DNA from: Escherichia phage vB_EcoS-26175I | Reading direction: 5' to 3' (one strand) | Sequence record: NC_133255.1 | Length of the DNA stretch: 64,000 nucleotides | Part shown: positions 1 to 64,000 of the stretch, piece by piece | Layout: each line of letters opens with the position of its first letter | Position numbering within the stretch: position 1 is the stretch's first letter | Translations under genes and position numbers: made by a program | Notes under the pieces: model-generated | What the model was told of the DNA's origin: nothing | Seen by the model: only the letters and a program-made list of their open reading frames with translations | The model's database searches: none

Positions 1-292
1 AAGATAGGAAGATTGTGCAGTAAGCAGAAGCACTAGGACCGAGCAGGTGCCCAATAACCGTTCCACGACAGTTAGCTATTAGGTTAGATAGCTGTGCAGC
101 AGTATCAACGTAACCACCAGGCCCATTAATCATCAGATTAATTTCATCATCTTCACTAGCCTGCATCAGTATCATTGATAGATCACGATACTCATCCGGT
201 GAGCCTAACTCTTCGTCAAAGAAAAAGGTATACTCATTAGATTGGCGAACAGTGTGAAACAGGTTAGTCTTTTCTTCTTTCTTATTAGTCAT
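1..292 (-). CDS. ClpP-like serine peptidase (S14-like), 5' part only; gene runs past window start
   Basis: ATG at 292 on minus strand, open frame to position 1; translated motif INLMINGPGGYVDTAAQ...GPSAS resembles ClpP INSPGG / GQAAS. Confidence 0.4.
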   Translation of the reverse strand, partial: MTNKKEEKTNLFHTVRQSNEYTFFFDEELGSPDEYRDLSMILMQASEDDEINLMINGPGGYVDTAAQLSNLIANCRGTVIGHLLGPSASAYCTIFLS

Positions 293-304
293 AGTGATCC
301 TTAA

Positions 305-1057
305 TTATCCAACTAGTGGTTCTAGCTCTAAGTCACAGAAGTGGTACACATCGGTACGAAGTGCATCAAGTCCATTGAAGGTATTCTCAAATTTATGAGA
401 AATGTATTTTTCAGGAATACCGCTTTCAGACGGATGATCTGTCTCGATGCGATACTTATTAGTAATACCAGATTCAACCTTAATAAGTATGGAATCCATA
501 TCTAGAGTATTGGTTTCCATGATTAGCTCTCCCTCATTGGGAAAACGCACATCGGTAACGATTGCGACGTCTGGGTCGTCTTTATCGATGGATTGCTCCA
601 GAATTATGAGCCAAATGCGTTCATGCACCAGCTGCCTTCCTAACTCAGTACCTACAAGCTGTAGCATTTTTCTTGGGGAGATAAATACGCTATACAGCGC
701 ATCATCAGCTTGCCCAATTAACTGCTGAGGATCAAGGTATTTTCCTTCAAAAATCGGCCAAACGTACGAGAAGTCCTCAAACTTATCGATACCATACTTA
801 AACCATACGTCTCTAGCTCGCTCCAATTGAGATTGTGTGACCGTAAACCATTGGTCAATCTCTTTTCCCCTGCGCTCTCCCAGAAACTCTGGAGTTACCC
901 CGAGGATTACGGATGCAAGTTCGTAAACGGGTTTAGCAAAACTGTAACGACGAGATAAACACGTTGGGAACGTGTCATTACACCAATCAATCATTAATTC
1001 TGCAACGGTATCTTTTCCCGCACCAGCCTCACCATGTAAACCGACTAATACTGACAT
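305..1057 (-). CDS. deoxynucleoside monophosphate kinase-like P-loop kinase
   Basis: 250 aa ORF; N-terminal P-loop GLHGEAGAGKDT. Confidence 0.5.
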   Translation of the reverse strand: MSVLVGLHGEAGAGKDTVAELMIDWCNDTFPTCLSRRYSFAKPVYELASVILGVTPEFLGERRGKEIDQWFTVTQSQLERARDVWFKYGIDKFEDFSYVWPIFEGKYLDPQQLIGQADDALYSVFISPRKMLQLVGTELGRQLVHERIWLIILEQSIDKDDPDVAIVTDVRFPNEGELIMETNTLDMDSILIKVESGITNKYRIETDHPSESGIPEKYISHKFENTFNGLDALRTDVYHFCDLELEPLVG

Positions 1058-1410
1058 TAATCTTTCCTATTTGTAATGGGTGGATAATAAACTAAGCAAC
1101 GTTTTTCTTGTAAATCTTGACGATAGAAGCAAACCATACCGGTCAGTCGTGAAATGTAAGAGTAAACTGCTTCCTCGCATTTTGCTTTTGCATTCCAATC
1201 TTTGTAAGGTACAACAACTACTACGCCATCTTCACCATTTGTAGCTAATTTCTTTTCGAATTTGAAATCAAAGCTACACGGCTGAAGTCCTTTAGGCCAA
1301 TCTATATGAGCTTGCTTTAACTCATGGGATGGCTCCGGTTTTATTTCTTCTGCACAGCCTGTGATTGTGATTGCGGCTGCGAGCAGTACTCCAAGTTTCC
1401 AGTTAAACAC
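1057..1410 (-). CDS. lipoprotein (possible outer-membrane spanin component)
   Basis: signal peptide with lipobox ITGC; overlaps upstream membrane/coiled-coil ORF. Confidence 0.45.
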   Translation of the reverse strand: MFNWKLGVLLAAAITITGCAEEIKPEPSHELKQAHIDWPKGLQPCSFDFKFEKKLATNGEDGVVVVVPYKDWNAKAKCEEAVYSYISRLTGMVCFYRQDLQEKRCLVYYPPITNRKD

Positions 1411-1790
1411 GCTAATCTTTCCTCGAACTCTTTATTCTGCTTTTTAGCAATTAATGTTACCAATCCAGGCTTTGCAGCGATAACATCTTGACGACTAAGA
1501 GCTTTATCTAACTGCTTAATCTTTTTGTCTAGATCTGCTTGCGAAATATTATTCATTGTGAAATACTGGTTCATTCGAGTCTCACGAAGTTCACTCTCAG
1601 TTTTCACTTTATTAAGAGAAGTCTCTAGAGTGGAGATCTTTTTAGTCGCAACTGCAAGATCACCTGCTAGAGTCTCAACCTTATTAACTAAGTGATAAGC
1701 ACCGAACCCGATGCCTATCGCTAGACCTGCTCCCAGGATATACCACTTACCTTGCCATATTCCTGAAAGAAGTTTTTGTATCAAATCCAT
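1341..1790 (-). CDS. N-terminal TM plus coiled-coil protein (possible inner-membrane spanin)
   Basis: hydrophobic segment WYILGAGLAIGIGFGAY followed by heptad-like charged region; 3' end overlaps lipoprotein ORF. Confidence 0.4.
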   Translation of the reverse strand: MDLIQKLLSGIWQGKWYILGAGLAIGIGFGAYHLVNKVETLAGDLAVATKKISTLETSLNKVKTESELRETRMNQYFTMNNISQADLDKKIKQLDKALSRQDVIAAKPGLVTLIAKKQNKEFEERLACLTGNLEYCSQPQSQSQAVQKK

Positions 1791-2445
1791 GTGCTGCTAA
1801 CCTGTCTTTATCTGATACGGTAATCATATCAGGCTCACCAGTTCCTAGTACACCGAAGATATACTGTTCGAGAACTTGGTGTAAACGGTATAAGTTACTT
1901 TCAATTTCCTGCCACGGAATACCTGACTGGTGGAAACGAATGTTTGTCTGAATTACGAAGTTACGAACATCATCGTTATCGTTCTTCTTAATACCTTTCA
2001 CATATGCAATTGGTACGCGCAGTTCAGATAAGATACGTTCTGCTTTAGGTTTTGCTTCAACCAACATATCTCGCATGGTTTCACGAACATCACCACGATT
2101 CTTGTCTAGTAAGTAAGAACGGGCATGTAATCCCATTTCTTCCATTTTATCAAATACAGCATCGATGTTGAACGTTTTGAAACTGAATGCCGGATGCCAG
2201 CAGGACAGCTCATGTAACCAGTAAACTTCACCTGCAATAAACAGCGGATTTACTGAGTATTCGAAATCACCACGGAAGGATAAGGAACCTTCACGAAACA
2301 CCTGACGATTATGAACAATATTCTTTTCTACATCGTCGGTTACTTTTACTAGCAGCTCTTCAGTTTTACGCTCCCAGACACGATCTGGATCAAATAAACT
2401 ATTCTGCAAATCGTATACATCATTGAACTTTGAAATGATTCTCAT
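1747..2445 (-). CDS. hypothetical protein
   Basis: 232 aa ORF; SD AAGGA upstream; promoter at 2477-2505. Confidence 0.4.
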   Translation of the reverse strand: MRIISKFNDVYDLQNSLFDPDRVWERKTEELLVKVTDDVEKNIVHNRQVFREGSLSFRGDFEYSVNPLFIAGEVYWLHELSCWHPAFSFKTFNIDAVFDKMEEMGLHARSYLLDKNRGDVRETMRDMLVEAKPKAERILSELRVPIAYVKGIKKNDNDDVRNFVIQTNIRFHQSGIPWQEIESNLYRLHQVLEQYIFGVLGTGEPDMITVSDKDRLAAHGFDTKTSFRNMAR

Positions 2446-2476
2446 AAATTATCCTTTTGCCTCAATCTATAAACAT

Positions 2477-2505
2477 ATTATACAATACTTGTGGCATCTG
2501 AGCAA
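2477..2505 (-). promoter_or_regulatory. sigma70-type early promoter (TTGCTC-17-TATAAT)
   Basis: plus-strand attata 2477-2482 and gagcaa 2500-2505. Confidence 0.55.
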
Positions 2506-2526
2506 CTGAAATTTTATTACAAAAAT

Positions 2527-2556
2527 AGCCCAGTCGCAAAATTGCAGGCTGGGCTT
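2527..2556 (-). terminator. hairpin terminator
   Basis: inverted repeat agcccag...ctgggct with T-rich tract on minus strand. Confidence 0.45.
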
Positions 2557-2590
2557 TGTCATTATTATTCTTGCTAGGAGGTGATTATCA

Positions 2591-2980
2591 TCACTCTTGT
2601 TTACTTAATTCTCTAGCACGACGTAGCGATCCAGCGGTTCTCCATAGTTTAATGTCGTCAACAACTTCTTTGTAGGGAGCAATAGTAAGACCTAGCGGCC
2701 CCGCTACCAACAGTCCAAAGAAACCAATTACACGCATGTAAAGCAAGCATTCTTTGGGAGTCATTGACTGGACAGCCTGTCTTTCCTCAGCACTGTCGAA
2801 CTCGTGTTCTTGATCGTCTAAACGTAGGTACTTAATAAACCATTCAGCAGAATATTCATCCAGATGACGAATAACTGCAATAGCATAGCCTAAACCAATA
2901 ATAAACCATGCTGCTACAATGAATAAAATAAAGCTCATGATATCTCCAGTTAAAGTTGAGGTCAGCGACCAACTCACCAC
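2591..2980 (-). CDS. small membrane protein
   Basis: two predicted TM segments; hairpin terminator downstream at 2527-2556. Confidence 0.4.
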   Translation of the reverse strand: MVSWSLTSTLTGDIMSFILFIVAAWFIIGLGYAIAVIRHLDEYSAEWFIKYLRLDDQEHEFDSAEERQAVQSMTPKECLLYMRVIGFFGLLVAGPLGLTIAPYKEVVDDIKLWRTAGSLRRARELSKQE

Positions 2981-3054
2981 TTACCGCACTAAGGGGCACG
3001 ACTCCCTTATCCGTAACAGTTGCAGGTGACGCAACTCGGTCCTACGCGAGTTCT

Positions 3055-3339
3055 TTACTTGCTCTGCATTTCAGCACGGAACTTTTTCATCTTACGAGTT
3101 TTACGGAAGAAGAAATAAGTAGCTACTGGCCCGAACAAGGTGTCCATAATAAGCATACCTGACATAATGAATTTGAACATCTTTTCATCGTCAAATTCTG
3201 CTAATTCTGGCGGACGATATTTGTTTATAACATAAAGAATAACATCTTTATTTTTAGAGATATACAGATCATCAATCAGACTGTAAATCGCGACAACTGC
3301 ACCAATAACAAACCACAAAGCAAATGGAGAGATAATCAT
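3055..3339 (-). CDS. small membrane protein
   Basis: 94 aa ORF with hydrophobic segments. Confidence 0.35.
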   Translation of the reverse strand: MIISPFALWFVIGAVVAIYSLIDDLYISKNKDVILYVINKYRPPELAEFDDEKMFKFIMSGMLIMDTLFGPVATYFFFRKTRKMKKFRAEMQSK

Positions 3340-3629
3340 TTAAGATCCTTTTCGTCAATTAGAATAGTAACAAACAATGGTATACAACCTGGGCACAAAT
3401 ATTTACCAAACTTTTCCATCACATCCCAAAGTGGTAAAGTAATCAGACCATTCTTAACTCTAGGATCTGTATACTCAGCTATTCGTTTATTTGCAAAATC
3501 AGTAGCTAAATCTGAGTTATGCTCGTAGCTATAATCAGTCCAGAATTTAACATGATCCTTTCTAAGATATTCTAGTACAGCATCAGTTGCTGGAATCTGT
3601 ACTAGACTGTTGAGATTTAGCTCTTTCAC
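3336..3629 (-). CDS. hypothetical protein
   Basis: 97 aa ORF, start/stop overlap with neighbours. Confidence 0.35.
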   Translation of the reverse strand: MKELNLNSLVQIPATDAVLEYLRKDHVKFWTDYSYEHNSDLATDFANKRIAEYTDPRVKNGLITLPLWDVMEKFGKYLCPGCIPLFVTILIDEKDLK

Positions 3630-4080
3630 GTTCTTCTCTCCGACGTTTGCGTTCTTTCATCATGTAAGCTGCTACAACTTCATGGTAGTAGTCGTTAATG
3701 TTACCTTCAGGTAAGAAATGCTTAATCGTTTCTAGCTGGCAGACAACACGGTAAAGATGTTTATTTGGTAAACATAATTTCATGCCCATAACAAATCCAG
3801 AGAAGCCTGGAACACTGAACATGGGTTGGGCTTCTACGTTGCCCTCTGGGTTGATACTAAGTTCAATCGAGATGCCCATTTTCATGCTATAAAGCTGACA
3901 GCCTTCACCATTGCCAAATCTTGACCAAACAGTGAAGTCCTCATCTATCTGATCTTGGATTTCTTCGACTGCATGTTTAATTCTAGGGTCTAAATTACTC
4001 ATCTTCACCTTCAAAGCCGCAGTCATAACGGCAAGTAAAAGAATCAGAACTATTAGTACGTTGAGTAGTGATTTCACCAC
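3583..4080 (-). CDS. hypothetical protein
   Basis: 165 aa ORF. Confidence 0.35.
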   Translation of the reverse strand: MVKSLLNVLIVLILLLAVMTAALKVKMSNLDPRIKHAVEEIQDQIDEDFTVWSRFGNGEGCQLYSMKMGISIELSINPEGNVEAQPMFSVPGFSGFVMGMKLCLPNKHLYRVVCQLETIKHFLPEGNINDYYHEVVAAYMMKERKRRREERERAKSQQSSTDSSN

Positions 4081-4294
4081 GTTTACTAACAGTAATAGCC
4101 GGAGTAGAGAAGTTTTTATTAGTATAGATTTCTACTTTGCCATTACGTTCTTTAACATCACGTACTTTACCATATTCGGTGGTAATGCCGTTCTGCTGAA
4201 CTTTAACATTACCATTTTTCATAGAAACTTTGGTAGATGCCAGAGAACCGAAACTAACTGCTGAGATTACTAGAGCAATAATAAACTTATTCAT
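3995..4294 (-). CDS. secreted protein (signal peptide)
   Basis: internal Met start MNKFIIALVISAVSFGSLAS looks like a signal peptide; longer ORF extends to 4360. Confidence 0.35.
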   Translation of the reverse strand: MNKFIIALVISAVSFGSLASTKVSMKNGNVKVQQNGITTEYGKVRDVKERNGKVEIYTNKNFSTPAITVSKRGEITTQRTNSSDSFTCRYDCGFEGEDE

Positions 4295-4568
4295 CTTCAT
4301 CGTCCTCTTCACAGTCACGGCATACATCATAATCATTGAAAGAATGTTCGTGAGCTTCACACCACCAAGAACAAGAATCGCACAAGAAAATTTCTGTTTT
4401 CTCTATTGCCTGTCCAAGCAGTTCGTCTGCTTCATCTTCGGTGATTTTCAAACTACAAACATCAGCAACACGTTTAACAATCATTTTACCTGCTTCATGA
4501 TAAGACATACAAGTCCCAACAACATCATGCTCAAGTACGTGAACAGCACAGTCTAGGCGAGTTTTCAT
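4287..4568 (-). CDS. Cys-rich acidic small protein
   Basis: 93 aa; SD GAGAGG and early promoter at 4599-4627 immediately upstream. Confidence 0.4.
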   Translation of the reverse strand: MKTRLDCAVHVLEHDVVGTCMSYHEAGKMIVKRVADVCSLKITEDEADELLGQAIEKTEIFLCDSCSWWCEAHEHSFNDYDVCRDCEEDDEDE

Positions 4569-4598
4569 TTCAAAGCCCTCTCATCAATTTATATAAAT

Positions 4599-4627
4599 AT
4601 TATATCAAAAGGAGAGGGTTTTAGCAA
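4599..4627 (-). promoter_or_regulatory. sigma70-type early promoter (TTGCTA-17-TATAAT)
   Basis: plus attata 4599-4604, tagcaa 4622-4627; SD GAGAGG then ATG 4568. Confidence 0.6.
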
Positions 4628-4644
4628 ATGAATTATTTACGAAA

Positions 4645-5040
4645 TTAGTCGTAGCACCACCATAACCCACGCTTACGCAGATCATGATCGCGATTATAGT
4701 CGTAATTTTCTGGATCTTTCATCACACGATGAAGTTCGCGACGGTTTCCCTGACGAACCATTTTGTTAGAATGCCACTTAACATTCCTACTAACAGAATC
4801 CCACCAGTGCCCATCTTTCTTCTCGTTACGGATGATATTTTCCTGAATCTCCTTCTCAATTTCATCCCAAGTTTTAGCCCATGCTTCATTGGATCGAACT
4901 TGATAATACTTCCACTGCTTACCATCCCTATCCGTGTAGATATACGGAATACGGATATTAGTGCTATGAAAATTATAAGTAGAACGATGTGCATCACGCC
5001 AGTGACGATCACCAGATTGTTTACGATATGTACGGCTCAT
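4645..5040 (-). CDS. hypothetical basic protein
   Basis: 131 aa ORF. Confidence 0.35.
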   Translation of the reverse strand: MSRTYRKQSGDRHWRDAHRSTYNFHSTNIRIPYIYTDRDGKQWKYYQVRSNEAWAKTWDEIEKEIQENIIRNEKKDGHWWDSVSRNVKWHSNKMVRQGNRRELHRVMKDPENYDYNRDHDLRKRGLWWCYD

Positions 5041-5098
5041 ATTACCTCCATTAAGTCTTTTAAATTAACTTAATGTGGGCGAACTTCAAAATATAACA

Positions 5099-5284
5099 TC
5101 AGTAATCTCCGTTGTCGTTGTATACTACCCCACTGCTCGGGAGTTCTTCTACTGTCACATCCTCGAATTCTATAGAACTTCTATGGTTTCTAGCCAGTTC
5201 GATTGCTTCTTCTGCAGTTTCTGCAACGACAATAGCTGTACCACCTAACCACAGGCCGCTATAGTTCACTTTAAAAATTTTCAT
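5099..5284 (-). CDS. hypothetical small protein
   Basis: 61 aa ORF. Confidence 0.3.
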   Translation of the reverse strand: MKIFKVNYSGLWLGGTAIVVAETAEEAIELARNHRSSIEFEDVTVEELPSSGVVYNDNGDY

Positions 5285-5348
5285 TTCGAAAATCCTACAT
5301 ACAAGAAAACCCCAGACTACCTATTCAATAGCTGGGGTTTATTATTAA

Positions 5349-5648
5349 TTAGATAATTTCGACAATATCCTGAGTTACAAAACCGTCGAATTCATCAGAG
5401 ATACCACCTGTAAAGGTGATGCCCATAATCATTGCATCCATCTTTTTAATCTCCGAGATTTTCATACCTGCTTTACTATTCTTATAGTATTTGCGAGGAT
5501 TCCCACACATCCAACAAGAACAGATGCAAGGAGTGGTAGTGATAATGCCTAACCGCTTAGGACTTTCTTCATGTGGGAAGACTGTCCAATACTTTTTGCG
5601 ATTGTTTTTCACACGTTGCCGGTGATGGCGTCTTAATGCTCGATCCAC
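5349..5648 (-). CDS. hypothetical Cys-containing small protein
   Basis: 99 aa ORF with CICSCWMC. Confidence 0.3.
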   Translation of the reverse strand: MDRALRRHHRQRVKNNRKKYWTVFPHEESPKRLGIITTTPCICSCWMCGNPRKYYKNSKAGMKISEIKKMDAMIMGITFTGGISDEFDGFVTQDIVEII

Positions 5649-5729
5649 ACATTTCTCCTAAAACTTGGGAGATAAATGGAGTTTGCTCGACTACCTTGCG
5701 TAGCTGGGAGAAATCGTATCCAAATCCCA

Positions 5730-6098
5730 TTATATCGCCTGAGTAAATGTACGACTAATAACGTCGTTCTGTTGTTCACGCGTCAATGCGTTAAATCGAA
5801 CAGCATAGCCAGAGACACGGATGGTCAACTGAGGATATTTTTCAGGATGTTTCTGTGCATCCAAAAGCTGATCACGGCTTAACACATTGACATTTAGGTG
5901 CTGACCACCCTCGACTTGAGGAACCACTTCCACATCTACAATGCGAAAGGCCTCAGGGTCAAAGTGAGGTGTGATACCTTCTAGATCTTCGACTAGAACT
6001 TTCTGTTTAAGTTCACCATCTTTAGAATATAGTTGAATGATCTGATTGTTATGAACAATGTTAATTACGCCAGACTTAAGACTTTGATATGCTTTCAT
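5730..6098 (-). CDS. grcA: autonomous glycyl radical cofactor (GrcA/YfiD-like)
   Basis: C-terminus [12 protein letters not shown]...[27 protein letters not shown] carries the glycyl-radical RVSGY motif and closely matches enterobacterial GrcA. Confidence 0.85.
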
Positions 6099-6462
6099 TA
6101 GATCTCCCTGATGTTAGAATTTGGCTCAGCTTTTTGTTAACCCAGAAGCAAGATAAAAACTGGAAGGCAGGCTTGCTTATTAAGTGAATACCCGATAATC
6201 GCTCGTAGTCCGGCTTGTGGATTGATAGTCCCATTCAGTTTAATAAGCACAGGAGCTTTGATTTTAACGTTGCGATCTCCTGGTCTGTTGCAACTACGTG
6301 ATTGCTCACGCTAAGACAATGGCTATCTAAAGTCCTAGCTTCTACATTTATACTCCTGGATAGCATGGAGTTGCAGTCTACTTCCTGCTGTCACGCCCGG
6401 CCATTTATAGAATGTGGACTCTCTTCTCAGCAGGATCTGGTACAAAGACCTGATCCTCTGTT

Positions 6463-6538
6463 TGGTAGTTAGTAGTGGATTTGAACCACTGTAGTCGCCC
6501 CGTATGAAGGAGGTGCATAACCACTCTGCCAACTAACT
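6463..6538 (-). tRNA. tRNA-Met/Ile2 (anticodon CAT)
   Basis: minus-strand cloverleaf: T-arm agtgg-atttgaa-ccact, 7-bp acceptor, anticodon loop ttCATac; TGG (CCA rc) encoded. Confidence 0.55.
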
Positions 6539-6544
6539 ATAATT

Positions 6545-6620
6545 TGGTACTCCGAGTTGGAATCGAACCAACGTTTGACGATTATCGGTCGCCCGTTCTA
6601 ACCTATTGAACTATCAGAGC
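6545..6620 (-). tRNA. tRNA-Ile (anticodon GAT), loop ccGATaa with C33
   Basis: T-arm gttgg-aatcgaa-ccaac, acceptor pairs with GU, D-arm gttc/gaac; anticodon loop has C at position 33. Confidence 0.55.
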
Positions 6621-6621
6621 A

Positions 6622-6888
6622 TTAATACGGGTACTTGGCTCTTTTCACTGCTCTTTCAAATTCTCTAATATGTTCTCTAGAGAGTGCAGATAAATCAAAG
6701 GCACAAGATACTAAACGTTCTTTCTTGAAGAATCCTAAATAAAAGGAGGCTGTTATACATTGCGTAGGTCTAGCAAAGATCTTGTAAACTCCGGATTTAG
6801 GGATTCCCATACCCTTTTGATAATTACTGCCATTTGTAGGCCCAGCCATTAAGTTTTTGGGTACTAAGTCAAAACGTATTTTAATCAT
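6622..6888 (-). CDS. hypothetical protein
   Basis: 88 aa ORF. Confidence 0.3.
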   Translation of the reverse strand: MIKIRFDLVPKNLMAGPTNGSNYQKGMGIPKSGVYKIFARPTQCITASFYLGFFKKERLVSCAFDLSALSREHIREFERAVKRAKYPY

Positions 6889-7178
6889 CGCATAATATCC
6901 AAATAAGATTCATAACGATAGTCTGTTAGGCCTTCCTCCGTCACCGTAACCTTCACTGGAGGTACCCGACGAACTAAACCATGAATCATCTTGTACTGAA
7001 TAGACTTAGATGGTTCGTGATCTTTTGGAAATACTTGTTTAACCGTTACTACTTTGAAGCCTTCACGAGGTGTTAGCACAACAACTTGATCACCTTCTTT
7101 TATTTTCCAAGACTCAGGAAATTCGTAAGTATAGCGTTGACCACCAGTTTGGAACACGACAGAAAGATAACGTTTCAT
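6885..7178 (-). CDS. hypothetical protein
   Basis: 97 aa ORF; promoter 7208-7236 upstream. Confidence 0.35.
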   Translation of the reverse strand: MKRYLSVVFQTGGQRYTYEFPESWKIKEGDQVVVLTPREGFKVVTVKQVFPKDHEPSKSIQYKMIHGLVRRVPPVKVTVTEEGLTDYRYESYLDIMR

Positions 7179-7207
7179 TTGGTTTCCCTCTCATTAATTT
7201 ATATAAA

Positions 7208-7236
7208 TATTATAACAAGAAATAAGAGAGAAGGCA
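7208..7236 (-). promoter_or_regulatory. sigma70-type early promoter
   Basis: same conserved element (caatttatataaatattata...gcaa). Confidence 0.55.
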
Positions 7237-7255
7237 AATGAATTTTTTAAATTTG

Positions 7256-7327
7256 ATGCTCCCACCAGGAATCGAACCCAGTTCAGATGCTTACAAGGCA
7301 ACTGCATCGCCAGCAATGCTTTAGGAG
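7256..7327 (-). tRNA. tRNA-Thr (anticodon TGT)
   Basis: T-arm with aatcgaa loop, acceptor gctccca/taggagc, anticodon loop ctTGTaa; no encoded CCA. Confidence 0.55.
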
Positions 7328-7494
7328 CATTAACCCGTTATTTCAACGGGATTTCTTTTTCATATACAGGAGACTTATCAGACATTACTGTCCTAGCCAA
7401 CTGCTGTAGAAATTCGAAGGAGAGTTTTAAACGTTCTTCACCCAACTCAACCTCAACGCACTTCATTTGTTTATCAACCTTTAGCTTTAGATTA

Positions 7495-7716
7495 TCAGCC
7501 ATCTTCGGATTCTCTTTGCTCAGCTATTGCTAGCCAGTTTGGTAAAAGAAACTTCGTACGAAATTCTTCATATGTTTCTTCTGGATGAAAGCTATAACCT
7601 TGCTTTTCATCATTTAATAAAACCGAACCGTCTTCCTGTTCATAAGCTCGGTATGTTTCACCAATAATTAAAACTCGTCTATTAGGATTTTTATTACGAA
7701 ACTCAAAAACGTGCAT
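7495..7716 (-). CDS. hypothetical protein
   Basis: 73 aa ORF. Confidence 0.3.
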   Translation of the reverse strand: MHVFEFRNKNPNRRVLIIGETYRAYEQEDGSVLLNDEKQGYSFHPEETYEEFRTKFLLPNWLAIAEQRESEDG

Positions 7717-7741
7717 AACGTTTCCTTAAATTGGTGCGGGA

Positions 7742-7816
7742 TACGAGAGTCGAACTCGTGTCTACTGGTTGGAAGCCAGTTATTCTAGCCACTGAACTAA
7801 TCACGCATGAATTGGC
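7742..7816 (-). tRNA. tRNA-Gly (anticodon TCC)
   Basis: T-arm acgag-agtcgaa-ctcgt, anticodon stem actgg/ccagt, loop ctTCCaa. Confidence 0.7.
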
Positions 7817-7822
7817 TGGAGA

Positions 7823-7898
7823 AGGAGGAATCGAACCTACCATTAACGGAGTCAAAGGCCGTTGTGCTAACCGTTACACTACTCTCCAAGTATTTGGC
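7823..7898 (-). tRNA. tRNA-Gln (anticodon TTG)
   Basis: T-arm with aatcgaa loop; anticodon loop ctTTGac. Confidence 0.6.
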
Positions 7899-7904
7899 TG
7901 GGAT

Positions 7905-7980
7905 GCCACGGATCGAACGTGGAACCTTCGGAGTCAGAGGCCGACGATCTGCCAATTGATCTACATCCCAATAATTTTTT
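7905..7980 (-). tRNA. tRNA-Gln (anticodon CTG)
   Basis: T-arm ccacg-gatcgaa-cgtgg, perfect acceptor tgggatg/catccca, loop ctCTGac. Confidence 0.6.
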
Positions 7981-8179
7981 ATTCTACAGGAACCGTGGCG
8001 ATTGGATCAGGTTCTTCTAGACGTTTACCATTATGATCAACACGAATAATACCACAACCCTCACAGATTACAACAGCACCATAGCCTTCTTTAACTTCGG
8101 CTTCTGTAATCAGCCCAGAAAGATCACCAGTATCTTTTCCCCACATATCAATGGAACATTCTTTGCAGAAATCAGCCAT
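7979..8179 (-). CDS. Cys-rich small protein (zinc-ribbon-like)
   Basis: 66 aa with CxxC...CxxC. Confidence 0.3.
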   Translation of the reverse strand: MADFCKECSIDMWGKDTGDLSGLITEAEVKEGYGAVVICEGCGIIRVDHNGKRLEEPDPIATVPVE

Positions 8180-8203
8180 ATTTTATTTCCCGTTTAAGTT
8201 AGT

Positions 8204-8278
8204 TGGTGCATCCTCAGGGAATCGAACCCCGATCGTAAAGTTCGTAGCTTTACATTCTTTCCATTGAAATAAGGACGC
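8204..8278 (-). tRNA. tRNA-Arg (anticodon ACG)
   Basis: T-arm with aatcgaa loop; anticodon stem taaag/cttta, loop ctACGaa. Confidence 0.7.
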
Positions 8279-8284
8279 AATATT

Positions 8285-8361
8285 TGGGGTGACTAGTGGA
8301 ATTCGAATCCACATAGGCCTGATTCACAATCAGGATCATTAACCAATTATGATATAGCCAC
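8285..8361 (-). tRNA. tRNA-His (anticodon GTG)
   Basis: T-arm gtgga-attcgaa-tccac; anticodon stem cctga/tcagg, loop ttGTGaa; 74-nt body consistent with the extra 5' G-1 of tRNA-His. Confidence 0.75.
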
Positions 8362-8676
8362 AATTGAAATCTCTAGTTATCCCTTTCGTAGGGGCTAAAG
8401 GGCGATACCCATCCTAAAGACTTCAATTGTGGCGGCTCTCCGAAACTCATCACACTAACAACTAGTTGATTACTTCTGGATTCTCGCCCAGAAAATTCTC
8501 TAGAAAGGTGCACCGTTACTCTTTGAGCCATTGAATATCAAGAAGTAGAAGGACTCGAACCTTCACGAGATAGACCATTTATCTCAGCCTCGTTTTCGGG
8601 TATCTTATGAGGAGTGGATGTTCCCCTTACGCCCTTTAGGAAGCCCCGTCTACCGATTCCGGCATACTTCAAGATT

Positions 8677-8766
8677 TGGCAGAAGATAATGGAGTCGAAC
8701 CATCACCGTATCACTACAGCGGGCCGGTTTTCAAGACCGGTTACGTACCACTACGTCCTATCTTCT
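8677..8766 (-). tRNA. tRNA-Ser (anticodon TGA), long variable arm
   Basis: 87-nt body; acceptor agaagat/atcttct; anticodon stem ccggt/accgg, loop ctTGAaa. Confidence 0.7.
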
Positions 8767-9121
8767 ATTGTTCGTATATTACAAAGTTTACAGATTCAGA
8801 GTAATAACCATTACTAGAACCATGCCATTTAACGGTTACACAGCCTTTAGCTGTGGCAAACTTATACCATGTATGGGTTACTGAATCCCAATCTTCTGTA
8901 GCGTGTGTGATTACTTCCTCTGCTTCTATGATTGGATAACCTAAAAGGTCATGTAAATCACCAATAATATCATCTATATGAACATCTTCACAGCAGTCCT
9001 GCTCATGATAAAACTTATAGTTCTTACCATCAGTACAAATGAAGATAAGAGTATCTTGGTCTTGGCATACATTAGTAAAAATTTTGCCAAGCATTTCATT
9101 ATAGATTGTCACTTCTGACAT
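8765..9121 (-). CDS. hypothetical protein
   Basis: 118 aa ORF. Confidence 0.35.
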   Translation of the reverse strand: MSEVTIYNEMLGKIFTNVCQDQDTLIFICTDGKNYKFYHEQDCCEDVHIDDIIGDLHDLLGYPIIEAEEVITHATEDWDSVTHTWYKFATAKGCVTVKWHGSSNGYYSESVNFVIYEQ

Positions 9122-9143
9122 ATTAGTTTCCTAGTAAGTTGTT

Positions 9144-9233
9144 TGGCGGAAGAAGAGAGATTCGAACTCTCAAGCCGTTTTACCAGTCAGCCACTTTCCA
9201 AGCGGTTTTCGTCACCTATCGATTTGCTCTTCC
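9144..9233 (-). tRNA. tRNA-Ser (anticodon GGA), long variable arm
   Basis: 87-nt body, T-arm gagag-attcgaa-ctctc; anticodon loop ttGGAaa. Confidence 0.5.
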
Positions 9234-9407
9234 GTAGATCTCAGGATTAAATCATAAACTTCATTAGCGGATACTGGAAGTATGAGATTATACATCTTTT
9301 GGTCATACCTCTGACCATACTCTATAAACACATACTCTTTAGTTAATGTATTAACAGCTAACCAGATATCAGTTATAGGAGTTTTCATCATGAGTTAATC
9401 CAATGTT

Positions 9408-9488
9408 TGGTAGGGATGGAGGGACTCGAACCCACACCCGAAGACTAGAACCTAAATCTAGCGCGTCTGCCAATTTCGCCACATCCCC
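9408..9488 (-). tRNA. tRNA-Leu (anticodon TAG), short variable region
   Basis: 78-nt body; anticodon stem ctaga/tctag perfect, loop ttTAGgt. Confidence 0.5.
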
Positions 9489-9495
9489 ATTTTAT

Positions 9496-9714
9496 TTAGT
9501 TAGAAATAAATAATAATCCCGCAACAATAGAACCTACGCCACTGAATACCATTATCAGCATAGCTTCTAAGCTGATAAAGCGGACAGTATATGGAGCGCC
9601 CCAAGAATAATCAGTAAAGAAAGTTTTCTTTTCTTTAGCTAAATCTTTAATAGTTCTAAAATAGATAGCTAGTGCTAAAGCTGCAAGAACTACAGAGGCT
9701 GCTAAGAATACCAT
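9496..9714 (-). CDS. small membrane protein
   Basis: 72 aa, two hydrophobic segments. Confidence 0.3.
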   Translation of the reverse strand: MVFLAASVVLAALALAIYFRTIKDLAKEKKTFFTDYSWGAPYTVRFISLEAMLIMVFSGVGSIVAGLLFISN

Positions 9715-9733
9715 ATTATTTCCTTAATTTGTT

Positions 9734-9809
9734 TGGTGGAGTCACTCAGAATTGAACTGAGTTCCACTGCTTGCAAGGCAGTAAGTTTAACCAAATAACC
9801 TATGACCCC
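9734..9809 (-). tRNA. tRNA-Ala (anticodon TGC)
   Basis: T-arm ctcag-aattgaa-ctgag; anticodon stem actgc/gcagt, loop ctTGCaa. Confidence 0.7.
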
Positions 9810-9814
9810 GAATT

Positions 9815-9893
9815 TGGTGGAGAATAAGAGATTCGAACTCTTCTGATATCCTCGGTGCAAGCGAGGTGTCCACTCCAAGCAGACCCATTCCCC
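9815..9893 (-). tRNA. second tRNA with anticodon TGC (Ala-like), 7-nt variable loop
   Basis: T-arm aagag-attcgaa-ctctt; anticodon stem cctcg/cgagg perfect, loop ctTGCac; atypical positions 8-9. Confidence 0.45.
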
Positions 9894-9902
9894 AAAATTT
9901 AT

Positions 9903-10166
9903 TTATTCTCTATACATATCGAGAACAGTTGCTACAATCTGAGCTTCTAGCCTAGCAATATCTTTATTCACTATATCAGATTCTACTACTAAGTGATTAT
10001 ATATTGCTTCAGTTTTAGCAAGATCTATATCAGATAGTTTATTAAGACTATTATAATACTTAGCATTATTGCAACGTTTCTTCATATCGGAAACTCGTTT
10101 ATGGAGGGTTCTTTGTTGATAACGTTGCGACATTAGTTTCTTAGCCATATCTTTAAGATCAAACAT
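9903..10166 (-). CDS. hypothetical protein
   Basis: 87 aa ORF. Confidence 0.3.
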   Translation of the reverse strand: MFDLKDMAKKLMSQRYQQRTLHKRVSDMKKRCNNAKYYNSLNKLSDIDLAKTEAIYNHLVVESDIVNKDIARLEAQIVATVLDMYRE

Positions 10167-10431
10167 AGATATTCCTTCTAGTTTACTAAGGCTATTAGCT
10201 CGGTGTGCGTATTACCCTCAGACATTAGCCAGTAGAGGATAACCGCTCTTCACAAACCCGATACACTATTCAGTTGCCGCTGAATCTAGTGGACTAATCT
10301 AGAACTTATTGCAAAGTATCCCCTGCCATTAGGGGTCTAATTGCAATTGTGCTTTTTGGCAGCCAGTCCTAGGTCGAGCTAATACCTTAGTGAACTTTGA
10401 TGAGGATTTCTCCTCATCAATTTATATAAAT

Positions 10432-10460
10432 ATTATAACAAGAAATTAAGCATCAAGCAA
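10432..10460 (-). promoter_or_regulatory. sigma70-type early promoter (TTGCTT-17-TATAAT)
   Basis: conserved element; followed leftwards by ~260 nt without annotated ORF. Confidence 0.55.
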
Positions 10461-10812
10461 GTACATTTTTAGCGATTTCTTGTAGTTCCTTAACGTCGCT
10501 AACGAAAAGGTAATCAGAGCTTCCAGAGTGCATACTCTGCATAACCACACCATCCTCTGGTGCATCTTCCTTCAAAGTAAGTCCTAACCAGAACTTGGCA
10601 AAACCAGGTGTTACCTCACCTTGACTTGCCTTGAACACATCGCCTTCTGTGATCTCTTGACCAGTAGAGAGTCCCATGTATGGTACGTTCAGATCAATAT
10701 CTTTGTAGAACTCAGCTAGATCTTGCTCGAAATCCCAACCTTTAGAGATAGCGAACTCCATTGTTACATGACCGAAATAGCCTTGAACCTTGCTTGATAA
10801 TTGCATTTGCAA
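10453..10812 (-). CDS. hypothetical protein
   Basis: 119 aa ORF. Confidence 0.35.
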   Translation of the reverse strand: MQMQLSSKVQGYFGHVTMEFAISKGWDFEQDLAEFYKDIDLNVPYMGLSTGQEITEGDVFKASQGEVTPGFAKFWLGLTLKEDAPEDGVVMQSMHSGSSDYLFVSDVKELQEIAKNVLA

Positions 10813-10831
10813 TTCCTTATTTTGAGTTAAT

Positions 10832-10905
10832 TGGTACTCGGTGATAGAATCGAACTATCGCAACCGCCGTGTAAAGACGGGGTTCTCCCATTAAACTAAC
10901 CGAGT
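10832..10905 (-). tRNA. tRNA-Val (anticodon TAC)
   Basis: perfect acceptor actcggt/accgagt, T-arm gatag-aatcgaa-ctatc, loop ttTACac. Confidence 0.7.
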
Positions 10906-10909
10906 AATT

Positions 10910-10987
10910 TGGTGGATTGCCTGGGATTCGAACCCAGAACTGACGGATTAAAGGTCCGCTACTCTTATCCAGTTGAGCTAGCAATCC
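10910..10987 (-). tRNA. tRNA-Lys (anticodon TTT), loop ccTTTaa with C33
   Basis: perfect acceptor and T-arm (ctggg-attcgaa-cccag); anticodon loop has C at position 33. Confidence 0.55.
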
Positions 10988-11451
10988 AATTTTTCTACTA
11001 ATAATTTAAAAGCATCTAGTACAGGTACTTCAAACCATTCTCCAGATACTCTATAATCTTTAAGAAGATTATGTAATTCTTTCTCTGTACGTCTTTTATC
11101 AGACGAAAATCTGAAATGGTATAGCTTGTAGTCTCTATTAGGTGAATAAGTTTGATAACTTGCTAACCTCTCATTCACATCTATAGTCATACCTATTTTA
11201 TACATGCCTGGCCATGCTGGATTACCAATTACATATACAAAACCTTCCGTTATAGGTATTTTATGCTCCCTTTTATACTTTAAGAGATTTAAGGCTGCCA
11301 TTCGATAACAGAATCTAAACTCTGAAGTTTTTAACTTACCTTCTTTACCCGAAATTTCGTTATATTTGCTCATATAAGCTCTTATGAGCTTATCATCTAT
11401 AATGAAGTTATCAGGAAGGTTTAAGGCAGCTAAAACTTTATTAATTAGCAT
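10978..11451 (-). CDS. T5orf172-type (GIY-YIG-like) domain protein
   Basis: motif GFVYVIGNPAWPGMYKIGMT...R...Y typical of the T5orf172/MUG113 GIY-YIG-like fold. Confidence 0.5.
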   Translation of the reverse strand: MLINKVLAALNLPDNFIIDDKLIRAYMSKYNEISGKEGKLKTSEFRFCYRMAALNLLKYKREHKIPITEGFVYVIGNPAWPGMYKIGMTIDVNERLASYQTYSPNRDYKLYHFRFSSDKRRTEKELHNLLKDYRVSGEWFEVPVLDAFKLLVEKLDC

Positions 11452-11626
11452 AGACTTCCTTAATAGAATAAACTTTTAAGTAAGGGTGATTAATACCAAA
11501 TTCCGCCATCACTTCGTTTTCATCTTTACCGTAATGGGCTAGTGGATACTTCTTACGATCTTTGCTAGAACGTAGATCACTTACTTTTAAACGAAATAAT
11601 TTCATTTCGAAATCCTTCTATTAAAT

Positions 11627-11704
11627 TGGAAGCGGGTGCAGGAATCGAACCTACCTCTTTCTAGCTTATGAGACTAGCGATCTCTACCAGAGATCTAACC
11701 CGCA
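11627..11704 (-). tRNA. tRNA-Met (anticodon CAT)
   Basis: T-arm with aatcgaa loop; anticodon loop ctCATaa; 1-72 pair mismatched. Confidence 0.6.
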
Positions 11705-11710
11705 ATTGTT

Positions 11711-11788
11711 TGGTCTCCGTGGGAGGATTTGAACCCCCGACCCTACCGCCCCAAACGGAACGCTCTGGCCAAACTGAGCTACACGGAG
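11711..11788 (-). tRNA. tRNA-Pro (anticodon TGG)
   Basis: perfect acceptor ctccgtg/cacggag; loop ttTGGgg. Confidence 0.6.
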
Positions 11789-12100
11789 AATATTCTTTGT
11801 TAACTCACTTTATAAAATATATTATACAGATATTTAAGCATAATAGCAAATGAGTTTTTAATAAATTTACTTATTGCGTAGGCCACCTCACGCTTCAAAC
11901 GCTCTGCTGACAAAGAAGTTTGCGAGACTTCTCTTAAATGCCAGAATAGACCCGCCGATCTATCGGAACCTACTCAATAAGTAAACTTTCGTTTACCTAC
12001 ACCTACCTGGTCGGGAGGATTTTCAGCGACTAGAACCGGCCGGAAACTCATCGCCTTGTTTATCTAGGAGTCCGTTCTCTAGGAAGCAGAAACCTAAATT

Positions 12101-12174
12101 TGGTGCGGTCGGAGGGAATCGAACCCTCAACTTCTGGTTGGCAACCAAAAATTATACCTTTTAACTACGAACGC
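12101..12174 (-). tRNA. tRNA-Gly (anticodon GCC)
   Basis: T-arm gaggg-aatcgaa-ccctc; loop ttGCCaa. Confidence 0.6.
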
Positions 12175-12312
12175 ATAATAAGTCAATCTAGGCAGGACTT
12201 GAACCTGCTATCACTTGTGCGGATTTACGAGAACCATTCTTTCACTCGAATCGAACGAGCTTCTACCCTCGGCAAGCTGGTGTCCCCTCTCCACCACGCT
12301 AGAATGTTTAAT

Positions 12313-12390
12313 TGGTACACCTGCTGAGATTCAAACTCAGGATCTTCCGATTAAGAGTCGGTTGCTTTAAGTCAACTAAGCTACAGATGC
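12313..12390 (-). tRNA. tRNA-Lys (anticodon CTT)
   Basis: T-arm ctgag-attcaaa-ctcag; D-arm gctt/aagc; loop ctCTTaa. Confidence 0.55.
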
Positions 12391-12930
12391 ATTTATATCT
12401 TTATAGGACTTACCAGCCAGTCTTGTATAGCGTTTTCGCAAACCATTATCTGACATGCCCAATTCTCTAGAAGCTCTAGACCATGAGTAATTTTTAACCC
12501 AGTACTCTATTTGTTCTACAGTAATTTCTTGTGGATTTTGACAGTGCTGTTTGCAGTAACTAGCTCTTTTAGCTATTTCTTTGTTGCAAATAGGACAGAA
12601 ATTTTTATCTGAACTTAATCCACGTTCTTCTATAGTTTTGAGAATATGATCAGCTTTACTTCGTACAATCAGATTTTCAAGAGAGAAATTTAGTTTATTT
12701 GTATCATCATGATCTACTTCTAAGTCAGAACTCAAAGATGGTAGATCTTTGTATACTCTCGCTAATACTCTGTGTAATAGAAGATGTTTTGATTTTCCAT
12801 TATGTTGAACAGTAAAGAAAGGATACCCAGAAGTATTAATCTGTATTGAAAGTATACGATTAACTTTAGTACTAAATACTTCCCCAGTCTCACTTATTAA
12901 GTATTCTGGATATTCGGGTATTTCTTTCAT
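12376..12930 (-). CDS. free-standing HNH homing endonuclease
   Basis: 184 aa; HNH-type motif LLLHRVLA...EVDHDDTNKLNFSLENL; embedded in tRNA array. Confidence 0.6.
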   Translation of the reverse strand: MKEIPEYPEYLISETGEVFSTKVNRILSIQINTSGYPFFTVQHNGKSKHLLLHRVLARVYKDLPSLSSDLEVDHDDTNKLNFSLENLIVRSKADHILKTIEERGLSSDKNFCPICNKEIAKRASYCKQHCQNPQEITVEQIEYWVKNYSWSRASRELGMSDNGLRKRYTRLAGKSYKDINASVA

Positions 12931-12947
12931 TACTGTTCCTTATAATT

Positions 12948-13024
12948 TGGCGCGACCGATGGGATTCGAACCCACATTCTCTCCCGTGACAGGGGAGTAC
13001 CATTACCAAGCCAGCCCCGATCGC
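12948..13024 (-). tRNA. tRNA-Asp (anticodon GTC)
   Basis: T-arm atggg-attcgaa-cccac; anticodon stem ctccc/gggag perfect, loop ctGTCac. Confidence 0.8.
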
Positions 13025-13033
13025 ATAATTTGT

Positions 13034-13219
13034 TTACTCAGCTTTGAGTTTTTCGATAGCTTCCTCAACCTCTTTTAGAGCTTCACGACGCTCTACTTGA
13101 CCTTGAAGTTCTTCAAGAAGTTCAGCTTTCAGAGCCTTAATAATATTACCACGAACCTTAATATTATTAATCAGATTATCACGATCAGCTTCTAGTCGAG
13201 CAATTGCACGAGTTGTCAT
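13034..13219 (-). CDS. hypothetical coiled-coil small protein
   Basis: 61 aa ORF. Confidence 0.3.
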   Translation of the reverse strand: MTTRAIARLEADRDNLINNIKVRGNIIKALKAELLEELQGQVERREALKEVEEAIEKLKAE

Positions 13220-13246
13220 ATCTATTTCCTCAGTTGTTAGTGAAAT

Positions 13247-13332
13247 TGGCGGGCCGTGTAGGAGTTGAACCTACTTTATCCTTGCGGATACGGATTAACA
13301 GTCCGGCGCTTAAACCGTTCAGCCAACGGCCC
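13247..13332 (-). tRNA. tRNA-Asn (anticodon GTT) with unusually long variable arm
   Basis: 83-nt body, perfect acceptor gggccgt/acggccc, T-arm gtagg-agttgaa-cctac; loop ctGTTaa; variable hairpin atcc-ttgc-ggat. Confidence 0.5.
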
Positions 13333-13339
13333 TAAAATT

Positions 13340-13415
13340 TGGACGACCGCATGAGATTCGAACTCACATAAGGAGGTTTTGCAGGCCTCCGCCTAAGCCA
13401 TTCAGCCAACGGTCG
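13340..13415 (-). tRNA. tRNA-Cys (anticodon GCA)
   Basis: T-arm atgag-attcgaa-ctcac; anticodon stem ggagg/cctcc; loop ctGCAaa. Confidence 0.65.
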
Positions 13416-13593
13416 ATTTATCTTGTTTTTCGAGATTAGTAAATTCTAAGTCTTTGGAATGCCCTATAGATCTAGCATAATAACCATCTCCAGCATCGTA
13501 GCCTGATTTACCACACTCACACATCTTAAACTCCCGATAACGAGTGAATATATGCTCAGAACCACAACACTTAAATTTAACTAACATTTTCAT
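13402..13593 (-). CDS. hypothetical Cys-containing small protein
   Basis: 63 aa ORF. Confidence 0.3.
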   Translation of the reverse strand: MKMLVKFKCCGSEHIFTRYREFKMCECGKSGYDAGDGYYARSIGHSKDLEFTNLEKQDKSTVG

Positions 13594-13832
13594 GAAACAC
13601 GCTCCGGTAGATCTTCTAATTTATACTCAGTAGCTACATTAGTAGCGTCTAGTAATAAACCCATATGTTTAAGGATTTTAGTAATAGATTCGCCTTCAGC
13701 TTCTTCTACAAAAGTGCGTAGTTGAATGAAGTCAATACCACCATCCATACCAGAGAAAATGTTTAGTAAGCGAAGCATTACCAGCTTACGTTCTTTTAAT
13801 TCTTGTTCTGTCATGTTGCTTCTCCAGTTCAA
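13590..13832 (-). CDS. hypothetical protein
   Basis: 80 aa ORF; promoter 13844-13872 upstream. Confidence 0.3.
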   Translation of the reverse strand: MNWRSNMTEQELKERKLVMLRLLNIFSGMDGGIDFIQLRTFVEEAEGESITKILKHMGLLLDATNVATEYKLEDLPERVS

Positions 13833-13843
13833 TTTATGTAATA

Positions 13844-13872
13844 ATTATACAGAACTTTAAGGATTTAAGCAA
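13844..13872 (-). promoter_or_regulatory. sigma70-type early promoter
   Basis: attata 13844-13849, aagcaa 13867-13872. Confidence 0.5.
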
Positions 13873-14152
13873 CTACATTTTTCAGAAATTTGATGCCTTT
13901 CTTTTTCTTCTTATATTTCCACGTTAACGGGTTCTGTCGATTATGAACGCTTGAGATCTTTGTCTCGTCAAAGTTCTTCAATACCATGTAATCACATGCC
14001 AACTGCTCTAGTGGAATGGTTTCTCCATCAAAAGCATAAACATAAGGCTGTTGACTAGCACGATAATGATAGACTTTGTTAATTCTACATTTCAGCGACT
14101 TATCCGCGCAGTAAATAAAGAAGTTTTCAGGATGCATCAGCATCTCCTTCAA
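13865..14152 (-). CDS. hypothetical protein
   Basis: 95 aa ORF. Confidence 0.3.
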   Translation of the reverse strand: MKEMLMHPENFFIYCADKSLKCRINKVYHYRASQQPYVYAFDGETIPLEQLACDYMVLKNFDETKISSVHNRQNPLTWKYKKKKKGIKFLKNVVA

Positions 14153-14154
14153 AT

Positions 14155-14229
14155 TGGTGCACCCTGTTCGTATCGAACGAACCTCTCAAGCTCTTCAGGC
14201 AAGCGCTAATCCATCTCAGCTAAAGGTGC
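14155..14229 (-). tRNA. tRNA-Phe (anticodon GAA), weak anticodon stem
   Basis: T-arm gttcg-tatcgaa-cgaac; standard register gives loop ctGAAga; anticodon stem has two U-U mismatches. Confidence 0.5.
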
Positions 14230-14235
14230 AAATAT

Positions 14236-14312
14236 TGGCAAACCTACTAGGACTCGAACCTAGACCGTACGGTTTTGGAGACCGACATGCTGTCCAGTAA
14301 CACTCTAGGAAT
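14236..14312 (-). tRNA. tRNA-Trp (anticodon CCA)
   Basis: T-arm ctagg-actcgaa-cctag; loop ctCCAaa; acceptor has mismatches. Confidence 0.5.
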
Positions 14313-14320
14313 GCAGAAAT

Positions 14321-14397
14321 TGGCGTCCTGTGCGGGGATCGAACCCGCAAATCCTACCTTGAAAGGGTAGTGACTTTACCAGTTTGTCTAACAGGAC
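14321..14397 (-). tRNA. tRNA-Glu (anticodon TTC)
   Basis: perfect acceptor gtcctgt/acaggac, T-arm gcggg-gatcgaa-cccgc, anticodon stem ctacc/ggtag; loop ctTTCaa. Confidence 0.75.
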
Positions 14398-14404
14398 TTA
14401 AATT

Positions 14405-14486
14405 TGGTGGGGGATGGAGGACTCGAACCTCCGCGTGGTATACCCGGTCTACAGCCAGGCGCCGTCGCCACTGAGCCAATCCCCCC
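14405..14486 (-). tRNA. tRNA-Tyr (anticodon GTA)
   Basis: 79-nt body, perfect acceptor gggggat/atccccc, T-arm ggagg-actcgaa-cctcc; loop ctGTAga. Confidence 0.65.
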
Positions 14487-14676
14487 CTATTTGAATGAAA
14501 AGTAAGTCGGTTAAACTCAAGGTGGAATATTTCAGGATTTCCTGACTTTACCCCTAAAAGTCAACTCGCTTAATTACTTCTCATTCAGATATGTTTCCAA
14601 ATTAGATAACTATTATATCAAGTTTTATGGCACTGAGCAAGTCAAATTTTAAAGAACTTGCTCAGTGCTGTATTAG

Positions 14677-14952
14677 TTAGTCGAACTTAGGAGTGACAGT
14701 TAAGGAGAACGGAAGTTCAAAAACTTCTTCACCCTCATCACTAACAGTGATTACACGACCTTTAAGTTCAGACATTGAAATATCAATATCAGCTTTTGCA
14801 TCTGGAGCCATGCCAGCTTCAACACATTTAGCTTTAATTTCCGGCAGAAGTTCTACATCATAGAAATAAAGCCATTCAATCTCACCTTCCCAGCCTTCCC
14901 AGGATTTACAGATTGCACTTTCAATACCAGTTGTTATAACACGATTTTGCAT
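14677..14952 (-). CDS. hypothetical protein
   Basis: 91 aa ORF; promoter 14983-15012 upstream. Confidence 0.35.
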   Translation of the reverse strand: MQNRVITTGIESAICKSWEGWEGEIEWLYFYDVELLPEIKAKCVEAGMAPDAKADIDISMSELKGRVITVSDEGEEVFELPFSLTVTPKFD

Positions 14953-14982
14953 TCGTTAACTCCTTCATCAATTTATATAACT

Positions 14983-15012
14983 ATTATACCAGAAATTTAA
15001 AGCAAAAGGCAA
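14983..15012 (-). promoter_or_regulatory. sigma70-type early promoter
   Basis: conserved element upstream of 14677-14952. Confidence 0.5.
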
Positions 15013-15042
15013 GTACATTTTTAAAAATTCTGTTTGGAGGAG

Positions 15043-15249
15043 CTAAACTCCAGATTCTTCAGCCAGATCAAGCCCAACCAATGTGATTGCCATAATAGCC
15101 GCGCCATGTTCTTTCTCTCCTAGCTCTTTGGCTTGAGTGAGAATATTTAGGAACTGCTTGTGGAAATCTTCCACTTCTTCTGTCATGCCTGCTTCAGAAA
15201 TAATACCTTTCAGCATAAAGCGCTGTGCAGTAATTTCAGGATTAGCCAT
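15043..15249 (-). CDS. hypothetical protein
   Basis: 68 aa ORF. Confidence 0.3.
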   Translation of the reverse strand: MANPEITAQRFMLKGIISEAGMTEEVEDFHKQFLNILTQAKELGEKEHGAAIMAITLVGLDLAEESGV

Positions 15250-15400
15250 TTATTATCTCCAGTTATTTAGAATGTAAGCCAAACTTAGGATCATAGCGAT
15301 CATAAGTCGTACCATTAGTTGAAGTCTTGATGCTATGAAAACGACAGTACATAAATTTACGTAGTGCTTTCTTAATAGCTTTCATTTTATTTCCTTAATT

Positions 15401-15478
15401 TGGTAGGGGTGGTGGGATTCGAACCCACAAAACCTGAATTTTAAGTCCAGTACCTATGCCAATTCGATTACACCCCCA
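15401..15478 (-). tRNA. tRNA-Leu (anticodon TAA), short variable loop
   Basis: T-arm gtggg-attcgaa-cccac; loop ctTAAaa; type-I length is unusual for Leu. Confidence 0.5.
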
Positions 15479-15486
15479 TGTAATCT

Positions 15487-15834
15487 TTAGAGTTCGTAAC
15501 CCTGAATATATCGAGCAAAACCAGTAATCTCGAACTGAATTGCCCATGCTACTTCCATATGCTCAATCTTACTAAAATGAGCGTCAGACTGTTCTAGGAA
15601 ATAACGAGAGATTATAGGGAACTCAATGTCAAAATCTTCCTTATCCATACCATAGAAGAAGTTTCCAGAAATATTACGAACTTCACGAAAGAAATCCTCA
15701 ATCTGAAAATCCATCAGAGGATAAGTATATTCCTCTTTGCTATCATCCGTTTGGAAGAAGCGGAAATGCACAAGGCAAGAGCCAATCAGATTTACTGCTG
15801 GAGTAGTGTAAATATCCATGTTAACCTCGATCAA
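15487..15834 (-). CDS. hypothetical protein
   Basis: 115 aa ORF. Confidence 0.35.
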   Translation of the reverse strand: MIEVNMDIYTTPAVNLIGSCLVHFRFFQTDDSKEEYTYPLMDFQIEDFFREVRNISGNFFYGMDKEDFDIEFPIISRYFLEQSDAHFSKIEHMEVAWAIQFEITGFARYIQGYEL

Positions 15835-16006
15835 TATCTAGAGAAATTCCAAATTCTGGATTAATACCAGAACCATTACATGCTGCGCATTCCCACTCTT
15901 CAAAACGCATATCGCCAGGTTCAGCATCATTAATAGTACCTGTTCCATGGCAGTGAGTACACATGCACTCTTCTAGTTCTTGTTTAAGCTCTTGAAACTT
16001 AGACAT
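15821..16006 (-). CDS. small Cys-rich protein (two CxxC pairs)
   Basis: 61 aa; CTHCHGTG...CAACNGSG. Confidence 0.3.
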   Translation of the reverse strand: MSKFQELKQELEECMCTHCHGTGTINDAEPGDMRFEEWECAACNGSGINPEFGISLDIDRG

Positions 16007-16023
16007 ATAGTCTCCTAGTTAAT

Positions 16024-16102
16024 TGGTGGCTCCCGGAGGATTCGAACCTACCTACCTTTCGCTTATGAGGCGACGGCTCATACCAAATGAGCTTGAGAAC
16101 CA
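16024..16102 (-). tRNA. tRNA-Met (anticodon CAT)
   Basis: T-arm with attcgaa loop; D-arm gctc/gagc; loop ctCATaa. Confidence 0.55.
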
Positions 16103-16106
16103 AATT

Positions 16107-16196
16107 TGGAGGAAGAAGTGGGAATCGAACCCACAAGGCTATGTTTCAAACCGACAGATTAGCAATCTGCTGCAATACCGTTATGCTATTCTTCCT
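16107..16196 (-). tRNA. tRNA-Ser (anticodon GCT), long variable arm
   Basis: 87-nt body, perfect acceptor ggaagaa/ttcttcc, T-arm gtggg-aatcgaa-cccac; loop ttGCTaa. Confidence 0.7.
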
Positions 16197-16705
16197 TAAT
16201 TATTTCGGGCATATTCCCCATGAAGTTTCTCTCTCAGTTGAATTAGAGCTTCATTTGCTGCTTCAGGAGTACTGTGCAGCCCTGCGGAGTATGACTTACC
16301 TTTAAACATTATTCTATCCTGCCACTGACCAGATGCTTTGTGGTAGGATACTCCCTTAAATCCGCTAGTATTCCTAGAAGATTTACTAGCATTATGAGTA
16401 TTAGTGGTACTATCCGCTGCTCTTAAATTTAAAGGATGTATGTTTAACTTATTGCAGTCTTTATGATCAATCATTTCCGGCCTATACCCATAATATAGTA
16501 TAAATACTATGATATGAGCTAAGTAATCTTGGTGATCAACGTTAACTCTGATATACCCAGAGCTTTTGTGCAAAGATCCCGCAGGTTTATTGGCAAACTT
16601 AGTATTAAATATCTTCTCCTCTCTGGAGTTTCCGGAGAGCGGATTCCACACCAGTACACCATCTTCTAAACGGAATCTATAAAGTATAGACTCATAGTCT
16701 AGCAT
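16196..16705 (-). CDS. free-standing HNH homing endonuclease with AP2-like DNA-binding region
   Basis: 169 aa; IDHKDCNKLNIHPLNLRAA (HNH) followed by SGFKGVSYHKASGQWQ. Confidence 0.55.
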   Translation of the reverse strand: MLDYESILYRFRLEDGVLVWNPLSGNSREEKIFNTKFANKPAGSLHKSSGYIRVNVDHQDYLAHIIVFILYYGYRPEMIDHKDCNKLNIHPLNLRAADSTTNTHNASKSSRNTSGFKGVSYHKASGQWQDRIMFKGKSYSAGLHSTPEAANEALIQLREKLHGEYARNN

Positions 16706-16738
16706 AAATAGTTCCTAATCTTACAAATTTATGAATAT

Positions 16739-16767
16739 ATTATACAGAAAATTTCGGCATTAAGCAA
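16739..16767 (-). promoter_or_regulatory. sigma70-type early promoter
   Basis: attata 16739-16744, aagcaa 16762-16767. Confidence 0.55.
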
Positions 16768-16775
16768 GTGAAATT

Positions 16776-17072
16776 TTACTGAACATTGCACTGATATACC
16801 TGTTTGATACGTGTCACTGACTTCTTAGTTGGGTTGATAGAAGAACCCTGCCACCAACGTGATTCTGAGCTGAGAACAGCACCAGGAACAGCTTGTTCTT
16901 TTGGCAGAACAATATCAAAACACTGTTCACCCATATTATCTTTAATGTGCGACCAAATGTCTAGAGTAAATCGTTCTAGCTTATTACAAACTTGAACTTG
17001 ACAAAGTTCCTGTTGTGGAGCAGCAAATACAGAAGTAGATACTAGAGTCAATGCAAGTACAATGCGTTTCAT
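16776..17072 (-). CDS. secreted small protein (signal peptide)
   Basis: MKRIVLALTLVSTSVFAAPQ signal peptide; promoter 17103-17131. Confidence 0.35.
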   Translation of the reverse strand: MKRIVLALTLVSTSVFAAPQQELCQVQVCNKLERFTLDIWSHIKDNMGEQCFDIVLPKEQAVPGAVLSSESRWWQGSSINPTKKSVTRIKQVYQCNVQ

Positions 17073-17102
17073 ATTTGATTCCTCTCTCAAATTTATAAAT
17101 AT

Positions 17103-17131
17103 ATTATACAGAAATTTTCTATATTAAGCAA
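17103..17131 (-). promoter_or_regulatory. sigma70-type early promoter
   Basis: attata 17103-17108, aagcaa 17126-17131. Confidence 0.55.
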
Positions 17132-17139
17132 GTGAAAAT

Positions 17140-17170
17140 TTCTGTATAATAGCCCTCGCTTAGAGGGCTA
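17140..17170 (-). terminator. hairpin downstream of pnuC
   Basis: stem agccctc / gagggct, loop gctta. Confidence 0.4.
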
Positions 17171-17178
17171 TAGCTACT

Positions 17179-17871
17179 TTATTTGTTAACGCGTACAAAG
17201 TATCCTTTATAGGCTCCCATAATAGAGTTACCTAAGAATACTAGCCACATTGCTAGGATTGCATAAGATGCACCTGTAGATTGAGTAGTTACAAGCCAAA
17301 TGTACACAGTACCAATGTTAATAGCAATCCAGATCAGCCACTGCTCGGCATACTGCTTAACCATAAGCCACATAGCGATCACACTACCTACCGCAGTAAA
17401 TGCATCCAACATTGGGAATGGATCAGCCGTAGTAGCTAAGAAACTACCATACCCTAACGTGGCTACTGCTAGAATCCCTAGAGTCAGCAGAGCTTGGACT
17501 TTAGTCAGAATCTTAGTTGGAACATCTGGCAGATTACTTGGCTTATTTTTATGCCATAAGTACATTCCATAAAACTGCATAGGAACGTAGTATAGCAGGT
17601 TTAGTGCAGCGTTACCATAAAGATCTGCGTTTAAAGCTGTAATACCATAGGTAAGAACACCAACTAAGCCCCAAATATAGTTAGAAACACGTCCTTTAGC
17701 AACCAAAATAACACAAACTACGTTGGTTATCGCAGTAGCCCAATCTAGAGCTGTACCATTATAGTTTGCTAAACTAATAAAGGCGACTGCCATAAACAGC
17801 CACAGATATTCCAAAGGTTTCCAGTTTTTAAAGTCATTTACAAGATAGTTAGTCATATTAAAACTCTCCAA
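17179..17871 (-). CDS. pnuC: nicotinamide riboside transporter PnuC-like membrane protein
   Basis: 230 aa polytopic membrane protein, Trp-rich TM helices, immediately downstream of the NadR-like gene. Confidence 0.6.
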   Translation of the reverse strand: MESFNMTNYLVNDFKNWKPLEYLWLFMAVAFISLANYNGTALDWATAITNVVCVILVAKGRVSNYIWGLVGVLTYGITALNADLYGNAALNLLYYVPMQFYGMYLWHKNKPSNLPDVPTKILTKVQALLTLGILAVATLGYGSFLATTADPFPMLDAFTAVGSVIAMWLMVKQYAEQWLIWIAINIGTVYIWLVTTQSTGASYAILAMWLVFLGNSIMGAYKGYFVRVNK

Positions 17872-18913
17872 CGTTAAAGTGATGAATCAGCCAGTCTACT
17901 GCGTTTACTGCTTCGTCCATACGAACTTTGTAGTCCGGGGAGTCGATGTAAACAGTACGTCCTTCAGGGAACTGATTTGGAAATTCTTTCTTCATCTGCT
18001 CGAACAGTTCAGAAGTAATTGAACGATCGGAGTTAATACGTAAACCATCATCTACCCACTTGACAGTAGGCGCTAGAACAATTACTAAATCGTAATGTTC
18101 TTCTTTTGCAATTGCTGTAACCACAGGATTCTTACGATGTTCATAAAGTCTGTGGTAGAACTCAGTAATAAAAGCATTTGTATCCACAAACATGATCTTA
18201 TTTGCAGTACGTTCTGCTTCAAACTCTAGCTCTTTGTGTCTGAACGCAATTTTACTATAATCTTCGCTGGTAAGCAGATTTTCGTTACCAACTAGATCAA
18301 CTTCACAATACGTTCGACCATATTCTTCTACCCACGAAGTGTTGTATAGCTTCGCAAGGTATTTTGTTAAAGTAGTCTTTCCCGAGCTTTCAGTCCCAAT
18401 GAGTACAACCTTACGCACGTAATCTTTACGAACTACGCTAGGAAGAAACTCCCAATACTTCATAAGATCATTACGAATCATTGTAGCTGAGATTGGAACA
18501 CGAGTCCGATCAGAATCTACAATATAATGACCAAACTTCGGCAGATATTTCTTATATTCTGCATCATAGTCTAGTTCGCTAGAGAAAATGGTGATCTCAG
18601 GCAAATGTCCATAATTTTCATTAAGGATTCTAGCATATTCCGGCCAACCATTCGGATATTCAGGAATATCATCTTCAATAATGTACTCTACCGAAACGTG
18701 CTCAATATCCGCGTAAGTTTGTTCTAACCAACGAAGACGATTCTTTAACTGTAATACTTCCTGATCACGTGTGTTCTGCTTATCCAGCCAACGATTATCA
18801 TGACTAACTACAATAATAACTCGTTCACACATAGTTGCTGCTGTGTTTATTAGGTTAATATGACCACGCGTTAATGGTGCGAACTTACCAATTACTAGAC
18901 CAGTCTTAATCAT
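17858..18913 (-). CDS. nadR: NadR-like bifunctional NMN adenylyltransferase / ribosylnicotinamide kinase (no HTH domain)
   Basis: N-terminal nucleotidyltransferase motif GKFAPLTRGH; C-terminal Walker A GTESSGKTT; Met start at 18913 with SD and promoter 18944-18972. Confidence 0.75.
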   Translation of the reverse strand: MIKTGLVIGKFAPLTRGHINLINTAATMCERVIIVVSHDNRWLDKQNTRDQEVLQLKNRLRWLEQTYADIEHVSVEYIIEDDIPEYPNGWPEYARILNENYGHLPEITIFSSELDYDAEYKKYLPKFGHYIVDSDRTRVPISATMIRNDLMKYWEFLPSVVRKDYVRKVVLIGTESSGKTTLTKYLAKLYNTSWVEEYGRTYCEVDLVGNENLLTSEDYSKIAFRHKELEFEAERTANKIMFVDTNAFITEFYHRLYEHRKNPVVTAIAKEEHYDLVIVLAPTVKWVDDGLRINSDRSITSELFEQMKKEFPNQFPEGRTVYIDSPDYKVRMDEAVNAVDWLIHHFNVGEF

Positions 18914-18943
18914 GTTTGATTCCTCTCTCAAATTTATAAATAT

Positions 18944-18972
18944 ATTATACAGAGAATTTAGCATTCAAGCAA
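18944..18972 (-). promoter_or_regulatory. sigma70-type early promoter driving nadR-pnuC
   Basis: attata 18944-18949, aagcaa 18967-18972. Confidence 0.55.
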
Positions 18973-19110
18973 TCGAATTTTTAAACTTTTTAGTGGAAAA
19001 ATCTCAAGGCATTTAGTGGTAGCACGTTGTTGCTGCAATAATAGTATATGATTCTAAAGAATTAAATACTAAAGACCTTAGTTGAATAACTTATGGGATT
19101 TTCTTTTACC

Positions 19111-19152
19111 TTAAATACAGAAAAGCCCGCGCTCTCGGAGGAAACGCGGGCT
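19111..19152 (-). terminator. rho-independent terminator downstream of SPFH gene
   Basis: stem agcccgcg / cgcgggct followed on minus strand by tttctgtattt. Confidence 0.55.
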
Positions 19153-19176
19153 TGTTTCGAAGATTACGTGGAACTA

Positions 19177-20121
19177 TTACTTATTACGCATATCCATAAT
19201 CATTTGACCATCGTAGCCAGTACCGACAACAGTCTGCGGTACACCACCTTGGTATTTTTCAGCACGAAGCATTTCAACTTCCAGCTGCTTCCAACGAATC
19301 ATTTCAGGAGTAATGGTACGTTGCAGAGCGGCGTTAGCTTCAGCTTCTTTCTTAGCTGCGTACAGTTTAGCATCTGCGTCACGTTCGTTAGCTACTGCCA
19401 TGTTTTCACGAGCGGAACGATCTGCCTCAGCTTGCTTAACTTTCTGCTGTGCTTCTTGTTCAACACGAGCCAGTTCAGCTTTTGCAGCGTTAACTTGTTC
19501 TTCACGAACTTTAGTGTTCTGTACCTGTTCCATGATTACCGGTGGCAGAGTAATATCCTGAAGGAATACTTGCTTAACCGTGTAACCATAAGGACGCGCG
19601 TACTCTTCTACCTCTTGCTGAATAGCAGTTTGCAGTTGAGCCTGAATCTTAGCGTCGAACAGATCTTGTGCTTTTGGTACGGACTTACCAAACTCACGAA
19701 TCGTAGACAGCATCTTCTCTTCAACGTATTTGTTCAGAGCCTGATCCTGAGTACCTGCGTTAACACGGTTCATAGGAGCTTTAGCACCATCAAACTGCAA
19801 CATAACGGTAATGTCAACAGTAGACTTAAACTTATCCTGGCTAGGAACCTGAAGTTTATCCAGTTTCATGGAAATATCTTTCGTACTAAAAGTATCAAAA
19901 GAAGCAAATGGGTTAACAATATGGAAGCCTGGCAATACAGGATTAGGGCTAACTTTACCCAGGAAGGTTTGAGTCTTAACAGTACCATCCTGAACAACTG
20001 TATAGGAATTGAGAGCCAGAATAAGAGCACCAAGACCAACAGCAGCACCAACACCCCAACGTTTAATAGTACGAATTACTTTTTGCTCAGAAGTCAGTTC
20101 TTTAGTGTTTTTAGTAAACAT
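19177..20121 (-). CDS. SPFH/band-7 (prohibitin/HflC-like) membrane protein
   Basis: N-terminal TM, SPFH-like core, C-terminal Ala/Glu/Gln-rich coiled coil; terminator hairpin 19111-19152 downstream. Confidence 0.65.
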   Translation of the reverse strand: MFTKNTKELTSEQKVIRTIKRWGVGAAVGLGALILALNSYTVVQDGTVKTQTFLGKVSPNPVLPGFHIVNPFASFDTFSTKDISMKLDKLQVPSQDKFKSTVDITVMLQFDGAKAPMNRVNAGTQDQALNKYVEEKMLSTIREFGKSVPKAQDLFDAKIQAQLQTAIQQEVEEYARPYGYTVKQVFLQDITLPPVIMEQVQNTKVREEQVNAAKAELARVEQEAQQKVKQAEADRSARENMAVANERDADAKLYAAKKEAEANAALQRTITPEMIRWKQLEVEMLRAEKYQGGVPQTVVGTGYDGQMIMDMRNK

Positions 20122-20132
20122 ATATTTCCTTA

Positions 20133-20333
20133 TTATTTAGAAGAGTTATCTACTACAGTTACTTTAGTTGCAGAAATAAATAGGCTAGCATCCACAGCAA
20201 ATTCAGGAGCTTTGATATCTCCATTATGAAATATGACTATACCGGAGACTACTTCAAATGCTAGTGCTGTAACATCGGTGGTCTTTAGTTGTGAATGTTC
20301 ACCTACTACTTTTACTATATATCGTGTTTTCAC
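20133..20333 (-). CDS. hypothetical protein
   Basis: 66 aa ORF. Confidence 0.3.
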   Translation of the reverse strand: MKTRYIVKVVGEHSQLKTTDVTALAFEVVSGIVIFHNGDIKAPEFAVDASLFISATKVTVVDNSSK

Positions 20334-20359
20334 TTTATTTTCCTAGCAGTTAATAAAAT

Positions 20360-20434
20360 TGGCCGAGGTGACAGGATTCGAACCTGCATAAAGGAATTTA
20401 GAAGACTCCTGCCTATCCCTTAGACTACACCCCG
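20360..20434 (-). tRNA. tRNA-Arg (anticodon TCT)
   Basis: T-arm acagg-attcgaa-cctgc; anticodon stem ggaat/actcc (one GU); loop ctTCTaa. Confidence 0.65.
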
Positions 20435-20442
20435 AGAATAAA

Positions 20443-20952
20443 TTACTTAATGATTTCGTTCAGTTTGGTTTGGCTTTCTAGCGCTGCTTTAGCTGATTTC
20501 TCAGCATCCCTAGCAGCACGTCGTGCTTTAGAGTCAATCAATAGCTTGTCATACTTGATATTAACGAACTCTTTAATATCATGGTAGAAACGTTGATGTG
20601 CCATGTATTCTTGTGCATCTGCATCGTAACAGCGCATATAGAAGTAATCACTAGGCTCTCCACGAAGTGTACGCTCTAGAATCTGAGGTCGATAACGACG
20701 TAATGTATCTTTCGCCATTTTTATTTCATCAGTTTCTTCACCAAGCTGAACTAGGTGATAAAGACGAGTATTGTCGATGTAATCCAAAGCTACGCTAAAG
20801 TATTCACCTTCTCGAAGATTGTATCCTGTAATCTCACTCATTTTCTCACGAGCTTGATCAAGTGTCAGGCGTTCTGGAAAATGTGCTATATGCAGAATAC
20901 GAGGGCAACACATTTCTTGATGATCAAAGATACAAGTTGTTCCTAGATTCAT
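20443..20952 (-). CDS. hypothetical protein
   Basis: 169 aa ORF downstream of the 1-kb ORF-poor region. Confidence 0.4.
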   Translation of the reverse strand: MNLGTTCIFDHQEMCCPRILHIAHFPERLTLDQAREKMSEITGYNLREGEYFSVALDYIDNTRLYHLVQLGEETDEIKMAKDTLRRYRPQILERTLRGEPSDYFYMRCYDADAQEYMAHQRFYHDIKEFVNIKYDKLLIDSKARRAARDAEKSAKAALESQTKLNEIIK

Positions 20953-21921
20953 ATTGATTCCTTTTGTTAGGTATTTTTAAGAACTCTCGTAAAAGTCCTT
21001 AAAGATACCCGGCGGTAGGTAGGGTCAGCCCCCTCAGATTAAGCTCTGCAGCCCTTCCGTCAGACAATATCTTCCAGTTTAAGTCAGGGTGACTTTGTGG
21101 TTATTCAGCTAAGGCTGATCGGCAGCTCTTAGGTCATGACTCCTCGTCGCTCTTTACTCACCGGCTAGGAAGTTATCTCGAGTTCTTCCTAGCTCTTTAG
21201 TCGTGCCATTAAGGTGCCTTCTAAGAGACTTACCTTTTCCCACTTTCGATTTGGGCATGTATCAGGTAAGGGTAGCCAAATCAGCATCCTAGTCCTACGG
21301 GGTCTCATCAAATTACATACCACCGCTTTTCGATATGTAATGCCCATGTCTATACGGGAGAAGAAAATGGGCATCTTTCTCTTCGTCTGATAGCTTGAAA
21401 AACGACTCCTCATGGAGGAAAAACTTCACTATCTAGGCTAAAGCCTAAAGTTCTTCTTTAATCCGGCAAAGCAAAACCGTAGTATATACTTTTCAGGAAT
21501 GGTTGGTTAGTCTGGAACCAACTACCGCGTGGTTTTGGCAGTGCACAGCTGCCTGCGATTGCTTCGCCATTAGAAGCACCAGTTATCCAACTCTTTCCGA
21601 CCGTGGGACTCGAACCCACATCTTCAGGCGGTGAAGCCCTAATAATACCTATTATACTAGGACGGCAGTGTTGTTACATAAGTGGTTTCGGCACCCCACT
21701 AACATAAACTAGAGAAGAGTTTACGAGATTTCGGGACAGCTCCCGAGTTTTCCGCAGATTTTCAGTTCCCTATCAATAGCAATAAGCGTTAGCTCGTAGC
21801 CTCTCTCAGAGTACTTACTAGTCTCCAACTCACCGACTCTATTCAGTGGAATAGCTATCCTAGTAGGAGTCACTAAACTCACTCAGCGTAATCGGCTCGC
21901 TGTTCTCTAATTTATGAATCT

Positions 21922-21950
21922 ATTATACAGAATTTTGAAGCGTTTAGCAA
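21922..21950 (-). promoter_or_regulatory. sigma70-type early promoter reading into the 1-kb ORF-poor region
   Basis: attata 21922-21927, tagcaa 21945-21950. Confidence 0.5.
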
Positions 21951-21958
21951 ATCAATTT

Positions 21959-22393
21959 TTAATTAAATTCGCCAGCAACCTGAGCAGCAACTTTACCCTC
22001 GTAACGACCAGGAAACTCTTCCTTAATCGCTTTCATTAGCTGGCCTTTAGTGATTCCAGAATTTAATTTAACCAGTTCGGCAAAGTAATTACGAATCTGT
22101 ACTTCTGATAACTGCTCTAACGCGTATTCGTATTCTAGACCCGCTAACAGATCGAGATATTCAGCATCCGGAGTATATTCAATGTTTGCCTTTTCAGCAG
22201 CCGCCTGAGTATTTTCGATTGCTTTGAACTGCGATTTAATCCAGTTAGTAAATTCTAACTTAGTTACGCAGTCCTTATCAATACGCTGCAAGTCACCTAA
22301 AATCGTACTTAGGTGCTTAACCGACACAGTGTCACCACGTTTGCGAGCAGCTTCAATCAACTCTCGCAGTACACGAATCATATTCGTACCCAT
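21959..22393 (-). CDS. hypothetical protein
   Basis: 144 aa ORF. Confidence 0.4.
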   Translation of the reverse strand: MGTNMIRVLRELIEAARKRGDTVSVKHLSTILGDLQRIDKDCVTKLEFTNWIKSQFKAIENTQAAAEKANIEYTPDAEYLDLLAGLEYEYALEQLSEVQIRNYFAELVKLNSGITKGQLMKAIKEEFPGRYEGKVAAQVAGEFN

Positions 22394-22584
22394 TATTTTA
22401 TTCCTAATGCTTGGTTAAAAGATTGTTCTGTCATAACTGCTGAGACTTTGGCGAAATCAAACTTCTTAGGATTTGTAGTAATTTCAGCAACGTTAGTAGT
22501 TTTAACTGTTTTCGTAGTACGAATACCGTGAGTGTTAACACCAATAATTACAACTGATTTCATATTTCGCTTTCCTCTCATCAA
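22393..22584 (-). CDS. hypothetical protein
   Basis: 63 aa ORF; promoter 22596-22624. Confidence 0.3.
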   Translation of the reverse strand: MMRGKRNMKSVVIIGVNTHGIRTTKTVKTTNVAEITTNPKKFDFAKVSAVMTEQSFNQALGIK

Positions 22585-22595
22585 TTTATACAGTT

Positions 22596-22624
22596 ATTAT
22601 ACAGAAATTTAAGGCTTTAAGCAA
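22596..22624 (-). promoter_or_regulatory. sigma70-type early promoter
   Basis: attata 22596-22601, aagcaa 22619-22624. Confidence 0.5.
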
Positions 22625-22632
22625 TCGAATTT

Positions 22633-23100
22633 TTAAGTTTTCTTAACCACAGGCTTGTAGAACGTATGGCCTTGAATCTTCGTTGTTTTCTTAAACTTCT
22701 TTGTCCAGTACGGTTTATCTTTACCACTATGGAAGTATAACGCTCCATGTGTTGGATCTTGTGGTAAATCAACGTAGTATATCACTCTAGCTAAATTCTT
22801 AGCAACTTGCCAAGCCTCATCGGTTTTATCAACTTTTGGTCTCTTGGCCACCCAAGAGAACTGGTTAGACTGATATACTACTTTACAGTAAGAATCAGGA
22901 AAAGTACCAGAGTTAACACGGTTTTTAGTAACCTGTGCAACTGCGATCATTCCTTTAGTGCCCTCACCTCGTGCTTCGAAGTAGATATTTTTTGCAATGC
23001 AATCAATCTGCTTTGAGTCGTAGGTCGCATGACTATTGAAGCTATAGGTTAGGGCAGCTATTAAAAGCAAAGCTGCCTTCATTTTATTTACTCCGGCCAA
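22633..23100 (-). CDS. SleB-like cell wall hydrolase
   Basis: signal peptide; NIYFEARGEG...AVAQVTKNRV...QFSWV matches SleB/Hydrolase_2 signature. Confidence 0.7.
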   Translation of the reverse strand: MAGVNKMKAALLLIAALTYSFNSHATYDSKQIDCIAKNIYFEARGEGTKGMIAVAQVTKNRVNSGTFPDSYCKVVYQSNQFSWVAKRPKVDKTDEAWQVAKNLARVIYYVDLPQDPTHGALYFHSGKDKPYWTKKFKKTTKIQGHTFYKPVVKKT

Positions 23101-23405
23101 TCGTACTCAATACGATTAGGGCTTTCTTGATACCCTTCGTCAAGCAAATCATTGCGCATGTTCTGCTTAGCTACAGGGTTCGAGGTTACTAGTACCACTT
23201 TCTTGGGTCTCTGACCAAATTCTAGGAGTAAACGAAGAATTTGATAACCTTCCATACCATCTACAGCCAGATCGTTATCCATATAAACGAAATGACCCGT
23301 GGTATCGGTTGTATTCAGAAACTCAATAGCGGCTTCGGGGGTTCGAATGATAATGTCCATTCCATGGAGGTTACGCACATCATCAATCAGAATATGAAAA
23401 ATCAT
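23088..23405 (-). CDS. hypothetical protein
   Basis: 105 aa ORF; promoter 23435-23464. Confidence 0.35.
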   Translation of the reverse strand: MIFHILIDDVRNLHGMDIIIRTPEAAIEFLNTTDTTGHFVYMDNDLAVDGMEGYQILRLLLEFGQRPKKVVLVTSNPVAKQNMRNDLLDEGYQESPNRIEYDWPE

Positions 23406-23434
23406 AATAGCCTCGTCTCATCAATTTAAAAATA

Positions 23435-23464
23435 TATTATACAGATAATTAAACTGTTTTGCAA
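23435..23464 (-). promoter_or_regulatory. sigma70-type early promoter
   Basis: attata 23435-23440, ttgcaa 23459-23464. Confidence 0.5.
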
Positions 23465-23845
23465 ATACATTTTTAGATTGAGAGAACTAGTAAACCGATA
23501 AACAGCCTAGAGGCGCCACAGGCCATATCTTATGAGCCATGTACCTTTGATCTAGGGTTTGAATCATCAACGAATACTTTGCATCTTTTAGCTTTAGAAG
23601 GTTAGAAGTTTGAGTGCTTTTAACTTTTCAGCTTTCATACTTGAGCGTTGATCTTTGAAGTTGTGTTGGTACTACCAACGACCGTTTTTACAGTTCAGCT
23701 TAAGAGGCTGGTGTAATAAACATAATCTCCAATAGATTATACTTTATAGTATGGTCAGCGGTCTTATTTAACCTCGTATTTCAACCGCTGCTGCGAGGTA
23801 AGATGCTTGGGCTTTCGTCTACCGATTTACTAGTCTTTTAAATTA

Positions 23846-24484
23846 TTACTCTACTTCGATAAAAGTAGAGGCGTTGGACTCAGACAGAACAAAGTCAACG
23901 TTGGTTGCAAAGTCCTGGTATTCTTCGTCGTGTTGCTTGATCAGCTTTTCCAGCTCCAGTGGATCGATCAGGAACGGAGTGTTCTTGAGTTCCAGCAGGT
24001 TAAGCTGCATCTTAACTTCATCCTCGGAAGTCTTCTTGTCGCGGGTAGCCATGGTATCCTGCAAACGCTCATACTTAGCATCAAACTGAGCTTTCTGAGT
24101 GTTAAACTTAACAGTAGCAGCATGGAACTGCTTACGCATGTTAGCCAGCAACTGAGCTTTGAGTTCCATAGAACGCTTAGCTTCGATTGCTTCCGCAACA
24201 GTCATAGAGCGCGAACCGATCTCTACAACAGTTTCAGCATTGCTCTTGATCAGCGCAGCTTTCAGACGATCACGCTGGGACATCATATCCAGCAGAGACT
24301 GGAAATCAGTCTTAATACGGGTAGACAGAGCATCTACTTCGATTGCAGCGCCAACGACAACTTGGTTCTTGTCCTTACCTTCACCAACAGCGATCAAAAG
24401 CTGTTGTTCAGTAGCTTTACGGATTTTAGCTTCCAGAGACTTGATAGTTGCCAGAGCACGAGTTTTAGAGATACGAGTAGTCAT
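23846..24484 (-). CDS. hypothetical coiled-coil protein
   Basis: 212 aa ORF. Confidence 0.4.
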   Translation of the reverse strand: MTTRISKTRALATIKSLEAKIRKATEQQLLIAVGEGKDKNQVVVGAAIEVDALSTRIKTDFQSLLDMMSQRDRLKAALIKSNAETVVEIGSRSMTVAEAIEAKRSMELKAQLLANMRKQFHAATVKFNTQKAQFDAKYERLQDTMATRDKKTSEDEVKMQLNLLELKNTPFLIDPLELEKLIKQHDEEYQDFATNVDFVLSESNASTFIEVE

Positions 24485-24538
24485 TATTTGCTTCCTTATA
24501 TGAAGTTTGAGATTTGAATTTGTTTTAAAAACGGTCTA

Positions 24539-24721
24539 TTACAGACCGATTGCCAGCATAGTGCGCAGAACAGTATCAGAACTGTTATCAATATTCGGAT
24601 TGGCGCGATTCAGTACGTTAAAGATTTTCTGGATGCCGGACTGACGTTCAGCCATACGACGCAGACCCAGGTTACGTTTTGCTACTTTACCATTTTTACG
24701 GACGTTTTTAGATACTGGCAT
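24539..24721 (-). CDS. small basic protein
   Basis: 60 aa Lys/Arg-rich; promoter 24762-24790. Confidence 0.3.
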   Translation of the reverse strand: MPVSKNVRKNGKVAKRNLGLRRMAERQSGIQKIFNVLNRANPNIDNSSDTVLRTMLAIGL

Positions 24722-24761
24722 AATTATTTTCCTTTTGTTGTTCTCTCAAATTTATGAATAT

Positions 24762-24790
24762 ATTATACAGAATTTTGGAGCTGAAAGCAA
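24762..24790 (-). promoter_or_regulatory. sigma70-type early promoter
   Basis: attata 24762-24767, aagcaa 24785-24790. Confidence 0.5.
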
Positions 24791-24791
24791 A

Positions 24792-25493
24792 TCAAATTTT
24801 GATTTTTTCGATCATGACGGCTACACAATAACTTTCAACTAAAGCATCGAATGCTGGATCATGCTTCACAGGATAGATTCCATAACGAATGGTGTCCATC
24901 TTTTCCATTTTAGCTTTTGCCCAGCTAGCACCTTCGGCTTCTAGATCTTTATAGCTATAACCAGCTTGCATCCACTGATTACGGAAAGATCGAACGTTAC
25001 CTAAGTTCCAGAATTTCCACGGAACTATTTCTTCATGAGTTCCGGCATGGAACGTATTTGCAGAGTAGATTGTCATATCAAACTCTGGGCCATTGCCGTA
25101 ATACAGAGCATTATCTCCTAGAGACAATTCCATAATGTTCTGAGCCATAGAGAAGGCAGCATAATTAGAGCCTACGTCATTAGTGCAGTGATGCTTACCA
25201 TCACGGAAGGCAATCAGTTTAGGATTACGATCATTTAGAGCCTCCATAATATGGAGCGCAGATGGACTGTTTTTAGCTTGATCCATCCAGAATGCAATAG
25301 TAGAGGCAGTTACCTTAGCACCCGCATTAAGCTGATCTTGAACGTCTAGAGTAACGAATACCAGATCAGGATCTTTATCAATTCCGTGCATCGCTACAAA
25401 AGCGAAAGAAGGCATTGCAATATGAGTAGTACCGCAATTTCCTGGAGTACCTAGAGATTCAATGTCCAGCATACCAAAGGGCTTGAATTTCAT
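24792..25493 (-). CDS. DEDDh-type 3'-5' exonuclease (DexA-like)
   Basis: Exo I motif MLDIESLG and Exo III-like HDPAFDAL. Confidence 0.5.
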   Translation of the reverse strand: MKFKPFGMLDIESLGTPGNCGTTHIAMPSFAFVAMHGIDKDPDLVFVTLDVQDQLNAGAKVTASTIAFWMDQAKNSPSALHIMEALNDRNPKLIAFRDGKHHCTNDVGSNYAAFSMAQNIMELSLGDNALYYGNGPEFDMTIYSANTFHAGTHEEIVPWKFWNLGNVRSFRNQWMQAGYSYKDLEAEGASWAKAKMEKMDTIRYGIYPVKHDPAFDALVESYCVAVMIEKIKI

Positions 25494-25523
25494 AATTATG
25501 TCCTTTATTGTTGTAGAAAACTA

Positions 25524-25736
25524 TTAAAGAGCTGTCTCTTTAATAGACTCCCACTGTTTGGGGTCTTTCAGAGGAAGTTCCTCTTCTTCAAACAGGTCTA
25601 TTCCACTTTCGTTAACATCCCAATTTTCTTCCATGATCTCTTCTAGAAGCTCATGTTTAGAAAGACGAGTGTAGTCTCTAGCAGATTTATGAGTGCTAGC
25701 ACGGTTAAAATCATTCTTTGCAACGAAGTTACGCAT
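25524..25736 (-). CDS. hypothetical acidic small protein
   Basis: internal Met start avoids intergenic hairpin 25752-25767. Confidence 0.3.
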   Translation of the reverse strand: MRNFVAKNDFNRASTHKSARDYTRLSKHELLEEIMEENWDVNESGIDLFEEEELPLKDPKQWESIKETAL

Positions 25737-25774
25737 AGTTTCTCCAAATAAGAGGGGCTTTCGCCCCCTGCATA

Positions 25775-26092
25775 TCAAAGATAAGTTCTACAGTAGTGCT
25801 CTAAAGCACTCTGAGCTTCTCCAGGCGTAACGAAGTATCCCTCGCTAAACTGTTCACACTCATCAGAGTATTCATACCAAGTAAATGTTTGGTTGTACAA
25901 AGAATCTGGATCATCTGATATCCGAAACTCTAGTTTCCAGATATTTGGAAATTCAGTTTTGTACGCTTTTACTGCACCATCGTAGAACAGGCGTTGCAGC
26001 ATACCTGACATAATACGAGCGTTATTTTCTCTCATATTACTTGCCCAGCAGTTTAAGGATGTTTTCCTTAATAGTTTGAGCAGATTTTTCAC
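25775..26092 (-). CDS. hypothetical protein
   Basis: 105 aa ORF. Confidence 0.35.
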   Translation of the reverse strand: MKNLLKLLRKTSLNCWASNMRENNARIMSGMLQRLFYDGAVKAYKTEFPNIWKLEFRISDDPDSLYNQTFTWYEYSDECEQFSEGYFVTPGEAQSALEHYCRTYL

Positions 26093-26252
26093 TCTTATTG
26101 GTTTCAGCCAGTTTCAGAGCGAGTTCTTCCTGCTGTTTCTGAATATCAGCAGCAGTTTTCTGGTCCGCTTCAATACGAGCTTGAAGTTCATCAGTAATAA
26201 TGGTAAAGGAAGCAACGATTTCAGTAACGGAACGTGGTTTCTTAGAGAACAT
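26037..26252 (-). CDS. hypothetical protein
   Basis: 71 aa ORF. Confidence 0.3.
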   Translation of the reverse strand: MFSKKPRSVTEIVASFTIITDELQARIEADQKTAADIQKQQEELALKLAETNKSEKSAQTIKENILKLLGK

Positions 26253-26313
26253 AAAGATATCCTTAATTAGTCAGAGAAAGAGTTAGTATATGGGGCTTTC
26301 GCCCCATCAATCA

Positions 26314-26829
26314 TTACTTCGCTTTACGCTTACGAGTAGGTTTAGCGGATTTACGATCGGAAGCACCAGTAAACTTAATACCGATACCGTAGCACAGAGC
26401 GCGAACGTTGTCACGGCTATACTCTACACCGAAAATATTCGGTTTAACGGAGCCAAACTGTCCACGGGATTCACGCATTACGTCAGCCATTGGCTTACGC
26501 TTCTGATTGACTGCTTTTTCGTAGTCTTTCAGAGCCATACCGTTGCGGGCGAACATCTCAGCACCGCCGTTAAAGCTCAGAGTTACCGGTACAGACTTAT
26601 GACCTTCACCCTTGATGAACACAACCTGCTTAGCAGTTGCGCGAGTAGAGTTCTTGGCCTTCGGCTTCTGGCGAACCGGAGCCGGAGACTTCAGGGCAGT
26701 CTGAGCCTGAGCATCAGTAGGATGCTTACGCAGATGACGTTCCAGACGAGCCTTACGATTGGCTTCGGTCTGGGCGAAAGTTTTAACTGCCGGAGCTGCC
26801 TGAGTTTTTGCGTTTTTCTGCTTAGCCAT
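26314..26829 (-). CDS. basic protein (possible nucleic-acid binding)
   Basis: 171 aa, Lys/Arg/Ala-rich termini; promoter 26868-26896. Confidence 0.4.
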   Translation of the reverse strand: MAKQKNAKTQAAPAVKTFAQTEANRKARLERHLRKHPTDAQAQTALKSPAPVRQKPKAKNSTRATAKQVVFIKGEGHKSVPVTLSFNGGAEMFARNGMALKDYEKAVNQKRKPMADVMRESRGQFGSVKPNIFGVEYSRDNVRALCYGIGIKFTGASDRKSAKPTRKRKAK

Positions 26830-26867
26830 TATTTGTTTTCCTTTTTGTTGATCAATTTATGAGATAT

Positions 26868-26896
26868 ATTATACGAAATTTTGAAGCGTTTAGCAA
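26868..26896 (-). promoter_or_regulatory. sigma70-type early promoter
   Basis: attata 26868-26873, tagcaa 26891-26896. Confidence 0.5.
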
Positions 26897-26912
26897 ATGA
26901 ATTTTTTAAAAA

Positions 26913-27191
26913 TTATCTGCCGATCATCTTAGCTTGTTCCTCACTGGAAACGTACTGATAACCACCCTTGTTATATGCAGGAGCAGTACACAGTTTCTTG
27001 CGCTCAATTTCTTCTTGAGCTTTGCGTTCCCTTTCGGCTAATTCTTCATCTAGATAAACTAGACGCTGCTCCGGAGGTGGTGGAAGCCTAGTTTCTGGCT
27101 CACCAATATTTGCCTTTCTGATCTGACGCGGAGATTGTGCGCGTTTTCTCAACGGTTTAAATCCTAATGAATTTGAGTTGTAAATTCGCAT
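26913..27191 (-). CDS. hypothetical protein
   Basis: 92 aa; promoter 27219-27247. Confidence 0.3.
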   Translation of the reverse strand: MRIYNSNSLGFKPLRKRAQSPRQIRKANIGEPETRLPPPPEQRLVYLDEELAERERKAQEEIERKKLCTAPAYNKGGYQYVSSEEQAKMIGR

Positions 27192-27218
27192 AAAGCCCTC
27201 CTCACTTTCAATACGAAT

Positions 27219-27247
27219 ATTATACTAAATTCTAGGGCTTTAAGCAA
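27219..27247 (-). promoter_or_regulatory. sigma70-type early promoter
   Basis: attata 27219-27224, aagcaa 27242-27247. Confidence 0.5.
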
Positions 27248-27267
27248 GTGAATTTTTAAATTATTTA

Positions 27268-27744
27268 TTACATCTCAGCAAGTTCTTGCTCAGTAATTAC
27301 AGTATTGCATAGAGCATCAACTTCTTCATTACCACGAATACCTGAGTGACCTTTAACCTTAACAAAGGTTGGATTGGTATCATGGAAGTTAATATACTGT
27401 TGAGTTAGTTTAAATGCTTCTTGCCAGAGTTCTAGATTGAGAGGAGTTTCACCATCTCCCTTCTTCCAGCCTTTCTTCTGCCAAGACCACATCCAGCTTT
27501 CCATACCATTTTTACAGTAAGCAGAATCAGTGTAGATAATTACTGGACGATTATCTTTCTTAGTAGACCAACGAAGAACTTCAACAATTGCAGTAAGTTC
27601 CATTTCGTTATTAGTAGTTTTAGGGCTGAAGCCAGATTTAGAGCCAATACGATCATCATTATCATTATAGACAACGAATCCCCACGCACCTAAACCAGGA
27701 TTGCCTTTACATGCACCATCTGTATATATGTGGAAAACCGACAT
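27268..27744 (-). CDS. rnhA: ribonuclease H
   Basis: IYTDGACKGNPG...IYTDSAYCKNG...HSGIRGNEEVDAL carries the RNase HI catalytic signature. Confidence 0.8.
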   Translation of the reverse strand: MSVFHIYTDGACKGNPGLGAWGFVVYNDNDDRIGSKSGFSPKTTNNEMELTAIVEVLRWSTKKDNRPVIIYTDSAYCKNGMESWMWSWQKKGWKKGDGETPLNLELWQEAFKLTQQYINFHDTNPTFVKVKGHSGIRGNEEVDALCNTVITEQELAEM

Positions 27745-28013
27745 TATTTGCTCCAATCAATTTCAAGCCAAAAACCTTCACGCTGTTCATACTTAGCTTC
27801 TACAACATAACCTAGTTTGCTAAGTTTTTGCATGACGCTATTTCTAGCGTTTTCTGAGTATTCAGTTAATCCCTGGATGTGACAGTTAAATTCTTTATCT
27901 TTAATAGCTTTGTCAATCTCTACGGCAATAAGTGATTCTAGGTCAATTACTTCCTTTTTAATGCTAGCAATAGTATTTTGTTTTGCTTCTAAAGCAGATA
28001 AAAGAATAGACAT
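27744..28013 (-). CDS. hypothetical protein
   Basis: 89 aa ORF. Confidence 0.3.
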   Translation of the reverse strand: MSILLSALEAKQNTIASIKKEVIDLESLIAVEIDKAIKDKEFNCHIQGLTEYSENARNSVMQKLSKLGYVVEAKYEQREGFWLEIDWSK

Positions 28014-28015
28014 AT

Positions 28016-28594
28016 TTATTCTCCAATTACTAAAACATCATGTTGAGAAGATACACCACACATATAATCTGCACAATGCGTAAAAGCCAGATCAATGATT
28101 TCAAATATATCATCTACATCTAAATCTGTGGCTCGACAATCCGCAATAGCTAAACCTGTACGAATACTGGAAAGTACATCTTCTCCTCCACAGCCTACAC
28201 CGGCATATTCAACTTCTAGAATAGAAGCATTAGATTGGAAAATAAAGATTCTTCCTTTGTAGAGCATAATAAATTGTCCCAGATTAGGTTCAGCATATTT
28301 TTCATTTTTCTTTTCGCCAAAATCTTTCTGGTTAAACATATCACGTAATTTAGGTACTATTTCCGTATATAAATATTTATCATCGGAAATATCCGCTAAA
28401 CGTGGTGGTACAGTAAAGCTATGCTCTAGTAATTGTCCCATGTAGAAGGAACTAGTGTATCCGAAGTACAAATCATCAGAGATTTTGAATACTTTCGGAT
28501 TTTTAACCAGCAGTTTCGTATAGCCATTAGAACCCATACGATCACCAGCTAAGTATACTTTATCTTTATATTTAAATGCTACTATGGCTGTCAT
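28016..28594 (-). CDS. Ntn-hydrolase (HslV/proteasome-like) peptidase candidate
   Basis: MTAIVAFKYKDKVYLAGDRMGS: Thr at position 2 and HslV-like N-terminal pattern; promoter 28625-28653. Confidence 0.4.
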   Translation of the reverse strand: MTAIVAFKYKDKVYLAGDRMGSNGYTKLLVKNPKVFKISDDLYFGYTSSFYMGQLLEHSFTVPPRLADISDDKYLYTEIVPKLRDMFNQKDFGEKKNEKYAEPNLGQFIMLYKGRIFIFQSNASILEVEYAGVGCGGEDVLSSIRTGLAIADCRATDLDVDDIFEIIDLAFTHCADYMCGVSSQHDVLVIGE

Positions 28595-28624
28595 TATTAA
28601 ATCCTTCTGTCAAATTAGAAGTAT

Positions 28625-28653
28625 ATTATATTTGAATTTCACTCAGTAAGCAA
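28625..28653 (-). promoter_or_regulatory. sigma70-type early promoter
   Basis: attata 28625-28630, aagcaa 28648-28653. Confidence 0.5.
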
Positions 28654-28659
28654 ATGAAA

Positions 28660-28687
28660 TTTAAGTATAATAGCCCCGAAGGGCTAT
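28660..28687 (-). terminator. hairpin downstream of membrane-protein gene
   Basis: stem agccc-cgaa-gggct; element shares gtataatagccc with 17142-17160. Confidence 0.4.
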
Positions 28688-28692
28688 TTGAA

Positions 28693-29046
28693 TTAGATTA
28701 TAATCAAGATTATTAGGGCGTATGTCAGATAATGCAGTAACTGATCAAATCCTAAAGCTATCCAAAACTTAGCGTCGCTTATAGCGTATTTACAGCGTTG
28801 TGCTTTCCAATAATCTATAATAAAGTGTAGAATTAATTCCATAATAGCTAAAGCTATAGACATTCCTAGTGATGTGAATAGGATTAGAATTGCAAATGTT
28901 AATCCAGCATGTACTAGCGAATGGGTTAATAATGGAAGTTTCCACCCTATTTTATGCGTCTTTCTTAGCATATATGGTGTTTGGAGGGGATAATCGGCCA
29001 TAAAATGTTTTAGAAAGAATATGACAAATAATAGTATAATTAACAT
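28693..29046 (-). CDS. membrane protein
   Basis: 117 aa, multiple hydrophobic helices. Confidence 0.35.
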   Translation of the reverse strand: MLIILLFVIFFLKHFMADYPLQTPYMLRKTHKIGWKLPLLTHSLVHAGLTFAILILFTSLGMSIALAIMELILHFIIDYWKAQRCKYAISDAKFWIALGFDQLLHYLTYALIILIII

Positions 29047-29049
29047 ATG

Positions 29050-29904
29050 TTACACCGTAAATGGATATGCAATAGCAGGATGGTGTTCATAGCCACGAAC
29101 AGTAAAATCATCCTTACTTACCCACGTTAATACATCATCCAAAGTTCTAATATTTGGATTGATTTCTAAAGTAGGGGGTGCAAAAGGTTCACGATCGAAT
29201 TGCTTGTGCTCCATCAGAACATTATACTGATCTTCATAGATATGAAGATTAATAATCTTTTGACGAGCAATACCTGGCTTAAGACCTGTAATCTGTGCCA
29301 TAATAGCTAGAAGTGCATAGCATTGCACCATATTAAATACTTGGCCCAGCAAGAAATCATTAGACCTCTGGAAAGAGTTTAGGTATAGTGTATCACCTAA
29401 AATAGAGAATTGATGGGTATGCATACACGGACGTAGGCATCCTTTACGAAATTCCCCAGGGTTCCAAAAAGTTAAAATTTCTCCACGATCGTCAATCCCT
29501 CTTTTCAAATTATGATAGACTTTGGCTAACTGATCAAATACCATACCATCAGAATTAGTCCAATGACGTCCTTGAACACCATAGACTCGTCCCATATCAT
29601 CCTCGCCTTTACGGAATGGATTACCTAGCCAGGCAATATTTTCATTTGCATTAGCATTCCATGTATTAACACCAATAGCGCGGAATTGTGCTGCTGAGTC
29701 GTACCCACGGAGATATCCGATCATTTCCATTATTGCTTGTTTAGCAAATGCTTTACGAGTAGTTACTAGCGGCAGTTCTCCTGCTCCTACGTTAAAGGTA
29801 AAGTCTGCATCAATAATAGTTAGGCAACGAATCCCTGTTCTAGGATTCGTTACCCATACACCCTCTTCAAGAATACGTTTTCCAGTTTCAATATATTGGC
29901 GCAT
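29050..29904 (-). CDS. thyA: thymidylate synthase
   Basis: [21 protein letters not shown] matches the ThyA WNP...PPCH active-site region; adjacent to DHFR. Confidence 0.8.
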
Positions 29905-30431
29905 TAATAAGTCACCAGTTCTTGTACAAAAGATAAACTTTTGTCTGCATTATGCCCTACTGCATAGTCCATCCTAGTTGCTGTTGAATTAGTCATAGTA
30001 ATATGATGGTGAAGATGTACATCAGCAGATAATGGTGTGGCTGAATTAATAGTAGATACATACGCCATATCTAGATGATTATTGACGTACATTTCAAGAA
30101 GCAGAGTTGCTCCTCCTAATACTACAGTTACTTCTTCCTTGAGGAAATCAGGCAGACTGTATCCAATATTACTTATGCGTGTGGCTGATCCTACAGAGTT
30201 AGGTAGTGGTCTATTTGCATAAATAAATAGGTCAGAATCTCCTAGTATTCTTTTTTGCAGAGTCTCAGGGAAGGCTAACCAAGTCCCTGCTCCTACAATA
30301 ATATTATCAGGTGCTAGAGAATCCAAAGTAGCGTAGAAGATATCTAGTTCTTCTTTGAAAGAACCCCAAGGGAGTTTACCGTTGAGGCCGAACTCCCCAT
30401 TCGGCCCAGTTGCATAGATTGCTGCTATCAT
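29904..30431 (-). CDS. dihydrofolate reductase
   Basis: [23 protein letters not shown]-terminus typical of DHFR; 175 aa. Confidence 0.75.
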
Positions 30432-31576
30432 TAGAACATACCCTCAAATTCGTTGCCAAGATCTTTCAGAGTATCAGCAGAGGTTTCTGTGACTTGACCT
30501 ACGCGGTAGGCTGCACCAATCTGAATCTCTTGCGGAGCAGGTTGTAGAGAAGTAGTATCCAACCAGTTCATGATCCACGGAATCGGATTCTTAGTAATTA
30601 CAGGTAAGTGGCTTGGCCATTCTACACCAATGTGCATAAATGCGTTACGTCCTACAAAGTAAAGGTATTCTTCAAGCAGTTCTGCGTTCAAACCAATCAG
30701 ACTACGGCCTTTAAAGATAAAGTGACCCCATTCAATCTCAGTTTTCAGAGTTTTTAGGAGTTGTGCTGGTGCTTTAGCTAATGCTTCATCTACCAGATCT
30801 TTATCAAACTGCTGGAACATAATCTGGATGATAGCTTTAGACATTTGAGTATGTAGAGCTTCATCTTTAGCGATTAATTGCAGGTTCTTAGCAATACCTT
30901 GCAGAATATCGTTCTCTGCTAGAGCAAAGGTACATGCAAAGGATGCGTAGAACTGCATTGCTTCCAGACCGTAGATTGCAAAGTAAGCATCTAACAGCTT
31001 AGCCTGAGTTTCACGTTTAACTTCAGGGAACTCAGTTTCTGGATAAGTATTATCACCACGATGATCACGTACTGCAAGGAAATACTGACCTAACAGATAC
31101 AATTCATCAAACAGTTCAACAGAATCTGCGATACGTGCAAATGCTTCTTGGTTTTTAGTTACAGAATCAATAAATTCTGCTGGATCAGTCAGAACGTTAC
31201 GAATAATGTTACTATATGCACGGCTATGCAGATCTTCGAAGTAGCTCCACTGCTTGAGCATACCCTCCAATTCAGGACGGCTTACAAGCGGCATAATAGC
31301 TGCTTCAGGAGCACGGCTAATGAAAGAATCTGTTTGAGTCTGCCATGCTAAGTTCAGGAGAGTAATTTCCTGAATATCACGCGGGAGGTTTGGCCATTGT
31401 TTCTTATCGGCTTCCAGACTGATTTCAGTTTCAGTCCAGAATTGAGAGCGAGCTAATAACGCCAGCCTTTCTAGCTCTGGATGAGCTACTCGTACATAAT
31501 CTGCAATACCAAGAGAATCACCGAGAAATAGATCTTTATTGGTATGATCCCAGTTTAAGTTAAGTAAAGTTGTCAT
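30431..31576 (-). CDS. nrdB: ribonucleotide reductase class Ia beta subunit
   Basis: 381 aa; size and helical di-iron R2 pattern; adjacent to nrdA. Confidence 0.85.
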   Translation of the reverse strand: MTTLLNLNWDHTNKDLFLGDSLGIADYVRVAHPELERLALLARSQFWTETEISLEADKKQWPNLPRDIQEITLLNLAWQTQTDSFISRAPEAAIMPLVSRPELEGMLKQWSYFEDLHSRAYSNIIRNVLTDPAEFIDSVTKNQEAFARIADSVELFDELYLLGQYFLAVRDHRGDNTYPETEFPEVKRETQAKLLDAYFAIYGLEAMQFYASFACTFALAENDILQGIAKNLQLIAKDEALHTQMSKAIIQIMFQQFDKDLVDEALAKAPAQLLKTLKTEIEWGHFIFKGRSLIGLNAELLEEYLYFVGRNAFMHIGVEWPSHLPVITKNPIPWIMNWLDTTSLQPAPQEIQIGAAYRVGQVTETSADTLKDLGNEFEGMF

Positions 31577-31584
31577 TAGTTCTC

Positions 31585-32100
31585 CTATTTATCTGTGTTT
31601 CTAAGTAGTGTTGGGTCTTTGGTTATAGAGAGGATTAAAGAATCTCGATACTCTATCGCCTCTTCGAGAGTTGGAAGAGTTTTCACGTATTCTTTTCCGT
31701 TAATGGATTTTCTAACTTGAAATCCAGACCCTTTCTTCCGAATATTCTTAGTACCCAATATATTATTTTTACTGGTTTTTCTGTTTTGACTATTTAACTG
31801 CCAGTCTGCTTCTCTTAGATTAGTCCACTTATAGTTTAGTGAATCTCCATCTATATGATCAACCATAACTTTAGGTAAGTTTCCTGTCATGTACAGGAAA
31901 GCAATATTTTGTGCAGGATATTTCTTACCATTGATTTGTATTACTAAGTCTTTTCGGTTAGGATCTACTGAGTGGGGTTTTAAACAACCAGCAGGTAGTC
32001 CTCTTACTTTATTGTGTACTTCTTGGTTATTTAACCAAGTAAATGTTCCTTCATCTGGATTATACTCCAGAATCCTTTTTAATTCATCTTGTGTTATCAA
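31585..32100 (-). CDS. free-standing HNH homing endonuclease (between nrdA and nrdB)
   Basis: 171 aa; VDHIDGDSLNYKWTNLREA HNH motif plus AP2-like GFQVRKSINGKEY. Confidence 0.55.
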   Translation of the reverse strand: MITQDELKRILEYNPDEGTFTWLNNQEVHNKVRGLPAGCLKPHSVDPNRKDLVIQINGKKYPAQNIAFLYMTGNLPKVMVDHIDGDSLNYKWTNLREADWQLNSQNRKTSKNNILGTKNIRKKGSGFQVRKSINGKEYVKTLPTLEEAIEYRDSLILSITKDPTLLRNTDK

Positions 32101-32201
32101 AACTAATCTCCTTAACTAATGGAGATATTATAGCAAATCTGGTAGCAATTAGCAAGTAAAATTTCAAAGAAAAAGGAGACCCGAAGATCTCCTTGTTTTT
32201 A

Positions 32202-34592
32202 TTACAGGTTACAACCGCCTGATGCACAACCTGCTGCTTCTTCACCAGCTCCACCACCATTTTCAGTGTTGAAGTTAGCGTAGTACCAAGTTTTCCAACC
32301 GTACTTAACAGCAGTCATAAAGTCACGAACTACTACTGGGCCAGGAATTACCTCATTCTCAAACTTAGTATAGTCATAGTACATATTCGTACTGATAGAC
32401 TGGCTAAAGAATTTCTGCATAGTTGCTACCCATTTGATCCACTCGATACGATCTACATCATAAGCCAGTTTATAGCTCATTAATGTATCCCAATCGGTTG
32501 CACCTGGAGCAATTGCAATTACTTTATTCACTGCACTACCCTTGATAGATACAATCTTACGAGGTGGTTCAATAGAGTTAGTAACACCTAGCAGTACAGA
32601 GGAACTTTCACCCGGCATCTGAGCAGTCAGAACAGAGTTGCGCATACCATATTTCAGAATATCTGCACGCAGAGATTCCCAATCCATTTCTAGACCTACA
32701 GTTACCAGTTCATCAACAGTTTTCTTGTACGTGTCGATTACCAGAGTTCCTTGCGAAGGCTTAGTACGATTAAACCAGTCACATGCACCTTGTTCTTTAG
32801 CCAGACGTACAGAGGCTTTATGCAGGAAGTAGGACAGCTTTTCAGCTTCACGGTGAATCCAGTTACGAGCTTCAACACCTTCGTAAGCCAAACCTTCTGC
32901 TGCCATTGCGCCTGCTGCGTTCATCAGACCAATACCAACGTTACGACGTTTCTTAGCCGTGTACTCCATAGTTGGGAATGGGTAATCCTGAATCTCGATG
33001 ATTGTATCAACGAATTTCAGAAGAATGTAGCAAGTTTTCTCCCATTCAGCCAGAGATTCCATGCGACCTAGCACAACACCACCTAAGTTACACAGAGATA
33101 CTTCACCAATATCTTCTGGACGCATATCATCTAACTGATCTTGGGTCTTATACAGTTCCGTAATATGGTGGAATGGGCGAGTTGGCTGAGTAATTTCAAC
33201 ACAAAGGTTGGTCATACGAATCGGGTCAAGGAAGTTACCATGACGGTTAGATTCACCAATGTGATGAGCATACATACGCCCTGTTTCCATACGGATACGT
33301 AACCAAGTATCTAGGATTTCTTTTGCAGAGATTCTAGGAGCTGCTGGAATTGTTTTTCCTTCATGGTCGATCTTTGTAAGAGATGCCACACGTTTCTCCG
33401 CTGCCACGTAGATTTCTTCAAACTTAGCCTCATCTTCGCCATAAAACGCTTCATGAACTTCTGGTGCGTAGAAGTAGGACATTAGCGTAATATCTTCGTT
33501 TTTCAGGTAACGTTTTAACAGAAGGTTGTTAAAGCTCAGAGAGTAATCCATCTTATCGATTTTATTCTCGTCTGTAGCACGTTGTTGTTTAACCTGCATC
33601 AACTGAATGATTTCAGGATCGAAGTATGGATAAGACACAGTAGCAGAACCGCCACGGGTTTGCTGAGTGTTAGCTTTTACTGATCGGTCAATGTGTCGAT
33701 AATATGGCAGTTTTCCGGAATGCGGGAATGCCCCATTTCGCACCGGATCAGCAATTGATCGGCTTTCAAGATGATACCCGATTCCCGCTCTGGCTGCGAC
33801 CATTTTGAAGACGATGTGCTCGGCTGTGTCGATTGAATCGAGCGTGTCAGTGGAATCCACGAGGCAGCAACTAGCAAATCCACGGTCACTAGAGCGCAGG
33901 CCAACCAGTGGCGGCGTAGGAACGTTGATTTTGTGGAGTGACATTGCATTGTAGAGGTCGATTGCATCTAGAATTGTCCAGTTAGGTTGAGATAACATCG
34001 CCATTGCCATACCCATGTAGGCAAACTGCGGGGTTTCATAAATTTCACCAGTTGCAATATTACGACGAGAATACTTGTCGAAGAACTGTTTCAGTCCACC
34101 ACTAGTGAATAAACGATCGCGATCATGATCAATAACTTGGTTCAGAGCGTCAAACTGATCATCGCTAATCCATGCACTCATATTTTCCCAAGCGCCAACA
34201 CGAACCATATGATCGTGGAAGAAACGCAGAGAAGGTGGTTCGAAGGAATCATATAGGCGTTTACGCATCTGCGCAAGACGTAATTCCTTCGCTACAGTAT
34301 CATATGCTGGATTGTCTTTGATAAGACCTTCAGCAGCTTTAATTAACACATCTTGGAGTGTATCGGAGTCTACAACACCTTTGGGTAGATTTTTCAGGGC
34401 AGCCATAACTACGGCAGACCAACTTACGTCAGTATCTTTACATGCCCATGCAGCCCAATCATTGAGTTTTTCAGGAGCAAAGTCCTGAACAGTACCGTCA
34501 CGTTTAATTACTTTTTCTATGCGATGGCTCATTTGGCTTTCCTTTTTGTAGTTATCAGGATTTAAATAGTATTCTACTTTATTCTCAGTCAT
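32202..34592 (-). CDS. nrdA: ribonucleotide reductase class Ia alpha subunit
   Basis: 796 aa; ATP-cone N-terminus, C-terminal Cys pair ...GCASGGCNL. Confidence 0.9.
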   Translation of the reverse strand: MTENKVEYYLNPDNYKKESQMSHRIEKVIKRDGTVQDFAPEKLNDWAAWACKDTDVSWSAVVMAALKNLPKGVVDSDTLQDVLIKAAEGLIKDNPAYDTVAKELRLAQMRKRLYDSFEPPSLRFFHDHMVRVGAWENMSAWISDDQFDALNQVIDHDRDRLFTSGGLKQFFDKYSRRNIATGEIYETPQFAYMGMAMAMLSQPNWTILDAIDLYNAMSLHKINVPTPPLVGLRSSDRGFASCCLVDSTDTLDSIDTAEHIVFKMVAARAGIGYHLESRSIADPVRNGAFPHSGKLPYYRHIDRSVKANTQQTRGGSATVSYPYFDPEIIQLMQVKQQRATDENKIDKMDYSLSFNNLLLKRYLKNEDITLMSYFYAPEVHEAFYGEDEAKFEEIYVAAEKRVASLTKIDHEGKTIPAAPRISAKEILDTWLRIRMETGRMYAHHIGESNRHGNFLDPIRMTNLCVEITQPTRPFHHITELYKTQDQLDDMRPEDIGEVSLCNLGGVVLGRMESLAEWEKTCYILLKFVDTIIEIQDYPFPTMEYTAKKRRNVGIGLMNAAGAMAAEGLAYEGVEARNWIHREAEKLSYFLHKASVRLAKEQGACDWFNRTKPSQGTLVIDTYKKTVDELVTVGLEMDWESLRADILKYGMRNSVLTAQMPGESSSVLLGVTNSIEPPRKIVSIKGSAVNKVIAIAPGATDWDTLMSYKLAYDVDRIEWIKWVATMQKFFSQSISTNMYYDYTKFENEVIPGPVVVRDFMTAVKYGWKTWYYANFNTENGGGAGEEAAGCASGGCNL

Positions 34593-34654
34593 TTAGCAAG
34601 TACAATTTTTCTGATAGAAAAGGCCCGAGTATTTTCATACCCAGGCCTTCTATA

Positions 34655-34897
34655 TTACCAGTCTAGTTTTTCGGCTTGATTAATTACTTTTGCTTTCGCA
34701 TTCGCCCTCAGAAGAATATCTACTGATGTTGAAAGTTCATTATAATTAAAAGGCCGATTTGGATTAGAGGCTACAATTTTCCATGCTAGGGTAGTCTTAG
34801 GACTTTCTTCCCCTTCCTTACGTGTAATCATATTAGCAGCACTCAATGAAGTACGGTGGATCTTAGTTTTGCGGTGCAGATGTACGACGTTTCCCAT
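34655..34897 (-). CDS. hypothetical protein
   Basis: 80 aa ORF. Confidence 0.3.
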   Translation of the reverse strand: MGNVVHLHRKTKIHRTSLSAANMITRKEGEESPKTTLAWKIVASNPNRPFNYNELSTSVDILLRANAKAKVINQAEKLDW

Positions 34898-34898
34898 A

Positions 34899-35660
34899 CT
34901 ACACCTTCCCCATATCCTTAAAGATATCGTAGAATGCTTTAGACTCTGGTGAGCGAACGTTGTCGATCAGTTCGATCATAGAGAAAGGAGAGTTTTCGTA
35001 CTTCTCATAGACTTCCATAAGAAGTGCTAGACCTGAATCACCCTTGATGTCTTTCTGAGCTATATCCCCACAGATAATTAAACGACAATCTTGTCCTACA
35101 CGAGTCAGGAGACAGATCATTGCTTCAACGGAGATATTCTGAGCTTCATCGACAATTACATAGGAGTTGTTGAAAGTTCGGCCACGGGCATGTTCGATAG
35201 CCAGGAATTTGATTTTCTGACGTTCGACATATCCTTTGTAGGCGTGATCACCGATTGCCCATTTCATGCCATCGGCTATTGGTTCCAACCAAGGTTCTAG
35301 CTTTTCTGCTAGATCACCTGGGAGCATACCAAGAGATTTACCTAGAGGTTCGTTCGGACGCACGAGGATCACTTGCTCAATATCTGAGTGAATGTCTACG
35401 AGTTCCTGAGCTGCAAGAACGGACGGAATAAAGGTTTTACCAGTACCTGGTTCACCGATACCCACAGTCACTGTGTTGTTCTTGATCATATTGATATATG
35501 ATTTTTGCTCACGGTTTTTACCAACTAGGGATTTAGCAACTGGATTGGCGTAATCACCAGAGAAATCTGCTTGAATTACGTTACTCTCGTACTTGTTGCC
35601 ACGCTTTCTTGAACCATTGCGGTTCTCTCTTTTTTGACGTGCTTTTCCCATAAATAACAC
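34899..35660 (-). CDS. phoH: PhoH-like ATPase
   Basis: Walker A GIGEPGTGKTF and Walker B VIVDEAQN. Confidence 0.7.
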   Translation of the reverse strand: MLFMGKARQKRENRNGSRKRGNKYESNVIQADFSGDYANPVAKSLVGKNREQKSYINMIKNNTVTVGIGEPGTGKTFIPSVLAAQELVDIHSDIEQVILVRPNEPLGKSLGMLPGDLAEKLEPWLEPIADGMKWAIGDHAYKGYVERQKIKFLAIEHARGRTFNNSYVIVDEAQNISVEAMICLLTRVGQDCRLIICGDIAQKDIKGDSGLALLMEVYEKYENSPFSMIELIDNVRSPESKAFYDIFKDMGKV

Positions 35661-35724
35661 TCCTATAGTGTACTTCGCTAACAGAGGATCAACAAAAAGA
35701 TCTTGTTTATCAACTTACAAATAT

Positions 35725-35753
35725 ATTATACCAATATATACGGGAGAAAGCAA
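35725..35753 (-). promoter_or_regulatory. sigma70-type promoter for the phoH-nrdA-nrdB leftward unit
   Basis: attata 35725-35730, aagcaa 35748-35753. Confidence 0.5.
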
Positions 35754-35945
35754 CTACAATTTTAAATAAGCCTATGATATTGCATTTAAATAAAAAATTT
35801 GCTTGCTTTTATTGGGAAATGTATGGTACTAGATAATCATTTTATATCGCGTACACGGGTGCGTGATTATACTATTTTTAGTAGAGGTTGGCAAATAAAA
35901 TTTTTTGACTCAGATCAATTTACAGAATGTTATAGTAAAATATTG

Positions 35946-35974
35946 TTGACATCCGCCTTCGAATGAGTTATAAT
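35946..35974 (+). promoter_or_regulatory. consensus sigma70 promoter (TTGACA-17-TATAAT) for nrdD
   Basis: ttgaca 35946-35951, tataat 35969-35974, RBS gaaggagag, ATG 36004. Confidence 0.7.
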
Positions 35975-36003
35975 AGTAGTCTTAGTTAGAGAAGGAGAGT
36001 ATA

Positions 36004-37878
36004 ATGAATCGCAATGAAGAACTAAAGTATAAAGGAATGCAGTCCTTGATTCGAAACTGCAAAGAAATTATCGAAGGTTCAGCAGATGAAGAGCTGCTGT
36101 TTAATAATGCCAATAAGCCCTCAGAACGTTTCCCTACACAAAGGGATATGCTTGCAGGGGAATTGAGTAAATATCTGATTCTGGAAGAAATGCCAATCCA
36201 GATTCGAAATGCTCACATGATTGGTGATATTCACTTCCATGATGCTGATTACGCTGCGTTAGGTATGACTAACTGTTGCCTGGTTGCTTTGGAAGATATG
36301 TTGAAGAATGGTATGAAGGTTGGTAATGCTGAAATCAGTACACCAAACTCTATTACTACTGCGGCTGCTATCACAGCTCAGATTATCACTCAGGTTAGTT
36401 CACATCAATATGGTGGTACTTCTGTAGACCGATTAGATGAAGTACTGGCTCCTTATGTTCGTAAGTCTTATGATAAGAATCATGCGTTTGCAAAACGTTG
36501 GACTAAGGATGAAGCCAAAGCATCTGTAATGGCTACGGAAATGACTGAGAAAGAAGTTTACGATGCCTGTCAGGGCCTGGAGTATGAAATCAATACGATG
36601 TTCAACTCTAATGGTCAGAGTCCATTTATTACCTTTGGTTTTGGTCTAGGAACTTCCTGGGAAGCACGTCTTGTACAGAAAGCAATCTTAGAAGTGCGTA
36701 TGGATGGTTTGGGTATCAATAAACGTACAGCTATCTTCCCTAAACTGGTATTTGTTTTGCGTGATGGCGTAAACATGAAACCTGGTGATGTTAACTATGA
36801 TATCAAGAAGTTAGCTATGAAATGTACTGCCGAACGTATGTACCCCGACTATATCAGTTATGATAAGGTTGTAGAAGTTACTGGTGACTATAAAGTCTCT
36901 ATGGGTTGTCGTTCATTCCTGGCTGCTGCGGAAGATGGTGAAACTTCTGGTCGTAACAACTTAGGCGTTGTTTCCGTAAACCTTCCTCGAATCGCTATCG
37001 AAGCAGAAGGAAATATTGATCTATTCTTCGATCTGCTTGAGCTGCGTGTGGATACCGCGTTAAAAGCATTGGAGTGGAGGGTTGATCGCTTAAAATACAT
37101 TCAAGCTAAAGCTGCGCCCATCCTCTATATGTCAGGAGCCTTTGGATTACGTCTGGGACCCGATGAATATGTATTTGATCATTTCTACAAGCGTGCTTCT
37201 GTATCTCTAGGATATATTGGTTGCCACGAAATGTTGCAGCTCATGTTTGGTAAAGATGTAGATACAATGTCTGAGTCTTGTATCAAGTTCGTTCAACGTG
37301 TGCTACAATATATGCGTGATCGTGCTGATCAGAAGAAGGAAGAGACTCAGTTAGGTTATAGTCTGTATGCTACACCATCTGAATCTCTGTGTGATCGCTT
37401 CTGTCGTCTAGACCGTGAGTACTTCCCAGAGCATGAGGATATTCTGGCTAAAGGATACTACACTAACTCCCATCACCTTGATGTAGAACGTAAGGTTGCT
37501 CCAAATGTGAAATTTGATTATGAGTCTAACTTTACTCCTATTGCTTCTGGTGGGTGCATTTCCTACGTGGAATTACCTGACATGAAGAAATTCCCAGATG
37601 CCCTAGAATGGGTAATTAACTATGCTGCAAGTAAAGTTCACTACTTTGGTATTAATACTCCAGTTGATTCTTGTGGTGAGTGTGGATTCTTAGGCGAAAC
37701 AATTGCTTCTGAAGATGGATTTAAATGCCCAATTTGTGGCAACCATGATCCTGAGACTCTTGAGGTAACACGTCGTGTTTGTGGGTACCTTGGTAATCCA
37801 GGTGCACGCCCATTTAACCCAGGTAAACAGCATGAGGTTATGGGACGAATCAAGCATGCAGATGTAAGAGCTAAATAA
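36004..37878 (+). CDS. nrdD: anaerobic ribonucleoside-triphosphate reductase (class III)
   Basis: 624 aa; C-terminal Zn ribbon CGECG...CPICG and glycyl radical motif RRVCGYLG; consensus promoter and RBS upstream. Confidence 0.9.
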   Translation: MNRNEELKYKGMQSLIRNCKEIIEGSADEELLFNNANKPSERFPTQRDMLAGELSKYLILEEMPIQIRNAHMIGDIHFHDADYAALGMTNCCLVALEDMLKNGMKVGNAEISTPNSITTAAAITAQIITQVSSHQYGGTSVDRLDEVLAPYVRKSYDKNHAFAKRWTKDEAKASVMATEMTEKEVYDACQGLEYEINTMFNSNGQSPFITFGFGLGTSWEARLVQKAILEVRMDGLGINKRTAIFPKLVFVLRDGVNMKPGDVNYDIKKLAMKCTAERMYPDYISYDKVVEVTGDYKVSMGCRSFLAAAEDGETSGRNNLGVVSVNLPRIAIEAEGNIDLFFDLLELRVDTALKALEWRVDRLKYIQAKAAPILYMSGAFGLRLGPDEYVFDHFYKRASVSLGYIGCHEMLQLMFGKDVDTMSESCIKFVQRVLQYMRDRADQKKEETQLGYSLYATPSESLCDRFCRLDREYFPEHEDILAKGYYTNSHHLDVERKVAPNVKFDYESNFTPIASGGCISYVELPDMKKFPDALEWVINYAASKVHYFGINTPVDSCGECGFLGETIASEDGFKCPICGNHDPETLEVTRRVCGYLGNPGARPFNPGKQHEVMGRIKHADVRAK

Positions 37879-37910
37879 TGAATCAGCCAGGTCGCTAGTC
37901 GATCTGGCTT
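37874..37910 (+). terminator. rho-independent terminator after nrdD
   Basis: inverted repeat gccag...ctggc followed by ttttatttt. Confidence 0.5.
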
Positions 37911-37919
37911 TTATTTTAC

Positions 37920-37948
37920 TTGCTTTCTAGCTAAAACTTATGTATAAT
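37920..37948 (+). promoter_or_regulatory. sigma70 promoter with extended -10 (TGTATAAT)
   Basis: ttgctt 37920-37925, tataat 37943-37948. Confidence 0.55.
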
Positions 37949-37977
37949 TGATTTATAAATTTGAGAGGAGAAAACGA

Positions 37978-38196
37978 ATGGCAAAAGTACCACAAGAATT
38001 TACGGATGGAATTAAGGCAGATCTAGATGTAATGCTAATGGCCCAATGGGAGTCTGGCTTCCGAGATGGAATTGATTGTTGTGTGGCCGTGCTCGATACT
38101 ATTAGTTGGCAGCTTATTCAATCTGGAAATGATGCAGAAGGCAACCTTCTAGCTAACCTTTCTAAACAAATTAGGGAAATGAAATGCGCAGATTAA
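37978..38196 (+). CDS. hypothetical small protein
   Basis: SD GAGAGGAG before ATG 37978; promoter 37920-37948. Confidence 0.3.
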   Translation: MAKVPQEFTDGIKADLDVMLMAQWESGFRDGIDCCVAVLDTISWQLIQSGNDAEGNLLANLSKQIREMKCAD

Positions 38197-39035
38197 TTAT
38201 TGTTAGTGGTGCAGGTTTGAGTGTAGACAGTGGTGTTCGTGCTTTCCGTACTGATACTTCTAGTGGAAAATCTTTGTGGGATGAGTACGATCTAGAGGAA
38301 GTATGTAGCTTGCCTAACTTTGAAGCTGGCTTCCGTCGCTTCTGTGGTGAAGATGATCCTAACTACTTCAGTGCTCGTTTCCCTGGCATTGATGAAGATG
38401 GTAACGATCTGTATCTCAAGACTCATGAGTTCTACAACATGCGTCGTCAGGAATTACAGACTGTTGAGCCTAACATTGCCCATCTGCGAATTGCAGAATG
38501 GTTCCAGCGTTATGGTGCGGATAGCGTGAAGAACTTCACTACTAACGTTGATGACCTTCTGGAACGTGCTGGTATCCCTCGTGATGAAATCATCCATGCT
38601 CACGGATACTTGAAAGAGGTGATCTATCGTCGGGGTCGCAATCAAATCATCGAAGATGTTGGATACACTGCAATTGTTCCTGAAGATTACGAATGGGTAA
38701 AACCAAACGTGGTGTTCTTTGGTGAGACAGCTCCGTGGTACATGGGTCAAATCAACCTGTTTGATACTCTTACTAGCAATGACATGGTTATTGTGGTGGG
38801 TTGTAGTAACCAAGTTATCAACTTCAACTGGGAATTATTTCCTGCTGTATGTCGTGGAACTAAGATGATGGTTGTTAACCCACAAGTTCGTTATGACGAG
38901 CAGCTTGAGTATGAGAAACGTGGTGTTACTGTATGGCGTGCTGGAGCTGCCGAAGTTTTTGGTAACAAGCATTTCATTGATCAAGTTGAAGCCTTTATGG
39001 AAGGAACTATTTATGCACCAGAAAAACATAGGTGA
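38184..39035 (+). CDS. Sir2-family (sirtuin-like) NAD-dependent protein, no zinc-ribbon module
   Basis: GAGLSVDSGVRAFR (cf. GAGISxxSGIPxFR), TTNVDDL, HAHG, KPNVVFFGE, VIVVGCS; the four Zn-binding Cys are absent. Confidence 0.6.
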   Translation: MRRLIIVSGAGLSVDSGVRAFRTDTSSGKSLWDEYDLEEVCSLPNFEAGFRRFCGEDDPNYFSARFPGIDEDGNDLYLKTHEFYNMRRQELQTVEPNIAHLRIAEWFQRYGADSVKNFTTNVDDLLERAGIPRDEIIHAHGYLKEVIYRRGRNQIIEDVGYTAIVPEDYEWVKPNVVFFGETAPWYMGQINLFDTLTSNDMVIVVGCSNQVINFNWELFPAVCRGTKMMVVNPQVRYDEQLEYEKRGVTVWRAGAAEVFGNKHFIDQVEAFMEGTIYAPEKHR

Positions 39036-39175
39036 TCTTTTAGTATGGCCGGATGGTAGTTGGTGCTACCGTTTCGAATTTGCTACCGATGACTTCTCAT
39101 GGAAGAGTGATGATTTCTGCGTTATCTACGAAGATACAGCGGAATGGAAAGAATTCCTGATTAAGGAGGGAGAAT

Positions 39176-39361
39176 ATGGTGAAGAAGATTTTTAAGGGTA
39201 TCTGGAAAGGTCTAGTATGGTTTGTCAACCTAATTGGTATGATTACCATTTATTCTCTGTTCCTATCTGTTATGTGGGGTAAAGGTGAACTGAAGGTTCC
39301 GGTTCCTTTTACTAATGAAGTTAAAGTCTGGACGTGGGATGCTACTGGTGGAAATAAGTAA
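39176..39361 (+). CDS. small membrane protein
   Basis: 61 aa with one TM helix. Confidence 0.3.
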   Translation: MVKKIFKGIWKGLVWFVNLIGMITIYSLFLSVMWGKGELKVPVPFTNEVKVWTWDATGGNK

Positions 39362-39854
39362 TACTCCTGTGATTTTCCTGGATATTGATGGGGTGCTCAA
39401 TTCGAGCATCTCTCACCATCATGCTCCAGATAATGAAAAGCTGTTCTTTGGCAGTGATTGGGTTTATAAACCGTTACTCCAGGCTTTTCAGAACTTCCTT
39501 AAACCTTCTCCAATAATGATTGTTGGGGTATCTTCATGGTTTTCTGTACGAAACGAGATGGAGAACGTTCAGATTATGACCGGGCTCGGTTTGATCGATC
39601 GTTTTCTTGGTACAACAGATTTTACTGGTGGCGGTTTATCTCGTGGTAATTCTGTCTTACGTTTCGTAGAAAAACATAAGCTCAAGCATTGGTGCGTCCT
39701 AGATGATGCTGGTGCTATGATGTATCAATTTCCTACTGTTATTGTAAATGGCAGGACTGGAATAAACTTTCAAGATTTAAATGCTATCAGCTATACGCTG
39801 GAATTTAGTCCAGATCTTGAAATGTGTAAGGCTCTTCAGAAACTCAAGGTGTAG
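39339..39854 (+). CDS. HAD-superfamily phosphatase (possible nucleotidase)
   Basis: HAD motif I FLDIDGVLN near N-terminus. Confidence 0.5.
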   Translation: MLLVEISNTPVIFLDIDGVLNSSISHHHAPDNEKLFFGSDWVYKPLLQAFQNFLKPSPIMIVGVSSWFSVRNEMENVQIMTGLGLIDRFLGTTDFTGGGLSRGNSVLRFVEKHKLKHWCVLDDAGAMMYQFPTVIVNGRTGINFQDLNAISYTLEFSPDLEMCKALQKLKV

Positions 39855-39856
39855 AT

Positions 39857-40285
39857 ATGTTCGATAATCTTTTCATGAAAGAGGTAAACCCTATGCTTCT
39901 CAACTTCTGGCGTTCTCTCCCTAATGGTATGTACAATGAAACCATCAATCTGCTTAAGATTTGGTGTGAGAATAACGATATCTTCTTATCCTTTAAAGGC
40001 CCACTAGAGGAAGCTCCGTGTATTGGAGTTAGTGTGGATTTAGGGGAGGGAGTAGAAGAAATTGTGGACTGGAAAGAACTCGATGAAATGGGTCTGGTTT
40101 TTGCCTTGAACCATAAGCTGTTTATGCCTGCAAATCACCGTCTTATTGTAAATTATCGCACTGGTGAAGCTCCTGCTTTCCAGGTAAATGAACGTGAGGG
40201 CTGGTCATATTCGCCCGAGGAAGTAAATGAGGGGATTCAGAAACTTCGTCGTTTCGGGTATATGATCCCAGGTTTAACTGCTTAA
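39857..40285 (+). CDS. acidic protein, tandem paralog A
   Basis: shares W-EL--MGL--ALN...TGE-P...PGL pattern with next ORF. Confidence 0.4.
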   Translation: MFDNLFMKEVNPMLLNFWRSLPNGMYNETINLLKIWCENNDIFLSFKGPLEEAPCIGVSVDLGEGVEEIVDWKELDEMGLVFALNHKLFMPANHRLIVNYRTGEAPAFQVNEREGWSYSPEEVNEGIQKLRRFGYMIPGLTA

Positions 40286-40294
40286 GGAGGCAGA

Positions 40295-40690
40295 ATGGAA
40301 CAAGTATTTTGGCGTCAGATAGATCCTAGTTTGGTAGAGCGTGCTGAAGGGCTCCTTGCACGTTGGTTGGGGGTTGACAAGGTTAGTGTAACATTTCCGT
40401 TTACTTCTGTAACAGACCCTAGTGTAGGTGTCTTTGTGGACGAAGATGAAGATGATGGTTGGGAAGCTGACTGGAATGAATTGTCCAGCATGGGCTTGAT
40501 TGTTGCCCTCAACTTCTCTATATTCCATCCACGTGGCTTAGCCATTACACGTGACCCCGAGACTGGTGAATCCCCTTATCTTTTGCAAGTAGAAGATGAT
40601 ATTTGGGAGTACACCGAAGATATTCTCGAAGAAGCTAAAGGTCAATTAAATCTCATTGGAATCTATGTCCCAGGCCTAAATGTTGATTGA
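40295..40690 (+). CDS. acidic protein, tandem paralog B
   Basis: paralogous to 39857-40285; terminator-like hairpin downstream. Confidence 0.4.
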   Translation: MEQVFWRQIDPSLVERAEGLLARWLGVDKVSVTFPFTSVTDPSVGVFVDEDEDDGWEADWNELSSMGLIVALNFSIFHPRGLAITRDPETGESPYLLQVEDDIWEYTEDILEEAKGQLNLIGIYVPGLNVD

Positions 40691-40781
40691 TTTTCATTAG
40701 TTCAATCCTGATTACCGAGTCATTTTGGCTCGGTTTTCTCCGTGCTCAAAGACACTGATAGCACCTTCGGAAAAATTTTAC

Positions 40782-40810
40782 TTGCAGGATGCTCAAAATC
40801 TTGGTATAAT
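40782..40810 (+). promoter_or_regulatory. sigma70 promoter with extended -10 (TGgTATAAT)
   Basis: ttgcag 40782-40787, tataat 40805-40810; followed by ~590-nt leader. Confidence 0.55.
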
Positions 40811-41402
40811 ATTTATATTGAATTGAGAGACATTAGTAAAAATTGATTTTGCTAATTTTTCTTAATGAAGCTGACAATGGATTTACGGCGAGAGCGATCG
40901 ATGACCCGTAAATAGCTGCATAAGGTACGTTGCTAGAGCTTTATGAAAAAGTTTTTCTTGTTTACAATCCGCAATACGGAACAGTTAGGCTGCCCCATTA
41001 AAGGTTGTTTTAACTATTACTAGTGTTTATACTGCATTAGTTAATTATCAATTAAGTGATCTGCGTACCCTGAATTCGGAAAGGTAAATCCAAACCGTGC
41101 ATATTTAGCTCGTTATATAGGCAGAGCTTTATATGGGGGTGCGAACGAAAAGAGCAGCGAATGGTGACACGTCCAGTAGCCACCTACCAATAGGATAGTG
41201 AGGGCAATCAGAATCGGCTTAGCGGCCAATGACCTAGGTTCTGATCTGGATAAGAGTTAAGAGAGCGCAGCACTGAGGTATGATAACTTATTCATACTGC
41301 TTGATGATGATTAATGTTTGTGTAAATGGTAGTAATAGTTGTTCTATTCTTTTGAATAGTCCTAAAGAAAGATATCCGAATAACCAACATAGGAGTATTG
41401 TT

Positions 41403-44192
41403 GTGTTCTCAATCCTACAAGGTCACGCAGGATTTTCCAGAGATAAAGCCACTGGCATCTGGAAAGAGATCAAAGTGGAAGATTACACCTTTGCAAAGCG
41501 ATTCTCTAAAGAGCATCCAGAAGGTAAACCAGCTTCCATGCCCTTCAAATTTGACGTACTTGAAGAACTTGACCCGCAAAACCTTGCTGAAATGTTACCT
41601 ATCATGCGTCGTCTTACCAAAGATCCGCATATTGTAGCTATTCGTGGTAAATGTCTAGCTCCAAAAGATAATGTGCGTCGTACCAGAGGAAACTTTAACG
41701 TATCCAATCCTAGTCATATTATTGCTATGGACGTGGATGGTATTGTAGATACTGGTGGCTATGACAAGTTTAATCTTGTTGGCATGGCACGTCATATTAT
41801 TAAGATGTTGAATAGTATTAGTGAGGATATGTTTCCTCTTGATGCAGGGTTTATTGCCCATGCATCGTCTTCGGCTGGATTAAAACCAGGTATCCGAATG
41901 CACTTAATGCTAGAATCTAATGTCAAGGTAACGCAGGGACAGTTAAAGTTCTTATTTACATCTATCAATGATAGTAGTAAGCAAAAGTACGGCTTTGATA
42001 TTGCTGACTTAGCTTATTATTCTTCTGTTCAGCTTCACTATTTCGCAGATCCCTTATTTGATGATGGTATAGTCGATCCGTTTAAAGCGGAGAATAAACC
42101 ACGTCTTGTGTATGTTAAGGGTTCGAAGGTGAATCTACCTAATAACCTAGTTGACTTTGAGACAACTAGAGGTGAGTTTAAAGAAGAATTCTATTCCTTA
42201 CTTGACCAAATTAAAGGCAAGAAGGCTGCATCTGATAAAGTGGAAGAAACCATCAGCGAACTAGAAGAAGCTGAGGATGGAGTGTACCTGCGTATTATCC
42301 CAAAGCTGTATCACAGAGCATTGGAAGATGGTGTGGACTTCGCATGGTTAGAAAAGGAGATTAAACCAGCCTTATCTGAGTATATTGCAACTAAGGATAA
42401 TAGTCGTAACATTCAAGATTACTTTAATAACGGTCGTAAGCAGGCTCTCAAAGCCTTTGTAAATAACTCCAAACGTGAGATTCCACCAAACTTAAAAGGT
42501 GTACCATTAAAACGTCTAGATACAGATTCACCACCAGAAGTTCCATACCTGAAAATTAACATTGTACCACCAAAAGGACATTTAACATTTGTTAAGGCAA
42601 GTCTTGGTACGGGTAAAACTACAGCAGTAACTAAGTGGCTAGATGCAGGTGTTCTTCCAGGAAACTTTATTGCAATCACGAATACTAGGGCACTTGTATC
42701 TTCAAACGCGAAGAAATTCAGTGCTGGCCAGTATGATAAGTCAGTTGATATGCTAAACTTCAAACGTGGTGCTATTGATCGTATGTCTTCAACTATTCAC
42801 TCTATCCATAAGTTCAAGAGCTTTGTGGGTCAGATTGATACGATCTTTATTGATGAATGTGATGCAGTAATGAATGATCTGTTATTCGCTCCGGTTGTTA
42901 AAAACCGTCGTGAATGTATTCAGGTTCTTCGTGATATCCTTATTACTGCTAAAACTGTTATCTTATCTGATGGTGATATCAGTGCAGAAACGATTGAAGC
43001 CTATGGTTCTTTGATTGATTTTGATAAACCAGTTGCATTCTATAATCATCACCGTAAAATGCTGGCGAAAGCTCACGCTTATGAATTCCCTGACGAATCC
43101 AGTATTTGGGTTGCACTTCAAACATCTCTAGAGATGGGGGAGAAGTCAATCCTAGTATCTGACTGTGGACCGGATGAACTGAATGAAAAGGGAATGGCGT
43201 TACGTCGTAATACTGGTGCGTTAGTTAAAGAAATTCACTCAAACTCTACATCTGATGTAGATATCCGACGTATTCTGGATTATACAACTAATGAGCTAAT
43301 TGATCAACAGATTGATTGTTTGTTATGTAGTCCATCTGTAACGAGTGGTGTTGACTTTAACTATTTTGATAACGTATTCGTAATCACTAGAACCTCAAAC
43401 CAAGCGCCAAACATGCGTTTCCAAGCAATCAGGCGCGACCGTGGTGCTCAGAATATCTATTACTTCATTGATAAGTCTACAAGTGGATTTTCTGCGGGTT
43501 CCGAGCAGTATAATATTGATGAAGGTTGGATTGAGTTAGCCCAACAACTGTACGCACGTCGTCGTGAGCTGGAATCTAAAAACTATACTAGTACTTTGCG
43601 TTATTATCTACTTGATCAGGGTGCAACTATTGATATTTTCAGTGAAAGCTGGGGAACTATCGAAGGTGCAGGCAAAGAGTATACAGAAGAGCGAATCAAA
43701 GCTATTTTGTACTCAACTCCTGAATATTGCGCACCACGTCATGCAGATGCCTATGAAGCCAAGATACTTCTGGTTCGCTATTATCATCTGGATTCTATTA
43801 AAGATGTAACAGTGGAACACGTTGAACAGTATATCAAGGATAAACCGAATGATCGAGCTGCATTTTTCCATAAGATGCACGAGATGTTCTGGGAAGATAT
43901 TAAAAAGTGTTCAAACGTAACAATCAAACCGTTTATCGAAGCTCTTAAGAATAAGAAGAAGGATTTCTTCCTTAAGACAGGTCAGAGCGCTAACCCAAAA
44001 TATGCTCGTATGTATCTTGGCATGATGGGTATCGGTAAAGATCTGGATACGGAAAAGATTGTGGACTGGTACAGAACTTACTGTAAGATCGAATGTATGC
44101 CGATTCCAGTTAAGTTTATGACAGATGAAGAACGTCAGATGCATGAGGAAGCTCTTGCTGAATTGGGAGCTAGAAATGACAGTGAAGAATAA
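41403..44192 (+). CDS. large P-loop NTPase/helicase-like replication protein
   Basis: Walker A ASLGTGKTTAV and Walker B IFIDECD; probable GTG start at 41403 after SD AGGAG (longest ORF begins 41280). Confidence 0.55.
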   Translation: MFSILQGHAGFSRDKATGIWKEIKVEDYTFAKRFSKEHPEGKPASMPFKFDVLEELDPQNLAEMLPIMRRLTKDPHIVAIRGKCLAPKDNVRRTRGNFNVSNPSHIIAMDVDGIVDTGGYDKFNLVGMARHIIKMLNSISEDMFPLDAGFIAHASSSAGLKPGIRMHLMLESNVKVTQGQLKFLFTSINDSSKQKYGFDIADLAYYSSVQLHYFADPLFDDGIVDPFKAENKPRLVYVKGSKVNLPNNLVDFETTRGEFKEEFYSLLDQIKGKKAASDKVEETISELEEAEDGVYLRIIPKLYHRALEDGVDFAWLEKEIKPALSEYIATKDNSRNIQDYFNNGRKQALKAFVNNSKREIPPNLKGVPLKRLDTDSPPEVPYLKINIVPPKGHLTFVKASLGTGKTTAVTKWLDAGVLPGNFIAITNTRALVSSNAKKFSAGQYDKSVDMLNFKRGAIDRMSSTIHSIHKFKSFVGQIDTIFIDECDAVMNDLLFAPVVKNRRECIQVLRDILITAKTVILSDGDISAETIEAYGSLIDFDKPVAFYNHHRKMLAKAHAYEFPDESSIWVALQTSLEMGEKSILVSDCGPDELNEKGMALRRNTGALVKEIHSNSTSDVDIRRILDYTTNELIDQQIDCLLCSPSVTSGVDFNYFDNVFVITRTSNQAPNMRFQAIRRDRGAQNIYYFIDKSTSGFSAGSEQYNIDEGWIELAQQLYARRRELESKNYTSTLRYYLLDQGATIDIFSESWGTIEGAGKEYTEERIKAILYSTPEYCAPRHADAYEAKILLVRYYHLDSIKDVTVEHVEQYIKDKPNDRAAFFHKMHEMFWEDIKKCSNVTIKPFIEALKNKKKDFFLKTGQSANPKYARMYLGMMGIGKDLDTEKIVDWYRTYCKIECMPIPVKFMTDEERQMHEEALAELGARNDSEE

Positions 44193-44409
44193 AAAGTGGG
44201 AAACAAGGAAGTTTCCAGTAAAAGAACGTAAAACTTCTGTTTACGATACCGCGGAGAAACTATGTAGGGTTGTACCACCTCGTCTCGCTGGCATCCCTAA
44301 CGTCTCCATATGGTTACTTAAACAACGGAAGACTCGTGTGTCTCTTCGCATTGGCTTTGAGTTAGATAAAGTCTATGCTGAACTTGCTTCTTTGCTCAAA
44401 GAATCATAA
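44176..44409 (+). CDS. hypothetical small protein
   Basis: overlaps stop of upstream gene. Confidence 0.3.
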   Translation: MTVKNKKWETRKFPVKERKTSVYDTAEKLCRVVPPRLAGIPNVSIWLLKQRKTRVSLRIGFELDKVYAELASLLKES

Positions 44410-44416
44410 AAATTTA

Positions 44417-44445
44417 TTTGCTTTCAGGAAAAATTTTCTGTATAA
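44417..44445 (+). promoter_or_regulatory. sigma70 promoter
   Basis: ttgctt about 44418-44423, tgtataat ending 44445; SD GAGAGAGGAG. Confidence 0.5.
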
Positions 44446-44477
44446 TAGATTCATAAATTTGAGAGAGGAGTTTAAAT

Positions 44478-45182
44478 ATGGCTGGTTCTCGTAGAAAGAA
44501 ACTTATCCATGAAATCCCTGATGAAACCTTTAAAAAGGTTATTGAACATCTGGAGAATGGTGGTACTAAGAAAGCAGCATGTGAAATGCTCGGTGTTTCT
44601 TCTAACCCAACTATGGAACGAATGATCGAAGAATGGAGAGATCGTCAGGTTCAGGTTGCGGAAATGAAAAAGAAGAAGCGCGGAACACTGATTGAAGGTG
44701 TTGAGCTTGCAAACGTAATTGAACAGTATCTTTCTGGTGATTCTTTTGAAGAAATTGCTGATCGTAACTATCGTTCTGTAGCGATGATTAAATCTGTTCT
44801 GGAACGTTATGGTGCTCTGCTTCGTTTAAACGATATTGTTGATCCATTGAATCCTCCATTGATTCCTGATGATGCGATGGCAGAAGAATTTGAAGTTGGT
44901 GAACTTGTTTGGGTTCCTGGATATCAGTGTATTGGTGAAATCAAGAAAGCAATGACTAATCCAGTTGGTTGCTATCGTGTTTGGTTGTTATCAGAAGGTA
45001 AACAACAGAACGTTCACTATATGCACTACGAATTAGCTTCTGTTAAACATCTGGAAAAGCTGGGTGTTGATGTTAAGGCTCTGGGCTTTAAGTGGAGTCG
45101 TGAAGAAGTTATCACGTTGGTTAATGAAGCTGTTAAAGCTGCCTTGAAACTCGATAAAGAGAAAGGAAAACGCCGTGAGTAA
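44478..45182 (+). CDS. HTH-domain DNA-binding protein
   Basis: N-terminal HTH-like TKKAACEMLGVS; promoter 44417-44445. Confidence 0.4.
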   Translation: MAGSRRKKLIHEIPDETFKKVIEHLENGGTKKAACEMLGVSSNPTMERMIEEWRDRQVQVAEMKKKKRGTLIEGVELANVIEQYLSGDSFEEIADRNYRSVAMIKSVLERYGALLRLNDIVDPLNPPLIPDDAMAEEFEVGELVWVPGYQCIGEIKKAMTNPVGCYRVWLLSEGKQQNVHYMHYELASVKHLEKLGVDVKALGFKWSREEVITLVNEAVKAALKLDKEKGKRRE

Positions 45183-45438
45183 ACTAACTGATCTGTTAAA
45201 AGCTGGAGACGTAAAATATCTCCAGCGAGATAGTTGGGTTAACTGGGATGTTCGTAGCTGCTACTCTACCATTATAAAGGTAGATGTTGATAATAATGAT
45301 ATTATCGAATTTACTTGGTGGCCTGATGTAGATGGATATACTAATCTCTCTTTTGAGAAAGCATCGTGGAAAACCACTGAGCTGACTCTAGACGAAGCTC
45401 TGGCCGACGATTGGGAGATCATTGAACTAGATGTGTAG
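45175..45438 (+). CDS. hypothetical protein
   Basis: 87 aa ORF, translationally coupled. Confidence 0.3.
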   Translation: MSKLTDLLKAGDVKYLQRDSWVNWDVRSCYSTIIKVDVDNNDIIEFTWWPDVDGYTNLSFEKASWKTTELTLDEALADDWEIIELDV

Positions 45439-45458
45439 CAGTTACTGAAAAATTTCAG

Positions 45459-45487
45459 TTGCTTAATCCTGTAATTCTTGATATAAT
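45459..45487 (+). promoter_or_regulatory. sigma70 promoter
   Basis: ttgctt 45459-45464, tataat 45482-45487. Confidence 0.55.
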
Positions 45488-45545
45488 ATTCTCATAGTTT
45501 GAAAGAACTATTCTGTTTAATTCTTAATTAAGGAAATCGAAAAAT

Positions 45546-45956
45546 ATGACTACTCCAACTCAGTGGACTGATGAACTGTTCGAAAAAATGTCTTCCGACT
45601 ACGTTGCTCGTATGGAGCAATTCCCAGAAGATGAGCGTCCGGGCGTTAGCATGGAAATTGTTAGCGAAATTGCTCAGGAAAATGGTGTAACTCCGAATGG
45701 TTTCCGTATGAAGCTGACCAAAGCAGGTCTGTATATCAAGAAAGCTGCTGGCTCTACTTCTAAATCAAGCGCATCTACTGGAGAAAAAGCTTCTGGGGGT
45801 TCTCGTACTTCCAAAGCTCAGGCTCACTCCGATCTACGCTCTGCATTCTCTGATGCTGGCTTAGCACCGGACTTCCTGGACGACGCAATCATCGACAAGC
45901 TGACCGGTAAAGCAGCTGCTCATCTGGCAGAAGCTATCCGAGCTATCACTAAGTAA
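45546..45956 (+). CDS. hypothetical protein
   Basis: 136 aa; promoter 45459-45487. Confidence 0.35.
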   Translation: MTTPTQWTDELFEKMSSDYVARMEQFPEDERPGVSMEIVSEIAQENGVTPNGFRMKLTKAGLYIKKAAGSTSKSSASTGEKASGGSRTSKAQAHSDLRSAFSDAGLAPDFLDDAIIDKLTGKAAAHLAEAIRAITK

Positions 45957-45992
45957 TTCTTAGATAAATCCACCAATACAAGGAATACAGTT

Positions 45993-46289
45993 ATGAATAA
46001 AGCTGAAATTATTGCTCAATGCGAAAAATTTGGTGAGTTTTATCTTCATTACGAAAAACTTCGTCAGAAAGGAACCACGTACCTTCAGGGTACGATGGAA
46101 TTTGATCCAGCTCAGGATAAATACCTGGCTGAGCGTATTAAACGTGAGCGCATCCGTAAGCCGAAAGAAGATGAAATCCTCGTTTTCTCTCGTACTAACG
46201 ATAGCTTCCGTTTCATTCCTGTTGCGAAAGTTCGCCGTGTGACGAGCCTCCAGTCAGAGTTAGATCGTGCTTCTCCAGTAGGCCGATAA
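45993..46289 (+). CDS. hypothetical protein
   Basis: 98 aa; terminator 46300-46322. Confidence 0.35.
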   Translation: MNKAEIIAQCEKFGEFYLHYEKLRQKGTTYLQGTMEFDPAQDKYLAERIKRERIRKPKEDEILVFSRTNDSFRFIPVAKVRRVTSLQSELDRASPVGR

Positions 46290-46299
46290 GAAACCAATT

Positions 46300-46322
46300 A
46301 GCCCCTATATGGGGCTTTTTGT
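46300..46322 (+). terminator. rho-independent terminator
   Basis: gcccc-tatat-ggggc followed by ttttt. Confidence 0.65.
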
Positions 46323-46339
46323 GTATTTGGGATATGTAA

Positions 46340-46648
46340 ATGAGCGATCAAGTAAATCAAAACTATGAAGGACACGTTGACGACCAGTCCATCATGCTTT
46401 GGGAGAAGGAGGGGGAACAAGTAAGATTAACCGTATCTGAATTTCGTGGGAATCTATACATGGGAATTCGTTACTGGCTCCAAGATATTACTGGAGAGTG
46501 GTTTCCAACGAAATCCGGCTTCTCTTTTCCTTATACCCTAGAAACTACATCACAGCTATTCTACGCTTTTACGCAAATCCTCAGTGAATCAGAGGTCTTG
46601 CATGAAGTACAGAAACGAGCTGAAGAACTCAAAGCCAAGAATGCCTAG
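46340..46648 (+). CDS. hypothetical protein
   Basis: 102 aa; hairpin plus T-run 46633-46665. Confidence 0.35.
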   Translation: MSDQVNQNYEGHVDDQSIMLWEKEGEQVRLTVSEFRGNLYMGIRYWLQDITGEWFPTKSGFSFPYTLETTSQLFYAFTQILSESEVLHEVQKRAEELKAKNA

Positions 46649-46675
46649 TTCTTGGCTTTTTCTTTATAAATGTAC

Positions 46676-46704
46676 TTGCTTTCTTCCCTATTTTCTTATA
46701 TAAT
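46676..46704 (+). promoter_or_regulatory. sigma70 promoter
   Basis: ttgctt 46676-46681, tataat 46699-46704. Confidence 0.55.
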
Positions 46705-46726
46705 AGTTATATAAATTAATGAGAGG

Positions 46727-47005
46727 GTGAATATGAAAAAGATAAAAATAAGTCCACTCAAACCTTTACCGTACATAGGACAGTCTTTAGTTCTTTCCTG
46801 GGAAGAAAAGCTCAATGGAGAGAAGGTACGTATGGTTCGACAGGGATATAAACTTATATCTCTCGCTTACGAAGCAAACACATTAGTTGCTGATATTTAC
46901 TCTCCAATAACTCAAAGAGTGGGAAGGACTACCTATCTTTGCTTATGTAAGAACTTTACATGGCAGGGAGATACTATTCATCCTAAAGCATATGAGGTAC
47001 AGTAA
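46727..47005 (+). CDS. hypothetical protein
   Basis: 92 aa; promoter 46676-46704, SD GAGAGGG. Confidence 0.3.
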   Translation: MNMKKIKISPLKPLPYIGQSLVLSWEEKLNGEKVRMVRQGYKLISLAYEANTLVADIYSPITQRVGRTTYLCLCKNFTWQGDTIHPKAYEVQ

Positions 47006-47200
47006 ATGACAATAACACTTCCAAAGATTCAAGCAAAACTTAATTTGCTCTCCATGGCAAGAAGCAACTATCAGGATAGTATCGGCACCCCAAACCAGAA
47101 AGCATACAAAGATGCATGGTTGAAAGAAGCTGCTGATTTAGCTGGTATGGCTGCTCAGTATAATAAAGAACTCAAAATGGAAATCGCAGACGATGAATAA
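47006..47200 (+). CDS. hypothetical protein
   Basis: 64 aa ORF. Confidence 0.3.
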   Translation: MTITLPKIQAKLNLLSMARSNYQDSIGTPNQKAYKDAWLKEAADLAGMAAQYNKELKMEIADDE

Positions 47201-48164
47201 TGTAAAAGACTTTATCAAACGTTGTCAAGAAGCGTACTACCAGGGAATGAGTCTTATTTCCGATGAAGAATATGATCGTCTAATTAAAAGATTCCCTCTA
47301 GAGGAAGAAATCGGACCGAAAGGTGATATCCCTCATTTGTATCGTATGTATTCTTTGCAGAAAGTCTATTATGGTCGTGGTGATAAATCTCCGTTCAATC
47401 CATTAGGTCAGGTTGAAACTGATAAGTTAGATGGTTGTGCGATTTCCCTATTATATATTAATGGTGAGTTTGTTCAAGCGTTAACTCGTGGTAACGGTAT
47501 TCTAGGGAATGATGTAACGCATAATGTTAAAATGCTGAACATCCCCAAAACTATTTCCCAAAAAGTACCAACTCAAATCACTGGTGAAGTTCTCATTACT
47601 AAAGAAGTAGAGAACAAACGTAACTATGCTTCTGGTGCTATTAACCTGAAAGATAGTGATGATTTCATGCAACGTATTGGTGAAGGTGGTTTAATCTTCG
47701 TTGCATATGGTATCCAGTGTTCAGCGGAAACAGTCGGTATTACAGAAGCCTATTTAAAAGATATGCTTTGGCTAGAGAATGAGAACTTCTTGACAGTTGT
47801 TAATGTTCGTTCCTTCTTTAAATGGATTCCGACAGATGGTAAAGTTGTTCGCATTAACGACAATAATAAATTCTTCCGTGAAGGTTGGACTAATAAATTT
47901 CCTCGTGGTGCATTTGCTATTAAAGAGGATGAAGAAGGCGAAATTACCACACTTGTTAAAGTTGAATGGCAAGTAGGGGCTTCTGGTAAGGTAACTCCAG
48001 TTGGTTATTTCGAACCGGTGATTATTGATGATGCCACAATCGTTAAAGCAACTCTTAATAACGTTGATTATATTAACGCTCTCGATTTAGAGATCGGTTG
48101 CCAGATTCGAGTGATTCGTGCTGGTGGTGTAATCCCTTGTATAGTAGAGCGAGTATACGACTAA
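47193..48164 (+). CDS. NAD-dependent DNA ligase, N-terminal (adenylation/OB) part
   Basis: N-terminus EEYDRLIKRF like LigA Ia domain; adenylation lysine motif KLDG. Confidence 0.75.
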   Translation: MNNVKDFIKRCQEAYYQGMSLISDEEYDRLIKRFPLEEEIGPKGDIPHLYRMYSLQKVYYGRGDKSPFNPLGQVETDKLDGCAISLLYINGEFVQALTRGNGILGNDVTHNVKMLNIPKTISQKVPTQITGEVLITKEVENKRNYASGAINLKDSDDFMQRIGEGGLIFVAYGIQCSAETVGITEAYLKDMLWLENENFLTVVNVRSFFKWIPTDGKVVRINDNNKFFREGWTNKFPRGAFAIKEDEEGEITTLVKVEWQVGASGKVTPVGYFEPVIIDDATIVKATLNNVDYINALDLEIGCQIRVIRAGGVIPCIVERVYD

Positions 48165-48307
48165 TTCGTAACCCTTTGCTACCCGTTTACCATGTCGGAA
48201 TTATAAAGTGGTTATTGACATTTTCGCCGCTTAGGTATATACTATTATCATTCAGTTGAGGGATAGAAAGTTATGGCGAGGGTAAGCAAAGTTAGTTAAA
48301 ATTGTAG

Positions 48308-48336
48308 TTGCTAAATGCTTAAATACTTGCTATAAT
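48308..48336 (+). promoter_or_regulatory. sigma70 promoter between the two ligase ORFs
   Basis: ttgcta 48308-48313, tataat 48331-48336. Confidence 0.55.
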
Positions 48337-48363
48337 ATTTATATAAATTGATAAGGAAGAAAT

Positions 48364-49146
48364 TTGATGAAAATCGAAATTCCAACACAATGTCCCTCTT
48401 GTGGTTCTAAGCTAGATCTTGTCAACGGGCAATTATTCTGTAGGAATAAGTCCAACTGTCCAGCGCAATCAAGTAAGTTAATCGAGAACTTCTGCACAAA
48501 AATGAAGTTAAAGGGCTTTGGCCCGAAAACTATTGAGAAGCTGGAGCTGACTAAGATCTCAGAACTGTTTTACCTGACCGAAGAAGATTTGGTCGGAGCT
48601 GTGGGTAGCAAGGTTGCCACTAAGTTGATTAGCGAGTTAAATACTAAGGTTCGCGGAGACATTGACTTTGGTTCAGTTCTCGGTTCTTTAGGAATTCCTC
48701 TTATTGGAGAGGTTGCAGCAAAGAAACTGTCCCAAAATTGCACTAGCTTCCACGATGTGAAGGCTGACGGCAAGGCTGGAGAAAATTACAAAACCTGGCT
48801 AAATTCCCCACAAGGCAAGGATGTTATTGAATTACCGTGGAAATTCTCAACTGGTATTCGAGGCATTAAAGCTGATATCATCATTACGGATGATTTAGTT
48901 GCCCAACCAAATGGAATCACGGTCTGTATTACCGGATCTTTGCAAGATTTTGCAAATCGAACGGATGCAACAAACTATTTAGAAAGTCTAGGATATACGG
49001 TTAAGAAGTCCGTTACCAAAGATGTCAAATACCTAATCTGTGAGGATGAATCAAAACGTTCTTCCTCATCTTATAAGAAAGCCGAAACGAATGGGATAGA
49101 AATCCTGTCGATTAAAGAACTATTGGAGAAAAATAATAATGTCTAA
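48364..49146 (+). CDS. NAD-dependent DNA ligase, C-terminal (Zn-finger/HhH/BRCT) part
   Basis: CPSCGSKL...CRNKSNCPAQ zinc finger then HhH-like and BRCT-like regions; own promoter 48308-48336. Confidence 0.75.
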   Translation: MMKIEIPTQCPSCGSKLDLVNGQLFCRNKSNCPAQSSKLIENFCTKMKLKGFGPKTIEKLELTKISELFYLTEEDLVGAVGSKVATKLISELNTKVRGDIDFGSVLGSLGIPLIGEVAAKKLSQNCTSFHDVKADGKAGENYKTWLNSPQGKDVIELPWKFSTGIRGIKADIIITDDLVAQPNGITVCITGSLQDFANRTDATNYLESLGYTVKKSVTKDVKYLICEDESKRSSSSYKKAETNGIEILSIKELLEKNNNV

Positions 49147-49906
49147 ACTGAACTGGAACGTAGAAGGTGTAACCGAGTCTCTGAAAGCAAAAGCCACTGC
49201 TCTGGGTGTTGCTGTAATCTCTCAAGAACAAGTAGCTGCTATCGCTGCTGAACTGGCTACCGAGACTGGTAAAGACGTTACCGCCCGCTCTGTTGGCTCT
49301 AAGCTGCGTAAAGAAGGTTTTGAAGTACAGAAAGCTAACGAAGTACAGAAATCCCCGTGGACTCCTGAGCAGGAAGCTGAACTGGTTGATTTCCTGAACG
49401 CTCATGCTGGTCAGTATACTTACGCTGAAATCGCTGCTGCTGTAGCTGGTGGTCAGTTTGGTGCTAAGCAGGTACAGGGAAAGATCCTGAGTCTGGAAAT
49501 GACCGCTTCTGTTAAGCCAACTGAAAAAGCTGCTGCTGTTCGTTCCTTCACTCCGGACGAAGAAACTGATTTCGTTAATCAGGTTGTTGCTGGTGCTACT
49601 ATTGAAGCTATCGCTGCTCACTTCGGTCGCAATATTAAGCAGATCCGTGGTAAAGCTCTGAGCCTGCTTCGTGAAGGTCGTATCGCTGCTATGCCGGTAC
49701 AGGAAACTTCAAGTGCTAAAACTCGTGAAGATCTGTTAGAAGGTCTGGATCTGGCTAACATGACTGTTGCTGAGATCGCTGAAAAAACTGGTAAGTCTGA
49801 GCGCGGTGTTAAATCTATGCTGTCTCGTCGTGGTCTGGTTGCTAAGGACTATGATGGTGCCGCTAAGCGTGCTAAACTGGATGCAAAAGCTGCGGCTGCT
49901 GAATAA
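49139..49906 (+). CDS. Ala-rich protein with three HTH-like repeats
   Basis: repeats TYAEIAAAVAG / TIEAIAAHFGRNIKQIRGKALSL / TVAEIAEKTGKSERGVKSMLSRRGL; GCT/CTG-rich codon usage unlike neighbours. Confidence 0.45.
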   Translation: MSKLNWNVEGVTESLKAKATALGVAVISQEQVAAIAAELATETGKDVTARSVGSKLRKEGFEVQKANEVQKSPWTPEQEAELVDFLNAHAGQYTYAEIAAAVAGGQFGAKQVQGKILSLEMTASVKPTEKAAAVRSFTPDEETDFVNQVVAGATIEAIAAHFGRNIKQIRGKALSLLREGRIAAMPVQETSSAKTREDLLEGLDLANMTVAEIAEKTGKSERGVKSMLSRRGLVAKDYDGAAKRAKLDAKAAAAE

Positions 49907-49915
49907 TCTGGTAAA

Positions 49916-49948
49916 TTAAACCTAAGGGGAGGGGGCTATGCTCCTTCC
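49916..49948 (+). terminator. rho-independent terminator
   Basis: aaggggagg...ccttcccct followed by ttttt. Confidence 0.6.
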
Positions 49949-49988
49949 CCTTTTTGCATTTAGAAGGCACGAAAGCGTGCAAAGGAGA

Positions 49989-51461
49989 ATGACCTTGTTT
50001 AACGTGCAAGCTGTAGTGTTGAAGATGCTTCTCGCTTCTGAACAGAAGCAAATAGCATTGGAAACATTCTCAAAACTGCATAAAGATCATTTTAATGACG
50101 CTTTCTCCTCAATTTACCAAGCCGTCCAGAATTATTATAAGAAATATAACGCAATGCCGTCCATTGACGCACTGATGCTTGAGGCCAATAGGAACGCCCG
50201 CCTTTCTCAAGCTCTTGTCGTCTTAGCTAACACTCAAATTCCAGAAGTGAGCATGGAACAGGCACTTGAAGTCCTAGAAGCCGAATATACACAGGATCTA
50301 TTCCTGAAACTTCTAGAAACAGACGTGCTTCAAGATTTAACAATGCTGGATCAGGGAGAAATTCTCAACCGAGTTGCCTCCCTTCACTTAAAATTAGAAG
50401 AGAAAGTAACGAATACTGGAAAGGTATTCAACGCAGACACAATGCGTATTTTCCAGAGAGAAGAAGATACCAAACTGAACTTGATCGCTCTTGGTATTTG
50501 TAATGAGTTCGACGCTCAAATTGGTTTAGCTCGCACAGAAACGTTACTGCTTGGTGGTTGGCGTGGTACTGGTAAATCCATTATCTGTTCAAACATACAG
50601 GTTCAGCAATATTTGAATGGAGACATTGCTCCATATTTCTCAATTGAGATGAAAGAGCACGAAGTGTTTAGACGTAATCTGGCTATGTTAGCTGGAGTAT
50701 CTGCATTAGCAATGCGTAATAACACTCTTGAAGGTGCTGCTCTGTTGAGATTAGCCAGAACTAGGGCTAGAATGTTTAATGGTGGTGAAGAGCTTTTCGA
50801 TAACTTCGTTAAGCAGTACACTATGGCTAAAATGAGTGACTTCTATGATATGGAAAGTAAACTCATTGAAGGCTATGAGCTTCACACTCCTATGATCATC
50901 GTTTACGACCCTGAACTGTCTATTACGACGGTTGACGTAGAATTAAATAAACTAGTTGCTAAGTATGGTGATAAGGTTACTGTAGCTCTTCTAGACTACA
51001 TTAACCAAACAAGACTTCCAGATTCAAAGACCATTGACATGTATGACTGGAAAGAACAGATGGTTGTTAGTTCATCTTTCAAATCTATCTGCCAGAAACA
51101 TAACGTGGCTGGTGTTGCCCCTTACCAGATTGACCAAGATGGTAGAACGCGTATGTCTAAAGGGATTCTTGATTCCGCAGATATGGCTGCTAATCTTAAT
51201 GCTGCAAAAGCTGATAACGGTCAAGGTGCTATTATGTTTGACTTCGTTAAGACTCGTTCCTCTGATAGTGTGAAGTTTATGCCTAAGATGAACTGGGAAA
51301 CTCTGCGAATGGATAATACTACCAACCTAGCAATGGAAGATATTGCGCAAATGGAAGCTGAGTTCGTTATTCCTATTGAAAAGGATAAACCAGCTCAACC
51401 TAAACGTGCTAAGAAAGACAAAGCTGAAAATTCAACAGGTGAACAGGCCAGCGATATATGA
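49989..51461 (+). CDS. DnaB-like replicative helicase
   Basis: Walker A GGWRGTGKS; start at ATG 49989 after SD AAAGGAGA. Confidence 0.6.
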   Translation: MTLFNVQAVVLKMLLASEQKQIALETFSKLHKDHFNDAFSSIYQAVQNYYKKYNAMPSIDALMLEANRNARLSQALVVLANTQIPEVSMEQALEVLEAEYTQDLFLKLLETDVLQDLTMLDQGEILNRVASLHLKLEEKVTNTGKVFNADTMRIFQREEDTKLNLIALGICNEFDAQIGLARTETLLLGGWRGTGKSIICSNIQVQQYLNGDIAPYFSIEMKEHEVFRRNLAMLAGVSALAMRNNTLEGAALLRLARTRARMFNGGEELFDNFVKQYTMAKMSDFYDMESKLIEGYELHTPMIIVYDPELSITTVDVELNKLVAKYGDKVTVALLDYINQTRLPDSKTIDMYDWKEQMVVSSSFKSICQKHNVAGVAPYQIDQDGRTRMSKGILDSADMAANLNAAKADNGQGAIMFDFVKTRSSDSVKFMPKMNWETLRMDNTTNLAMEDIAQMEAEFVIPIEKDKPAQPKRAKKDKAENSTGEQASDI

Positions 51462-52348
51462 GTAGAATAACAGAACTACTTGATCTGAAAGGCATTGAAT
51501 ACAAAGACACAGGTGGGGACATCCTCATCTGTTGTCTCAATCCAGATCATGATGATAGACACCCAAGCTTGCGTATTGATCCTGCATCAGGTATTATGCA
51601 TTGCTTGAGCTGTGGCTTCGGTAGAGGAATACCGAGCATTTACCATTATTTTAATGAGACTCAGTACAGACAGTCCCCAAGATTGTCACAAGTACGTAAA
51701 AAGATTTCAGAGATTAGGAATGGATCTACGAATCTTGCAATTCCTGAATCTGCTTACCTTTTCGAAGGTGATTTCCGAGGTATCAGTTCTAAGACCTTGA
51801 AGAAATATTTTGCTTTCCAACATCAAGCAGACTGGGAAGGCAGAATTGTATTCCCAATAACAGATGCTGTTGGACGCAATATCCTATTCCTGGGACGTTC
51901 TATAAACAGTTCTGCCCCTCCTAAATACTTAGTAAAACCAAAACAAGTTTCACCACCGATTTTCCCTGTACGATATAATACACCAGTTCTTGTTCTAGTT
52001 GAAGGTATCTTTGATATGTTAAATCTAGAAGATAACGGTGTGGATTATGCTTCTTGCTGCTTTGGTACACATCAGTTTACATCTGATAACATTGCTGATA
52101 AGTTCAGTTCTTACATTATTGCTGGAGTAAGAGTAGTTGTTATCTTGCTAGATAACGATGCCTCTGGTAATAAAGCTGCCCAAGCACTAGCGAAGCTAAT
52201 TCGTACAAAAACACGTTTAACACCTGTAGTTGGTAACTTCCTTCTTCCAGAAGGCAAAGACCCAGGTGATTTAAATAAAGAAGAGATCGATATGTTGGCT
52301 CAACGTATTGAAATTTTAGTTGCCGAATCGCTCAAAGATTTGGTATAA
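51458..52348 (+). CDS. DnaG-like DNA primase
   Basis: N-terminal zinc-binding CCLNPDHDDRHPS...HCLSCG, TOPRIM-like VLVEGIFDMLNL. Confidence 0.65.
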   Translation: MSRITELLDLKGIEYKDTGGDILICCLNPDHDDRHPSLRIDPASGIMHCLSCGFGRGIPSIYHYFNETQYRQSPRLSQVRKKISEIRNGSTNLAIPESAYLFEGDFRGISSKTLKKYFAFQHQADWEGRIVFPITDAVGRNILFLGRSINSSAPPKYLVKPKQVSPPIFPVRYNTPVLVLVEGIFDMLNLEDNGVDYASCCFGTHQFTSDNIADKFSSYIIAGVRVVVILLDNDASGNKAAQALAKLIRTKTRLTPVVGNFLLPEGKDPGDLNKEEIDMLAQRIEILVAESLKDLV

Positions 52349-52349
52349 T
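52321..52349 (+). promoter_or_regulatory. putative promoter with extended -10 upstream of DNA polymerase
   Basis: tggtataat 52341-52349; weak -35. Confidence 0.35.
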
Positions 52350-52410
52350 ATATTGGTAAGTTAGAGAAGAAACACTGAAGTTATACTTACTTACCAAAAG
52401 GAGACTAAAT

Positions 52411-54978
52411 TTGAAAATTGCAGTAGTTGATAAAGCTCTAAATAACACTCGTTATGATAAACACTTCCAGCTTTATGGTGAGGAAGTTGATGTATTCCAT
52501 ATGTGTAACGAGAAGTTATCTGGCCGTTTGCTGAAAAAACATATTACAATCGGAACTCCAGATAACCCGTTCGATCCGAACGATTACGATTTTGTTGTAC
52601 TAGTTGGTGCTGAACCTTTCCTGTATTTCGCAGGTAAGAAAGGTATCGGTGATTATACTGGTAAACGTGTAGAGCATGGCGGCTATGCCAATTGGATTGC
52701 AAGCATTAGTCCAGCTCAGTTACACTTTAAACCTGAAATGAAACCAGTTTTCGATGCAACTGTAGAAAGTATTCACGATATTATTAATGGTCGTGAGAAG
52801 ATTGCAAAAGCTGGTGATTATCGTCCTATTACTGATCCAGATGAAGCTGAAGAATATATCAAGATGGTGTATAACATGGTTATCGGACCTATCGCATTCG
52901 ACTCCGAAACCTCAGCTTTGTACGCTCGTGATGGTTATCTGCTTGGTGTTTCTATGTCTCACCAAGAGTATCAGGGTGTTTATATTGACTCTGATAGCAT
53001 CACCGAAGTAGCTGTACATTATCTCCAGAAAATTCTGGATAGCAAGAATCATCAGATCGTTTTTCATAACTTGAAGTTCGATATGCACTTTTATTCCTAT
53101 CATCTAGGACTTTCCTTCGAGAAAGCACATAAAGAGCGTAGACTTCATGATACCATGTTGCAACACTATGTTCTCGATGAACGTCGTGGTACTCACGGCT
53201 TGAAATCTCTGGCTATGAAGTATACGGACATGGGCGATTATGACTTTGAACTGGATAAGTTCAAGGATGATTATTGCAAGGCACATAAGATCAAAAAAGA
53301 GGATTTCAGCTATGATCTGATTCCTTTTGATATTATGTGGCCATATGCTGCAAAAGATACCGATGCTACTCTGCGTCTGCATAACTTCTTCTTACCAAAA
53401 ATTGAGAAGAACGAAAAGCTTTGCAGTCTATACTACGAAGTTCTGATGCCTGGTTGTGTATTCCTGCAACGTGTTGAAGATCGTGGTGTACCAATTTCTG
53501 TTGATCGCTTAAAAGAAGCTCAGTATCAATTAACTCACAATCTGAATAAGGCTCGTGAGAAGCTGTATACTTATCCAGAAGTCGTTCAGCTAGAGAAAGA
53601 TCAGAACGAAGCGTTTAATCCGAACTCTGTTAAGCAACTCCGTGTTCTTCTGTTTGATTATGTTGGTTTAACTCCAACTGGTAAATTGACGGATACAGGT
53701 GCAGATTCTACAAACGCAGAAGCTCTGAACGAACTGGCTACTCAGCACCCGATTGCTAAAACTCTGCTAGAGATTCGTAAGCTGACTAAGCTGATCTCTA
53801 CTTATGTTGAAAAGATTCTTCTGAGCATCGATGCAGATGGTTGTATTCGTACCGGTTTCCACGAACATATGACTACTTCTGGTCGTCTGAGTTCTTCTGG
53901 TAAGCTGAACCTACAACAGTTACCACGTGATGAATCTATTATCAAGGGTTGTGTAGTAGCTCCTCCTGGATATCGTGTAATTGCATGGGACTTAACAACT
54001 GCGGAAGTTTACTATGCTGCTGTTCTGTCTGGTGACAGAAATATGCAACAAGTATTTATCAACATGAAGAATGAGCCTGATAAATACCCTGACTTCCACT
54101 CAAACATCGCCCACATGGTATTTAAACTGACTTGTGAACCACGTGATGTTAAGAAGCTGTTCCCAGCTCTGCGTCAGGCTGCTAAGGCAATTACCTTCGG
54201 TATTCTGTATGGTTCTGGCCCAGCGAAAGTAGCTCATTCTGTTAACGAAGCTCTTCTGGAACAGGCTGCTAAGACAGGCGAACCGTTTGTTGAATGTACC
54301 GTTGCAGATGCGAAGGACTATATCGAAACTTACTTCGGTCAGTTCCCTCAGCTTAAGCGTTGGATTGATAAGTGCCACGATCAGATCAAGAACTTTGGGT
54401 TCATCTATAGTCACTTTGGTCGTAAGCGTCGTCTGCACAACATCCATTCCGAAGATCGTGGTGTTCAGGGTGAAGAAATCCGTTCTGGATTTAACGCAAT
54501 CATTCAGTCTGCATCTTCTGATAGCCTGTTGTTAGGTGCTATTGATGCTGATGAAGAAATCCTGTCCCTGGGTCTAGGAAAAGAGATGAAGATCGTCATG
54601 TTGGTTCACGACTCCGTGGTTGCTATTGTACGTGAAGATCTGATTGATCAGTATAACGAGATTCTGATTCGTAACATCCAGAAGGATCGTGGTATTAGTA
54701 TCCCTGGCTGCCCAATCGGTATTGATTCTGATTCTGAGAAAGGTGGTTCTCGTGACTACTCTTGTGGTAAGATGAAGAAACAGCACCCATCAATCGCTTG
54801 TATTGATGATGATGAATATACTCGTTATGTTAAGGGTGTATTACTCGATGCAGATTTCGAGTATAAGAAGTTAGCTGCAATGGATAAAGAGCATCCAGAC
54901 CACAGCAAGTACAAGGATGATAAGTTTATTGCTGTATGTAAAGATCTGGATAATGTGAAAAGGATTTTAGGTGCTTGA
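52411..54978 (+). CDS. DNA polymerase, family A, with 3'-5' exonuclease domain
   Basis: 855 aa; exo motif FDSETSALY; Pol I-type palm motifs; apparent TTG start at 52411 after SD AAGGAGA. Confidence 0.9.
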   Translation: MKIAVVDKALNNTRYDKHFQLYGEEVDVFHMCNEKLSGRLLKKHITIGTPDNPFDPNDYDFVVLVGAEPFLYFAGKKGIGDYTGKRVEHGGYANWIASISPAQLHFKPEMKPVFDATVESIHDIINGREKIAKAGDYRPITDPDEAEEYIKMVYNMVIGPIAFDSETSALYARDGYLLGVSMSHQEYQGVYIDSDSITEVAVHYLQKILDSKNHQIVFHNLKFDMHFYSYHLGLSFEKAHKERRLHDTMLQHYVLDERRGTHGLKSLAMKYTDMGDYDFELDKFKDDYCKAHKIKKEDFSYDLIPFDIMWPYAAKDTDATLRLHNFFLPKIEKNEKLCSLYYEVLMPGCVFLQRVEDRGVPISVDRLKEAQYQLTHNLNKAREKLYTYPEVVQLEKDQNEAFNPNSVKQLRVLLFDYVGLTPTGKLTDTGADSTNAEALNELATQHPIAKTLLEIRKLTKLISTYVEKILLSIDADGCIRTGFHEHMTTSGRLSSSGKLNLQQLPRDESIIKGCVVAPPGYRVIAWDLTTAEVYYAAVLSGDRNMQQVFINMKNEPDKYPDFHSNIAHMVFKLTCEPRDVKKLFPALRQAAKAITFGILYGSGPAKVAHSVNEALLEQAAKTGEPFVECTVADAKDYIETYFGQFPQLKRWIDKCHDQIKNFGFIYSHFGRKRRLHNIHSEDRGVQGEEIRSGFNAIIQSASSDSLLLGAIDADEEILSLGLGKEMKIVMLVHDSVVAIVREDLIDQYNEILIRNIQKDRGISIPGCPIGIDSDSEKGGSRDYSCGKMKKQHPSIACIDDDEYTRYVKGVLLDADFEYKKLAAMDKEHPDHSKYKDDKFIAVCKDLDNVKRILGA

Positions 54979-55468
54979 TTTCAAATTGCCCGTATATGCT
55001 TTACGGGCATTTGTATCAATTGAGCAGGAAGGTGATTATTCCGTAATTACAACAAGATATAATAAATATGTGCTAGATAACAGGGAGTTGCCTGGCACAT
55101 TCTCTCAACGTAGGTTAGCCTTATTTGAGAAGCGGAAAGAATTACCTTATAAGCTCTACCCTATTCGTGGTAGAATATCAATGTTGTCCCAATTAGTTGG
55201 GTCAAAGCGTAGCCAGTTCATAGATTCTGATGGAAATCTAATTAACTGGAAGAAAACTACGTTCTATGATGTTATCACGTCTAAAGTTCTGCATTCTGCA
55301 AGAATTTATAATGGAAAGTATCAATGCTATGTGGCTAAAGTCCCGTATCCATTCGTGCTATCCTATGTTCCAGCTTATATAAGCTATATTCTGGTAAATA
55401 ATAGCCCTGTTATTTATCAAGTCCATCAAGAGGAGCCTGAAATTCCTAGACTTAGAATAAAATTATGA
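54971..55468 (+). CDS. hypothetical protein
   Basis: 165 aa ORF. Confidence 0.35.
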   Translation: MLDFKLPVYALRAFVSIEQEGDYSVITTRYNKYVLDNRELPGTFSQRRLALFEKRKELPYKLYPIRGRISMLSQLVGSKRSQFIDSDGNLINWKKTTFYDVITSKVLHSARIYNGKYQCYVAKVPYPFVLSYVPAYISYILVNNSPVIYQVHQEEPEIPRLRIKL

Positions 55469-56817
55469 AGGTTGTTATATCTAATAAAGCCTATTTCAAG
55501 CCCGATGATGAACTCTGGGATTACTGTAGTAAGCAAACCACTTATCACATCGAGACAATGACTAGTAAATACCCTATTATGTATAAGAATAGTGGTGTTG
55601 TTGCTAAAGAGATTAAGTGGATTCCCATTACGCGTCTGGATTTGCTAGATGCTAAGGGAGTAAAATACGAATTAGTTGATAAACGCACGTTAGCTCCGGT
55701 AAAAATACCAGAACCTCAGTTCAAGCTGCGTGAAGAAGATCAACTCCCTATATATGAAGAGTGTGATGATACTTGTATTATCAATGGTAAGCCCGGATTT
55801 GGTAAAACTATCCTAGCTTTAGCTCTTGCATATAAGTTTGGCCAGAAAACTCTGGTAATCTGCACCAACACATCCATACGGGAAATGTGGGCTGCAGAAG
55901 TTCGTAAATGGTTTGGATTCGAGCCTGGTATTATAGGTTCTGGAAAGTATAATATTGATCCACCAATCGTGGTCAGTAATATACAAACAGTGAACAAACA
56001 TGCGAATAATCTTTCTAAGGTGTTCGGTACTGTTATAGTTGATGAAGTTCACCACTGTGTGGCTACAACTTTCACTAATTTCTTAGAGATCTCGTGTGCT
56101 CGCTACAAGATTGGTTTATCGGGTACGTTAAAACGTAAAGATGGCCTACAAGTTATGTTCAAAGATTTCTTTGGATATAAGATCTTTAGTCCGCCTGTCA
56201 ATAACACTGTTCCACCCACAATCCATAGGTACTCCGTACCTGTCGAGTTATCAGGAAACCAGAACGTACCGTGGGCACTACGTGCTAATGATGTATATAA
56301 TCATCCTGAATATCGGGAAACTATTATAAACCTAGCACATTTATATGTGTCTATGGGGCATAAGGTTCTCTTTGTAAGTGATAGGACGGAACTAATCCAA
56401 ACAATATTAGAAGCTCTCGCACAACGTGGTGTTACAACCTATGAGATTATAGGTGCAACTCCTTTGGATGATCGATTGAGAATCCAGAAAGATGTAGCAG
56501 AGGGCGGTCCATGTGTACTTGCAGCAGCTCAGAGTATCTTCTCAGAAGGTATTTCTCTTAACGAGCTGTCTTGTTTAATAATGGGAAGTCTCATTAATAA
56601 TGAATCTCTCATAGAACAGCTAGCAGGTCGCGTTCAACGTATTGTTGACGGAAAACTAGATCCGATTGTTGTAGATTTAATTATGAAAGGAGGTACTGGT
56701 TTAAGACAGGCTTCTGGACGTATGGCTGTATATCGCAATAATGCATGGAAAACTATTACTATGACTCCGGAGAAAGCAGTACAATTAGCTAAAATTGCAT
56801 TTGGCAACTGCTCATAA
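55465..56817 (+). CDS. SF2 DNA helicase
   Basis: Walker A GKPGFGKT, Walker B/DEAH-like VDEVHH. Confidence 0.7.
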   Translation: MKVVISNKAYFKPDDELWDYCSKQTTYHIETMTSKYPIMYKNSGVVAKEIKWIPITRLDLLDAKGVKYELVDKRTLAPVKIPEPQFKLREEDQLPIYEECDDTCIINGKPGFGKTILALALAYKFGQKTLVICTNTSIREMWAAEVRKWFGFEPGIIGSGKYNIDPPIVVSNIQTVNKHANNLSKVFGTVIVDEVHHCVATTFTNFLEISCARYKIGLSGTLKRKDGLQVMFKDFFGYKIFSPPVNNTVPPTIHRYSVPVELSGNQNVPWALRANDVYNHPEYRETIINLAHLYVSMGHKVLFVSDRTELIQTILEALAQRGVTTYEIIGATPLDDRLRIQKDVAEGGPCVLAAAQSIFSEGISLNELSCLIMGSLINNESLIEQLAGRVQRIVDGKLDPIVVDLIMKGGTGLRQASGRMAVYRNNAWKTITMTPEKAVQLAKIAFGNCS

Positions 56818-56829
56818 TTATTGTATAAT
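56801..56829 (+). promoter_or_regulatory. sigma70 promoter (first of a tandem pair)
   Basis: ttggca 56801-56806, tgtataat ending 56829. Confidence 0.5.
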
Positions 56830-56900
56830 ATACACATAAATTTGAGAGAGAAAGTTTCGGATTGATAAGAAAGTCCGAAGCAGAAAAATAAAAATTGTAC

Positions 56901-56930
56901 TTGTCAAATCCTCCCGATTTAATGTATAAT
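56901..56930 (+). promoter_or_regulatory. sigma70 promoter (second of a tandem pair)
   Basis: ttgtca 56901-56906, tataat 56925-56930. Confidence 0.5.
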
Positions 56931-56957
56931 ATATACATAAATTGATGAGAGACAAAA

Positions 56958-57320
56958 ATGAAATTCTTTGATTACGAGAGAATTTACCTCTTAGCTAGAG
57001 GAAACTCCGACCTGATTGTCAAGCTATTTAATAGAATGCTTGCAGAGCCTGATGCTCACCAACTACTGGTCGGTTCTTCATTCATCTTGAATGAATCAAC
57101 TATTGTTGATAACCCTTACAAATTGTCTAATAGACAACTGGCAGAATATCTAGGAATTCTAAGTCTACGAAATTATGCCGAATATAAGTTTACAAACGAT
57201 CCGAGTTTGGACATGCAATATGTTCCCGTATGGATACCACGTTCTGTAATCGACACTAACCCACTAATTGCAATCAATAAATCGAAGATAATCTTTAAAG
57301 AGGAAATAAAATATGTCTAA
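56958..57320 (+). CDS. hypothetical protein
   Basis: 120 aa; tandem promoters 56801-56829 and 56901-56930 upstream. Confidence 0.35.
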   Translation: MKFFDYERIYLLARGNSDLIVKLFNRMLAEPDAHQLLVGSSFILNESTIVDNPYKLSNRQLAEYLGILSLRNYAEYKFTNDPSLDMQYVPVWIPRSVIDTNPLIAINKSKIIFKEEIKYV

Positions 57321-58086
57321 GTCTTGGGGCGAAACTACTGGCGGTTCTAACGATAAAATCGACTTCCTGAAATTCAACAACGGTGTAACTCGTGTTCGTA
57401 TCGTTTCTGGTGTTCTTCCACGTTATGTATACTGGCTGACTAACAAAGATGGTAATGCAGCTCCGTTTGAGTGCCTGCGTTTCAACCGTACTAAAGAGAG
57501 CTTCGTTCGCGGTAAAGCTGACCCGATTCACGAAATGGGCTTCTTTGAAAAAGAGCTGGATAAAGATGGTAATCGTGTTCCGCTGAAACCGAAGAAAAAT
57601 TACATAGCTTTCGTTATCGACCGTTCCGATAACAAACTGAAAGTTATGGAAGTTAAAGCTACTATCCTGAAAGGCATCCAGTCTATCATGAAGCAGCTTG
57701 AACTGGCAGATCCATTCGATATCGATATTTCTATCGAGAAGAAAGGTAAAGGCTTCGATACTGAGTACGATGTACAGCAGATCGCAGCAATGCAGTTCCA
57801 GATGAAACTGAAAGATCCTACCAGTGCTGAGTCTAAACTGCACGCCGCAGATGCCGATATTCTCGGTGAAGCTATGTGTGATGATACTGGTGAGTTCATC
57901 AAGTTTGAAAAAGTTCCTTCTCTGGAAGAAACCTACCCGGTTCCGTCCTACGAAGAGCAGAAAGAAGCTATTCTCGCCTTCATGGAAGGTCGTGAGAAGC
58001 AAGACGGCGGTGATGCTAAGTCTGGTGGAGATGCTGGTTCTCAGAAAGGCATCGACGCTGAAGCTGCTAGCGATCTGGACGACTAA
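57313..58086 (+). CDS. single-stranded DNA-binding protein-like (acidic C-terminal tail)
   Basis: 257 aa, acidic tail ...DAEAASDLDD; terminator 58094-58120. Confidence 0.45.
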   Translation: MSKSWGETTGGSNDKIDFLKFNNGVTRVRIVSGVLPRYVYWLTNKDGNAAPFECLRFNRTKESFVRGKADPIHEMGFFEKELDKDGNRVPLKPKKNYIAFVIDRSDNKLKVMEVKATILKGIQSIMKQLELADPFDIDISIEKKGKGFDTEYDVQQIAAMQFQMKLKDPTSAESKLHAADADILGEAMCDDTGEFIKFEKVPSLEETYPVPSYEEQKEAILAFMEGREKQDGGDAKSGGDAGSQKGIDAEAASDLDD

Positions 58087-58093
58087 TAAACCA

Positions 58094-58120
58094 AGGGGAG
58101 CTACGGCTCCCTTTCTTTTT
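58094..58120 (+). terminator. rho-independent terminator
   Basis: gggagc-tacg-gctccc followed by tttcttttt. Confidence 0.6.
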
Positions 58121-58125
58121 AACTT

Positions 58126-59103
58126 ATGAGAATACTATTTAGTGCTGATCATCATATCAAATTAGGACAAGATAAAGTTCCAAAGGAATGGCAAAAGCGT
58201 CGCTTCCTGATGCTAGGAGAACGGTTAAATGACATATTCCATAATCATAACTGTGATCTGCATATTGCTGGTGGTGATATTCTTGATGTTGCCGACCCAT
58301 CGTCGGAAGAAATAGAACTTCTTGAACAGTTCATGTCAAGACTTGACCATCCAGGCAAGATCTTCACTGGTAACCATGAAATGTTAACTAAAACTATTTC
58401 ATGTCTATATCATTATGCAGGAGTTATTAATAAAGTAACAAACGGAAATTGGGAAGTCATTACTAAACCATATCGTTCTCCTGAATTTGATATTATCCCT
58501 TATGATGAAATCCACAAACCAAAGTGGAAACCATCTGAATCAAAATTATGTTTCACGCATGTTCGTGGTGAAATCCCCCCACATGTAAAACCAGAGATTG
58601 ATCTAACTAGGTATAACTGTTATGACACTGTAGTTGCTGGCGATTTACATTCTTATACTAATAGTCAAACTGTTGGTTCTACTAGACTTCTTTATCCAGG
58701 ATCTCCATTAACTACATCGTTCCACAGAGAACGCACAAAAGGTACAAATGGTTGTTTTATCATTGATACCGACACATTAAAAGTAGAGTGGATTGAACTT
58801 GGTGACTTACCACAACTGATTCGTAAAACAATCGGAGTTGGTGAGGAAATGGAGCCTAGTGACTATGACCGTGTAATTTATGAAGTCACTGGTGACGTCG
58901 TTCAGTTAAAGTCTATTAAAGATTCCGATCTCTTAGATAAAAAGATTAACCATCGAGTTACTAAAGATGCTAAGCTAAATCTTGTTGATCTTGATATGTT
59001 AGGCGAGCTTGAGCTTTACTTCCGTGAAGTTGAAAAGCTGTCTCAAGGCGACATTGATAGAATCTTGGCTAGAGCTGCTAAATATGTCAAAGATTATAAT
59101 TAA
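58126..59103 (+). CDS. sbcD: SbcD/Mre11-like nuclease
   Basis: phosphoesterase motif MRILFSADHH...GGDILD...GNHE. Confidence 0.75.
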   Translation: MRILFSADHHIKLGQDKVPKEWQKRRFLMLGERLNDIFHNHNCDLHIAGGDILDVADPSSEEIELLEQFMSRLDHPGKIFTGNHEMLTKTISCLYHYAGVINKVTNGNWEVITKPYRSPEFDIIPYDEIHKPKWKPSESKLCFTHVRGEIPPHVKPEIDLTRYNCYDTVVAGDLHSYTNSQTVGSTRLLYPGSPLTTSFHRERTKGTNGCFIIDTDTLKVEWIELGDLPQLIRKTIGVGEEMEPSDYDRVIYEVTGDVVQLKSIKDSDLLDKKINHRVTKDAKLNLVDLDMLGELELYFREVEKLSQGDIDRILARAAKYVKDYN

Positions 59104-60922
59104 GACACTAAAATTCAGCAACGTTATGTCTTACGGTAAGGATATCGTAATTCATTTCGATAAGAATCCAGTTACTCAGTTAATCGGAGGAAACGGTCTA
59201 GGGAAGTCCACTATTGCTACTGTTATTGAGGAATTGTTTTATAACAAGAACTCACGTGGTATCAAGAAAGACGCCTTATTCTCTTGGGGTTCTCCGAAGA
59301 AAGAGTACGATATGCACGCTTACTTCTCGAAAGATGAAGATGAGTATGAGTTGCATAAAGTAGTTAAATCAACTGCTAAGGTTACACTGATTAAGAATGG
59401 AGAAGATATCAGTGGACACACAGCAACCCAAACATATAAGATGATTGAAGAGATTATGGGTGGTGACTTCCAAACATTCACTAAACTGATCTATCAATCT
59501 GTAGGTTCCAATCTAGACTTCCTCAAAGCAACTGATGCGACACGTAAAGCTTTTCTTGTTAATCTGTTTAATCAGGAACAGTATAAAGAGATGTCAGAAA
59601 CTATTAAGGCCGATCGTAAAGAAGTGGCAAGTACATTAAGTAACTTGCAAGGCCAGATGGCCGTAATTACGAAAATTCTTAATGGAAAGAATAACTTGGG
59701 AACCTTACAAGAACCAGTCGAAGTTCCAGAGTTTAATGAAGAACCGTTATCACAAGAACTTACTGAATCGAAAATTAAGGCGGCATTAGCCAAGTCACAA
59801 GAGGCTAATATTACTAAACTCCGTAATTTGGACAAAGCTGTACAAGTTGCCGAACAATCTTTCGAGCCTTTCAAAAATTTCCCTGCGCCCACTGACCAAT
59901 CTGAAGAGATCTCAAGTGTTACGCGTGACCTAACGATTGTTACCTCACGTGCGGGAGAAGTCAAGAAACGTTATCAGAAGTTCAAGCAAGAGGCTTCAAA
60001 TACTGAATGTCCTACTTGTGGTACTCACCTTGATACAACTGCTGCTCAAAAAGCAATGGATATGGCTAGAACAGAGTATGATCCTCTGTTTAAAGAGAAA
60101 CAATCTCTTGAAGATACACTAGAGCAGTTGAAGAAAGAACAAGTCGAGTACACTGCGTATACTAGAGCTAAAGATGCTTTAGATAAGGCAGTAGCAGCTA
60201 GAGACGAGTTCAAAAATTCAATGAGTGATGCTTCTTTCGAAGAACTCAATGTGCAAATCCTACAGGTGCAAATCCGACAATTAGAACAGGAAATCGCTGA
60301 TGGACGTTCTAAAGTTGCAATTGCCAAAGAGCATAATGCAAATGTCGAGTTAGCCAATGCAAAATATAAAGCGAAACTAGAACAGATTGAGAAAGCTGAG
60401 GCAGAAATGTCTGAGATAACATCCAAACTGGATGGAGTATCAGAAGCTGTTGCTGATCTTGATATTCTGATCGCTGCATTGAAAAATCTGGTAGGATATA
60501 AACTAGAGCATAGTGTGAAAGTATTTGAGGAATTGATTAATAAATATCTTTCTATTATGACTGGTGGTAAGTTCGCACTTGGATTTGAGCTTGATGAAAC
60601 TAAATTACAAGTAGTAATCTTCAATGATGGAAACCGTACCAGTATGGAGAACTGCTCTACTGGTCAGCAAAGTAGAATTAACCTAGCAACTCTGTTAGCA
60701 ATTCGAATGCTGTTAACATCTATTAGTAAAGTTAATATTAATCTTCTGTTCCTTGACGAAGTTATTAGCTTTATTGATACGAAAGGACTTGATACTCTCG
60801 TTGAATTATTAAATGAAGAGGATAGTCTGAATTCTATCATTGTTTCTCATGGGCACTCTCACCCGCTGGCCCATAAGATTACAGTTAAAAAAGATGCAGA
60901 AGGATTCTCTTATTTAGAATGA
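59084..60922 (+). CDS. sbcC: SbcC/Rad50-like ATPase
   Basis: Walker A GGNGLGKST, long coiled-coil middle, C-terminal signature/Walker B LLFLDEVISFID. Confidence 0.75.
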   Translation: MSKIIIKTLKFSNVMSYGKDIVIHFDKNPVTQLIGGNGLGKSTIATVIEELFYNKNSRGIKKDALFSWGSPKKEYDMHAYFSKDEDEYELHKVVKSTAKVTLIKNGEDISGHTATQTYKMIEEIMGGDFQTFTKLIYQSVGSNLDFLKATDATRKAFLVNLFNQEQYKEMSETIKADRKEVASTLSNLQGQMAVITKILNGKNNLGTLQEPVEVPEFNEEPLSQELTESKIKAALAKSQEANITKLRNLDKAVQVAEQSFEPFKNFPAPTDQSEEISSVTRDLTIVTSRAGEVKKRYQKFKQEASNTECPTCGTHLDTTAAQKAMDMARTEYDPLFKEKQSLEDTLEQLKKEQVEYTAYTRAKDALDKAVAARDEFKNSMSDASFEELNVQILQVQIRQLEQEIADGRSKVAIAKEHNANVELANAKYKAKLEQIEKAEAEMSEITSKLDGVSEAVADLDILIAALKNLVGYKLEHSVKVFEELINKYLSIMTGGKFALGFELDETKLQVVIFNDGNRTSMENCSTGQQSRINLATLLAIRMLLTSISKVNINLLFLDEVISFIDTKGLDTLVELLNEEDSLNSIIVSHGHSHPLAHKITVKKDAEGFSYLE

Positions 60923-61428
60923 AAAAGCAAGATATAACTGTAGAGTTCCTACAGGATAGGTATGAAATTAGAGACGGTACTCTATTTCATAGAAAATCAG
61001 TAGGATCAGCTAAGAAAGGATCTAGAGTCGGATCCCTGTCTAAAGATGGGTATTATAGAACAAGTATTAAAGGGACAGAATACAGAGTATACGATTTAAT
61101 TTACTTTATGGCCAACGGTACCTGGGCAGACTCAGTGGATCATAAAGATAGAAATAGGCAAAATGATATTCCAGATAACTTACGTAATGCTTCTAAGTCT
61201 CAGCAAGCTCAAAATAGATCTTCTAGGTCTAAGGCTACTAAGTATAAAGGTTTAGATTTCCCTAACGGTAGAGATGGTAAACCCAGGGCTAGAATTAAGA
61301 ACCCTAATACTGGTATTAGAGAAAACTTAGGATCTTTTAATACTCTAGAGGAGGCTGCCAAAGCATATGATATTAAAGCAAAAGAATACTTCGGAGATTT
61401 CGCAGTATTAAATTTCCCAGAGGAATAA
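60919..61428 (+). CDS. free-standing HNH homing endonuclease
   Basis: VDHKDRNRQNDIPDNLR HNH motif plus AP2-like GLDFPNGRDGKPRARI. Confidence 0.55.
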   Translation: MKKQDITVEFLQDRYEIRDGTLFHRKSVGSAKKGSRVGSLSKDGYYRTSIKGTEYRVYDLIYFMANGTWADSVDHKDRNRQNDIPDNLRNASKSQQAQNRSSRSKATKYKGLDFPNGRDGKPRARIKNPNTGIRENLGSFNTLEEAAKAYDIKAKEYFGDFAVLNFPEE

Positions 61429-61910
61429 TGGCCGTAGATAGTAGAGAGAAAGGTAAACGTGGTGAATATCAGGTAAGAGATATACTGCGTGAACGTACAG
61501 GTCTTGAGTGGGAACGTGTTCCAGGCTCTGGTGCTTTTGGCCAGAGCCATGGACTGAAGGGCGACATCTACCTTCCACCACAAAGCGGACGCATTAGTAA
61601 ATACTGCTTCGAAGTTAAGTGGTATAAAGATGATAATATATCAAGTAATTTATTTAACGTTGGTGAATCCACTCTAGAGAAGTGGTGGCAGCAGTGTTCC
61701 CGTGAAGGTGAACAGATGAACTCCAAACCAGCCTTAATATTCAAGAAAGACAGAGGACAGTGGTTAATTGCTTTGGATAGCTCAGACCCGATGGTTGACA
61801 ACTTAATGAGTCGTACCCATATGGTATTAAATAAGAAAGACATAGAAATCGTAATCGGGTTATTCGAACCGTGGTTACATCACGCATCTGTTGAGGACTT
61901 AATTAAATAA
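61428..61910 (+). CDS. PD-(D/E)xK nuclease, Hjc-like Holliday junction resolvase candidate
   Basis: GKRGEYQVRDIL...GSGAFG...GDIY...FEVKW pattern. Confidence 0.45.
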   Translation: MAVDSREKGKRGEYQVRDILRERTGLEWERVPGSGAFGQSHGLKGDIYLPPQSGRISKYCFEVKWYKDDNISSNLFNVGESTLEKWWQQCSREGEQMNSKPALIFKKDRGQWLIALDSSDPMVDNLMSRTHMVLNKKDIEIVIGLFEPWLHHASVEDLIK

Positions 61911-62785
61911 TGAGTAAATCCTGGGGAAAATTTATTGAAGAGGAAGAAGCTGAGCTGGCTTCTCGTCGCAACCTAATGATTGTTGATGGAACTAACTTGG
62001 GCTTCCGCTTCAAACATAATAATAGTAAGAAACCATTCGCTTCAAGTTATGTTTCCACTATTCAGTCTCTAGCAAAATCTTATTCTGCTAGAACTACAAT
62101 AGTTTTAGGAGATAAAGGGAAGTCTGCATTCCGTTTGGAGCATCTTCCTGACTATAAGGGCAACCGTGACGAAAAATATGCTCAACGCACAGAAGAAGAG
62201 AAAGCACTAGACGAACAGTTCTTTGAGTATCTTCGTGATGCTTTCGAGTTGTGTGAAACCACATTCCCAACCTTCACTATTCGTGGTGTAGAAGCAGATG
62301 ATATGGCAGCTTATATTGTTAAGCTCATTGGTCACTTATATGATCACGTTTGGCTAATCTCTACTGATGGTGACTGGGATACTCTATTAACTGATCGAGT
62401 TTCTCGGTTCTCCTTTACCACACGTCGTGAATATCACCTCCGTGATATGTATGAGCATCACAACGTTGATGATGTGGACCAGTTTATCTCTCTGAAAGCA
62501 ATTATGGGAGATCTAGGCGATAACATCCGTGGTGTTGAAGGAATTGGTGCGAAACGTGGTTATAATATTATCCGTGAATTTGGTAATGTTCTGGATATTA
62601 TTGATCAACTCCCTCTGCCTGGGAAACAGAAATATATACAGAATCTGAACGCATCGGAGGAGTTGCTTTTTCGAAATCTGATTCTGGTTGATTTACCGAC
62701 CTATTGTATAGATGCTATTGCTGCTGTGGGTCAAGACGTACTAGATAAGTTTACGAAAGATATTTTGGAGATCGCAGGACAATGA
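61910..62785 (+). CDS. flap endonuclease / 5'-3' exonuclease
   Basis: 291 aa; N-terminal MIVDGTNLGFRF and acidic metal-binding clusters of the FEN/5' nuclease family. Confidence 0.85.
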   Translation: MSKSWGKFIEEEEAELASRRNLMIVDGTNLGFRFKHNNSKKPFASSYVSTIQSLAKSYSARTTIVLGDKGKSAFRLEHLPDYKGNRDEKYAQRTEEEKALDEQFFEYLRDAFELCETTFPTFTIRGVEADDMAAYIVKLIGHLYDHVWLISTDGDWDTLLTDRVSRFSFTTRREYHLRDMYEHHNVDDVDQFISLKAIMGDLGDNIRGVEGIGAKRGYNIIREFGNVLDIIDQLPLPGKQKYIQNLNASEELLFRNLILVDLPTYCIDAIAAVGQDVLDKFTKDILEIAGQ

Positions 62786-63228
62786 TTAAAATTAAACTAA
62801 CTCATCCAGATTGCATGCCAAAGATTGGTTCTAATGATGCCGCAGGTATGGATCTGCGTGCATTCTTTGGTACTAACCTTGCAGCAGATTTACGTGCTAT
62901 TGCACCAGGCAAATCCCTTATGATTGACACCGGTGTCGCGGTGGAAATTCCGCGAGGTTGGTTTGGTTTGGTAGTTCCTCGCAGCTCTTTAGGTAAGCGT
63001 AAACTGATGATCGCAAATACCGTAGGAGTGATCGACTCAGACTACCGTGGTACTATTAAGATGAACCTGTTTAACTACGGTTCTGAGATGCAAACTCTGG
63101 AGAATTTCGAGAGACTTTGTCAGCTAGTGGTACTACCACACTACTCAACCCATCATTTTGAAATCGTTGACGAACTAGAGGAGACTGATCGTGGAGAAGG
63201 CGGCTTTGGAAGCTCAGGAAGTAAGTAA
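62782..63228 (+). CDS. dut: dUTP pyrophosphatase
   Basis: 148 aa; dUTPase motifs AAGMDLRA, GLVVPRSSLG, GVIDSDYRG. Confidence 0.85.
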   Translation: MIKIKLTHPDCMPKIGSNDAAGMDLRAFFGTNLAADLRAIAPGKSLMIDTGVAVEIPRGWFGLVVPRSSLGKRKLMIANTVGVIDSDYRGTIKMNLFNYGSEMQTLENFERLCQLVVLPHYSTHHFEIVDELEETDRGEGGFGSSGSK

Positions 63229-63457
63229 TTTTGCTGACCCTAATATGGTAGGAGTAGACGTAGATCAATCTAACTTTTACAAGATTGATGTTAAATACGT
63301 AGAACCTGAGAAAATAGTACTGAGAGTTGATGTATCTGGTGTAGTAGAACAGTGGGATGAGGAAGGATTTATAGCACTTTGTAGTGAATCCCAAGATCCC
63401 ATGCTTAAAGCTATGTTAGCAGTATATAACTTAGGTATTATTGCAGGTAGTAGATAA
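63191..63457 (+). CDS. hypothetical protein
   Basis: 88 aa ORF overlapping dut end. Confidence 0.3.
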   Translation: MEKAALEAQEVSNFADPNMVGVDVDQSNFYKIDVKYVEPEKIVLRVDVSGVVEQWDEEGFIALCSESQDPMLKAMLAVYNLGIIAGSR

Positions 63458-63461
63458 TAAT

Positions 63462-63496
63462 AAACCCCAGTGGATTATCCACTGGGGTTTTCTTTT
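63462..63496. terminator. bidirectional terminator between converging plus-strand early and minus-strand tail-fibre transcripts
   Basis: ccccagtgg-attat-ccactgggg flanked by A-run upstream and ttttctttt downstream. Confidence 0.6.
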
Positions 63497-64000
63497 ACTT
63501 AGAACTTCTTAGTGCATTAAGTTCTCTCTGCATATATTCTAACTGTTCCTTATAGTCCACTATTTGTTTTTGTAGTTCCTGTACAACTGTGATAATATCA
63601 GCCATAACAGCCTTATCATTTACGTTTAGAATCTCAAATTCTTTTCCATTATCATCTACAGACTGACCTCCACTAAAAACATAAATAGGGTCAATAGCTT
63701 CCATCTGCTGTGCTAAATACCCACGCTGGGGAACTACATTTCCTTTATATGTGAATTCTACGATCCCTATTTGTTCAATTCGTTCCCACGCACCCGATTT
63801 CGGCAATTTAAAATTGTCTTTGATACGAACATCAGAACCTTGAATAGCAACTTGCCCTAAAGGAGTATGCATTGTGCTGTCCGCTCGCATAGAATACCAG
63901 AGATTTATATTATCAGATCTTGTTAATTGCCATGTATATTGTGCAACTCCATCTACGGTATAAATGTAGTTGGCTACCGTACAGTCAGAGTTTTCAAGAT
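63495..64000 (-). CDS. tail fibre protein, C-terminal intramolecular chaperone-like domain; gene continues past window end
   Basis: minus-strand frame open to window end; C-terminus has coiled-coil tail (QELQKQIVDYKEQLEYMQRELNAL) typical of self-cleaving fibre chaperone domains. Confidence 0.45.
   Translation of the reverse strand, partial: LENSDCTVANYIYTVDGVAQYTWQLTRSDNINLWYSMRADSTMHTPLGQVAIQGSDVRIKDNFKLPKSGAWERIEQIGIVEFTYKGNVVPQRGYLAQQMEAIDPIYVFSGGQSVDDNGKEFEILNVNDKAVMADIITVVQELQKQIVDYKEQLEYMQRELNALRSSK

What the first reader, a model, noticed from the sequence alone, without database searches (positions are those of the whole stretch)
31585..32100. HNH endonuclease wedged between nrdA and nrdB
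The nrdA/nrdB junction is a classic target for intron- or free-standing homing endonucleases. Here a 171-aa HNH/AP2-like ORF occupies the 8-100 bp gaps between the two RNR subunit genes.
Basis: partly seen in the sequence, partly recalled or inferred. Interest (0 to 1): 0.4.

Follow-up and report, generated by a model that had tools for sequence, protein, structure and literature searches.

The report
Mobile HNH nuclease gene between nrdA/nrdB

Summary
A 171-aa ORF (31585..32100, minus strand, TTG start behind an AAGGAG Shine-Dalgarno) lies 101 bp after nrdA and 8 bp before nrdB. The window is 100% identical to Escherichia phage vB_EcoS-26175, a T5-like Epseptimavirus. The ORF is the orthologue (97% nt, 99% aa) of the phage T5 gene annotated hegH / P-TflVIII, which one record labels 'nicking homing endonuclease F-TflVIII'.

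The protein has an I-HmuI-like HNH domain (Asp-His, Asn, Asn) and an AP2-like C-terminal DNA-binding domain. Among about 440 T5-like genomes the junction is empty in 250. This gene occupies it in 73. Four homologous HNH lineages, 30-42% identical, occupy it in 109 more.

The gene travels with the first ~129 nt of nrdB, which carry ~33 almost entirely synonymous changes. Beyond that point the window matches a gene-less relative, Sepoy, exactly. That is a co-conversion footprint. dN/dS is 0.02-0.07, and no intron was found.

Most likely mechanism, inferred rather than shown: the enzyme nicks the gene-less nrdB 5' allele during co-infection, and repair copies the cassette in. The closest functional analogue is T4 MobE, which is not homologous. 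Already known; low interest.

The parts
32202..34592 (-). nrdA (class Ia RNR large subunit), longest ORF. It is intact, and its 3' end follows the phage lineage rather than the HNH gene.
   Evidence: ATP-cone, lgN and lgC domains. In some searches the last 550 nt are ~100% identical to HNH-less Sepoy.
32165..32194 (-). Intrinsic terminator after nrdA (AAGGAGATC-TTCG-GGTCTCCTT followed by a T-run), conserved in nearly all T5-like relatives.
   Evidence: scan. Annotated as a terminator in T5. The 77-nt block 32125-32201 is matched at 95-99% in HNH-less genomes.
32127..32155 (-). Sigma-70 early promoter (TTGCTA, 17 nt, TATAAT with a TG extension). It equals T5 'putative early promoter T5P28' and drives the HNH gene plus nrdB.
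   Evidence: 10 of 12 matches. T5 annotation. Present in empty-site genomes directly upstream of nrdB.
32101..32124 (-). Cassette-specific leader CTCCATTAGTTAAGGAGATTAGTT. It holds the HNH Shine-Dalgarno (32108-32113). Together with 32125-32126 it forms the hairpin AUCUCC/GGAGAU, which occludes the Shine-Dalgarno. The upstream junction with the empty-site sequence lies after TATAATAT (32125).
   Evidence: junction alignment. (fold -8.2 kcal/mol, z -2.4, with analogous hairpins in the gmork and phiLLS types).
31585..32100 (-). HNH homing-endonuclease gene, 171 aa, orthologue of T5 hegH / P-TflVIII (F-TflVIII).
31780..31869 (-). HNH (His-Me finger) catalytic core, aa 78-107: VDH(82)IDG..N(94)LR..LN(103)SQN(106).
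   Evidence: Pfam HNH_3 covers aa 62-98. phmmer alignment to I-HmuI 1u3e. Invariant columns. Model strands 79-82 and 95-98 and helix 100-111.
31606..31749 (-). AP2/ERF-like DNA-binding domain, aa ~118-165: three strands followed by one helix.
31582..31586 (-). Replacement Shine-Dalgarno (AGGAG) for nrdB. It is supplied by the cassette and overlaps the HNH stop codon TAG (31585-31587).
   Evidence: Empty sites instead use the GAAAGAGGAAAATCA leader.
31448..31576 (-). nrdB nt 1-129: the recoded 5' tract that co-travels with the HNH gene. It differs from the empty-site allele at ~33 positions, with only two amino-acid changes (A14K, Q42A). It is the inferred location of the target and immunity polymorphisms.
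   Evidence: seven HNH+ genomes share it, and from nt ~130-185 onward the window equals Sepoy. (76 records at >=90% identity, then a gap to <=82%).
30431..31576 (-). nrdB (class Ia RNR small subunit), intact.

Best explanation
This is a free-standing homing-endonuclease cassette of about 680 bp (window ~31448..32124). It consists of a short leader with its own Shine-Dalgarno, a 171-aa HNH endonuclease gene, a replacement Shine-Dalgarno for nrdB, and a synonymously recoded first ~129 nt of nrdB.

Shown: the protein combines an I-HmuI-type HNH catalytic core (Asp81-His82, Asn94, Asn103, with no zinc-binding cysteines) with an AP2-like DNA-binding domain. It is transcribed from the conserved early promoter that otherwise serves nrdB directly.

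Inferred mechanism: when this phage co-infects a cell with a T5-like relative whose nrdA/nrdB junction is empty, the enzyme binds and nicks that relative's DNA in the 5' part of nrdB. The best guess is within nt ~60-170, with the densest diagnostic differences at nt 105-129. The nick becomes a break at replication. Phage recombination then repairs it using the gene-carrying genome as template. This copies in the endonuclease gene and the neighbouring nrdB 5' segment. The carrier's own nrdB allele is protected by its synonymous differences.

The gene is the orthologue of T5 hegH (P-/F-TflVIII). It is one of at least five homologous HNH lineages that occupy this junction in different T5-like phages.
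For: Identity and fold:
- HNH_3 is above its cut-off and PHROG_99 gives 9e-46.
- The AlphaFold model has pLDDT 81.5.
- Catalytic residues align with I-HmuI D74/H75/N87/N96.

Orthology: 97.4% nt and 99% aa identity to T5 AAX12027 at the same position.

Sporadic distribution: 73 carriers, 250 empty junctions, and 43+34+29+3 with other HNH occupants. These sum to 432 of ~440 records.

Exact junctions:
- Empty site: TATAATAT|TCCTGAAATAGTGAGAAAGAGGAAAATCA-ATG.
- Occupied site: TATAATAT|CTCC..HNH..TAGGAGAACTA-ATG.

Co-conversion and horizontal transfer:
- nrdB nt 1-150 of the window is 98-100% identical to T5, which belongs to another genus, but only 68-82% identical to Sepoy.
- From nt ~250 onward, and in nrdA, the window is ~100% identical to Sepoy.
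- All seven carriers examined share the tract.
- The 140-nt haplotype is found at >=90% identity in 76 records, against 73 carriers.

Functional constraint: dN/dS is 0.02-0.07 with dS up to 0.47.

No intron.

Precedent (PMC2790892): T4 MobE, an HNH gene between nrdA and nrdB, nicks T2 nrdB at nt 122-126, and recombination points lie within the first 189 nt of nrdB.
Against: - No biochemical or genetic evidence of cleavage or homing was available. The 'nicking homing endonuclease F-TflVIII' label is only a GenBank product name, and no open paper describing it was found.
- The target position is inferred only from linked polymorphisms. nt 130-167 of nrdB are nearly invariant in all phages, so the distal edge of the tract cannot be placed more finely than nt 130-185 in the window.
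- One carrier (vB_SLGBLB0002) has empty-type markers at nt 18-54. Not all of the tract is therefore obligatory.
- Only 7 of the 73 carriers were inspected base by base.
- Strong purifying selection over a dS of 0.47 could also reflect a function useful to the phage.
- The Pfam AP2 model does not match this protein.
Confidence: 0.83

Rival explanations
1. The gene is a domesticated or beneficial nuclease rather than a purely selfish element. It could be kept because it damages competing T5-like genomes during co-infection (marker exclusion favouring the whole donor region). Alternatively it could contribute to the characteristic single-strand nicks of T5-type virion DNA, or modulate nrdB expression through its AP2-like domain.
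For: dN/dS is 0.02-0.07 across copies with dS up to 0.47, which is more constraint than expected for a decaying parasite. nrdB translation now depends on a Shine-Dalgarno supplied by the cassette. T5-like phages carry specific nicks (PMC10644984). I-HmuI-type HNH enzymes are nickases (PMC3017599).
Against: Only 73 of ~440 relatives carry it, and 250 have nothing at the site. Genomic nicks are described as a general trait of T5-like phages. It is interchangeable with 30-42%-identical homologues at the same point. One relative, S132, has a frameshifted copy. Competitor exclusion is not really distinct from homing, because it is the same activity viewed from the phage's side.
Confidence: 0.1
2. 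The gene is a defunct relic: an HNH gene that once homed but no longer cleaves anything, and persists only through linkage to nrdB.
For: Homing endonuclease genes commonly decay after fixation, for example T4 I-TevIII in PMC2790892. The S132 copy carries an A6-for-A5 frameshift after codon 8. The weak TTG start and an occluded Shine-Dalgarno suggest low expression.
Against: The ORF is intact in 6 of 7 copies examined. All catalytic residues (D81, H82, N94, N103) are invariant even among homologues 30-42% identical. dN/dS is 0.02-0.07. Nearly identical cassettes occur in two genera, with sharp recombination edges that indicate recent transfer. Weak start codons and hidden ribosome-binding sites are normal for active phage homing endonucleases.
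Confidence: 0.06
3. The gene is an intron- or intein-associated endonuclease, with nrdA-nrdB formerly one unit split by a self-splicing element.
For: RNR genes of phages often carry group I introns and inteins.
Against: No Rfam family matched at E<=1 in 30300-34800 on either strand. nrdA and nrdB are separate full-length genes in all relatives. Empty sites have a 107-nt spacer holding a terminator and a promoter. The HNH ORF has its own Shine-Dalgarno and start.
Confidence: 0.01

Closest known systems
Phage T5 hegH, 'putative H-N-H endonuclease P-TflVIII' (AAX12027 in AY587007; labelled 'nicking homing endonuclease F-TflVIII' in the DT571/2 record)
   Same: It is the same gene: 97.4% nt and 99% aa identity. 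It has the same position after promoter T5P28 and before nrdB, the same TTG start, and the same recoded nrdB 5' tract.
   Different: The window copy stops three codons earlier (TAG instead of CAG..TAA overlapping the nrdB ATG). It also sits in an Epseptimavirus backbone whose flanks match HNH-less Sepoy. No published biochemistry for the T5 protein was found in the open library.
Phage T4 MobE (free-standing HNH endonuclease between nrdA and nrdB; Wilson & Edgell 2009, PMC2790892)
   Same: Both occupy the same genomic niche and have the same logic. MobE makes a strand-specific nick at nt 122-126 of the MobE-less T2 nrdB, and recombination points lie in the first 189 nt. Here the linked tract is nrdB nt 1-129. 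After the one-codon offset between T4 and T5-like NrdB, the MobE nick site corresponds to nt ~119-123. That falls inside the densest cluster of carrier-specific differences (nt 105-129).
   Different: There is no detectable sequence similarity (BLASTP E 9.6). MobE is a 141-aa classical HNH without an AP2-like domain. MobE has no promoter of its own and is co-transcribed with nrdA, whereas this gene lies downstream of a terminator and a strong promoter. The target here is inferred, not mapped.
I-HmuI / I-BasI (Bacillus phage SPO1/Bastille intron-encoded nicking HNH endonucleases; PDB 1u3e)
   Different: Sequence identity is only 17-19% (phmmer E 0.3). I-HmuI is encoded inside a group I intron and ends in a helix-turn-helix domain. 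This protein is free-standing and ends in an AP2-like domain.
T5 F-TflI, F-TflII, F-TflIV (HNH endonucleases in the T5 tRNA region; Akulenko et al. 2004, PMID 15456135, cited in PMC10644984 and PMC2330249)
   Same: They come from the same phage group and the same general class of free-standing site-specific HNH endonucleases. These account for much of the gene-content variation among T5-like phages.
   Different: They are at different loci, in the tRNA cluster. They were not compared at sequence level here. The paper is not in the open library, so its details were not checked.
Allelic HNH occupants of the same junction in other T5-like phages (gmork, phiLLS/AKFV33-like, Spc35/fuchur and bombadil/EPS7/FFH1 types)
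   Same: They are homologous proteins with the same domain order and 22 invariant residues, including the catalytic ones. Three of these types insert at the identical point after TATAATATCT, and each carries its own diverged nrdB 5' tract.
   Different: They are only 30-42% identical. The bombadil/EPS7 type sits upstream of the promoter, replaces the terminator, and is linked to a diverged nrdA 3' end instead.

Membership tests
HNH_3 / I-HmuI-like His-Me finger endonucleases | Significant match to the family profile (Pfam PF13392) | tested here: met
   31.6 bits against a 24.8 gathering cut-off, E 1.3e-7, aa 62-98. PHROG_99 gives 9e-46. All 7 junction occupants match HNH_3.
HNH_3 / I-HmuI-like His-Me finger endonucleases | Catalytic Asp-His general base plus Asn and Asn (HNN variant, no Cys4 zinc site) | tested here: met
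   D81, H82, N94 and N103 align with I-HmuI D74, H75, N87 and N96. They are invariant or nearly so in alignments A1 and A2. The roles of the I-HmuI residues come from my recollection of Shen et al. 2004.
HNH_3 / I-HmuI-like His-Me finger endonucleases | Beta-beta-alpha-metal fold resembling a solved member | tested here: met
HNH_3 / I-HmuI-like His-Me finger endonucleases | Site-specific DNA nicking or cleavage activity | not testable with these tools
   Only a GenBank product label ('nicking homing endonuclease F-TflVIII'). No paper was found.
AP2/ERF-like DNA-binding domain | Match to Pfam AP2 (PF00847) | tested here: not met
   No AP2 hit at E<=1 for this protein or the six other occupants. 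A window paralogue scores 23.6 bits, below the 33.3 cut-off. The distant homologue P0008 carries a precomputed PF00847 hit.
AP2/ERF-like DNA-binding domain | Three-stranded antiparallel sheet packed on one helix, superposable on solved AP2 domains | tested here: met
Free-standing homing endonuclease genes | Not embedded in an intron or intein; own translation signals | tested here: met
   No Rfam hit. AAGGAG Shine-Dalgarno plus TTG start. nrdA and nrdB are intact.
Free-standing homing endonuclease genes | Sporadic presence at an otherwise conserved site among close relatives | tested here: met
   73 carriers, 250 empty junctions and 109 with other occupants among ~440 records. RefSeq/GenBank duplicates inflate all classes alike.
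Free-standing homing endonuclease genes | Co-conversion of flanking markers and phylogenetic incongruence with the backbone | tested here: met
   nrdB nt 1-129 travels with the gene across two genera. Both flanks beyond it match HNH-less Sepoy at ~100%. The haplotype count is 76 against 73 carriers.
Free-standing homing endonuclease genes | Cleaves the gene-less allele, spares its own allele, and is inherited above Mendelian expectation in crosses | not testable with these tools
   Needs mixed infections and nick mapping.
T5 hegH (P-/F-TflVIII) orthologous group | High identity and the same genomic position as the T5 gene | tested here: met
   97.4% nt over 624 bases, 99% aa, and identical junctions.
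T4 MobE family | Sequence homology to MobE | tested here: not met
   BLASTP E 9.6 with no meaningful alignment.
T4 MobE family | [quoted passage not shown] | tested here: inconclusive
   Carrier-specific differences cluster at nt 105-129, and the equivalent of the MobE site falls at nt ~119-123. No cleavage data exist.

The most novel reading that the evidence does not exclude
The nrdA/nrdB junction of T5-like phages may be a multi-allelic battleground. At least five homologous HNH-AP2 endonuclease lineages each travel with a privately recoded nrdB (or nrdA) end that resists them. The type-VIII enzyme may nick the same few nrdB codons (about 40-43, just 5' of the conserved Phe-Trp motif) that the unrelated T4 MobE nicks in T-even phages. 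That would be convergent targeting of one RNR sequence by independent selfish nucleases in two phage families. It would also shape where T5-like genomes can recombine.
Probability: 0.3. Interest if true: 0.45.

Novelty: already known. Interest (0 to 1): 0.2.

Why it matters
The practical value here is modest.

- It corrects the annotation of this phage. The deposited record calls the gene a 101-aa hypothetical protein, and some relatives attach the 'P-TflVIII' name to an antisense ORF.
- It gives exact cassette boundaries.
- It identifies near-isogenic carrier and empty pairs (this phage with Sepoy; T5 with chee24/saus111K). These would make clean homing experiments.

More broadly, the junction has six states across ~440 sequenced genomes, including empty. 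That makes it a convenient natural system for studying how competing homing endonucleases and their immunity alleles structure recombination among therapeutic T5-like phages. The principle itself is well established from T4.

Tried and rejected
- Pfam AP2 gave no hit on this protein or its six junction homologues, even at E<=1. The AP2 claim therefore rests on predicted structure only.
- NCBIfam gave no family.
- A PDB sequence search found only I-HmuI at E 0.3, so a structure prediction was needed.
- An Rfam search for a group I intron or other RNA found nothing, which rejects the intron-encoded option.
- BLASTP to T4 MobE found no similarity, which rejects homology with MobE.
- The protein database search returned only 11 homologues, so the alignment used for folding was shallow (11 sequences).
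- Literature searches for biochemical data on F-TflVIII, hegH or other T5 homing endonucleases found only annotation-level mentions and the 2004 Russian paper, which is not in the library.
- I considered that this enzyme makes the T5 genomic nicks. I rejected this because most T5-like genomes lack the gene.
- The Shine-Dalgarno-occluding hairpin is weak (-8.2 kcal/mol, z -2.4, and z -1.7 and -0.95 in the two other types). I record it as a possible regulator only.

Full report
**Observation.**
- An AAGGAG Shine-Dalgarno lies 7 nt upstream of the TTG.
- The flanking genes are a full-length class Ia RNR large subunit at 32202..34592(-) and small subunit at 30431..31576(-), both with very strong Pfam matches.
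- The gaps are 101 bp and 8 bp.
- The ORF matches Pfam HNH_3 above its curated cut-off (31.6 vs 24.8 bits) and PHROG_99 'HNH endonuclease' at 9e-46.

**Source and orthology.**
The 4.25-kb nrd region is 100% identical to four Escherichia phage vB_EcoS-26175 isolates, which are T5-like Demerecviridae of the genus Epseptimavirus.
- The HNH region is 97.4% identical in nucleotides to phage T5 itself. There it is annotated 'putative endonuclease', preceded by 'putative early promoter T5P28' and a rho-independent terminator.
- Other records call it hegH / 'putative H-N-H-endonuclease P-TflVIII'. The DT571/2 record calls it 'nicking homing endonuclease F-TflVIII'.
- Niu et al. 2012 (PMC3326045) already pointed out that P-TflVIII separates nrdA from nrdB in T5. 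They also noted that this parallels T4 mobE.
- The feature is therefore already known at annotation level.
- The deposited record for this particular phage annotates only a 101-aa hypothetical protein from an internal ATG.

**The protein.**
- A sequence search of the PDB finds only I-HmuI, weakly (E 0.3). The alignment nonetheless places D81, H82, N94 and N103 on I-HmuI D74, H75, N87 and N96.
- These residues are invariant across the seven homologous junction occupants and nearly so in a wider alignment.
- An AlphaFold model built from 11 sequences has mean pLDDT 81.5.
- The Pfam AP2 model does not match. 'AP2-like' is therefore supported by predicted fold only.
- There are no zinc-binding cysteines. 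[quoted passage not shown]

**Comparative presence and absence.**
Among about 440 T5-like records that contain this junction, the states are as follows.

| Junction state | Records |
|---|---|
| This gene (type VIII) | 73 |
| Empty | 250 |
| bombadil/EPS7/FFH1 type | 43 |
| gmork type | 34 |
| Spc35/fuchur type | 29 |
| phiLLS type | 3 |
| Total | 432 |

- A systematic sample of 60 records gave the same proportions.
- All five occupant types, this gene included, are homologous HNH proteins of the same architecture, 30-42% identical.

**Anatomy of the insertion.**
- Empty sites read: nrdA stop, terminator, TTGCTA-17-TATAAT, AT, then a 29-nt leader (TCCTGAAATAGTGAGAAAGAGGAAAATCA), then the nrdB ATG.
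- In carriers everything after TATAATAT is replaced by CTCCATTAGTTAAGGAGATTAGTT, then TTG...HNH...TAG, then GAGAACTA, then ATG.
- The cassette therefore uses the resident early promoter.
- It brings its own Shine-Dalgarno.
- It supplies a new Shine-Dalgarno (AGGAG, overlapping its stop codon) for nrdB.
- The 77-nt terminator-promoter block is conserved in essentially all relatives.

**Co-conversion footprint.**
- In 50-nt windows, nrdB nt 1-150 of the window is 98-100% identical to T5 but only 68-82% identical to the empty-site Epseptimavirus Sepoy.
- From nt ~250 on, and over the last 550 nt of nrdA, the window is ~100% identical to Sepoy and only ~90% identical to T5.
- Base by base, seven carriers from two genera share one haplotype over nt 1-129. 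It differs from empty alleles at ~33 positions, with only two amino-acid changes (A14K, Q42A).
- The window's crossover lies between nt 130 and 185.
- On the nrdA side, lineage-specific markers resume within the promoter spacer, so the tract is strongly asymmetric toward nrdB.
- The 140-nt haplotype occurs at >=90% identity in 76 records, after which identity drops to <=82%. This nearly coincides with the 73 carriers.
- One carrier (SLGBLB0002) has empty-type markers at nt 18-54 but keeps nt 57-129.
- This pattern is what gene conversion initiated in the 5' part of nrdB would leave.

**Functional state.**
- Six of the seven copies examined are intact, and pairwise dN/dS is 0.02-0.07 with dS up to 0.47.
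- The S132 copy has a one-base expansion of an A-run after codon 8. This could be decay or a homopolymer sequencing error.
- No Rfam family, and so no group I intron, is detected in 30300-34800.

**Mechanism.**
- Shown: identity, fold, catalytic residues, sporadic distribution, exact junctions, linked recoded nrdB tract, purifying selection.
- Inferred: the enzyme nicks the empty-type nrdB 5' region in a co-infecting relative, replication converts the nick into a break, and recombinational repair copies the cassette.
- Inferred: the carrier allele is immune through its synonymous changes.

**Closest functional precedent: T4 MobE.**
- MobE lies between nrdA and nrdB and nicks the non-coding strand of T2 nrdB at nt 122-126. 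Its recombination points fall in the first 189 nt (PMC2790892).
- T4 NrdB has one extra residue near its N-terminus, so the equivalent position in T5-like nrdB is nt ~119-123.
- That position lies inside the densest cluster of carrier-specific differences (nt 105-129, including TTAGCT vs CTGCAA at 121-126).
- MobE shows no sequence similarity to this protein (BLASTP E 9.6). If the coincidence is real, it is convergence. It remains untested.

**A minor regulatory lead.**
The leader can form a 6-bp hairpin (AUCUCC/GGAGAU, -8.2 kcal/mol, z -2.4) that buries the Shine-Dalgarno.
- The gmork and phiLLS types have analogous 8-bp hairpins, with weaker z-scores.
- Its 5' arm begins 2 nt after the -10 box. 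It would therefore probably be absent from promoter-proximal transcripts and present only in read-through from nrdA.
- This is inference from spacing, not evidence.

**Verdict.**
The feature is an orthologue of an already annotated T5 homing-endonuclease gene and a textbook example of a free-standing HNH homing endonuclease. It is of low interest in itself. The allelic series at this junction and the possible positional convergence with MobE are the only parts that go beyond what is documented.

Noticed in passing
window 16196..16705 (-): A second HNH_3 endonuclease paralogue of 169 aa, 32% identical to the nrdA/nrdB one by tblastn. It has a sub-threshold Pfam AP2 match (E 6e-5). It is probably another free-standing homing endonuclease.
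   Followed up: partly
window 60919..61428 (+): A third HNH_3 paralogue of 169 aa. Its start overlaps by 4 nt the end of a 637-aa SbcC/D13-like ORF (59009..60922), and it is followed immediately by a 160-aa ORF.
   Followed up: partly
window 31889..32119 (+): An antisense 76-aa ORF inside the HNH gene. In the DT571/2 record, this ORF rather than the real gene carries the name 'putative H-N-H-endonuclease P-TflVIII'. It has no Pfam match, so this is an annotation artefact that has propagated.
   Followed up: yes
window 34532..34599 (-): The longest nrdA ORF starts at 34592, but a TTGCTA-17-TAGAAT promoter-like site (34599..34571) overlaps that start. T5 nrdA is 60 nt shorter. The true start is therefore probably the ATG at 34532 (MSHRIEK...).
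   Followed up: no
L013 (Salmonella phage S132) 1095..1125: The S132 copy of the same HNH gene has A6 instead of A5 after codon 8, which shifts the frame. This is either a decaying copy or a homopolymer sequencing error.
   Followed up: partly
L010 (bombadil) 600..1205 and L004 (EPS7) 1771..3130: A different HNH type sits upstream of the promoter, replacing the nrdA terminator, and is linked to a diverged nrdA 3' end. In EPS7, nrdA is annotated only as a 1230-bp fragment, with an 809-bp unannotated stretch next to that HNH.
   Followed up: no
L012 (vB_SLGBLB0002), L011 (Kenya-K20), L014 (JNwz02); H37 (KKP_3831): The annotated nrdA lengths are 3348, 2445 and 2439 bp, against 2331-2391 bp elsewhere. 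KKP_3831 also has ~508 extra bp somewhere in the nrdA-frd stretch. These may be further mobile insertions (intein or another endonuclease gene) in the RNR region of relatives.
   Followed up: no
L003 (Spc35) 1490..1510 and L009 (fuchur) 1085..1100: In the Spc35/fuchur-type occupant the ATG follows the -10 box by only 6 nt (TATAATATCTATATG) with no Shine-Dalgarno. If the promoter is used, this suggests a leaderless mRNA.
   Followed up: no

What the first reader, a model, noticed from the sequence alone, without database searches (positions are those of the whole stretch)
38184..39035. Sir2-like protein without the zinc-ribbon module, immediately downstream of nrdD
The ORF keeps sirtuin Rossmann-fold motifs (GAGLSxxSGVxxFR, TTNVDDL, HAHG, VVFFGE, VVGCS) but lacks the four Zn-binding cysteines. 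Sir2 domains act as deacylases, ADP-ribosyltransferases or NADases. Together with pnuC-nadR and NAD-dependent ligase in the same window, this phage appears invested in NAD chemistry; the actual activity is unknown.
Basis: partly seen in the sequence, partly recalled or inferred. Interest (0 to 1): 0.65.

Follow-up and report, generated by a model that had tools for sequence, protein, structure and literature searches.

The report
Zinc-free sirtuin of T5-like phages
This is the long-annotated 'Sir2-like' gene of T5-like phages: a real sirtuin-fold, NAD-using enzyme that has lost its zinc-binding cysteines, and whose true substrate (predicted to be damaged RNA ends rather than acetylated proteins) has never been tested.

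Summary
The window is an Epseptimavirus (T5-like phage), 100% identical here to Escherichia phage vB_EcoS-26175II.

The gene is not new:
- It is annotated 'Sir2-like' in hundreds of phage records.
- Zinc loss in phage Sir2 was reported in 2016.
- A Tpt1/KptA-like RNA-repair role was predicted in 2022.
- The window's pnuC-nadR pair was characterised in 2026 as the NARP3 counter-defence pathway.

I confirmed and extended the context evidence. A HAD_SAK_2 'RNA-repair' phosphatase lies 280 bp downstream. In other lineages the neighbours are Rnl1, cREC, 2H, Nudix, RlaP, NADAR and PTH2.

My preferred reading is NAD-dependent removal of RNA 2'-phosphates (confidence about 0.4). A CobB-like protein deacylase is the main rival. 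No experiment exists for either.

The parts
38184..39035 (+). sir2: Zn-free, class-III-derived sirtuin, 283 aa
   Evidence: ORF; Pfam PF02146 E=8e-22; PHROG 2162; AF2 model pLDDT 88.6, pTM 0.86; fold matches
38208..38249 (+). NAD-binding motif GAGLSVDSGVRAFR (residues 9-22)
   Evidence: G9, A10, G11, S16, F21 and R22 invariant in 73 homologues
38250..38273 (+). Cofactor-binding loop with a clade-specific 4-residue insertion (TDTSSGKS, residues 23-30)
   Evidence: Only low-confidence stretch of the model, pLDDT <50; 4-residue gap in CobB in the HMMER alignment; T23, D24 and G28 nearly invariant
38433..38447 (+). Y84-N-M-R87-R88: class-III sirtuin YxxR anion-binding motif
   Evidence: Aligns with CobB FYNARRR, i.e. 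Y92/R95 in CobB numbering; Y84, R87 and R88 invariant
38538..38558 (+). TTNVDDL (residues 119-125): TQN(I/V)D motif with Gln replaced by Thr
   Evidence: T120, N121, V122 and D123 invariant; Zn-containing distant relatives keep TQN
38601..38606 (+). Catalytic His140-Gly141
   Evidence: Invariant; aligns with the catalytic HG of CobB
38607..38699 (+). Former zinc-ribbon segment (residues 142-172) without cysteines, retained as a beta-hairpin sheet
   Evidence: No Cys; strands 141-150 and 153-158 at pLDDT >90; same length as CxxC...CxxC relatives
38700..38726 (+). KPNVVFFGE (residues 173-181): FGE substrate/NAD loop
   Evidence: K173, P174, F178, F179 and E181 invariant
38793..38831 (+). VVGCSNQVINFNW (residues 204-216): GxS motif, with VINF replacing the canonical V-x-P substrate strand
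   Evidence: G206, S208, V211, I212 and F214 invariant; N213 aligns with CobB P221
39315..39854 (+). HAD_SAK_2 phosphatase (motif FLDIDGVLN); likely real start at about 39339. Probable functional partner
   Evidence: Pfam PF18143 E=7e-19; conserved 0-460 nt downstream of sir2 in most T5-like loci; 477 phage records; mislabelled 'Sir2' by PHROG 18062
37948..38196 (+). 82-aa ORF of unknown function; its stop overlaps the sir2 start by 13 nt
   Evidence: phrog_5827; replaced by other small ORFs in TrudiRoth
39013..39195 (+). Small ORF (phrog_5116) overlapping the sir2 stop
39176..39361 (+). Small ORF, 61 aa (phrog_11166), between sir2 and the HAD gene
39857..40690 (+). Two tandem DUF7415 paralogues (39857..40285 and 40295..40690) that close the same-strand gene array
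   Evidence: Pfam PF24187 E=9e-37 and 4e-28
36004..37878 (+). nrdD (anaerobic ribonucleotide reductase), upstream gene
   Evidence: Pfam NRDD E=5e-172
37885..37909 (+). Terminator-like hairpin between nrdD and the sir2 array
   Evidence: 10-bp stem, 6 GC pairs, T-rich tail
17179..18964 (-). pnuC (17179..17871) and nadR-like NMNAT/RNK gene (17858..18964): the NARP3 NAD+ reconstitution module, 19 kb from sir2
   Evidence: Pfam NMN_transporter E=1e-42; CTP_transf_like + AAA_28; 96% DNA identity to TrudiRoth bas30_0086/87 region; function shown in PMC13464706
47193..49146 (+). Split NAD-dependent DNA ligase (A subunit 47193..48164, B subunit 48364..49146)
   Evidence: Pfam DNA_ligase_aden, DNA_ligase_OB, BRCT, HHH

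Best explanation
The protein is a catalytically competent sirtuin of the canonical type, derived from class III (CobB/SIRT5-like), that belongs to a phage-specific clade which has lost the structural zinc.

Proposed mechanism:
1. It binds NAD+, expels nicotinamide, and transfers ADP-ribose to an oxyanion acceptor. His140 then activates the ribose 2''-OH for a second, cyclising step.
2. The acceptor is most likely not an acyl-lysine but a 2'-phosphate on cleaved or repaired RNA, chiefly tRNA. This is the chemistry of Tpt1/KptA carried out on a different fold. [quoted passage not shown]
3. The HAD_SAK_2 phosphatase encoded 280 bp downstream would process either the RNA phosphate ends or the phosphorylated ADP-ribose product.
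4. The biological role would be to protect the phage's and host's tRNA pool from RNA-cleaving host defences. The stoichiometric NAD+ cost would be covered by the host pool and, in this genus, by NARP3 (PnuC-NadR).

Shown: fold, conserved NAD and catalytic residues, loss of Zn ligands with retention of the module, and the gene neighbourhoods.
Inferred: that NAD+ is cleaved, the identity of the acceptor, the role of the HAD enzyme, and the biological purpose.

The RNA 2'-phosphate idea is a published computational prediction (Iyer et al. 2022, PMC9503650), not mine.
For: Competent enzyme:
- G9, A10, G11, S16, F21, R22, N121, D123, H140, G141, F178, F179 and E181 are invariant.
- The model is confident and sirtuin-like.

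Context in independent phage lineages. Each item is a phosphate-, RNA-end- or ADP-ribose-processing gene next to a Zn-free Sir2:
- T5-likes: HAD_SAK_2.
- rV5-likes: Rnl1 and cREC directly upstream, plus an AAA_33 kinase and a metallophosphoesterase.
- Eneladusvirus jumbo phage: 2H/Acb1-like, Sir2, a Nudix-cREC fusion and PIN-PhoH, with NMNAT and NAMPT upstream.
- A marine phage contig: HAD_SAK_2 2.3 kb downstream.
- A T4-like contig: RlaP-Sir2-NADAR.
- Another contig: Sir2 overlapping PTH2 by 4 nt.

Other points:
- No macro domain is adjacent, and the published argument matches.
- The invariant YxxR pocket, which in class III sirtuins binds an anionic group, could accommodate a phosphate (inference).
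- The canonical V-x-P peptide-binding strand is replaced by an invariant VINF.
- The cofactor loop carries a conserved insertion.
- The window encodes 31 tRNAs, so tRNA integrity matters to this phage.
- In DT57C, Sir2 and the HAD gene were destroyed together, leaving one fused remnant.
Against: - No experiment exists. Five literature searches found no biochemical or genetic test of any phage Sir2.
- The nearest sequence and structure relatives are all protein deacylases.
- This phage lineage has no detectable RNA ligase, polynucleotide kinase, cREC, 2H, RlaP or NADAR anywhere in the genome (annotation; tblastn). A phage-encoded repair pathway would therefore be incomplete and would need host enzymes.
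- HAD_SAK_2 is absent next to Sir2 in Klebsiella and Pectobacterium T5-likes (loci L010, L011, L019).
- Several lineages show no RNA-repair neighbour: the ~150-kb coliphages, KVP40-likes and locus L068.
- Synteny within T5-likes is inherited, so it counts as one observation.
- T4-type Rnl1 repair does not itself create a 2'-phosphate (general knowledge).
Confidence: 0.4

Rival explanations
1. It is an NAD+-dependent protein lysine deacylase like CobB, possibly preferring acidic acyl groups such as succinyl or malonyl. It would reset acylation of host or phage proteins during infection, for example metabolic enzymes or the transcription/translation machinery.
For: - The best sequence and fold matches are E. 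coli CobB, Sir2Af1/2, SIRT5 and Sir2Tm.
- The catalytic His, the FGE loop and the class-III YxxR motif (Y84/R87, equivalent to CobB Y92/R95) are invariant.
- This function was suggested for the KVP40-like homologue in PMC5107563.
- It is the default annotation in hundreds of phage records.
Against: - All NCBIfam CobB/deacylase models score far below their cut-offs: 91 bits against 243 at best.
- The V-x-P substrate strand and the Zn site are changed.
- Gln of the TQN motif is replaced by Thr.
- The recurrent neighbours are phosphate- and ADP-ribose-processing enzymes, which a deacylase does not need.
- The host already has CobB.
Confidence: 0.3
2. It acts on small molecules of the NAD/ADP-ribose network, not on macromolecules. 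Options include destroying or remodelling NAD-derived immune signals, nicotinamide base exchange, or phosphoribosyl/ADP-ribosyl transfer that feeds NAD+ reconstitution. It would then be a counter-defence enzyme working alongside NARP-type pathways.
For: - It is adjacent to NAD+ salvage genes in three lineages: NMNAT and NAMPT in the jumbo phage (depositor's annotation); an NAPRTase-family gene plus PRPP synthetase in L064; and NARP3 in the same genome here.
- Some neighbours are known or candidate anti-defence or ADP-ribose-processing proteins: Acb1-like 2H, NADAR, Nudix-cREC and Apyc1-like.
- Sir2 is only 51-52% identical between this window and T5-type loci, while the flanking PhoH is 97-99% identical and the HAD gene 88-91%. 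Sir2 sequences of T5-likes also interleave with those of myoviruses. That pattern fits conflict genes.
Against: - There is no precedent for a canonical-type sirtuin with such an activity.
- PADLOC and anti-defence-type evidence is absent for Sir2 itself.
- NrdD shows a similar two-allele mosaic, so allele divergence may be plain mosaicism.
- Plain NAD+ hydrolysis would work against the phage's own NARP3.
Confidence: 0.15
3. It is a protein mono-ADP-ribosyltransferase used for host takeover. It would be the T5-group counterpart of T4 Alt/ModA/ModB, or of SirTM-type sirtuins.
For: - No ART-family gene is annotated in the TrudiRoth genome.
- The gene sits among early replication and nucleotide-metabolism genes.
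Against: - No macro-domain partner is adjacent.
- This reading does not explain the HAD, cREC, Rnl1 or RlaP neighbours.
Confidence: 0.1
4. It is an inactive or decaying remnant of a sirtuin, destabilised by zinc loss.
For: - The Zn ligands are lost.
- The gene is dispensable: DT57C carries only a 90-aa remnant.
Against: - There are 45 invariant positions, including every catalytic and NAD-binding residue, across sequences 57-97% identical.
- The full-length ORF is present in about 900 phage records from several families.
- The fold prediction is confident, including for the former Zn module.
- Zn-free forms make up dozens of 50%-identity clusters.
Confidence: 0.03

Closest known systems
Phage 'RNA-repair' sirtuin clade of Iyer, Burroughs, Anantharaman & Aravind 2022 (Viruses 14:1977, PMC9503650, section 3.7.3), type 3 neighbourhood (Escherichia phage SP15: sirtuin + HAD 'Swiss-army-knife' phosphatase)
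   Same: - Stand-alone sirtuin in a T5-like phage with a HAD_SAK_2 gene just downstream.
- Homologous to the rV5 and jumbo-phage sirtuins of the paper's types 2 and 1, whose neighbours I re-verified.
   Different: Nothing substantive: this is a member. The proposed activity remains a prediction. I add that the lineage lacks a ligase and kinase and that the clade is Zn-free.
Sir2-like protein of phage T5 and relatives (annotated since the T5 genome; PHROG 2162; bas30_0054 in BASEL phage TrudiRoth)
   Same: - Same locus (nrdD ... sir2 ... HAD ... DUF7415 x2) and same family.
- 96-97% identical to the TrudiRoth and S113 proteins.
   Different: Only 51-52% identical to the T5-type (Tequintavirus) Sir2 proteins, although the flanking genes are 88-99% identical.
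E. coli CobB (PDB 1S5P, 6RXJ) and other class III sirtuins (SIRT5, Sir2Af1)
   Same: - Shared NAD motifs, catalytic His, FGE loop, the YxxR anion pocket and the PNxAH helix.
   Different: - About 26% identity.
- No Zn cysteines.
- A 4-residue insertion in the cofactor loop and a 26-residue variable insertion in the helical module.
- TQN changed to TTN, and V-Y-P changed to V-I-N-F.
- NCBIfam scores far below cut-off.
Sir2/CobB of KVP40-like vibriophages (Skliros et al. 2016, PMC5107563)
   Same: A phage sirtuin reported there to lack the zinc ligand. The paper notes that T5 carries a homologue.
   Different: - Only 32-37% identical.
- The KVP40 type keeps the Pro of the V-x-P strand and has FNE instead of FGE.
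- That paper proposed protein deacetylation (activation of Acs).
Tpt1/KptA RNA 2'-phosphotransferase
   Same: [quoted passage not shown] Both associate with RNA-repair genes.
   Different: The fold is unrelated (ART fold against Rossmann sirtuin fold). It would be a functional analogue only, and this is untested.
Defence-type SIR2 NADases (ThsA, SIR2-HerA, DSR, SIR2-STAND/Avs5, prokaryotic Argonaute-associated SIR2)
   Same: Sir2 superfamily, often without a Zn ribbon, and NAD+-consuming.
   Different: - Absent from the top 60 profile hits against the PDB.
- No PADLOC hit.
- No fused or adjacent sensor or partner domain.
- Encoded by a virulent phage.

Membership tests
Sir2/sirtuin superfamily (Pfam PF02146) | Significant match to the family model above the curated threshold | tested here: met
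   78.5 bits against a cut-off of 24; covers residues 9-211, model positions 1-178 of 180
Sir2/sirtuin superfamily (Pfam PF02146) | Rossmann NAD-binding motifs GAGxS, SG(I/V)xxFR and (T)QN(I/V)D, plus the catalytic HG | tested here: met
   All present and invariant in 73 homologues. The one variation is Gln to Thr in TTNVD
Sir2/sirtuin superfamily (Pfam PF02146) | Sirtuin three-dimensional fold | tested here: met
   [not shown]
Canonical sirtuin deacylases, class III (CobB/SIRT5) | Structural Zn site, Cys4 (CxxC...CxxC) in the small domain | tested here: not met
   No Cys in residues 142-175 and no CxxC in 120 homologues. The segment is retained without ligands
Canonical sirtuin deacylases, class III (CobB/SIRT5) | YxxR motif of class III | tested here: met
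   Y84 and R87 are invariant and align with CobB Y92/R95
Canonical sirtuin deacylases, class III (CobB/SIRT5) | Curated family model score (NCBIfam CobB / protein deacylase equivalogs) | tested here: not met
   Best is 91 bits against a cut-off of 243; the other models score 37-74 bits against 221-395
Canonical sirtuin deacylases, class III (CobB/SIRT5) | V-x-P strand after G(T/S)S that staples the substrate peptide | tested here: not met
   GCSNQVINF: N213 sits at the Pro position and is nearly invariant in the clade
Canonical sirtuin deacylases, class III (CobB/SIRT5) | NAD+-dependent lysine deacylase activity | not testable with these tools
   Needs an enzyme assay. No published assay was found
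Defence-type SIR2 NADases (Thoeris ThsA, SIR2-HerA, DSR1/2, pAgo-SIR2, Avs5) | Match to defence-system protein models | tested here: not met
   No PADLOC family at E<=1
Defence-type SIR2 NADases (Thoeris ThsA, SIR2-HerA, DSR1/2, pAgo-SIR2, Avs5) | Closer in structure to defence SIR2 than to deacylase sirtuins | tested here: not met
   [not shown]
Defence-type SIR2 NADases (Thoeris ThsA, SIR2-HerA, DSR1/2, pAgo-SIR2, Avs5) | Fused or adjacent sensor or partner (SLOG, HerA, TIR, pAgo, STAND) | tested here: not met
   Single-domain 283-aa protein. The neighbours are small ORFs, HAD_SAK_2 and DUF7415
SirTM (macrodomain-linked ADP-ribosylating sirtuins) | Operon partner with a macro domain | tested here: not met
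   [not shown]
Phage RNA-repair-associated sirtuin clade (Iyer et al. 2022) | Phage-encoded stand-alone sirtuin homologous to the rV5, SP15 and Serratia-phage-BF proteins | tested here: met
   47% identical to the rV5 protein and 36% to an Eneladusvirus BF-species protein; same PHROG
Phage RNA-repair-associated sirtuin clade (Iyer et al. 2022) | Conserved neighbourhood with an RNA-end or ADP-ribose-phosphate processing enzyme (HAD_SAK, cREC, 2H, Nudix, Rnl1) | tested here: met
   HAD_SAK_2 lies 280 nt downstream and is conserved in most T5-like loci. It is not universal: absent in L010, L011 and L019
Phage RNA-repair-associated sirtuin clade (Iyer et al. 2022) | RNA 2'-phosphate ADP-ribosyl transfer activity | not testable with these tools
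   Prediction only
Tpt1/KptA (RNA 2'-phosphotransferase family) | ART-type fold and family signature | tested here: not met
   Only the SIR2 Pfam family matches, and the fold is Rossmann/sirtuin. It could only be a functional analogue

The most novel reading that the evidence does not exclude
A zinc-free sirtuin performs Tpt1-like chemistry. It uses NAD+ to strip 2'-phosphates from cleaved or religated RNA and releases ADP-ribose cyclic phosphate, which the adjacent HAD_SAK_2 phosphatase then clears. Together they form a minimal two-gene RNA end-healing module that lets T5-like phages keep their tRNA pool usable under attack by host RNA-cleaving defences. If so, it would be the first sirtuin shown to act on nucleic acid phosphate, and a new phage counter-defence. 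The idea was published as a prediction in 2022, so the novelty would lie in the demonstration.
Probability: 0.4. Interest if true: 0.7.

Novelty: already known. Interest (0 to 1): 0.3.

Why it matters
About 2% of sequenced phages (978 of 50,697 records) carry this sirtuin. They include model phage T5, the BASEL collection and many therapeutic Salmonella and E. coli phages. It is routinely labelled 'NAD-dependent deacetylase' without any test.

If it is a nucleic-acid- or ADP-ribose-directed enzyme, that label is wrong in hundreds of genomes. Sirtuin chemistry would then extend to RNA repair or counter-defence, in the same genomes that carry the newly characterised NARP3 NAD+-restoring system. 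The question is directly testable in tractable phages.

As a finding of this scan it is ordinary: a correct recognition of a known, already discussed gene family.

Tried and rejected
- **'Zinc-ribbon module deleted':** rejected. The segment has normal length and is confidently modelled.
- **Experimental work on phage Sir2:** five full-text searches found only annotations, one in-silico study (PMC5107563) and one comparative-genomics prediction (PMC9503650).
- **Zn-free canonical sirtuins in general:** the search returned nothing usable.
- **afdb50 fold library:** unavailable. The BFVD search only re-found phage Sir2 proteins.
- **Neighbours of Sir2 in the ~150-kb coliphages and KVP40-likes:** Pfam gave almost nothing, only a metallophosphoesterase and an AAA_28 kinase. 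The RNA-repair association could not be extended to those lineages.
- **ORF after Sir2 in marine contigs L072/L073:** I first took it for NadR-like. It is a CTP_transf_like plus CoaE-type kinase fusion, so whether it is NMNAT- or PPAT-type is unresolved. I do not count it as NAD salvage.
- **RNA-repair genes elsewhere in the genome:** tblastn for Rnl1, cREC, kinase, RlaP, NADAR, PTH2, 2H and Nudix-cREC in the window and the whole TrudiRoth genome found none.
Full report
**1. What is there**

The ORF at 38184..39035 (+) encodes 283 aa starting MRRLIIVSGAGLSVDSGVRAFR.

Family matches:
- Pfam SIR2 (PF02146): E=7.9e-22, 78.5 bits against a threshold of 24, covering nearly the whole model.
- PHROG 2162, 'Sir2 (NAD-dependent deacetylase)': E=6e-108.
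- PADLOC defence models: none.
- NCBIfam CobB/deacylase models: 37-91 bits, against cut-offs of 221-395.

**2. Where the window comes from**

The region is 100% identical to Escherichia phage vB_EcoS-26175II-V and 96-99.7% identical to many Salmonella, Escherichia and Citrobacter phages of the genus Epseptimavirus (Demerecviridae, T5-like). In those records the gene is either 'hypothetical protein' or 'Sir2-like protein / NAD-dependent deacetylase of SIR2 family'. In the BASEL phage TrudiRoth (Bas30) it is bas30_0054. By tblastn, 978 of 50,697 phage records encode a homologue. These include T5-likes, rV5-like and other 135-160-kb myoviruses, Klebsiella and Erwinia phages, KVP40-like vibriophages and jumbo phages.

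**3. Zinc site**

The protein has four cysteines (C41, C54, C207, C223) and none between the catalytic HG and the FGE loop. None of 120 close homologues has a CxxC motif.

The segment is not deleted, however. HG-to-FGE is 42 aa here, against about 45 aa in Zn-containing relatives that share the same 'IGY ... KPNVVFFGE' landmarks. AlphaFold models it confidently as strands 141-150 and 153-158.

In an exhaustive search of 1.84 billion cluster representatives, only 18 score E<=1e-30. The best-scoring representatives are almost all Cys-free in this segment. CxxC...CxxC forms appear from about E=5e-29 downward. One of these sits in a cellular context next to a lipoate-protein ligase. Two distant viral relatives (L062, L063) also keep the cysteines.

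Zinc loss is therefore a derived trait of a phage clade, not a truncation. The same observation was published for the KVP40-like homologue in 2016 (PMC5107563).

**4. Fold and catalytic residues**

The model built from a 73-sequence alignment has mean pLDDT 88.6 and pTM 0.86. Only residues 23-30 are uncertain.

Structural matches:
- Foldseek against the PDB returns only sirtuins in the top 50, led by E. coli CobB (E=3e-15, TM 0.83 normalised to CobB).
- A profile of the clade against all PDB sequences lists only canonical sirtuins in its best 60.

Invariant positions include G9, A10, G11, S16, F21, R22, N121, D123, H140, G141, F178, F179 and E181.

The helical module keeps the class III signature FYNxRR...PNxAH. 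Y84 and R87 align with CobB Y92 and R95. I derived that numbering from the engineered variants. In class III sirtuins this pair binds the carboxylate of succinyl- or malonyl-lysine (my knowledge of CobB and SIRT5).

Clade-specific departures:
- a conserved four-residue insertion in the cofactor loop (TDTxSGK);
- Gln to Thr in TQN;
- an invariant Cys41;
- VINF in place of the V-x-P strand, with N213 at the Pro position.

**5. Local gene array**

A perfect sigma-70 consensus lies at 35946-35974 and precedes nrdD (36004..37878). A terminator-like hairpin follows at 37885-37909. After it comes a tightly packed same-strand array:

| Coordinates | Feature |
|---|---|
| 37948..38196 | 82-aa ORF; its stop overlaps the sir2 start by 13 nt |
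| 38184..39035 | sir2 |
| 39013..39195 | small ORF |
| 39176..39361 | small ORF |
| 39315..39854 | 179-aa ORF, HAD_SAK_2 |
| 39857..40285 | DUF7415 paralogue |
| 40295..40690 | DUF7415 paralogue |

The 179-aa ORF carries the HAD motif FLDIDGVLN and matches PF18143, 'HAD domain in Swiss Army Knife RNA repair proteins', at E=7e-19. PHROG 18062 and several RefSeq records wrongly call this gene 'Sir2' as well.

**6. Context in other lineages**

Among 59 IMG/VR loci:
- T5-likes share nrdD-x-sir2-x-HAD-DUF7415x2. The HAD gene is missing in the Klebsiella and Pectobacterium types (L010, L011, L019).
- All rV5-like loci carry Rnl1, cREC, an AAA_33 kinase and a metallophosphoesterase around sir2. I verified these by Pfam for rV5, where cREC ends 9 nt before sir2.

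Other lineages:
- An Eneladusvirus jumbo phage has NMNAT, NAMPT, a 2H/Acb1-like protein, Sir2, a Nudix-cREC fusion and PIN-PhoH.
- A T4-like contig has RlaP-Sir2-NADAR.
- Another contig has Sir2 overlapping PTH2.
- A marine contig has HAD_SAK_2 2.3 kb downstream.
- L064 has an NAPRTase-family gene and PRPP synthetase upstream, and MazG downstream.

Lineages with no informative neighbour are the ~150-kb coliphages, the KVP40-likes and L068.

This reproduces and extends the three neighbourhood types described by Iyer et al. 2022. They proposed that this viral sirtuin clade acts like KptA/Tpt1 on RNA 2'-phosphates, with the neighbours either preparing the ends or disposing of ADP-ribose cyclic phosphate.

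**7. Mechanism**

Sirtuin catalysis has two steps. An oxygen nucleophile attacks C1'' of NAD+, and the His-activated 2''-OH then attacks that group. This is formally parallel to the two Tpt1 steps (abstracts). A phosphate acceptor is therefore chemically plausible, and the YxxR pocket could hold an anion. These steps are inference.

Against the model for this particular phage:
- No RNA ligase, polynucleotide kinase, cREC, 2H, RlaP or NADAR is detectable in the window or the whole TrudiRoth genome.
- HAD is not universal next to Sir2.
- The closest relatives are all protein deacylases.

The phage does carry 31 tRNA genes, so it has a stake in tRNA integrity. I give the RNA 2'-phosphate model 0.4, a CobB-like deacylase 0.3, small-molecule NAD/ADP-ribose or counter-defence chemistry 0.15, protein ADP-ribosylation 0.1, and an inactive remnant 0.03.

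**8. Further observations**

- Sir2 is only 51-52% identical between this window and T5-type (Tequintavirus) loci. PhoH is 97-99% identical, NrdD up to 97% and the HAD gene 88-91%.
- Sir2 sequences of T5-likes interleave with those of myoviruses in a star-like clade of 50-68% identity. This suggests allele exchange or fast evolution. NrdD also has two alleles, so plain mosaicism is an alternative.
- Phage DT57C has only a 90-aa 'defective Sir2' that fuses the C-terminal parts of Sir2 and HAD. Both genes are therefore dispensable in the laboratory and were lost together.

**9. NAD context**

The window contains a NadR-like gene with NMNAT and RNK domains (17858..18964, -), pnuC (17179..17871, -) and a split NAD-dependent DNA ligase (47193..49146). 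The orthologous TrudiRoth pair, Bas30_86/87, was shown in 2026 to import nicotinamide riboside and rebuild NAD+. That overcomes Sir2-HerA defence, and the pathway was named NARP3 (PMC13464706). NARP3 is largely restricted to Salmonella and Escherichia phages in that paper's survey, whereas Sir2 is found across T5-likes. The two are therefore not an obligate pair.

**10. Verdict**

The gene family, its zinc loss, its likely RNA-repair role and the neighbouring NAD module are all already in the literature or in database annotation. Novelty: already known. Interest: low to moderate, resting on the unresolved and testable biochemical activity.

Noticed in passing
window 39315..39854 (+): This HAD_SAK_2 phosphatase gene is labelled 'Sir2 (NAD-dependent deacetylase)' by PHROG 18062 and in several RefSeq phage records (for example S113 orf49). 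It looks like a propagated mis-annotation, probably seeded by a fused or defective ORF such as the one in DT57C.
   Followed up: yes
window 38184..39035 compared with loci L025-L060 (T5-type): Sir2 is only 51-52% identical between Epseptimavirus-type and T5-type loci, while flanking PhoH (97-99%) and HAD (88-91%) are nearly the same. In a neighbour-joining tree, Sir2 of T5-likes interleaves with Sir2 of unrelated myoviruses. This points to allele replacement or rapid divergence.
   Followed up: partly
window 36004..37878 (nrdD) compared with loci L009, L025, L038-L040, L045: NrdD also occurs as two alleles among otherwise near-identical T5-like loci: 88-99% or about 60% identity to the window protein.
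   Followed up: no
window 35866..35974: Back-to-back promoter-like sites lie between phoH and nrdD. One is a perfect TTGACA-17-TATAAT on the + strand (35946-35974). The other is an 11/12 match on the - strand (35894-35866).
   Followed up: no
window 37885..37909 and 37948..38196: A terminator-like hairpin sits right after nrdD. The segment between nrdD and sir2 is variable: one 82-aa ORF here, three different small ORFs in TrudiRoth, and no DNA similarity across that stretch.
   Followed up: partly
window 6463..21667 (-): There are 31 tRNA genes covering nearly all amino acids. One is called tRNA-SeC (anticodon tca) at 21594-21667, which is more likely a suppressor-like or miscalled tRNA.
   Followed up: no
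L066 (Escherichia phage DT57C) 3968..4240: A 90-aa 'defective Sir2' ORF is made of the C-terminal part of Sir2 (about residues 197-250) joined to the C-terminal part of the HAD protein (about residues 139-179). Both genes were lost together in a viable phage.
   Followed up: yes
window 39857..40285 and 40295..40690: Two tandem paralogues of DUF7415 follow the HAD gene in all T5-like loci examined. Their function is unknown.
   Followed up: no
L075 4917..7178; L076 6001..7100; L072/L073: Distant Zn-free phage Sir2 genes sit in three further arrangements: between RlaP (RNA-repair nucleotidyltransferase) and NADAR; overlapping a PTH2 peptidyl-tRNA hydrolase gene; or overlapping a CTP_transf_like plus CoaE-kinase fusion gene with HAD_SAK_2 further downstream.
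   Followed up: partly
L005 (Erwinia jumbo phage pEa_SNUABM_50) 1812..9500: One block holds NMNAT, NAMPT, an Acb1-like 2H phosphodiesterase, Sir2, a Nudix-cREC fusion and PIN-PhoH. It looks like a combined NAD-salvage, ADP-ribose-processing and possibly anti-CBASS island.
   Followed up: partly
L062 8001..9198 (279-kb viral contig): A distant viral Sir2 that still has both CxxC pairs is followed directly by a nucleoside 2-deoxyribosyltransferase-like gene (PF15891).
   Followed up: no
window 41280..44192 (+): The 970-aa ORF for the replication origin-binding/primase-helicase protein probably starts later than the first in-frame ATG. The TrudiRoth annotation corresponds to about window 41403. 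The first ~40 codons listed look non-coding.
   Followed up: no

What the first reader, a model, noticed from the sequence alone, without database searches (positions are those of the whole stretch)
39857..40690. Tandem pair of divergent paralogous acidic proteins
The two adjacent ORFs (142 and 131 aa) share a conserved core (W-EL--MGL--ALN...TGE-P...PGL-) but have diverged elsewhere. This pattern of duplication followed by diversification is often seen in genes under host-interaction selection. They sit in a cluster with Sir2-like and HAD phosphatase genes.
Basis: seen in the sequence. Interest (0 to 1): 0.5.

Follow-up and report, generated by a model that had tools for sequence, protein, structure and literature searches.

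The report
Old tandem DUF7415 paralogues in T5-like phage
Two neighbouring small acidic early genes of a T5-like phage are real, ancient duplicates from a widespread phage-only protein family (DUF7415) of unknown function; both are kept by purifying selection, so the pair is a catalogued but unstudied family, not a new kind of system.

Summary
ORF A (39857-40285, 142 aa, pI 4.7) and ORF B (40295-40690, 131 aa, pI 4.1) align without gaps over 124 residues (31% identity, E=2e-19). The window is an Epseptimavirus, 100% identical over this locus to known phages. A and B are the orthologues of T5.106 and T5.107, and both belong to Pfam DUF7415 / PHROG 2502.

The duplication is old. It is shared with Klebsiella Sugarlandvirus, while Pectobacterium phage My1 has a single copy. 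Nearly all of about 520 T5-like genomes keep both copies.

dN/dS is 0.05-0.2, so selection is purifying, although A and B evolve faster than nrdD, primase and HAD. B keeps the family signature (DWNELS..GLI..N..HP.GLA..RDP.TG.SP..W.Y). A has lost much of it.

Elsewhere the domain stands alone or is fused to nucleic-acid or nucleotide enzymes, and it sits beside P2-type replication initiator genes, nrdD/nrdG, or late genes L/X. Function is untested. My best inference is a non-catalytic binding or docking module.

The parts
39857..40285 (+). ORF A, 142 aa, pI 4.67; orthologue of T5.106 and bas26_0048. This is the DUF7415 paralogue whose family signature has decayed (FMPANHRLIVNYRTGEAP).
   Evidence: PF24187, 125.5 bits; phrog_2502, E=7e-60; AF2 pLDDT 86.7
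40295..40690 (+). ORF B, 131 aa, pI 4.05; orthologue of T5.107 and bas26_0047. This is the DUF7415 paralogue that keeps the canonical signature (DWNELSSMGLIVALNFSIFHPRGLAITRDPETGESP...WEY).
   Evidence: PF24187, 98 bits; 73.8 bits against my own model of canonical domains; AF2 pLDDT 91.5
39899..40051 (+). A residues 15-65: N-terminal beta-alpha-beta-beta unit, probably a degenerate DUF7415 copy.
   Evidence: Pfam 73.4 bits when this half is scanned alone; AF2 topology; hhalign of diverse N-halves against the canonical domain gives probability 60%, E=8.8e-5; not detected by my canonical HMM
40061..40192 (+). A residues 69-112: C-terminal DUF7415 unit with a decayed signature.
   Evidence: Pfam 56.5 bits; 30.4 bits against my canonical HMM
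40301..40447 (+). B residues 3-51: N-terminal unit. Its second half plus the linker (residues about 27-58) is the variable, indel-rich segment; in this allele it carries the acidic run DEDEDD.
   Evidence: Pfam 44.6 bits; allele alignment
40469..40591 (+). B residues 59-99: canonical DUF7415 core.
   Evidence: Pfam 57.4 bits; hhalign of C-halves against canonical domains gives probability 99.8%
40284..40290 (+). Shine-Dalgarno sequence AAGGAGG for B, overlapping the stop codon of A.
   Evidence: sequence read
40714..40740 (+). Intrinsic terminator hairpin (9-bp stem, 3-nt loop) followed by UUUUCU. It ends the early transcription unit after B.
   Evidence: -15.4 kcal/mol, z = -2.98; T5 has an annotated terminator at the equivalent place
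39315..39854 (+). Upstream neighbour: HAD_SAK_2-type HAD phosphatase (T5.105 orthologue). Its stop codon lies 2 nt before the start of A. Relatives annotate the start at 39348.
38184..39035 (+). Sir2-family protein (T5.102 orthologue), same strand, context.
36004..37878 (+). nrdD (anaerobic ribonucleotide reductase). It heads this rightward early gene block. A consensus promoter lies at 35946-35974 and a terminator at 37885-37909.

Best explanation
SHOWN. A and B are genuine protein-coding early genes of an Epseptimavirus (T5-like phage) and are the orthologues of T5.106 and T5.107. They are tandem paralogues in the phage-specific family DUF7415. The duplication predates the split between Markadamsvirinae and Sugarlandvirus, and both copies are held by purifying selection. 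Each protein folds confidently in silico into two beta-alpha-beta-beta units plus a C-terminal helix. No solved structure has a similar fold. B keeps the family's near-invariant signature; A and its orthologues have lost it. INFERRED (mechanism). DUF7415 is a small non-catalytic binding or docking module. In other phages the same ~55-residue domain stands alone or is attached to varied nucleic-acid or nucleotide enzymes and zinc ribbons: ASCH/DUF3850, an Rv2179c-like 3'-5' exoribonuclease, a MazG-like dATP/dGTP pyrophosphohydrolase, thymidylate kinase and Lar. It also sits beside the P2/186 replication initiator A, or between nrdD and nrdG. That is the behaviour of a module that brings different activities to one strongly conserved partner, or that oligomerises them. 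In T5-like phages I propose that the pair acts early, as stand-alone double modules, in the phage's DNA/nucleotide-metabolism programme. B would engage the conserved partner through the signature loop (HP-GLA / RDP-TG-SP / W-Y). A would be a diverged partner subunit or a copy with changed specificity. The partner's identity and any A-B contact are unknown.
For: Paralogy. Identity of the phage and of the T5 orthologues. Family membership. Age of the duplication and A/B orthology in Sugarlandvirus; single B-like copy in My1. Purifying selection. Asymmetric loss of the signature. Confident models with the same topology. Only DUF7415 proteins match among viral models. No PDB relative by sequence or fold. 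Fusion partners. Gene neighbourhoods. High sequence conservation of the core across phages of many Gammaproteobacteria (60-70% identity), which implies a conserved partner. Operon structure (tight spacing with HAD, Shine-Dalgarno for B, terminator after B).
Against: No experiment or paper bears on function. No docking partner is identified. I could not model an A-B complex. The B allele can be exchanged without changing A (L091), which argues against a tightly co-evolved A-B interface. In 41 of 80 IMG/VR loci the canonical domain lies in a late structural operon, between head-completion gene L and tail gene X. That has no link to nucleotide metabolism, and it fits a free-standing accessory ('moron', an add-on gene) or anti-defence protein as well as it fits a docking module. 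The near-invariant polar residues (N, H, S, D) could also mark a ligand-binding or catalytic site. Many early phage genes sit near replication or nucleotide genes simply because early operons are built that way. The N-terminal 'second copy' is supported by Pfam and, moderately, by hhalign, but not by my canonical HMM.
Confidence: 0.4

Rival explanations
1. Anti-defence or host-takeover inhibitors. A and B are small, strongly acidic proteins that sterically or electrostatically block a host DNA-binding or nucleic-acid-targeting protein, in the way acidic anti-CRISPR, anti-restriction or DNA-mimic proteins do. Duplication would give two specificities.
Confidence: 0.25
2. Small-ligand (nucleotide) binding domain. 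DUF7415 binds a nucleotide or nucleotide-derived signal through the Gly-rich RDP-TG-S-G loop. It would act as a regulatory domain when fused to enzymes, and as a sensor or sponge when free.
For: Near-invariant polar and Gly residues lie in loops (N, H-P, D-P-x-T-G-x-S-x-G, D-G-x-W-x-Y). Fusion partners act on nucleotides (dATP/dGTP pyrophosphohydrolase, thymidylate kinase). The gene is sandwiched between nrdD and nrdG in a Klebsiella T4-like phage. It lies in the nrdD-Sir2-HAD block in T5-like phages and next to NUDIX in Slopekvirus. Strong conservation across hosts fits an invariant small ligand.
Against: No detectable similarity to any known nucleotide-binding fold. The proteins are acidic. 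No pocket analysis was possible. The late-operon L/X location has no metabolic logic. A has lost the loop residues yet is under stronger constraint than B.
Confidence: 0.15
3. An oligomeric mini-enzyme. The conserved Asn/His/Ser/Asp residues form an active site at a subunit interface. B would be the catalytic paralogue and A a pseudo-enzyme partner.
For: Invariant N, H, G, S and near-invariant D and Y in a 55-residue domain. A has lost His (to Met) and the GLA strand while B keeps them, a pattern seen in enzyme/pseudo-enzyme pairs. Some databases name homologues 'exonuclease'.
Against: The 'exonuclease' label most likely spread from fusion proteins in which a separate Rv2179c-like DEDD exonuclease domain carries the activity. 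The domain is very small. No similarity to any enzyme fold. No Pfam or NCBIfam enzyme model matches.
Confidence: 0.07
4. One reading: a recent duplication driven apart by positive (arms-race) selection at a host-interaction surface.
For: A and B evolve faster than the neighbouring core genes. B has a variable, indel-rich segment and allele exchange.
Against: The duplication is shared by Markadamsvirinae and Sugarlandvirus, so it is old. dN/dS is well below 1 for whole genes and for every segment. Both copies are retained in essentially all T5-like genomes.
Confidence: 0.1

Closest known systems
T5.106 and T5.107 of Escherichia phage T5 (NC_005859), identical in role to bas26_0048/0047 of phage GreteKellenberger
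   Same: Direct orthologues. They lie at the same position after nrdD, Sir2 and HAD and before the terminator and the primase/origin-binding gene. Lengths match (142 and 130-131 aa). Protein identity to T5 is 73% for A and 68% for B, and A is 100% identical in GreteKellenberger.
   Different: Nothing structural differs. The B allele in this window carries an acidic DEDEDD insert region that T5.107 lacks. All of these genes are annotated as hypothetical.
Pfam DUF7415 (PF24187): canonical single-domain phage and prophage proteins, e.g. phiCTX orf7
   Same: B's C-terminal unit matches the canonical signature almost residue for residue (73.8 bits; hhalign probability 99.8%). Viral DUF7415 models have the same predicted fold.
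   Different: Canonical members are 60-95 aa with one domain. They occur mostly in P2-family temperate phages, between L and X or beside replication gene A. The T5-like proteins have an extra, degenerate N-terminal unit and a C-terminal helix with a PGL tail, and they come as a pair.
P2 Orf91 (ASCH/DUF3850 + DUF7415)
   Same: It carries the same DUF7415 core (54 bits). The T5 record itself notes that T5.106 is 'similar to ORF91'. It is an early-operon gene next to replication functions.
   Different: The N-terminal domain is an ASCH/DUF3850 PUA-like domain, not a second DUF7415 unit. It is a single copy. Its function is also unknown; one preprint calls it essential in passing.
AcrIC4 (PDB 8dfo chain M), anti-CRISPR against type I-C Cascade

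Membership tests
Pfam DUF7415 (PF24187) | Whole-protein score above the curated gathering threshold (27 bits) | tested here: met
   A scores 125.5 bits and B 98 bits. Each half scanned alone also passes: A_N 73.4, A_C 56.5, B_N 44.6, B_C 57.4 bits.
Pfam DUF7415 (PF24187) | Canonical signature IDWNELS..GLI.RIN.EILHPLGLA..RDP.TG.S.G....DG.W.Y in the core | tested here: met
   Met for B (73.8 bits against an HMM built only from single-domain members). Only partly met for A (30.4 bits; His to Met, GLA to NHR, RDP to VNY).
Pfam DUF7415 (PF24187) | Same predicted fold as other family members | tested here: met
   Foldseek against BFVD: the significant matches that carry a name are all DUF7415 proteins (several others are unnamed). 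TM-scores are up to 0.86/0.93 (normalised to query/target length). A and B models share one topology.
Pfam DUF7415 (PF24187): two copies per protein | The N-terminal half is homologous to the canonical domain | tested here: inconclusive
   For: the Pfam HMM, the same beta-alpha-beta-beta order, and hhalign probability 60%, E=8.8e-5, in register. Against: no BLAST signal, no hit from my canonical HMM, and hhalign probability 0.4% with the narrow alignment.
PHROG 2502 | Full-length profile match | tested here: met
   A E=7.2e-60 and B E=6.5e-57, both over the whole profile; the family has no known function.
AcrIC4-like anti-CRISPR | Sequence or significant fold similarity to AcrIC4 | tested here: inconclusive
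AcrIC4-like anti-CRISPR | Adjacent anti-CRISPR-associated (aca) HTH regulator gene | tested here: not met
   B is followed by a terminator and about 600-700 nt of non-coding DNA, then the primase. Upstream lie HAD and Sir2. No HTH gene is adjacent.
AcrIC4-like anti-CRISPR | Inhibition of a CRISPR-Cas effector | not testable with these tools
   Needs plaque assays or binding assays.
DNA-mimic anti-restriction proteins (Ocr/ArdA type) | Strongly negative protein | tested here: met
   B has net charge -20 and pI 4.05; A has -9 and pI 4.67. Part of B's charge is specific to this allele.
DNA-mimic anti-restriction proteins (Ocr/ArdA type) | Sequence or fold relation to a known DNA mimic; surface charge arranged like B-form DNA | tested here: not met
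Phage exonuclease (database label on some homologues) | A nuclease domain or catalytic motif | tested here: not met
   No nuclease family matches A or B. The label probably comes from fusion proteins in which a separate Rv2179c-like/RNase_T domain precedes DUF7415.

The most novel reading that the evidence does not exclude
DUF7415 is a structurally unprecedented, phage-restricted module that targets one highly conserved bacterial hub protein (for example a replisome, RNA-polymerase or nucleic-acid-surveillance component). Free copies such as T5.106/T5.107 would be inhibitors or hijackers of that hub, a new class of host-takeover or anti-defence factor. Fused copies would deliver nucleases, NTP pyrophosphatases and kinases to the same hub. 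The T5 pair would be a canonical binder (B) plus a re-targeted paralogue (A).
Probability: 0.15. Interest if true: 0.65.

Novelty: new member of a known kind. Interest (0 to 1): 0.33.

Why it matters
As it stands, this is a well-conserved pair of uncharacterised early genes that is already catalogued (Pfam DUF7415, PHROG 2502, T5.106/T5.107). The tandem duplication itself is ordinary.

Four things make the family a reasonable experimental target:
- It is widespread in phages and prophages, and I saw it nowhere outside them. It occurs in T5-like, T4-like and P2/186/phiCTX-like phages of many Gammaproteobacteria.
- It has an unusually conserved 55-residue core.
- No solved structure resembles it.
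- The library search returned no paper naming DUF7415, T5.106 or T5.107, and P2 Orf91 is listed with unknown function.

It also keeps turning up fused or adjacent to replication and nucleotide enzymes. The T5-like pair offers a natural contrast between a copy that keeps the signature and a copy that lost it. That contrast could be used to find the domain's partner.

The work also exposes annotation errors ('exonuclease', 'tail tube protein', 'Sir2' for the HAD gene) that spread through databases.

Tried and rejected
- **A-B complex model.** I tried to predict A+B as one chain, because the two ORFs are in frame. So there is no model of an A-B complex.
- **AFDB fold search.** The afdb50 library was not available.
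- **Sequence searches for a characterised relative.** The PDB searches gave only a low-complexity LRR artefact for A's N-terminus and nothing for B or for the canonical profile. NCBIfam and PADLOC gave nothing for A or B.
- **Internal repeat by BLAST.** Comparing halves found nothing. A narrow hhalign comparison gave probability 0.4%. Only a broader profile gave 60%.
- **Word-indexed homologue search with A and B.** It returned only T5-like proteins. The exhaustive HMMER search was needed to reach the rest of the family.
- **Literature.** 'DUF7415', 'T5.106' and 'T5.107' gave zero papers. The P2 orf91 search gave only 'unknown' and an unsupported 'essential'. The T5 early-gene search found nothing relevant.
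- **Rfam on the long intergenic region after B.** No match.
- **An nrdD-specific role.** Considered and rejected. Only two lineages place DUF7415 near nrdD, while most canonical members lie next to P2-type genes L/X or A.
- **Gene-call artefact or pseudogene.** Rejected because of conservation, purifying selection and confident folds.

Full report
**What the window is.** The segment 39300-40800 is 100% identical to Escherichia phages vB_EcoS-26175II to V, and 97-98% identical to many Salmonella and Escherichia T5-like phages. ORF A is 100% identical in protein to bas26_0048 of phage GreteKellenberger (Demerecviridae, Markadamsvirinae, Epseptimavirus). In phage T5 the equivalent genes are T5.106 and T5.107. 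They lie in the early region after nrdD (T5.099), Sir2 (T5.102) and T5.105, and before an annotated terminator, a promoter and the 'replication origin binding'/primase gene T5.108.

**Checking the observation.** ORF A (39857-40285, 142 aa) and ORF B (40295-40690, 131 aa) are present as described.
- BLASTP gives 31% identity over 124 residues without a gap, E=2e-19.
- The proteins are acidic: pI 4.67 and 4.05, net charge -9 and -20.
- The neighbours are a Sir2-family protein and a HAD phosphatase of the HAD_SAK_2 type.
- A starts 2 nt after the HAD stop codon. B starts 9 nt after A, behind AAGGAGG.
- A 9-bp hairpin followed by a U-run lies 24 nt after B.

So the two genes close an early transcription unit.

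**Family.** Both proteins belong to Pfam DUF7415 (125.5 and 98 bits against a threshold of 27) and to PHROG 2502, which has no known function. NCBIfam, PADLOC and the PDB sequence search give nothing meaningful. No paper in the library mentions DUF7415, T5.106 or T5.107.

An exhaustive HMMER search of 1.84 billion representative proteins finds only 153 clusters at E<=1e-3. About twenty are two-unit proteins like A and B. The rest are mostly small proteins of 60-200 aa that match only profile positions 56-110, which is the C-terminal core. A consensus built from them reads IDWNxLSxxGLIxRINxEILHPLGLAxxRDPETGxSxGALVAxDGxWEY. N, H, G, L, G and S are invariant. Family members are mostly acidic, with a median pI of 5.0.

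**Architecture.** AlphaFold2 models are confident: A has pLDDT 86.7 and pTM 0.82, and B has pLDDT 91.5 and pTM 0.85. Both show the same order of elements: strand-helix-strand-strand, then strand-helix(kinked)-strand-strand, then a C-terminal helix.

Pfam's 53-position model matches each half of each protein above threshold when the halves are scanned alone. That suggests four copies of one unit across the two genes. I tested this independently, with mixed results:
- BLAST between halves finds nothing.
- An HMM built only from single-domain members scores B's C-half at 73.8 bits and A's C-half at 30.4 bits. It does not see the N-halves.
- hhalign with a narrow N-half alignment also sees nothing.
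- hhalign with 27 diverse two-unit proteins aligns the N-half to the canonical domain in register over 49 columns, with probability 60% and E=8.8e-5.

The internal duplication is therefore likely but not settled.

**History of the pair.**
- Klebsiella Sugarlandvirus phiKp_27 has the same arrangement: nrdD, a small ORF, Sir2, two DUF7415 genes of 133 and 131 aa, a gap, then the primase.
- Its first copy resembles A (CLMRESY in place of the HP-GLA motif, and an LRRFGFQVEGLT tail). Its second copy resembles B (FHPANFA...GISPG...PWTY).
- Pectobacterium phage My1 (Mccorquodalevirinae) has HAD, an unrelated 90-aa ORF and a single B-like two-unit protein.
- So the duplication predates the Markadamsvirinae/Sugarlandvirus split, and B is the conservative copy. 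Among more distant two-unit proteins, some A-like sequences still keep the signature (P0050), while others have lost it to various degrees (P0061, P0062, P0066, P0132).
- tblastn finds 1062 places in 547 phage records, about two per T5-like genome. Neither copy is generally lost.

**Selection.** I compared the window with 16 IMG/VR T5-like genomes and T5. "Near" means pairs with dS 0.02-0.5 and "far" means pairs with dS of 0.5 or more; dN/dS is pairwise Nei-Gojobori.

| Gene | Protein identity, Epseptimavirus vs Tequintavirus | dN/dS, near / far pairs |
|---|---|---|
| NrdD | 97% | 0.02 / 0.08 |
| Primase | 95% | 0.03 / 0.06 |
| HAD | 90% | 0.07 / 0.07 |
| A | 75% | 0.055 / 0.11 |
| B | 71% | 0.10 / 0.20 |
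| Sir2 | 51% | 0.10 / 0.21 |

No sub-segment of A or B exceeds 0.23. Variation in B is concentrated in residues about 27-58, with indels and charge changes: DEDEDD here, SGYAGE in T5, KIYVPDNEDIEY in others. The canonical core is invariant. One genome (L091) combines a 98%-identical A with a 69%-identical B, so the B allele was exchanged by recombination.

Overall the pair is constrained but evolves faster than the core genes. With this crude method there is no sign of positive selection.

**What the domain does elsewhere.** Fusions found:
- ASCH/DUF3850 + DUF7415, which is P2 Orf91 and its relatives.
- DUF5405 + DUF7415, 157 aa, immediately upstream of the replication initiator gene A in 186-like phages.
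- Rv2179c-like 3'-5' exoribonuclease + DUF7415.
- MazG-like dATP/dGTP pyrophosphohydrolase + DUF7415, and DUF7415 + thymidylate kinase.
- DUF7415 + the Lar restriction-alleviation zinc ribbon.
- Single cases with PGDYG, DUF551 and the ClpX zinc finger.

Neighbourhoods found:
- Of 80 IMG/VR loci with a canonical copy, 41 lie between head-completion gene L and tail gene X, as does phiCTX orf7. Another 20 lie within 1.5 kb of a P2/186-type gene A. The remaining loci show neither pattern (17 with none of the reference genes nearby, 2 near TraR only).
- In E. coli and Salmonella 186-like prophages the order is TraR, then ASCH or a 132-aa ORF, then DUF7415, gene A and DinI.
- In a Shewanella P2-like prophage it closes the early operon after gene A, a methylase and a PapB-like gene.
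- In a Klebsiella T4-like phage a 77-aa copy is wedged between nrdD and nrdG.
- In Slopekvirus-type phages it lies one or two genes after a NUDIX gene; ENC19 also has a dNMP kinase and Acb1 about 3-4 kb upstream and a GmrSD_N-like gene two genes downstream.
- In an Aeromonas T4-like phage it directly follows RNA ligase 1, four genes after another HAD_SAK_2 gene.

P2 Orf91 is listed with unknown function. One preprint calls it essential in passing.

**Interpretation.** The identity of the genes, their paralogy, their age, the constraint on them and their family membership are shown. The mechanism is inferred.

The domain is tiny and highly conserved. It is promiscuous in its fusion partners, which are nearly all nucleic-acid or nucleotide enzymes or zinc ribbons. 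It is also often free-standing. The simplest reading is a non-catalytic binding, docking or oligomerisation module that recognises one conserved partner.

In T5-like phages, B would carry that activity. A would be a diverged partner or a re-targeted copy. I give this reading about 0.4.

The main rival (0.25) is a free-standing acidic inhibitor of a host defence or DNA-binding protein. It is supported by the charge, the variable add-on positions in other phages, the Lar fusion and the weak AcrIC4 resemblance. It is weakened by the low dN/dS, the cross-host conservation and the enzyme fusions.

A ligand-binding role (0.15) and an enzymatic role (0.07) remain possible because of the invariant polar and glycine-rich loops.

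**Verdict.** This is a real, ancient, constrained tandem pair from an already catalogued phage family whose function has not been studied. As a duplication it is ordinary. As a family it is moderately interesting, because it is broad, has no structural relative and recurs beside replication and nucleotide functions.

Noticed in passing
window 40691-41405: A long non-coding gap of about 600-700 nt lies between B and the primase/origin-binding gene. It starts with the terminator hairpin (40714-40734). An extended -10 promoter-like site (TGGTATAAT) follows it, read by eye near 40810-40830. No Rfam family matches. The gap is conserved in position in T5 (58927-59545), Sugarlandvirus and My1. It could hold a long 5' leader, a small RNA or replication signals.
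   Followed up: partly
window 41280-44192: The mechanical ORF of 970 aa begins upstream of the start annotated in relatives (the GreteKellenberger primase is 929 aa and T5.108 is 928 aa). The real start is probably near 41403-41406.
   Followed up: no
L091 (IMGVR_UViG_2974607751_000001), A/B locus: Mosaic locus: A is 98% identical to the window but B only 69%. This B allele carries a 5-residue longer variable loop (KIYVPDNEDIEY), so B has been exchanged by recombination independently of A.
   Followed up: partly
database names of homologues and the T5 record: Likely annotation errors. A-type proteins are named 'exonuclease' or 'Phage exonuclease (ACLAME 70)', and B-type proteins 'tail tube protein'. 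The HAD gene T5.105 (and phrog_18062) is labelled 'Sir2 (NAD-dependent deacetylase)'. T5.097 (53 aa) is labelled 'tail length tape measure protein'. The 'exonuclease' label probably spread from Rv2179c-exonuclease + DUF7415 fusion proteins.
   Followed up: partly
window 35846-35974 and the GC-skew switch near 35-36 kb: A perfect sigma-70 consensus promoter (TTGACA-17-TATAAT, 35946-35974) drives nrdD, and a divergent 11/12 promoter sits on the minus strand (35894-35866). GC skew changes sign here (negative before about 36 kb, positive after), which matches the switch in transcription direction.
   Followed up: no
window 38184-39035 (Sir2) versus flanks: The phage Sir2 protein is by far the most divergent gene of the block: 51% protein identity between Epseptimavirus and Tequintavirus, against 90-97% for nrdD, HAD and primase. 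Its dN/dS is about 0.1-0.2. It scores well below the NCBIfam cut-offs for CobB-type deacylases, so its substrate is probably different.
   Followed up: no
window about 39019-39195 and 39176-39361: Two further small ORFs lie between Sir2 and HAD. One is a very acidic ORF of about 58 aa (MHQKNIGDLLVWPDGSW...EEDF). The other is a 61-aa ORF with a hydrophobic stretch (phrog_11166). Both have unknown function. GreteKellenberger carries about 500 nt of extra small ORFs between nrdD and Sir2 that this window lacks.
   Followed up: no
L110 (Aeromonas phage avDM12-TAAL) 3829-6234 and window 39315-40690: A HAD_SAK_2 phosphatase and DUF7415 co-occur within a few genes in two unrelated phage groups: adjacent in T5-like phages, and four genes apart in an Aeromonas T4-like phage, where RNA ligase 1 lies in between. 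The old T5 notes also link T5.105 and T5.107 to the nearby Aeh1 ORFs 303 and 299. This may be a functional link to RNA or nucleotide end-processing.
   Followed up: partly
L006 (Klebsiella phage vB_Kpn_K65_evo1) 3983-4216: A 77-aa DUF7415 gene overlaps both the end of nrdD and the start of nrdG. It is inserted exactly between the anaerobic ribonucleotide reductase and its activase.
   Followed up: partly
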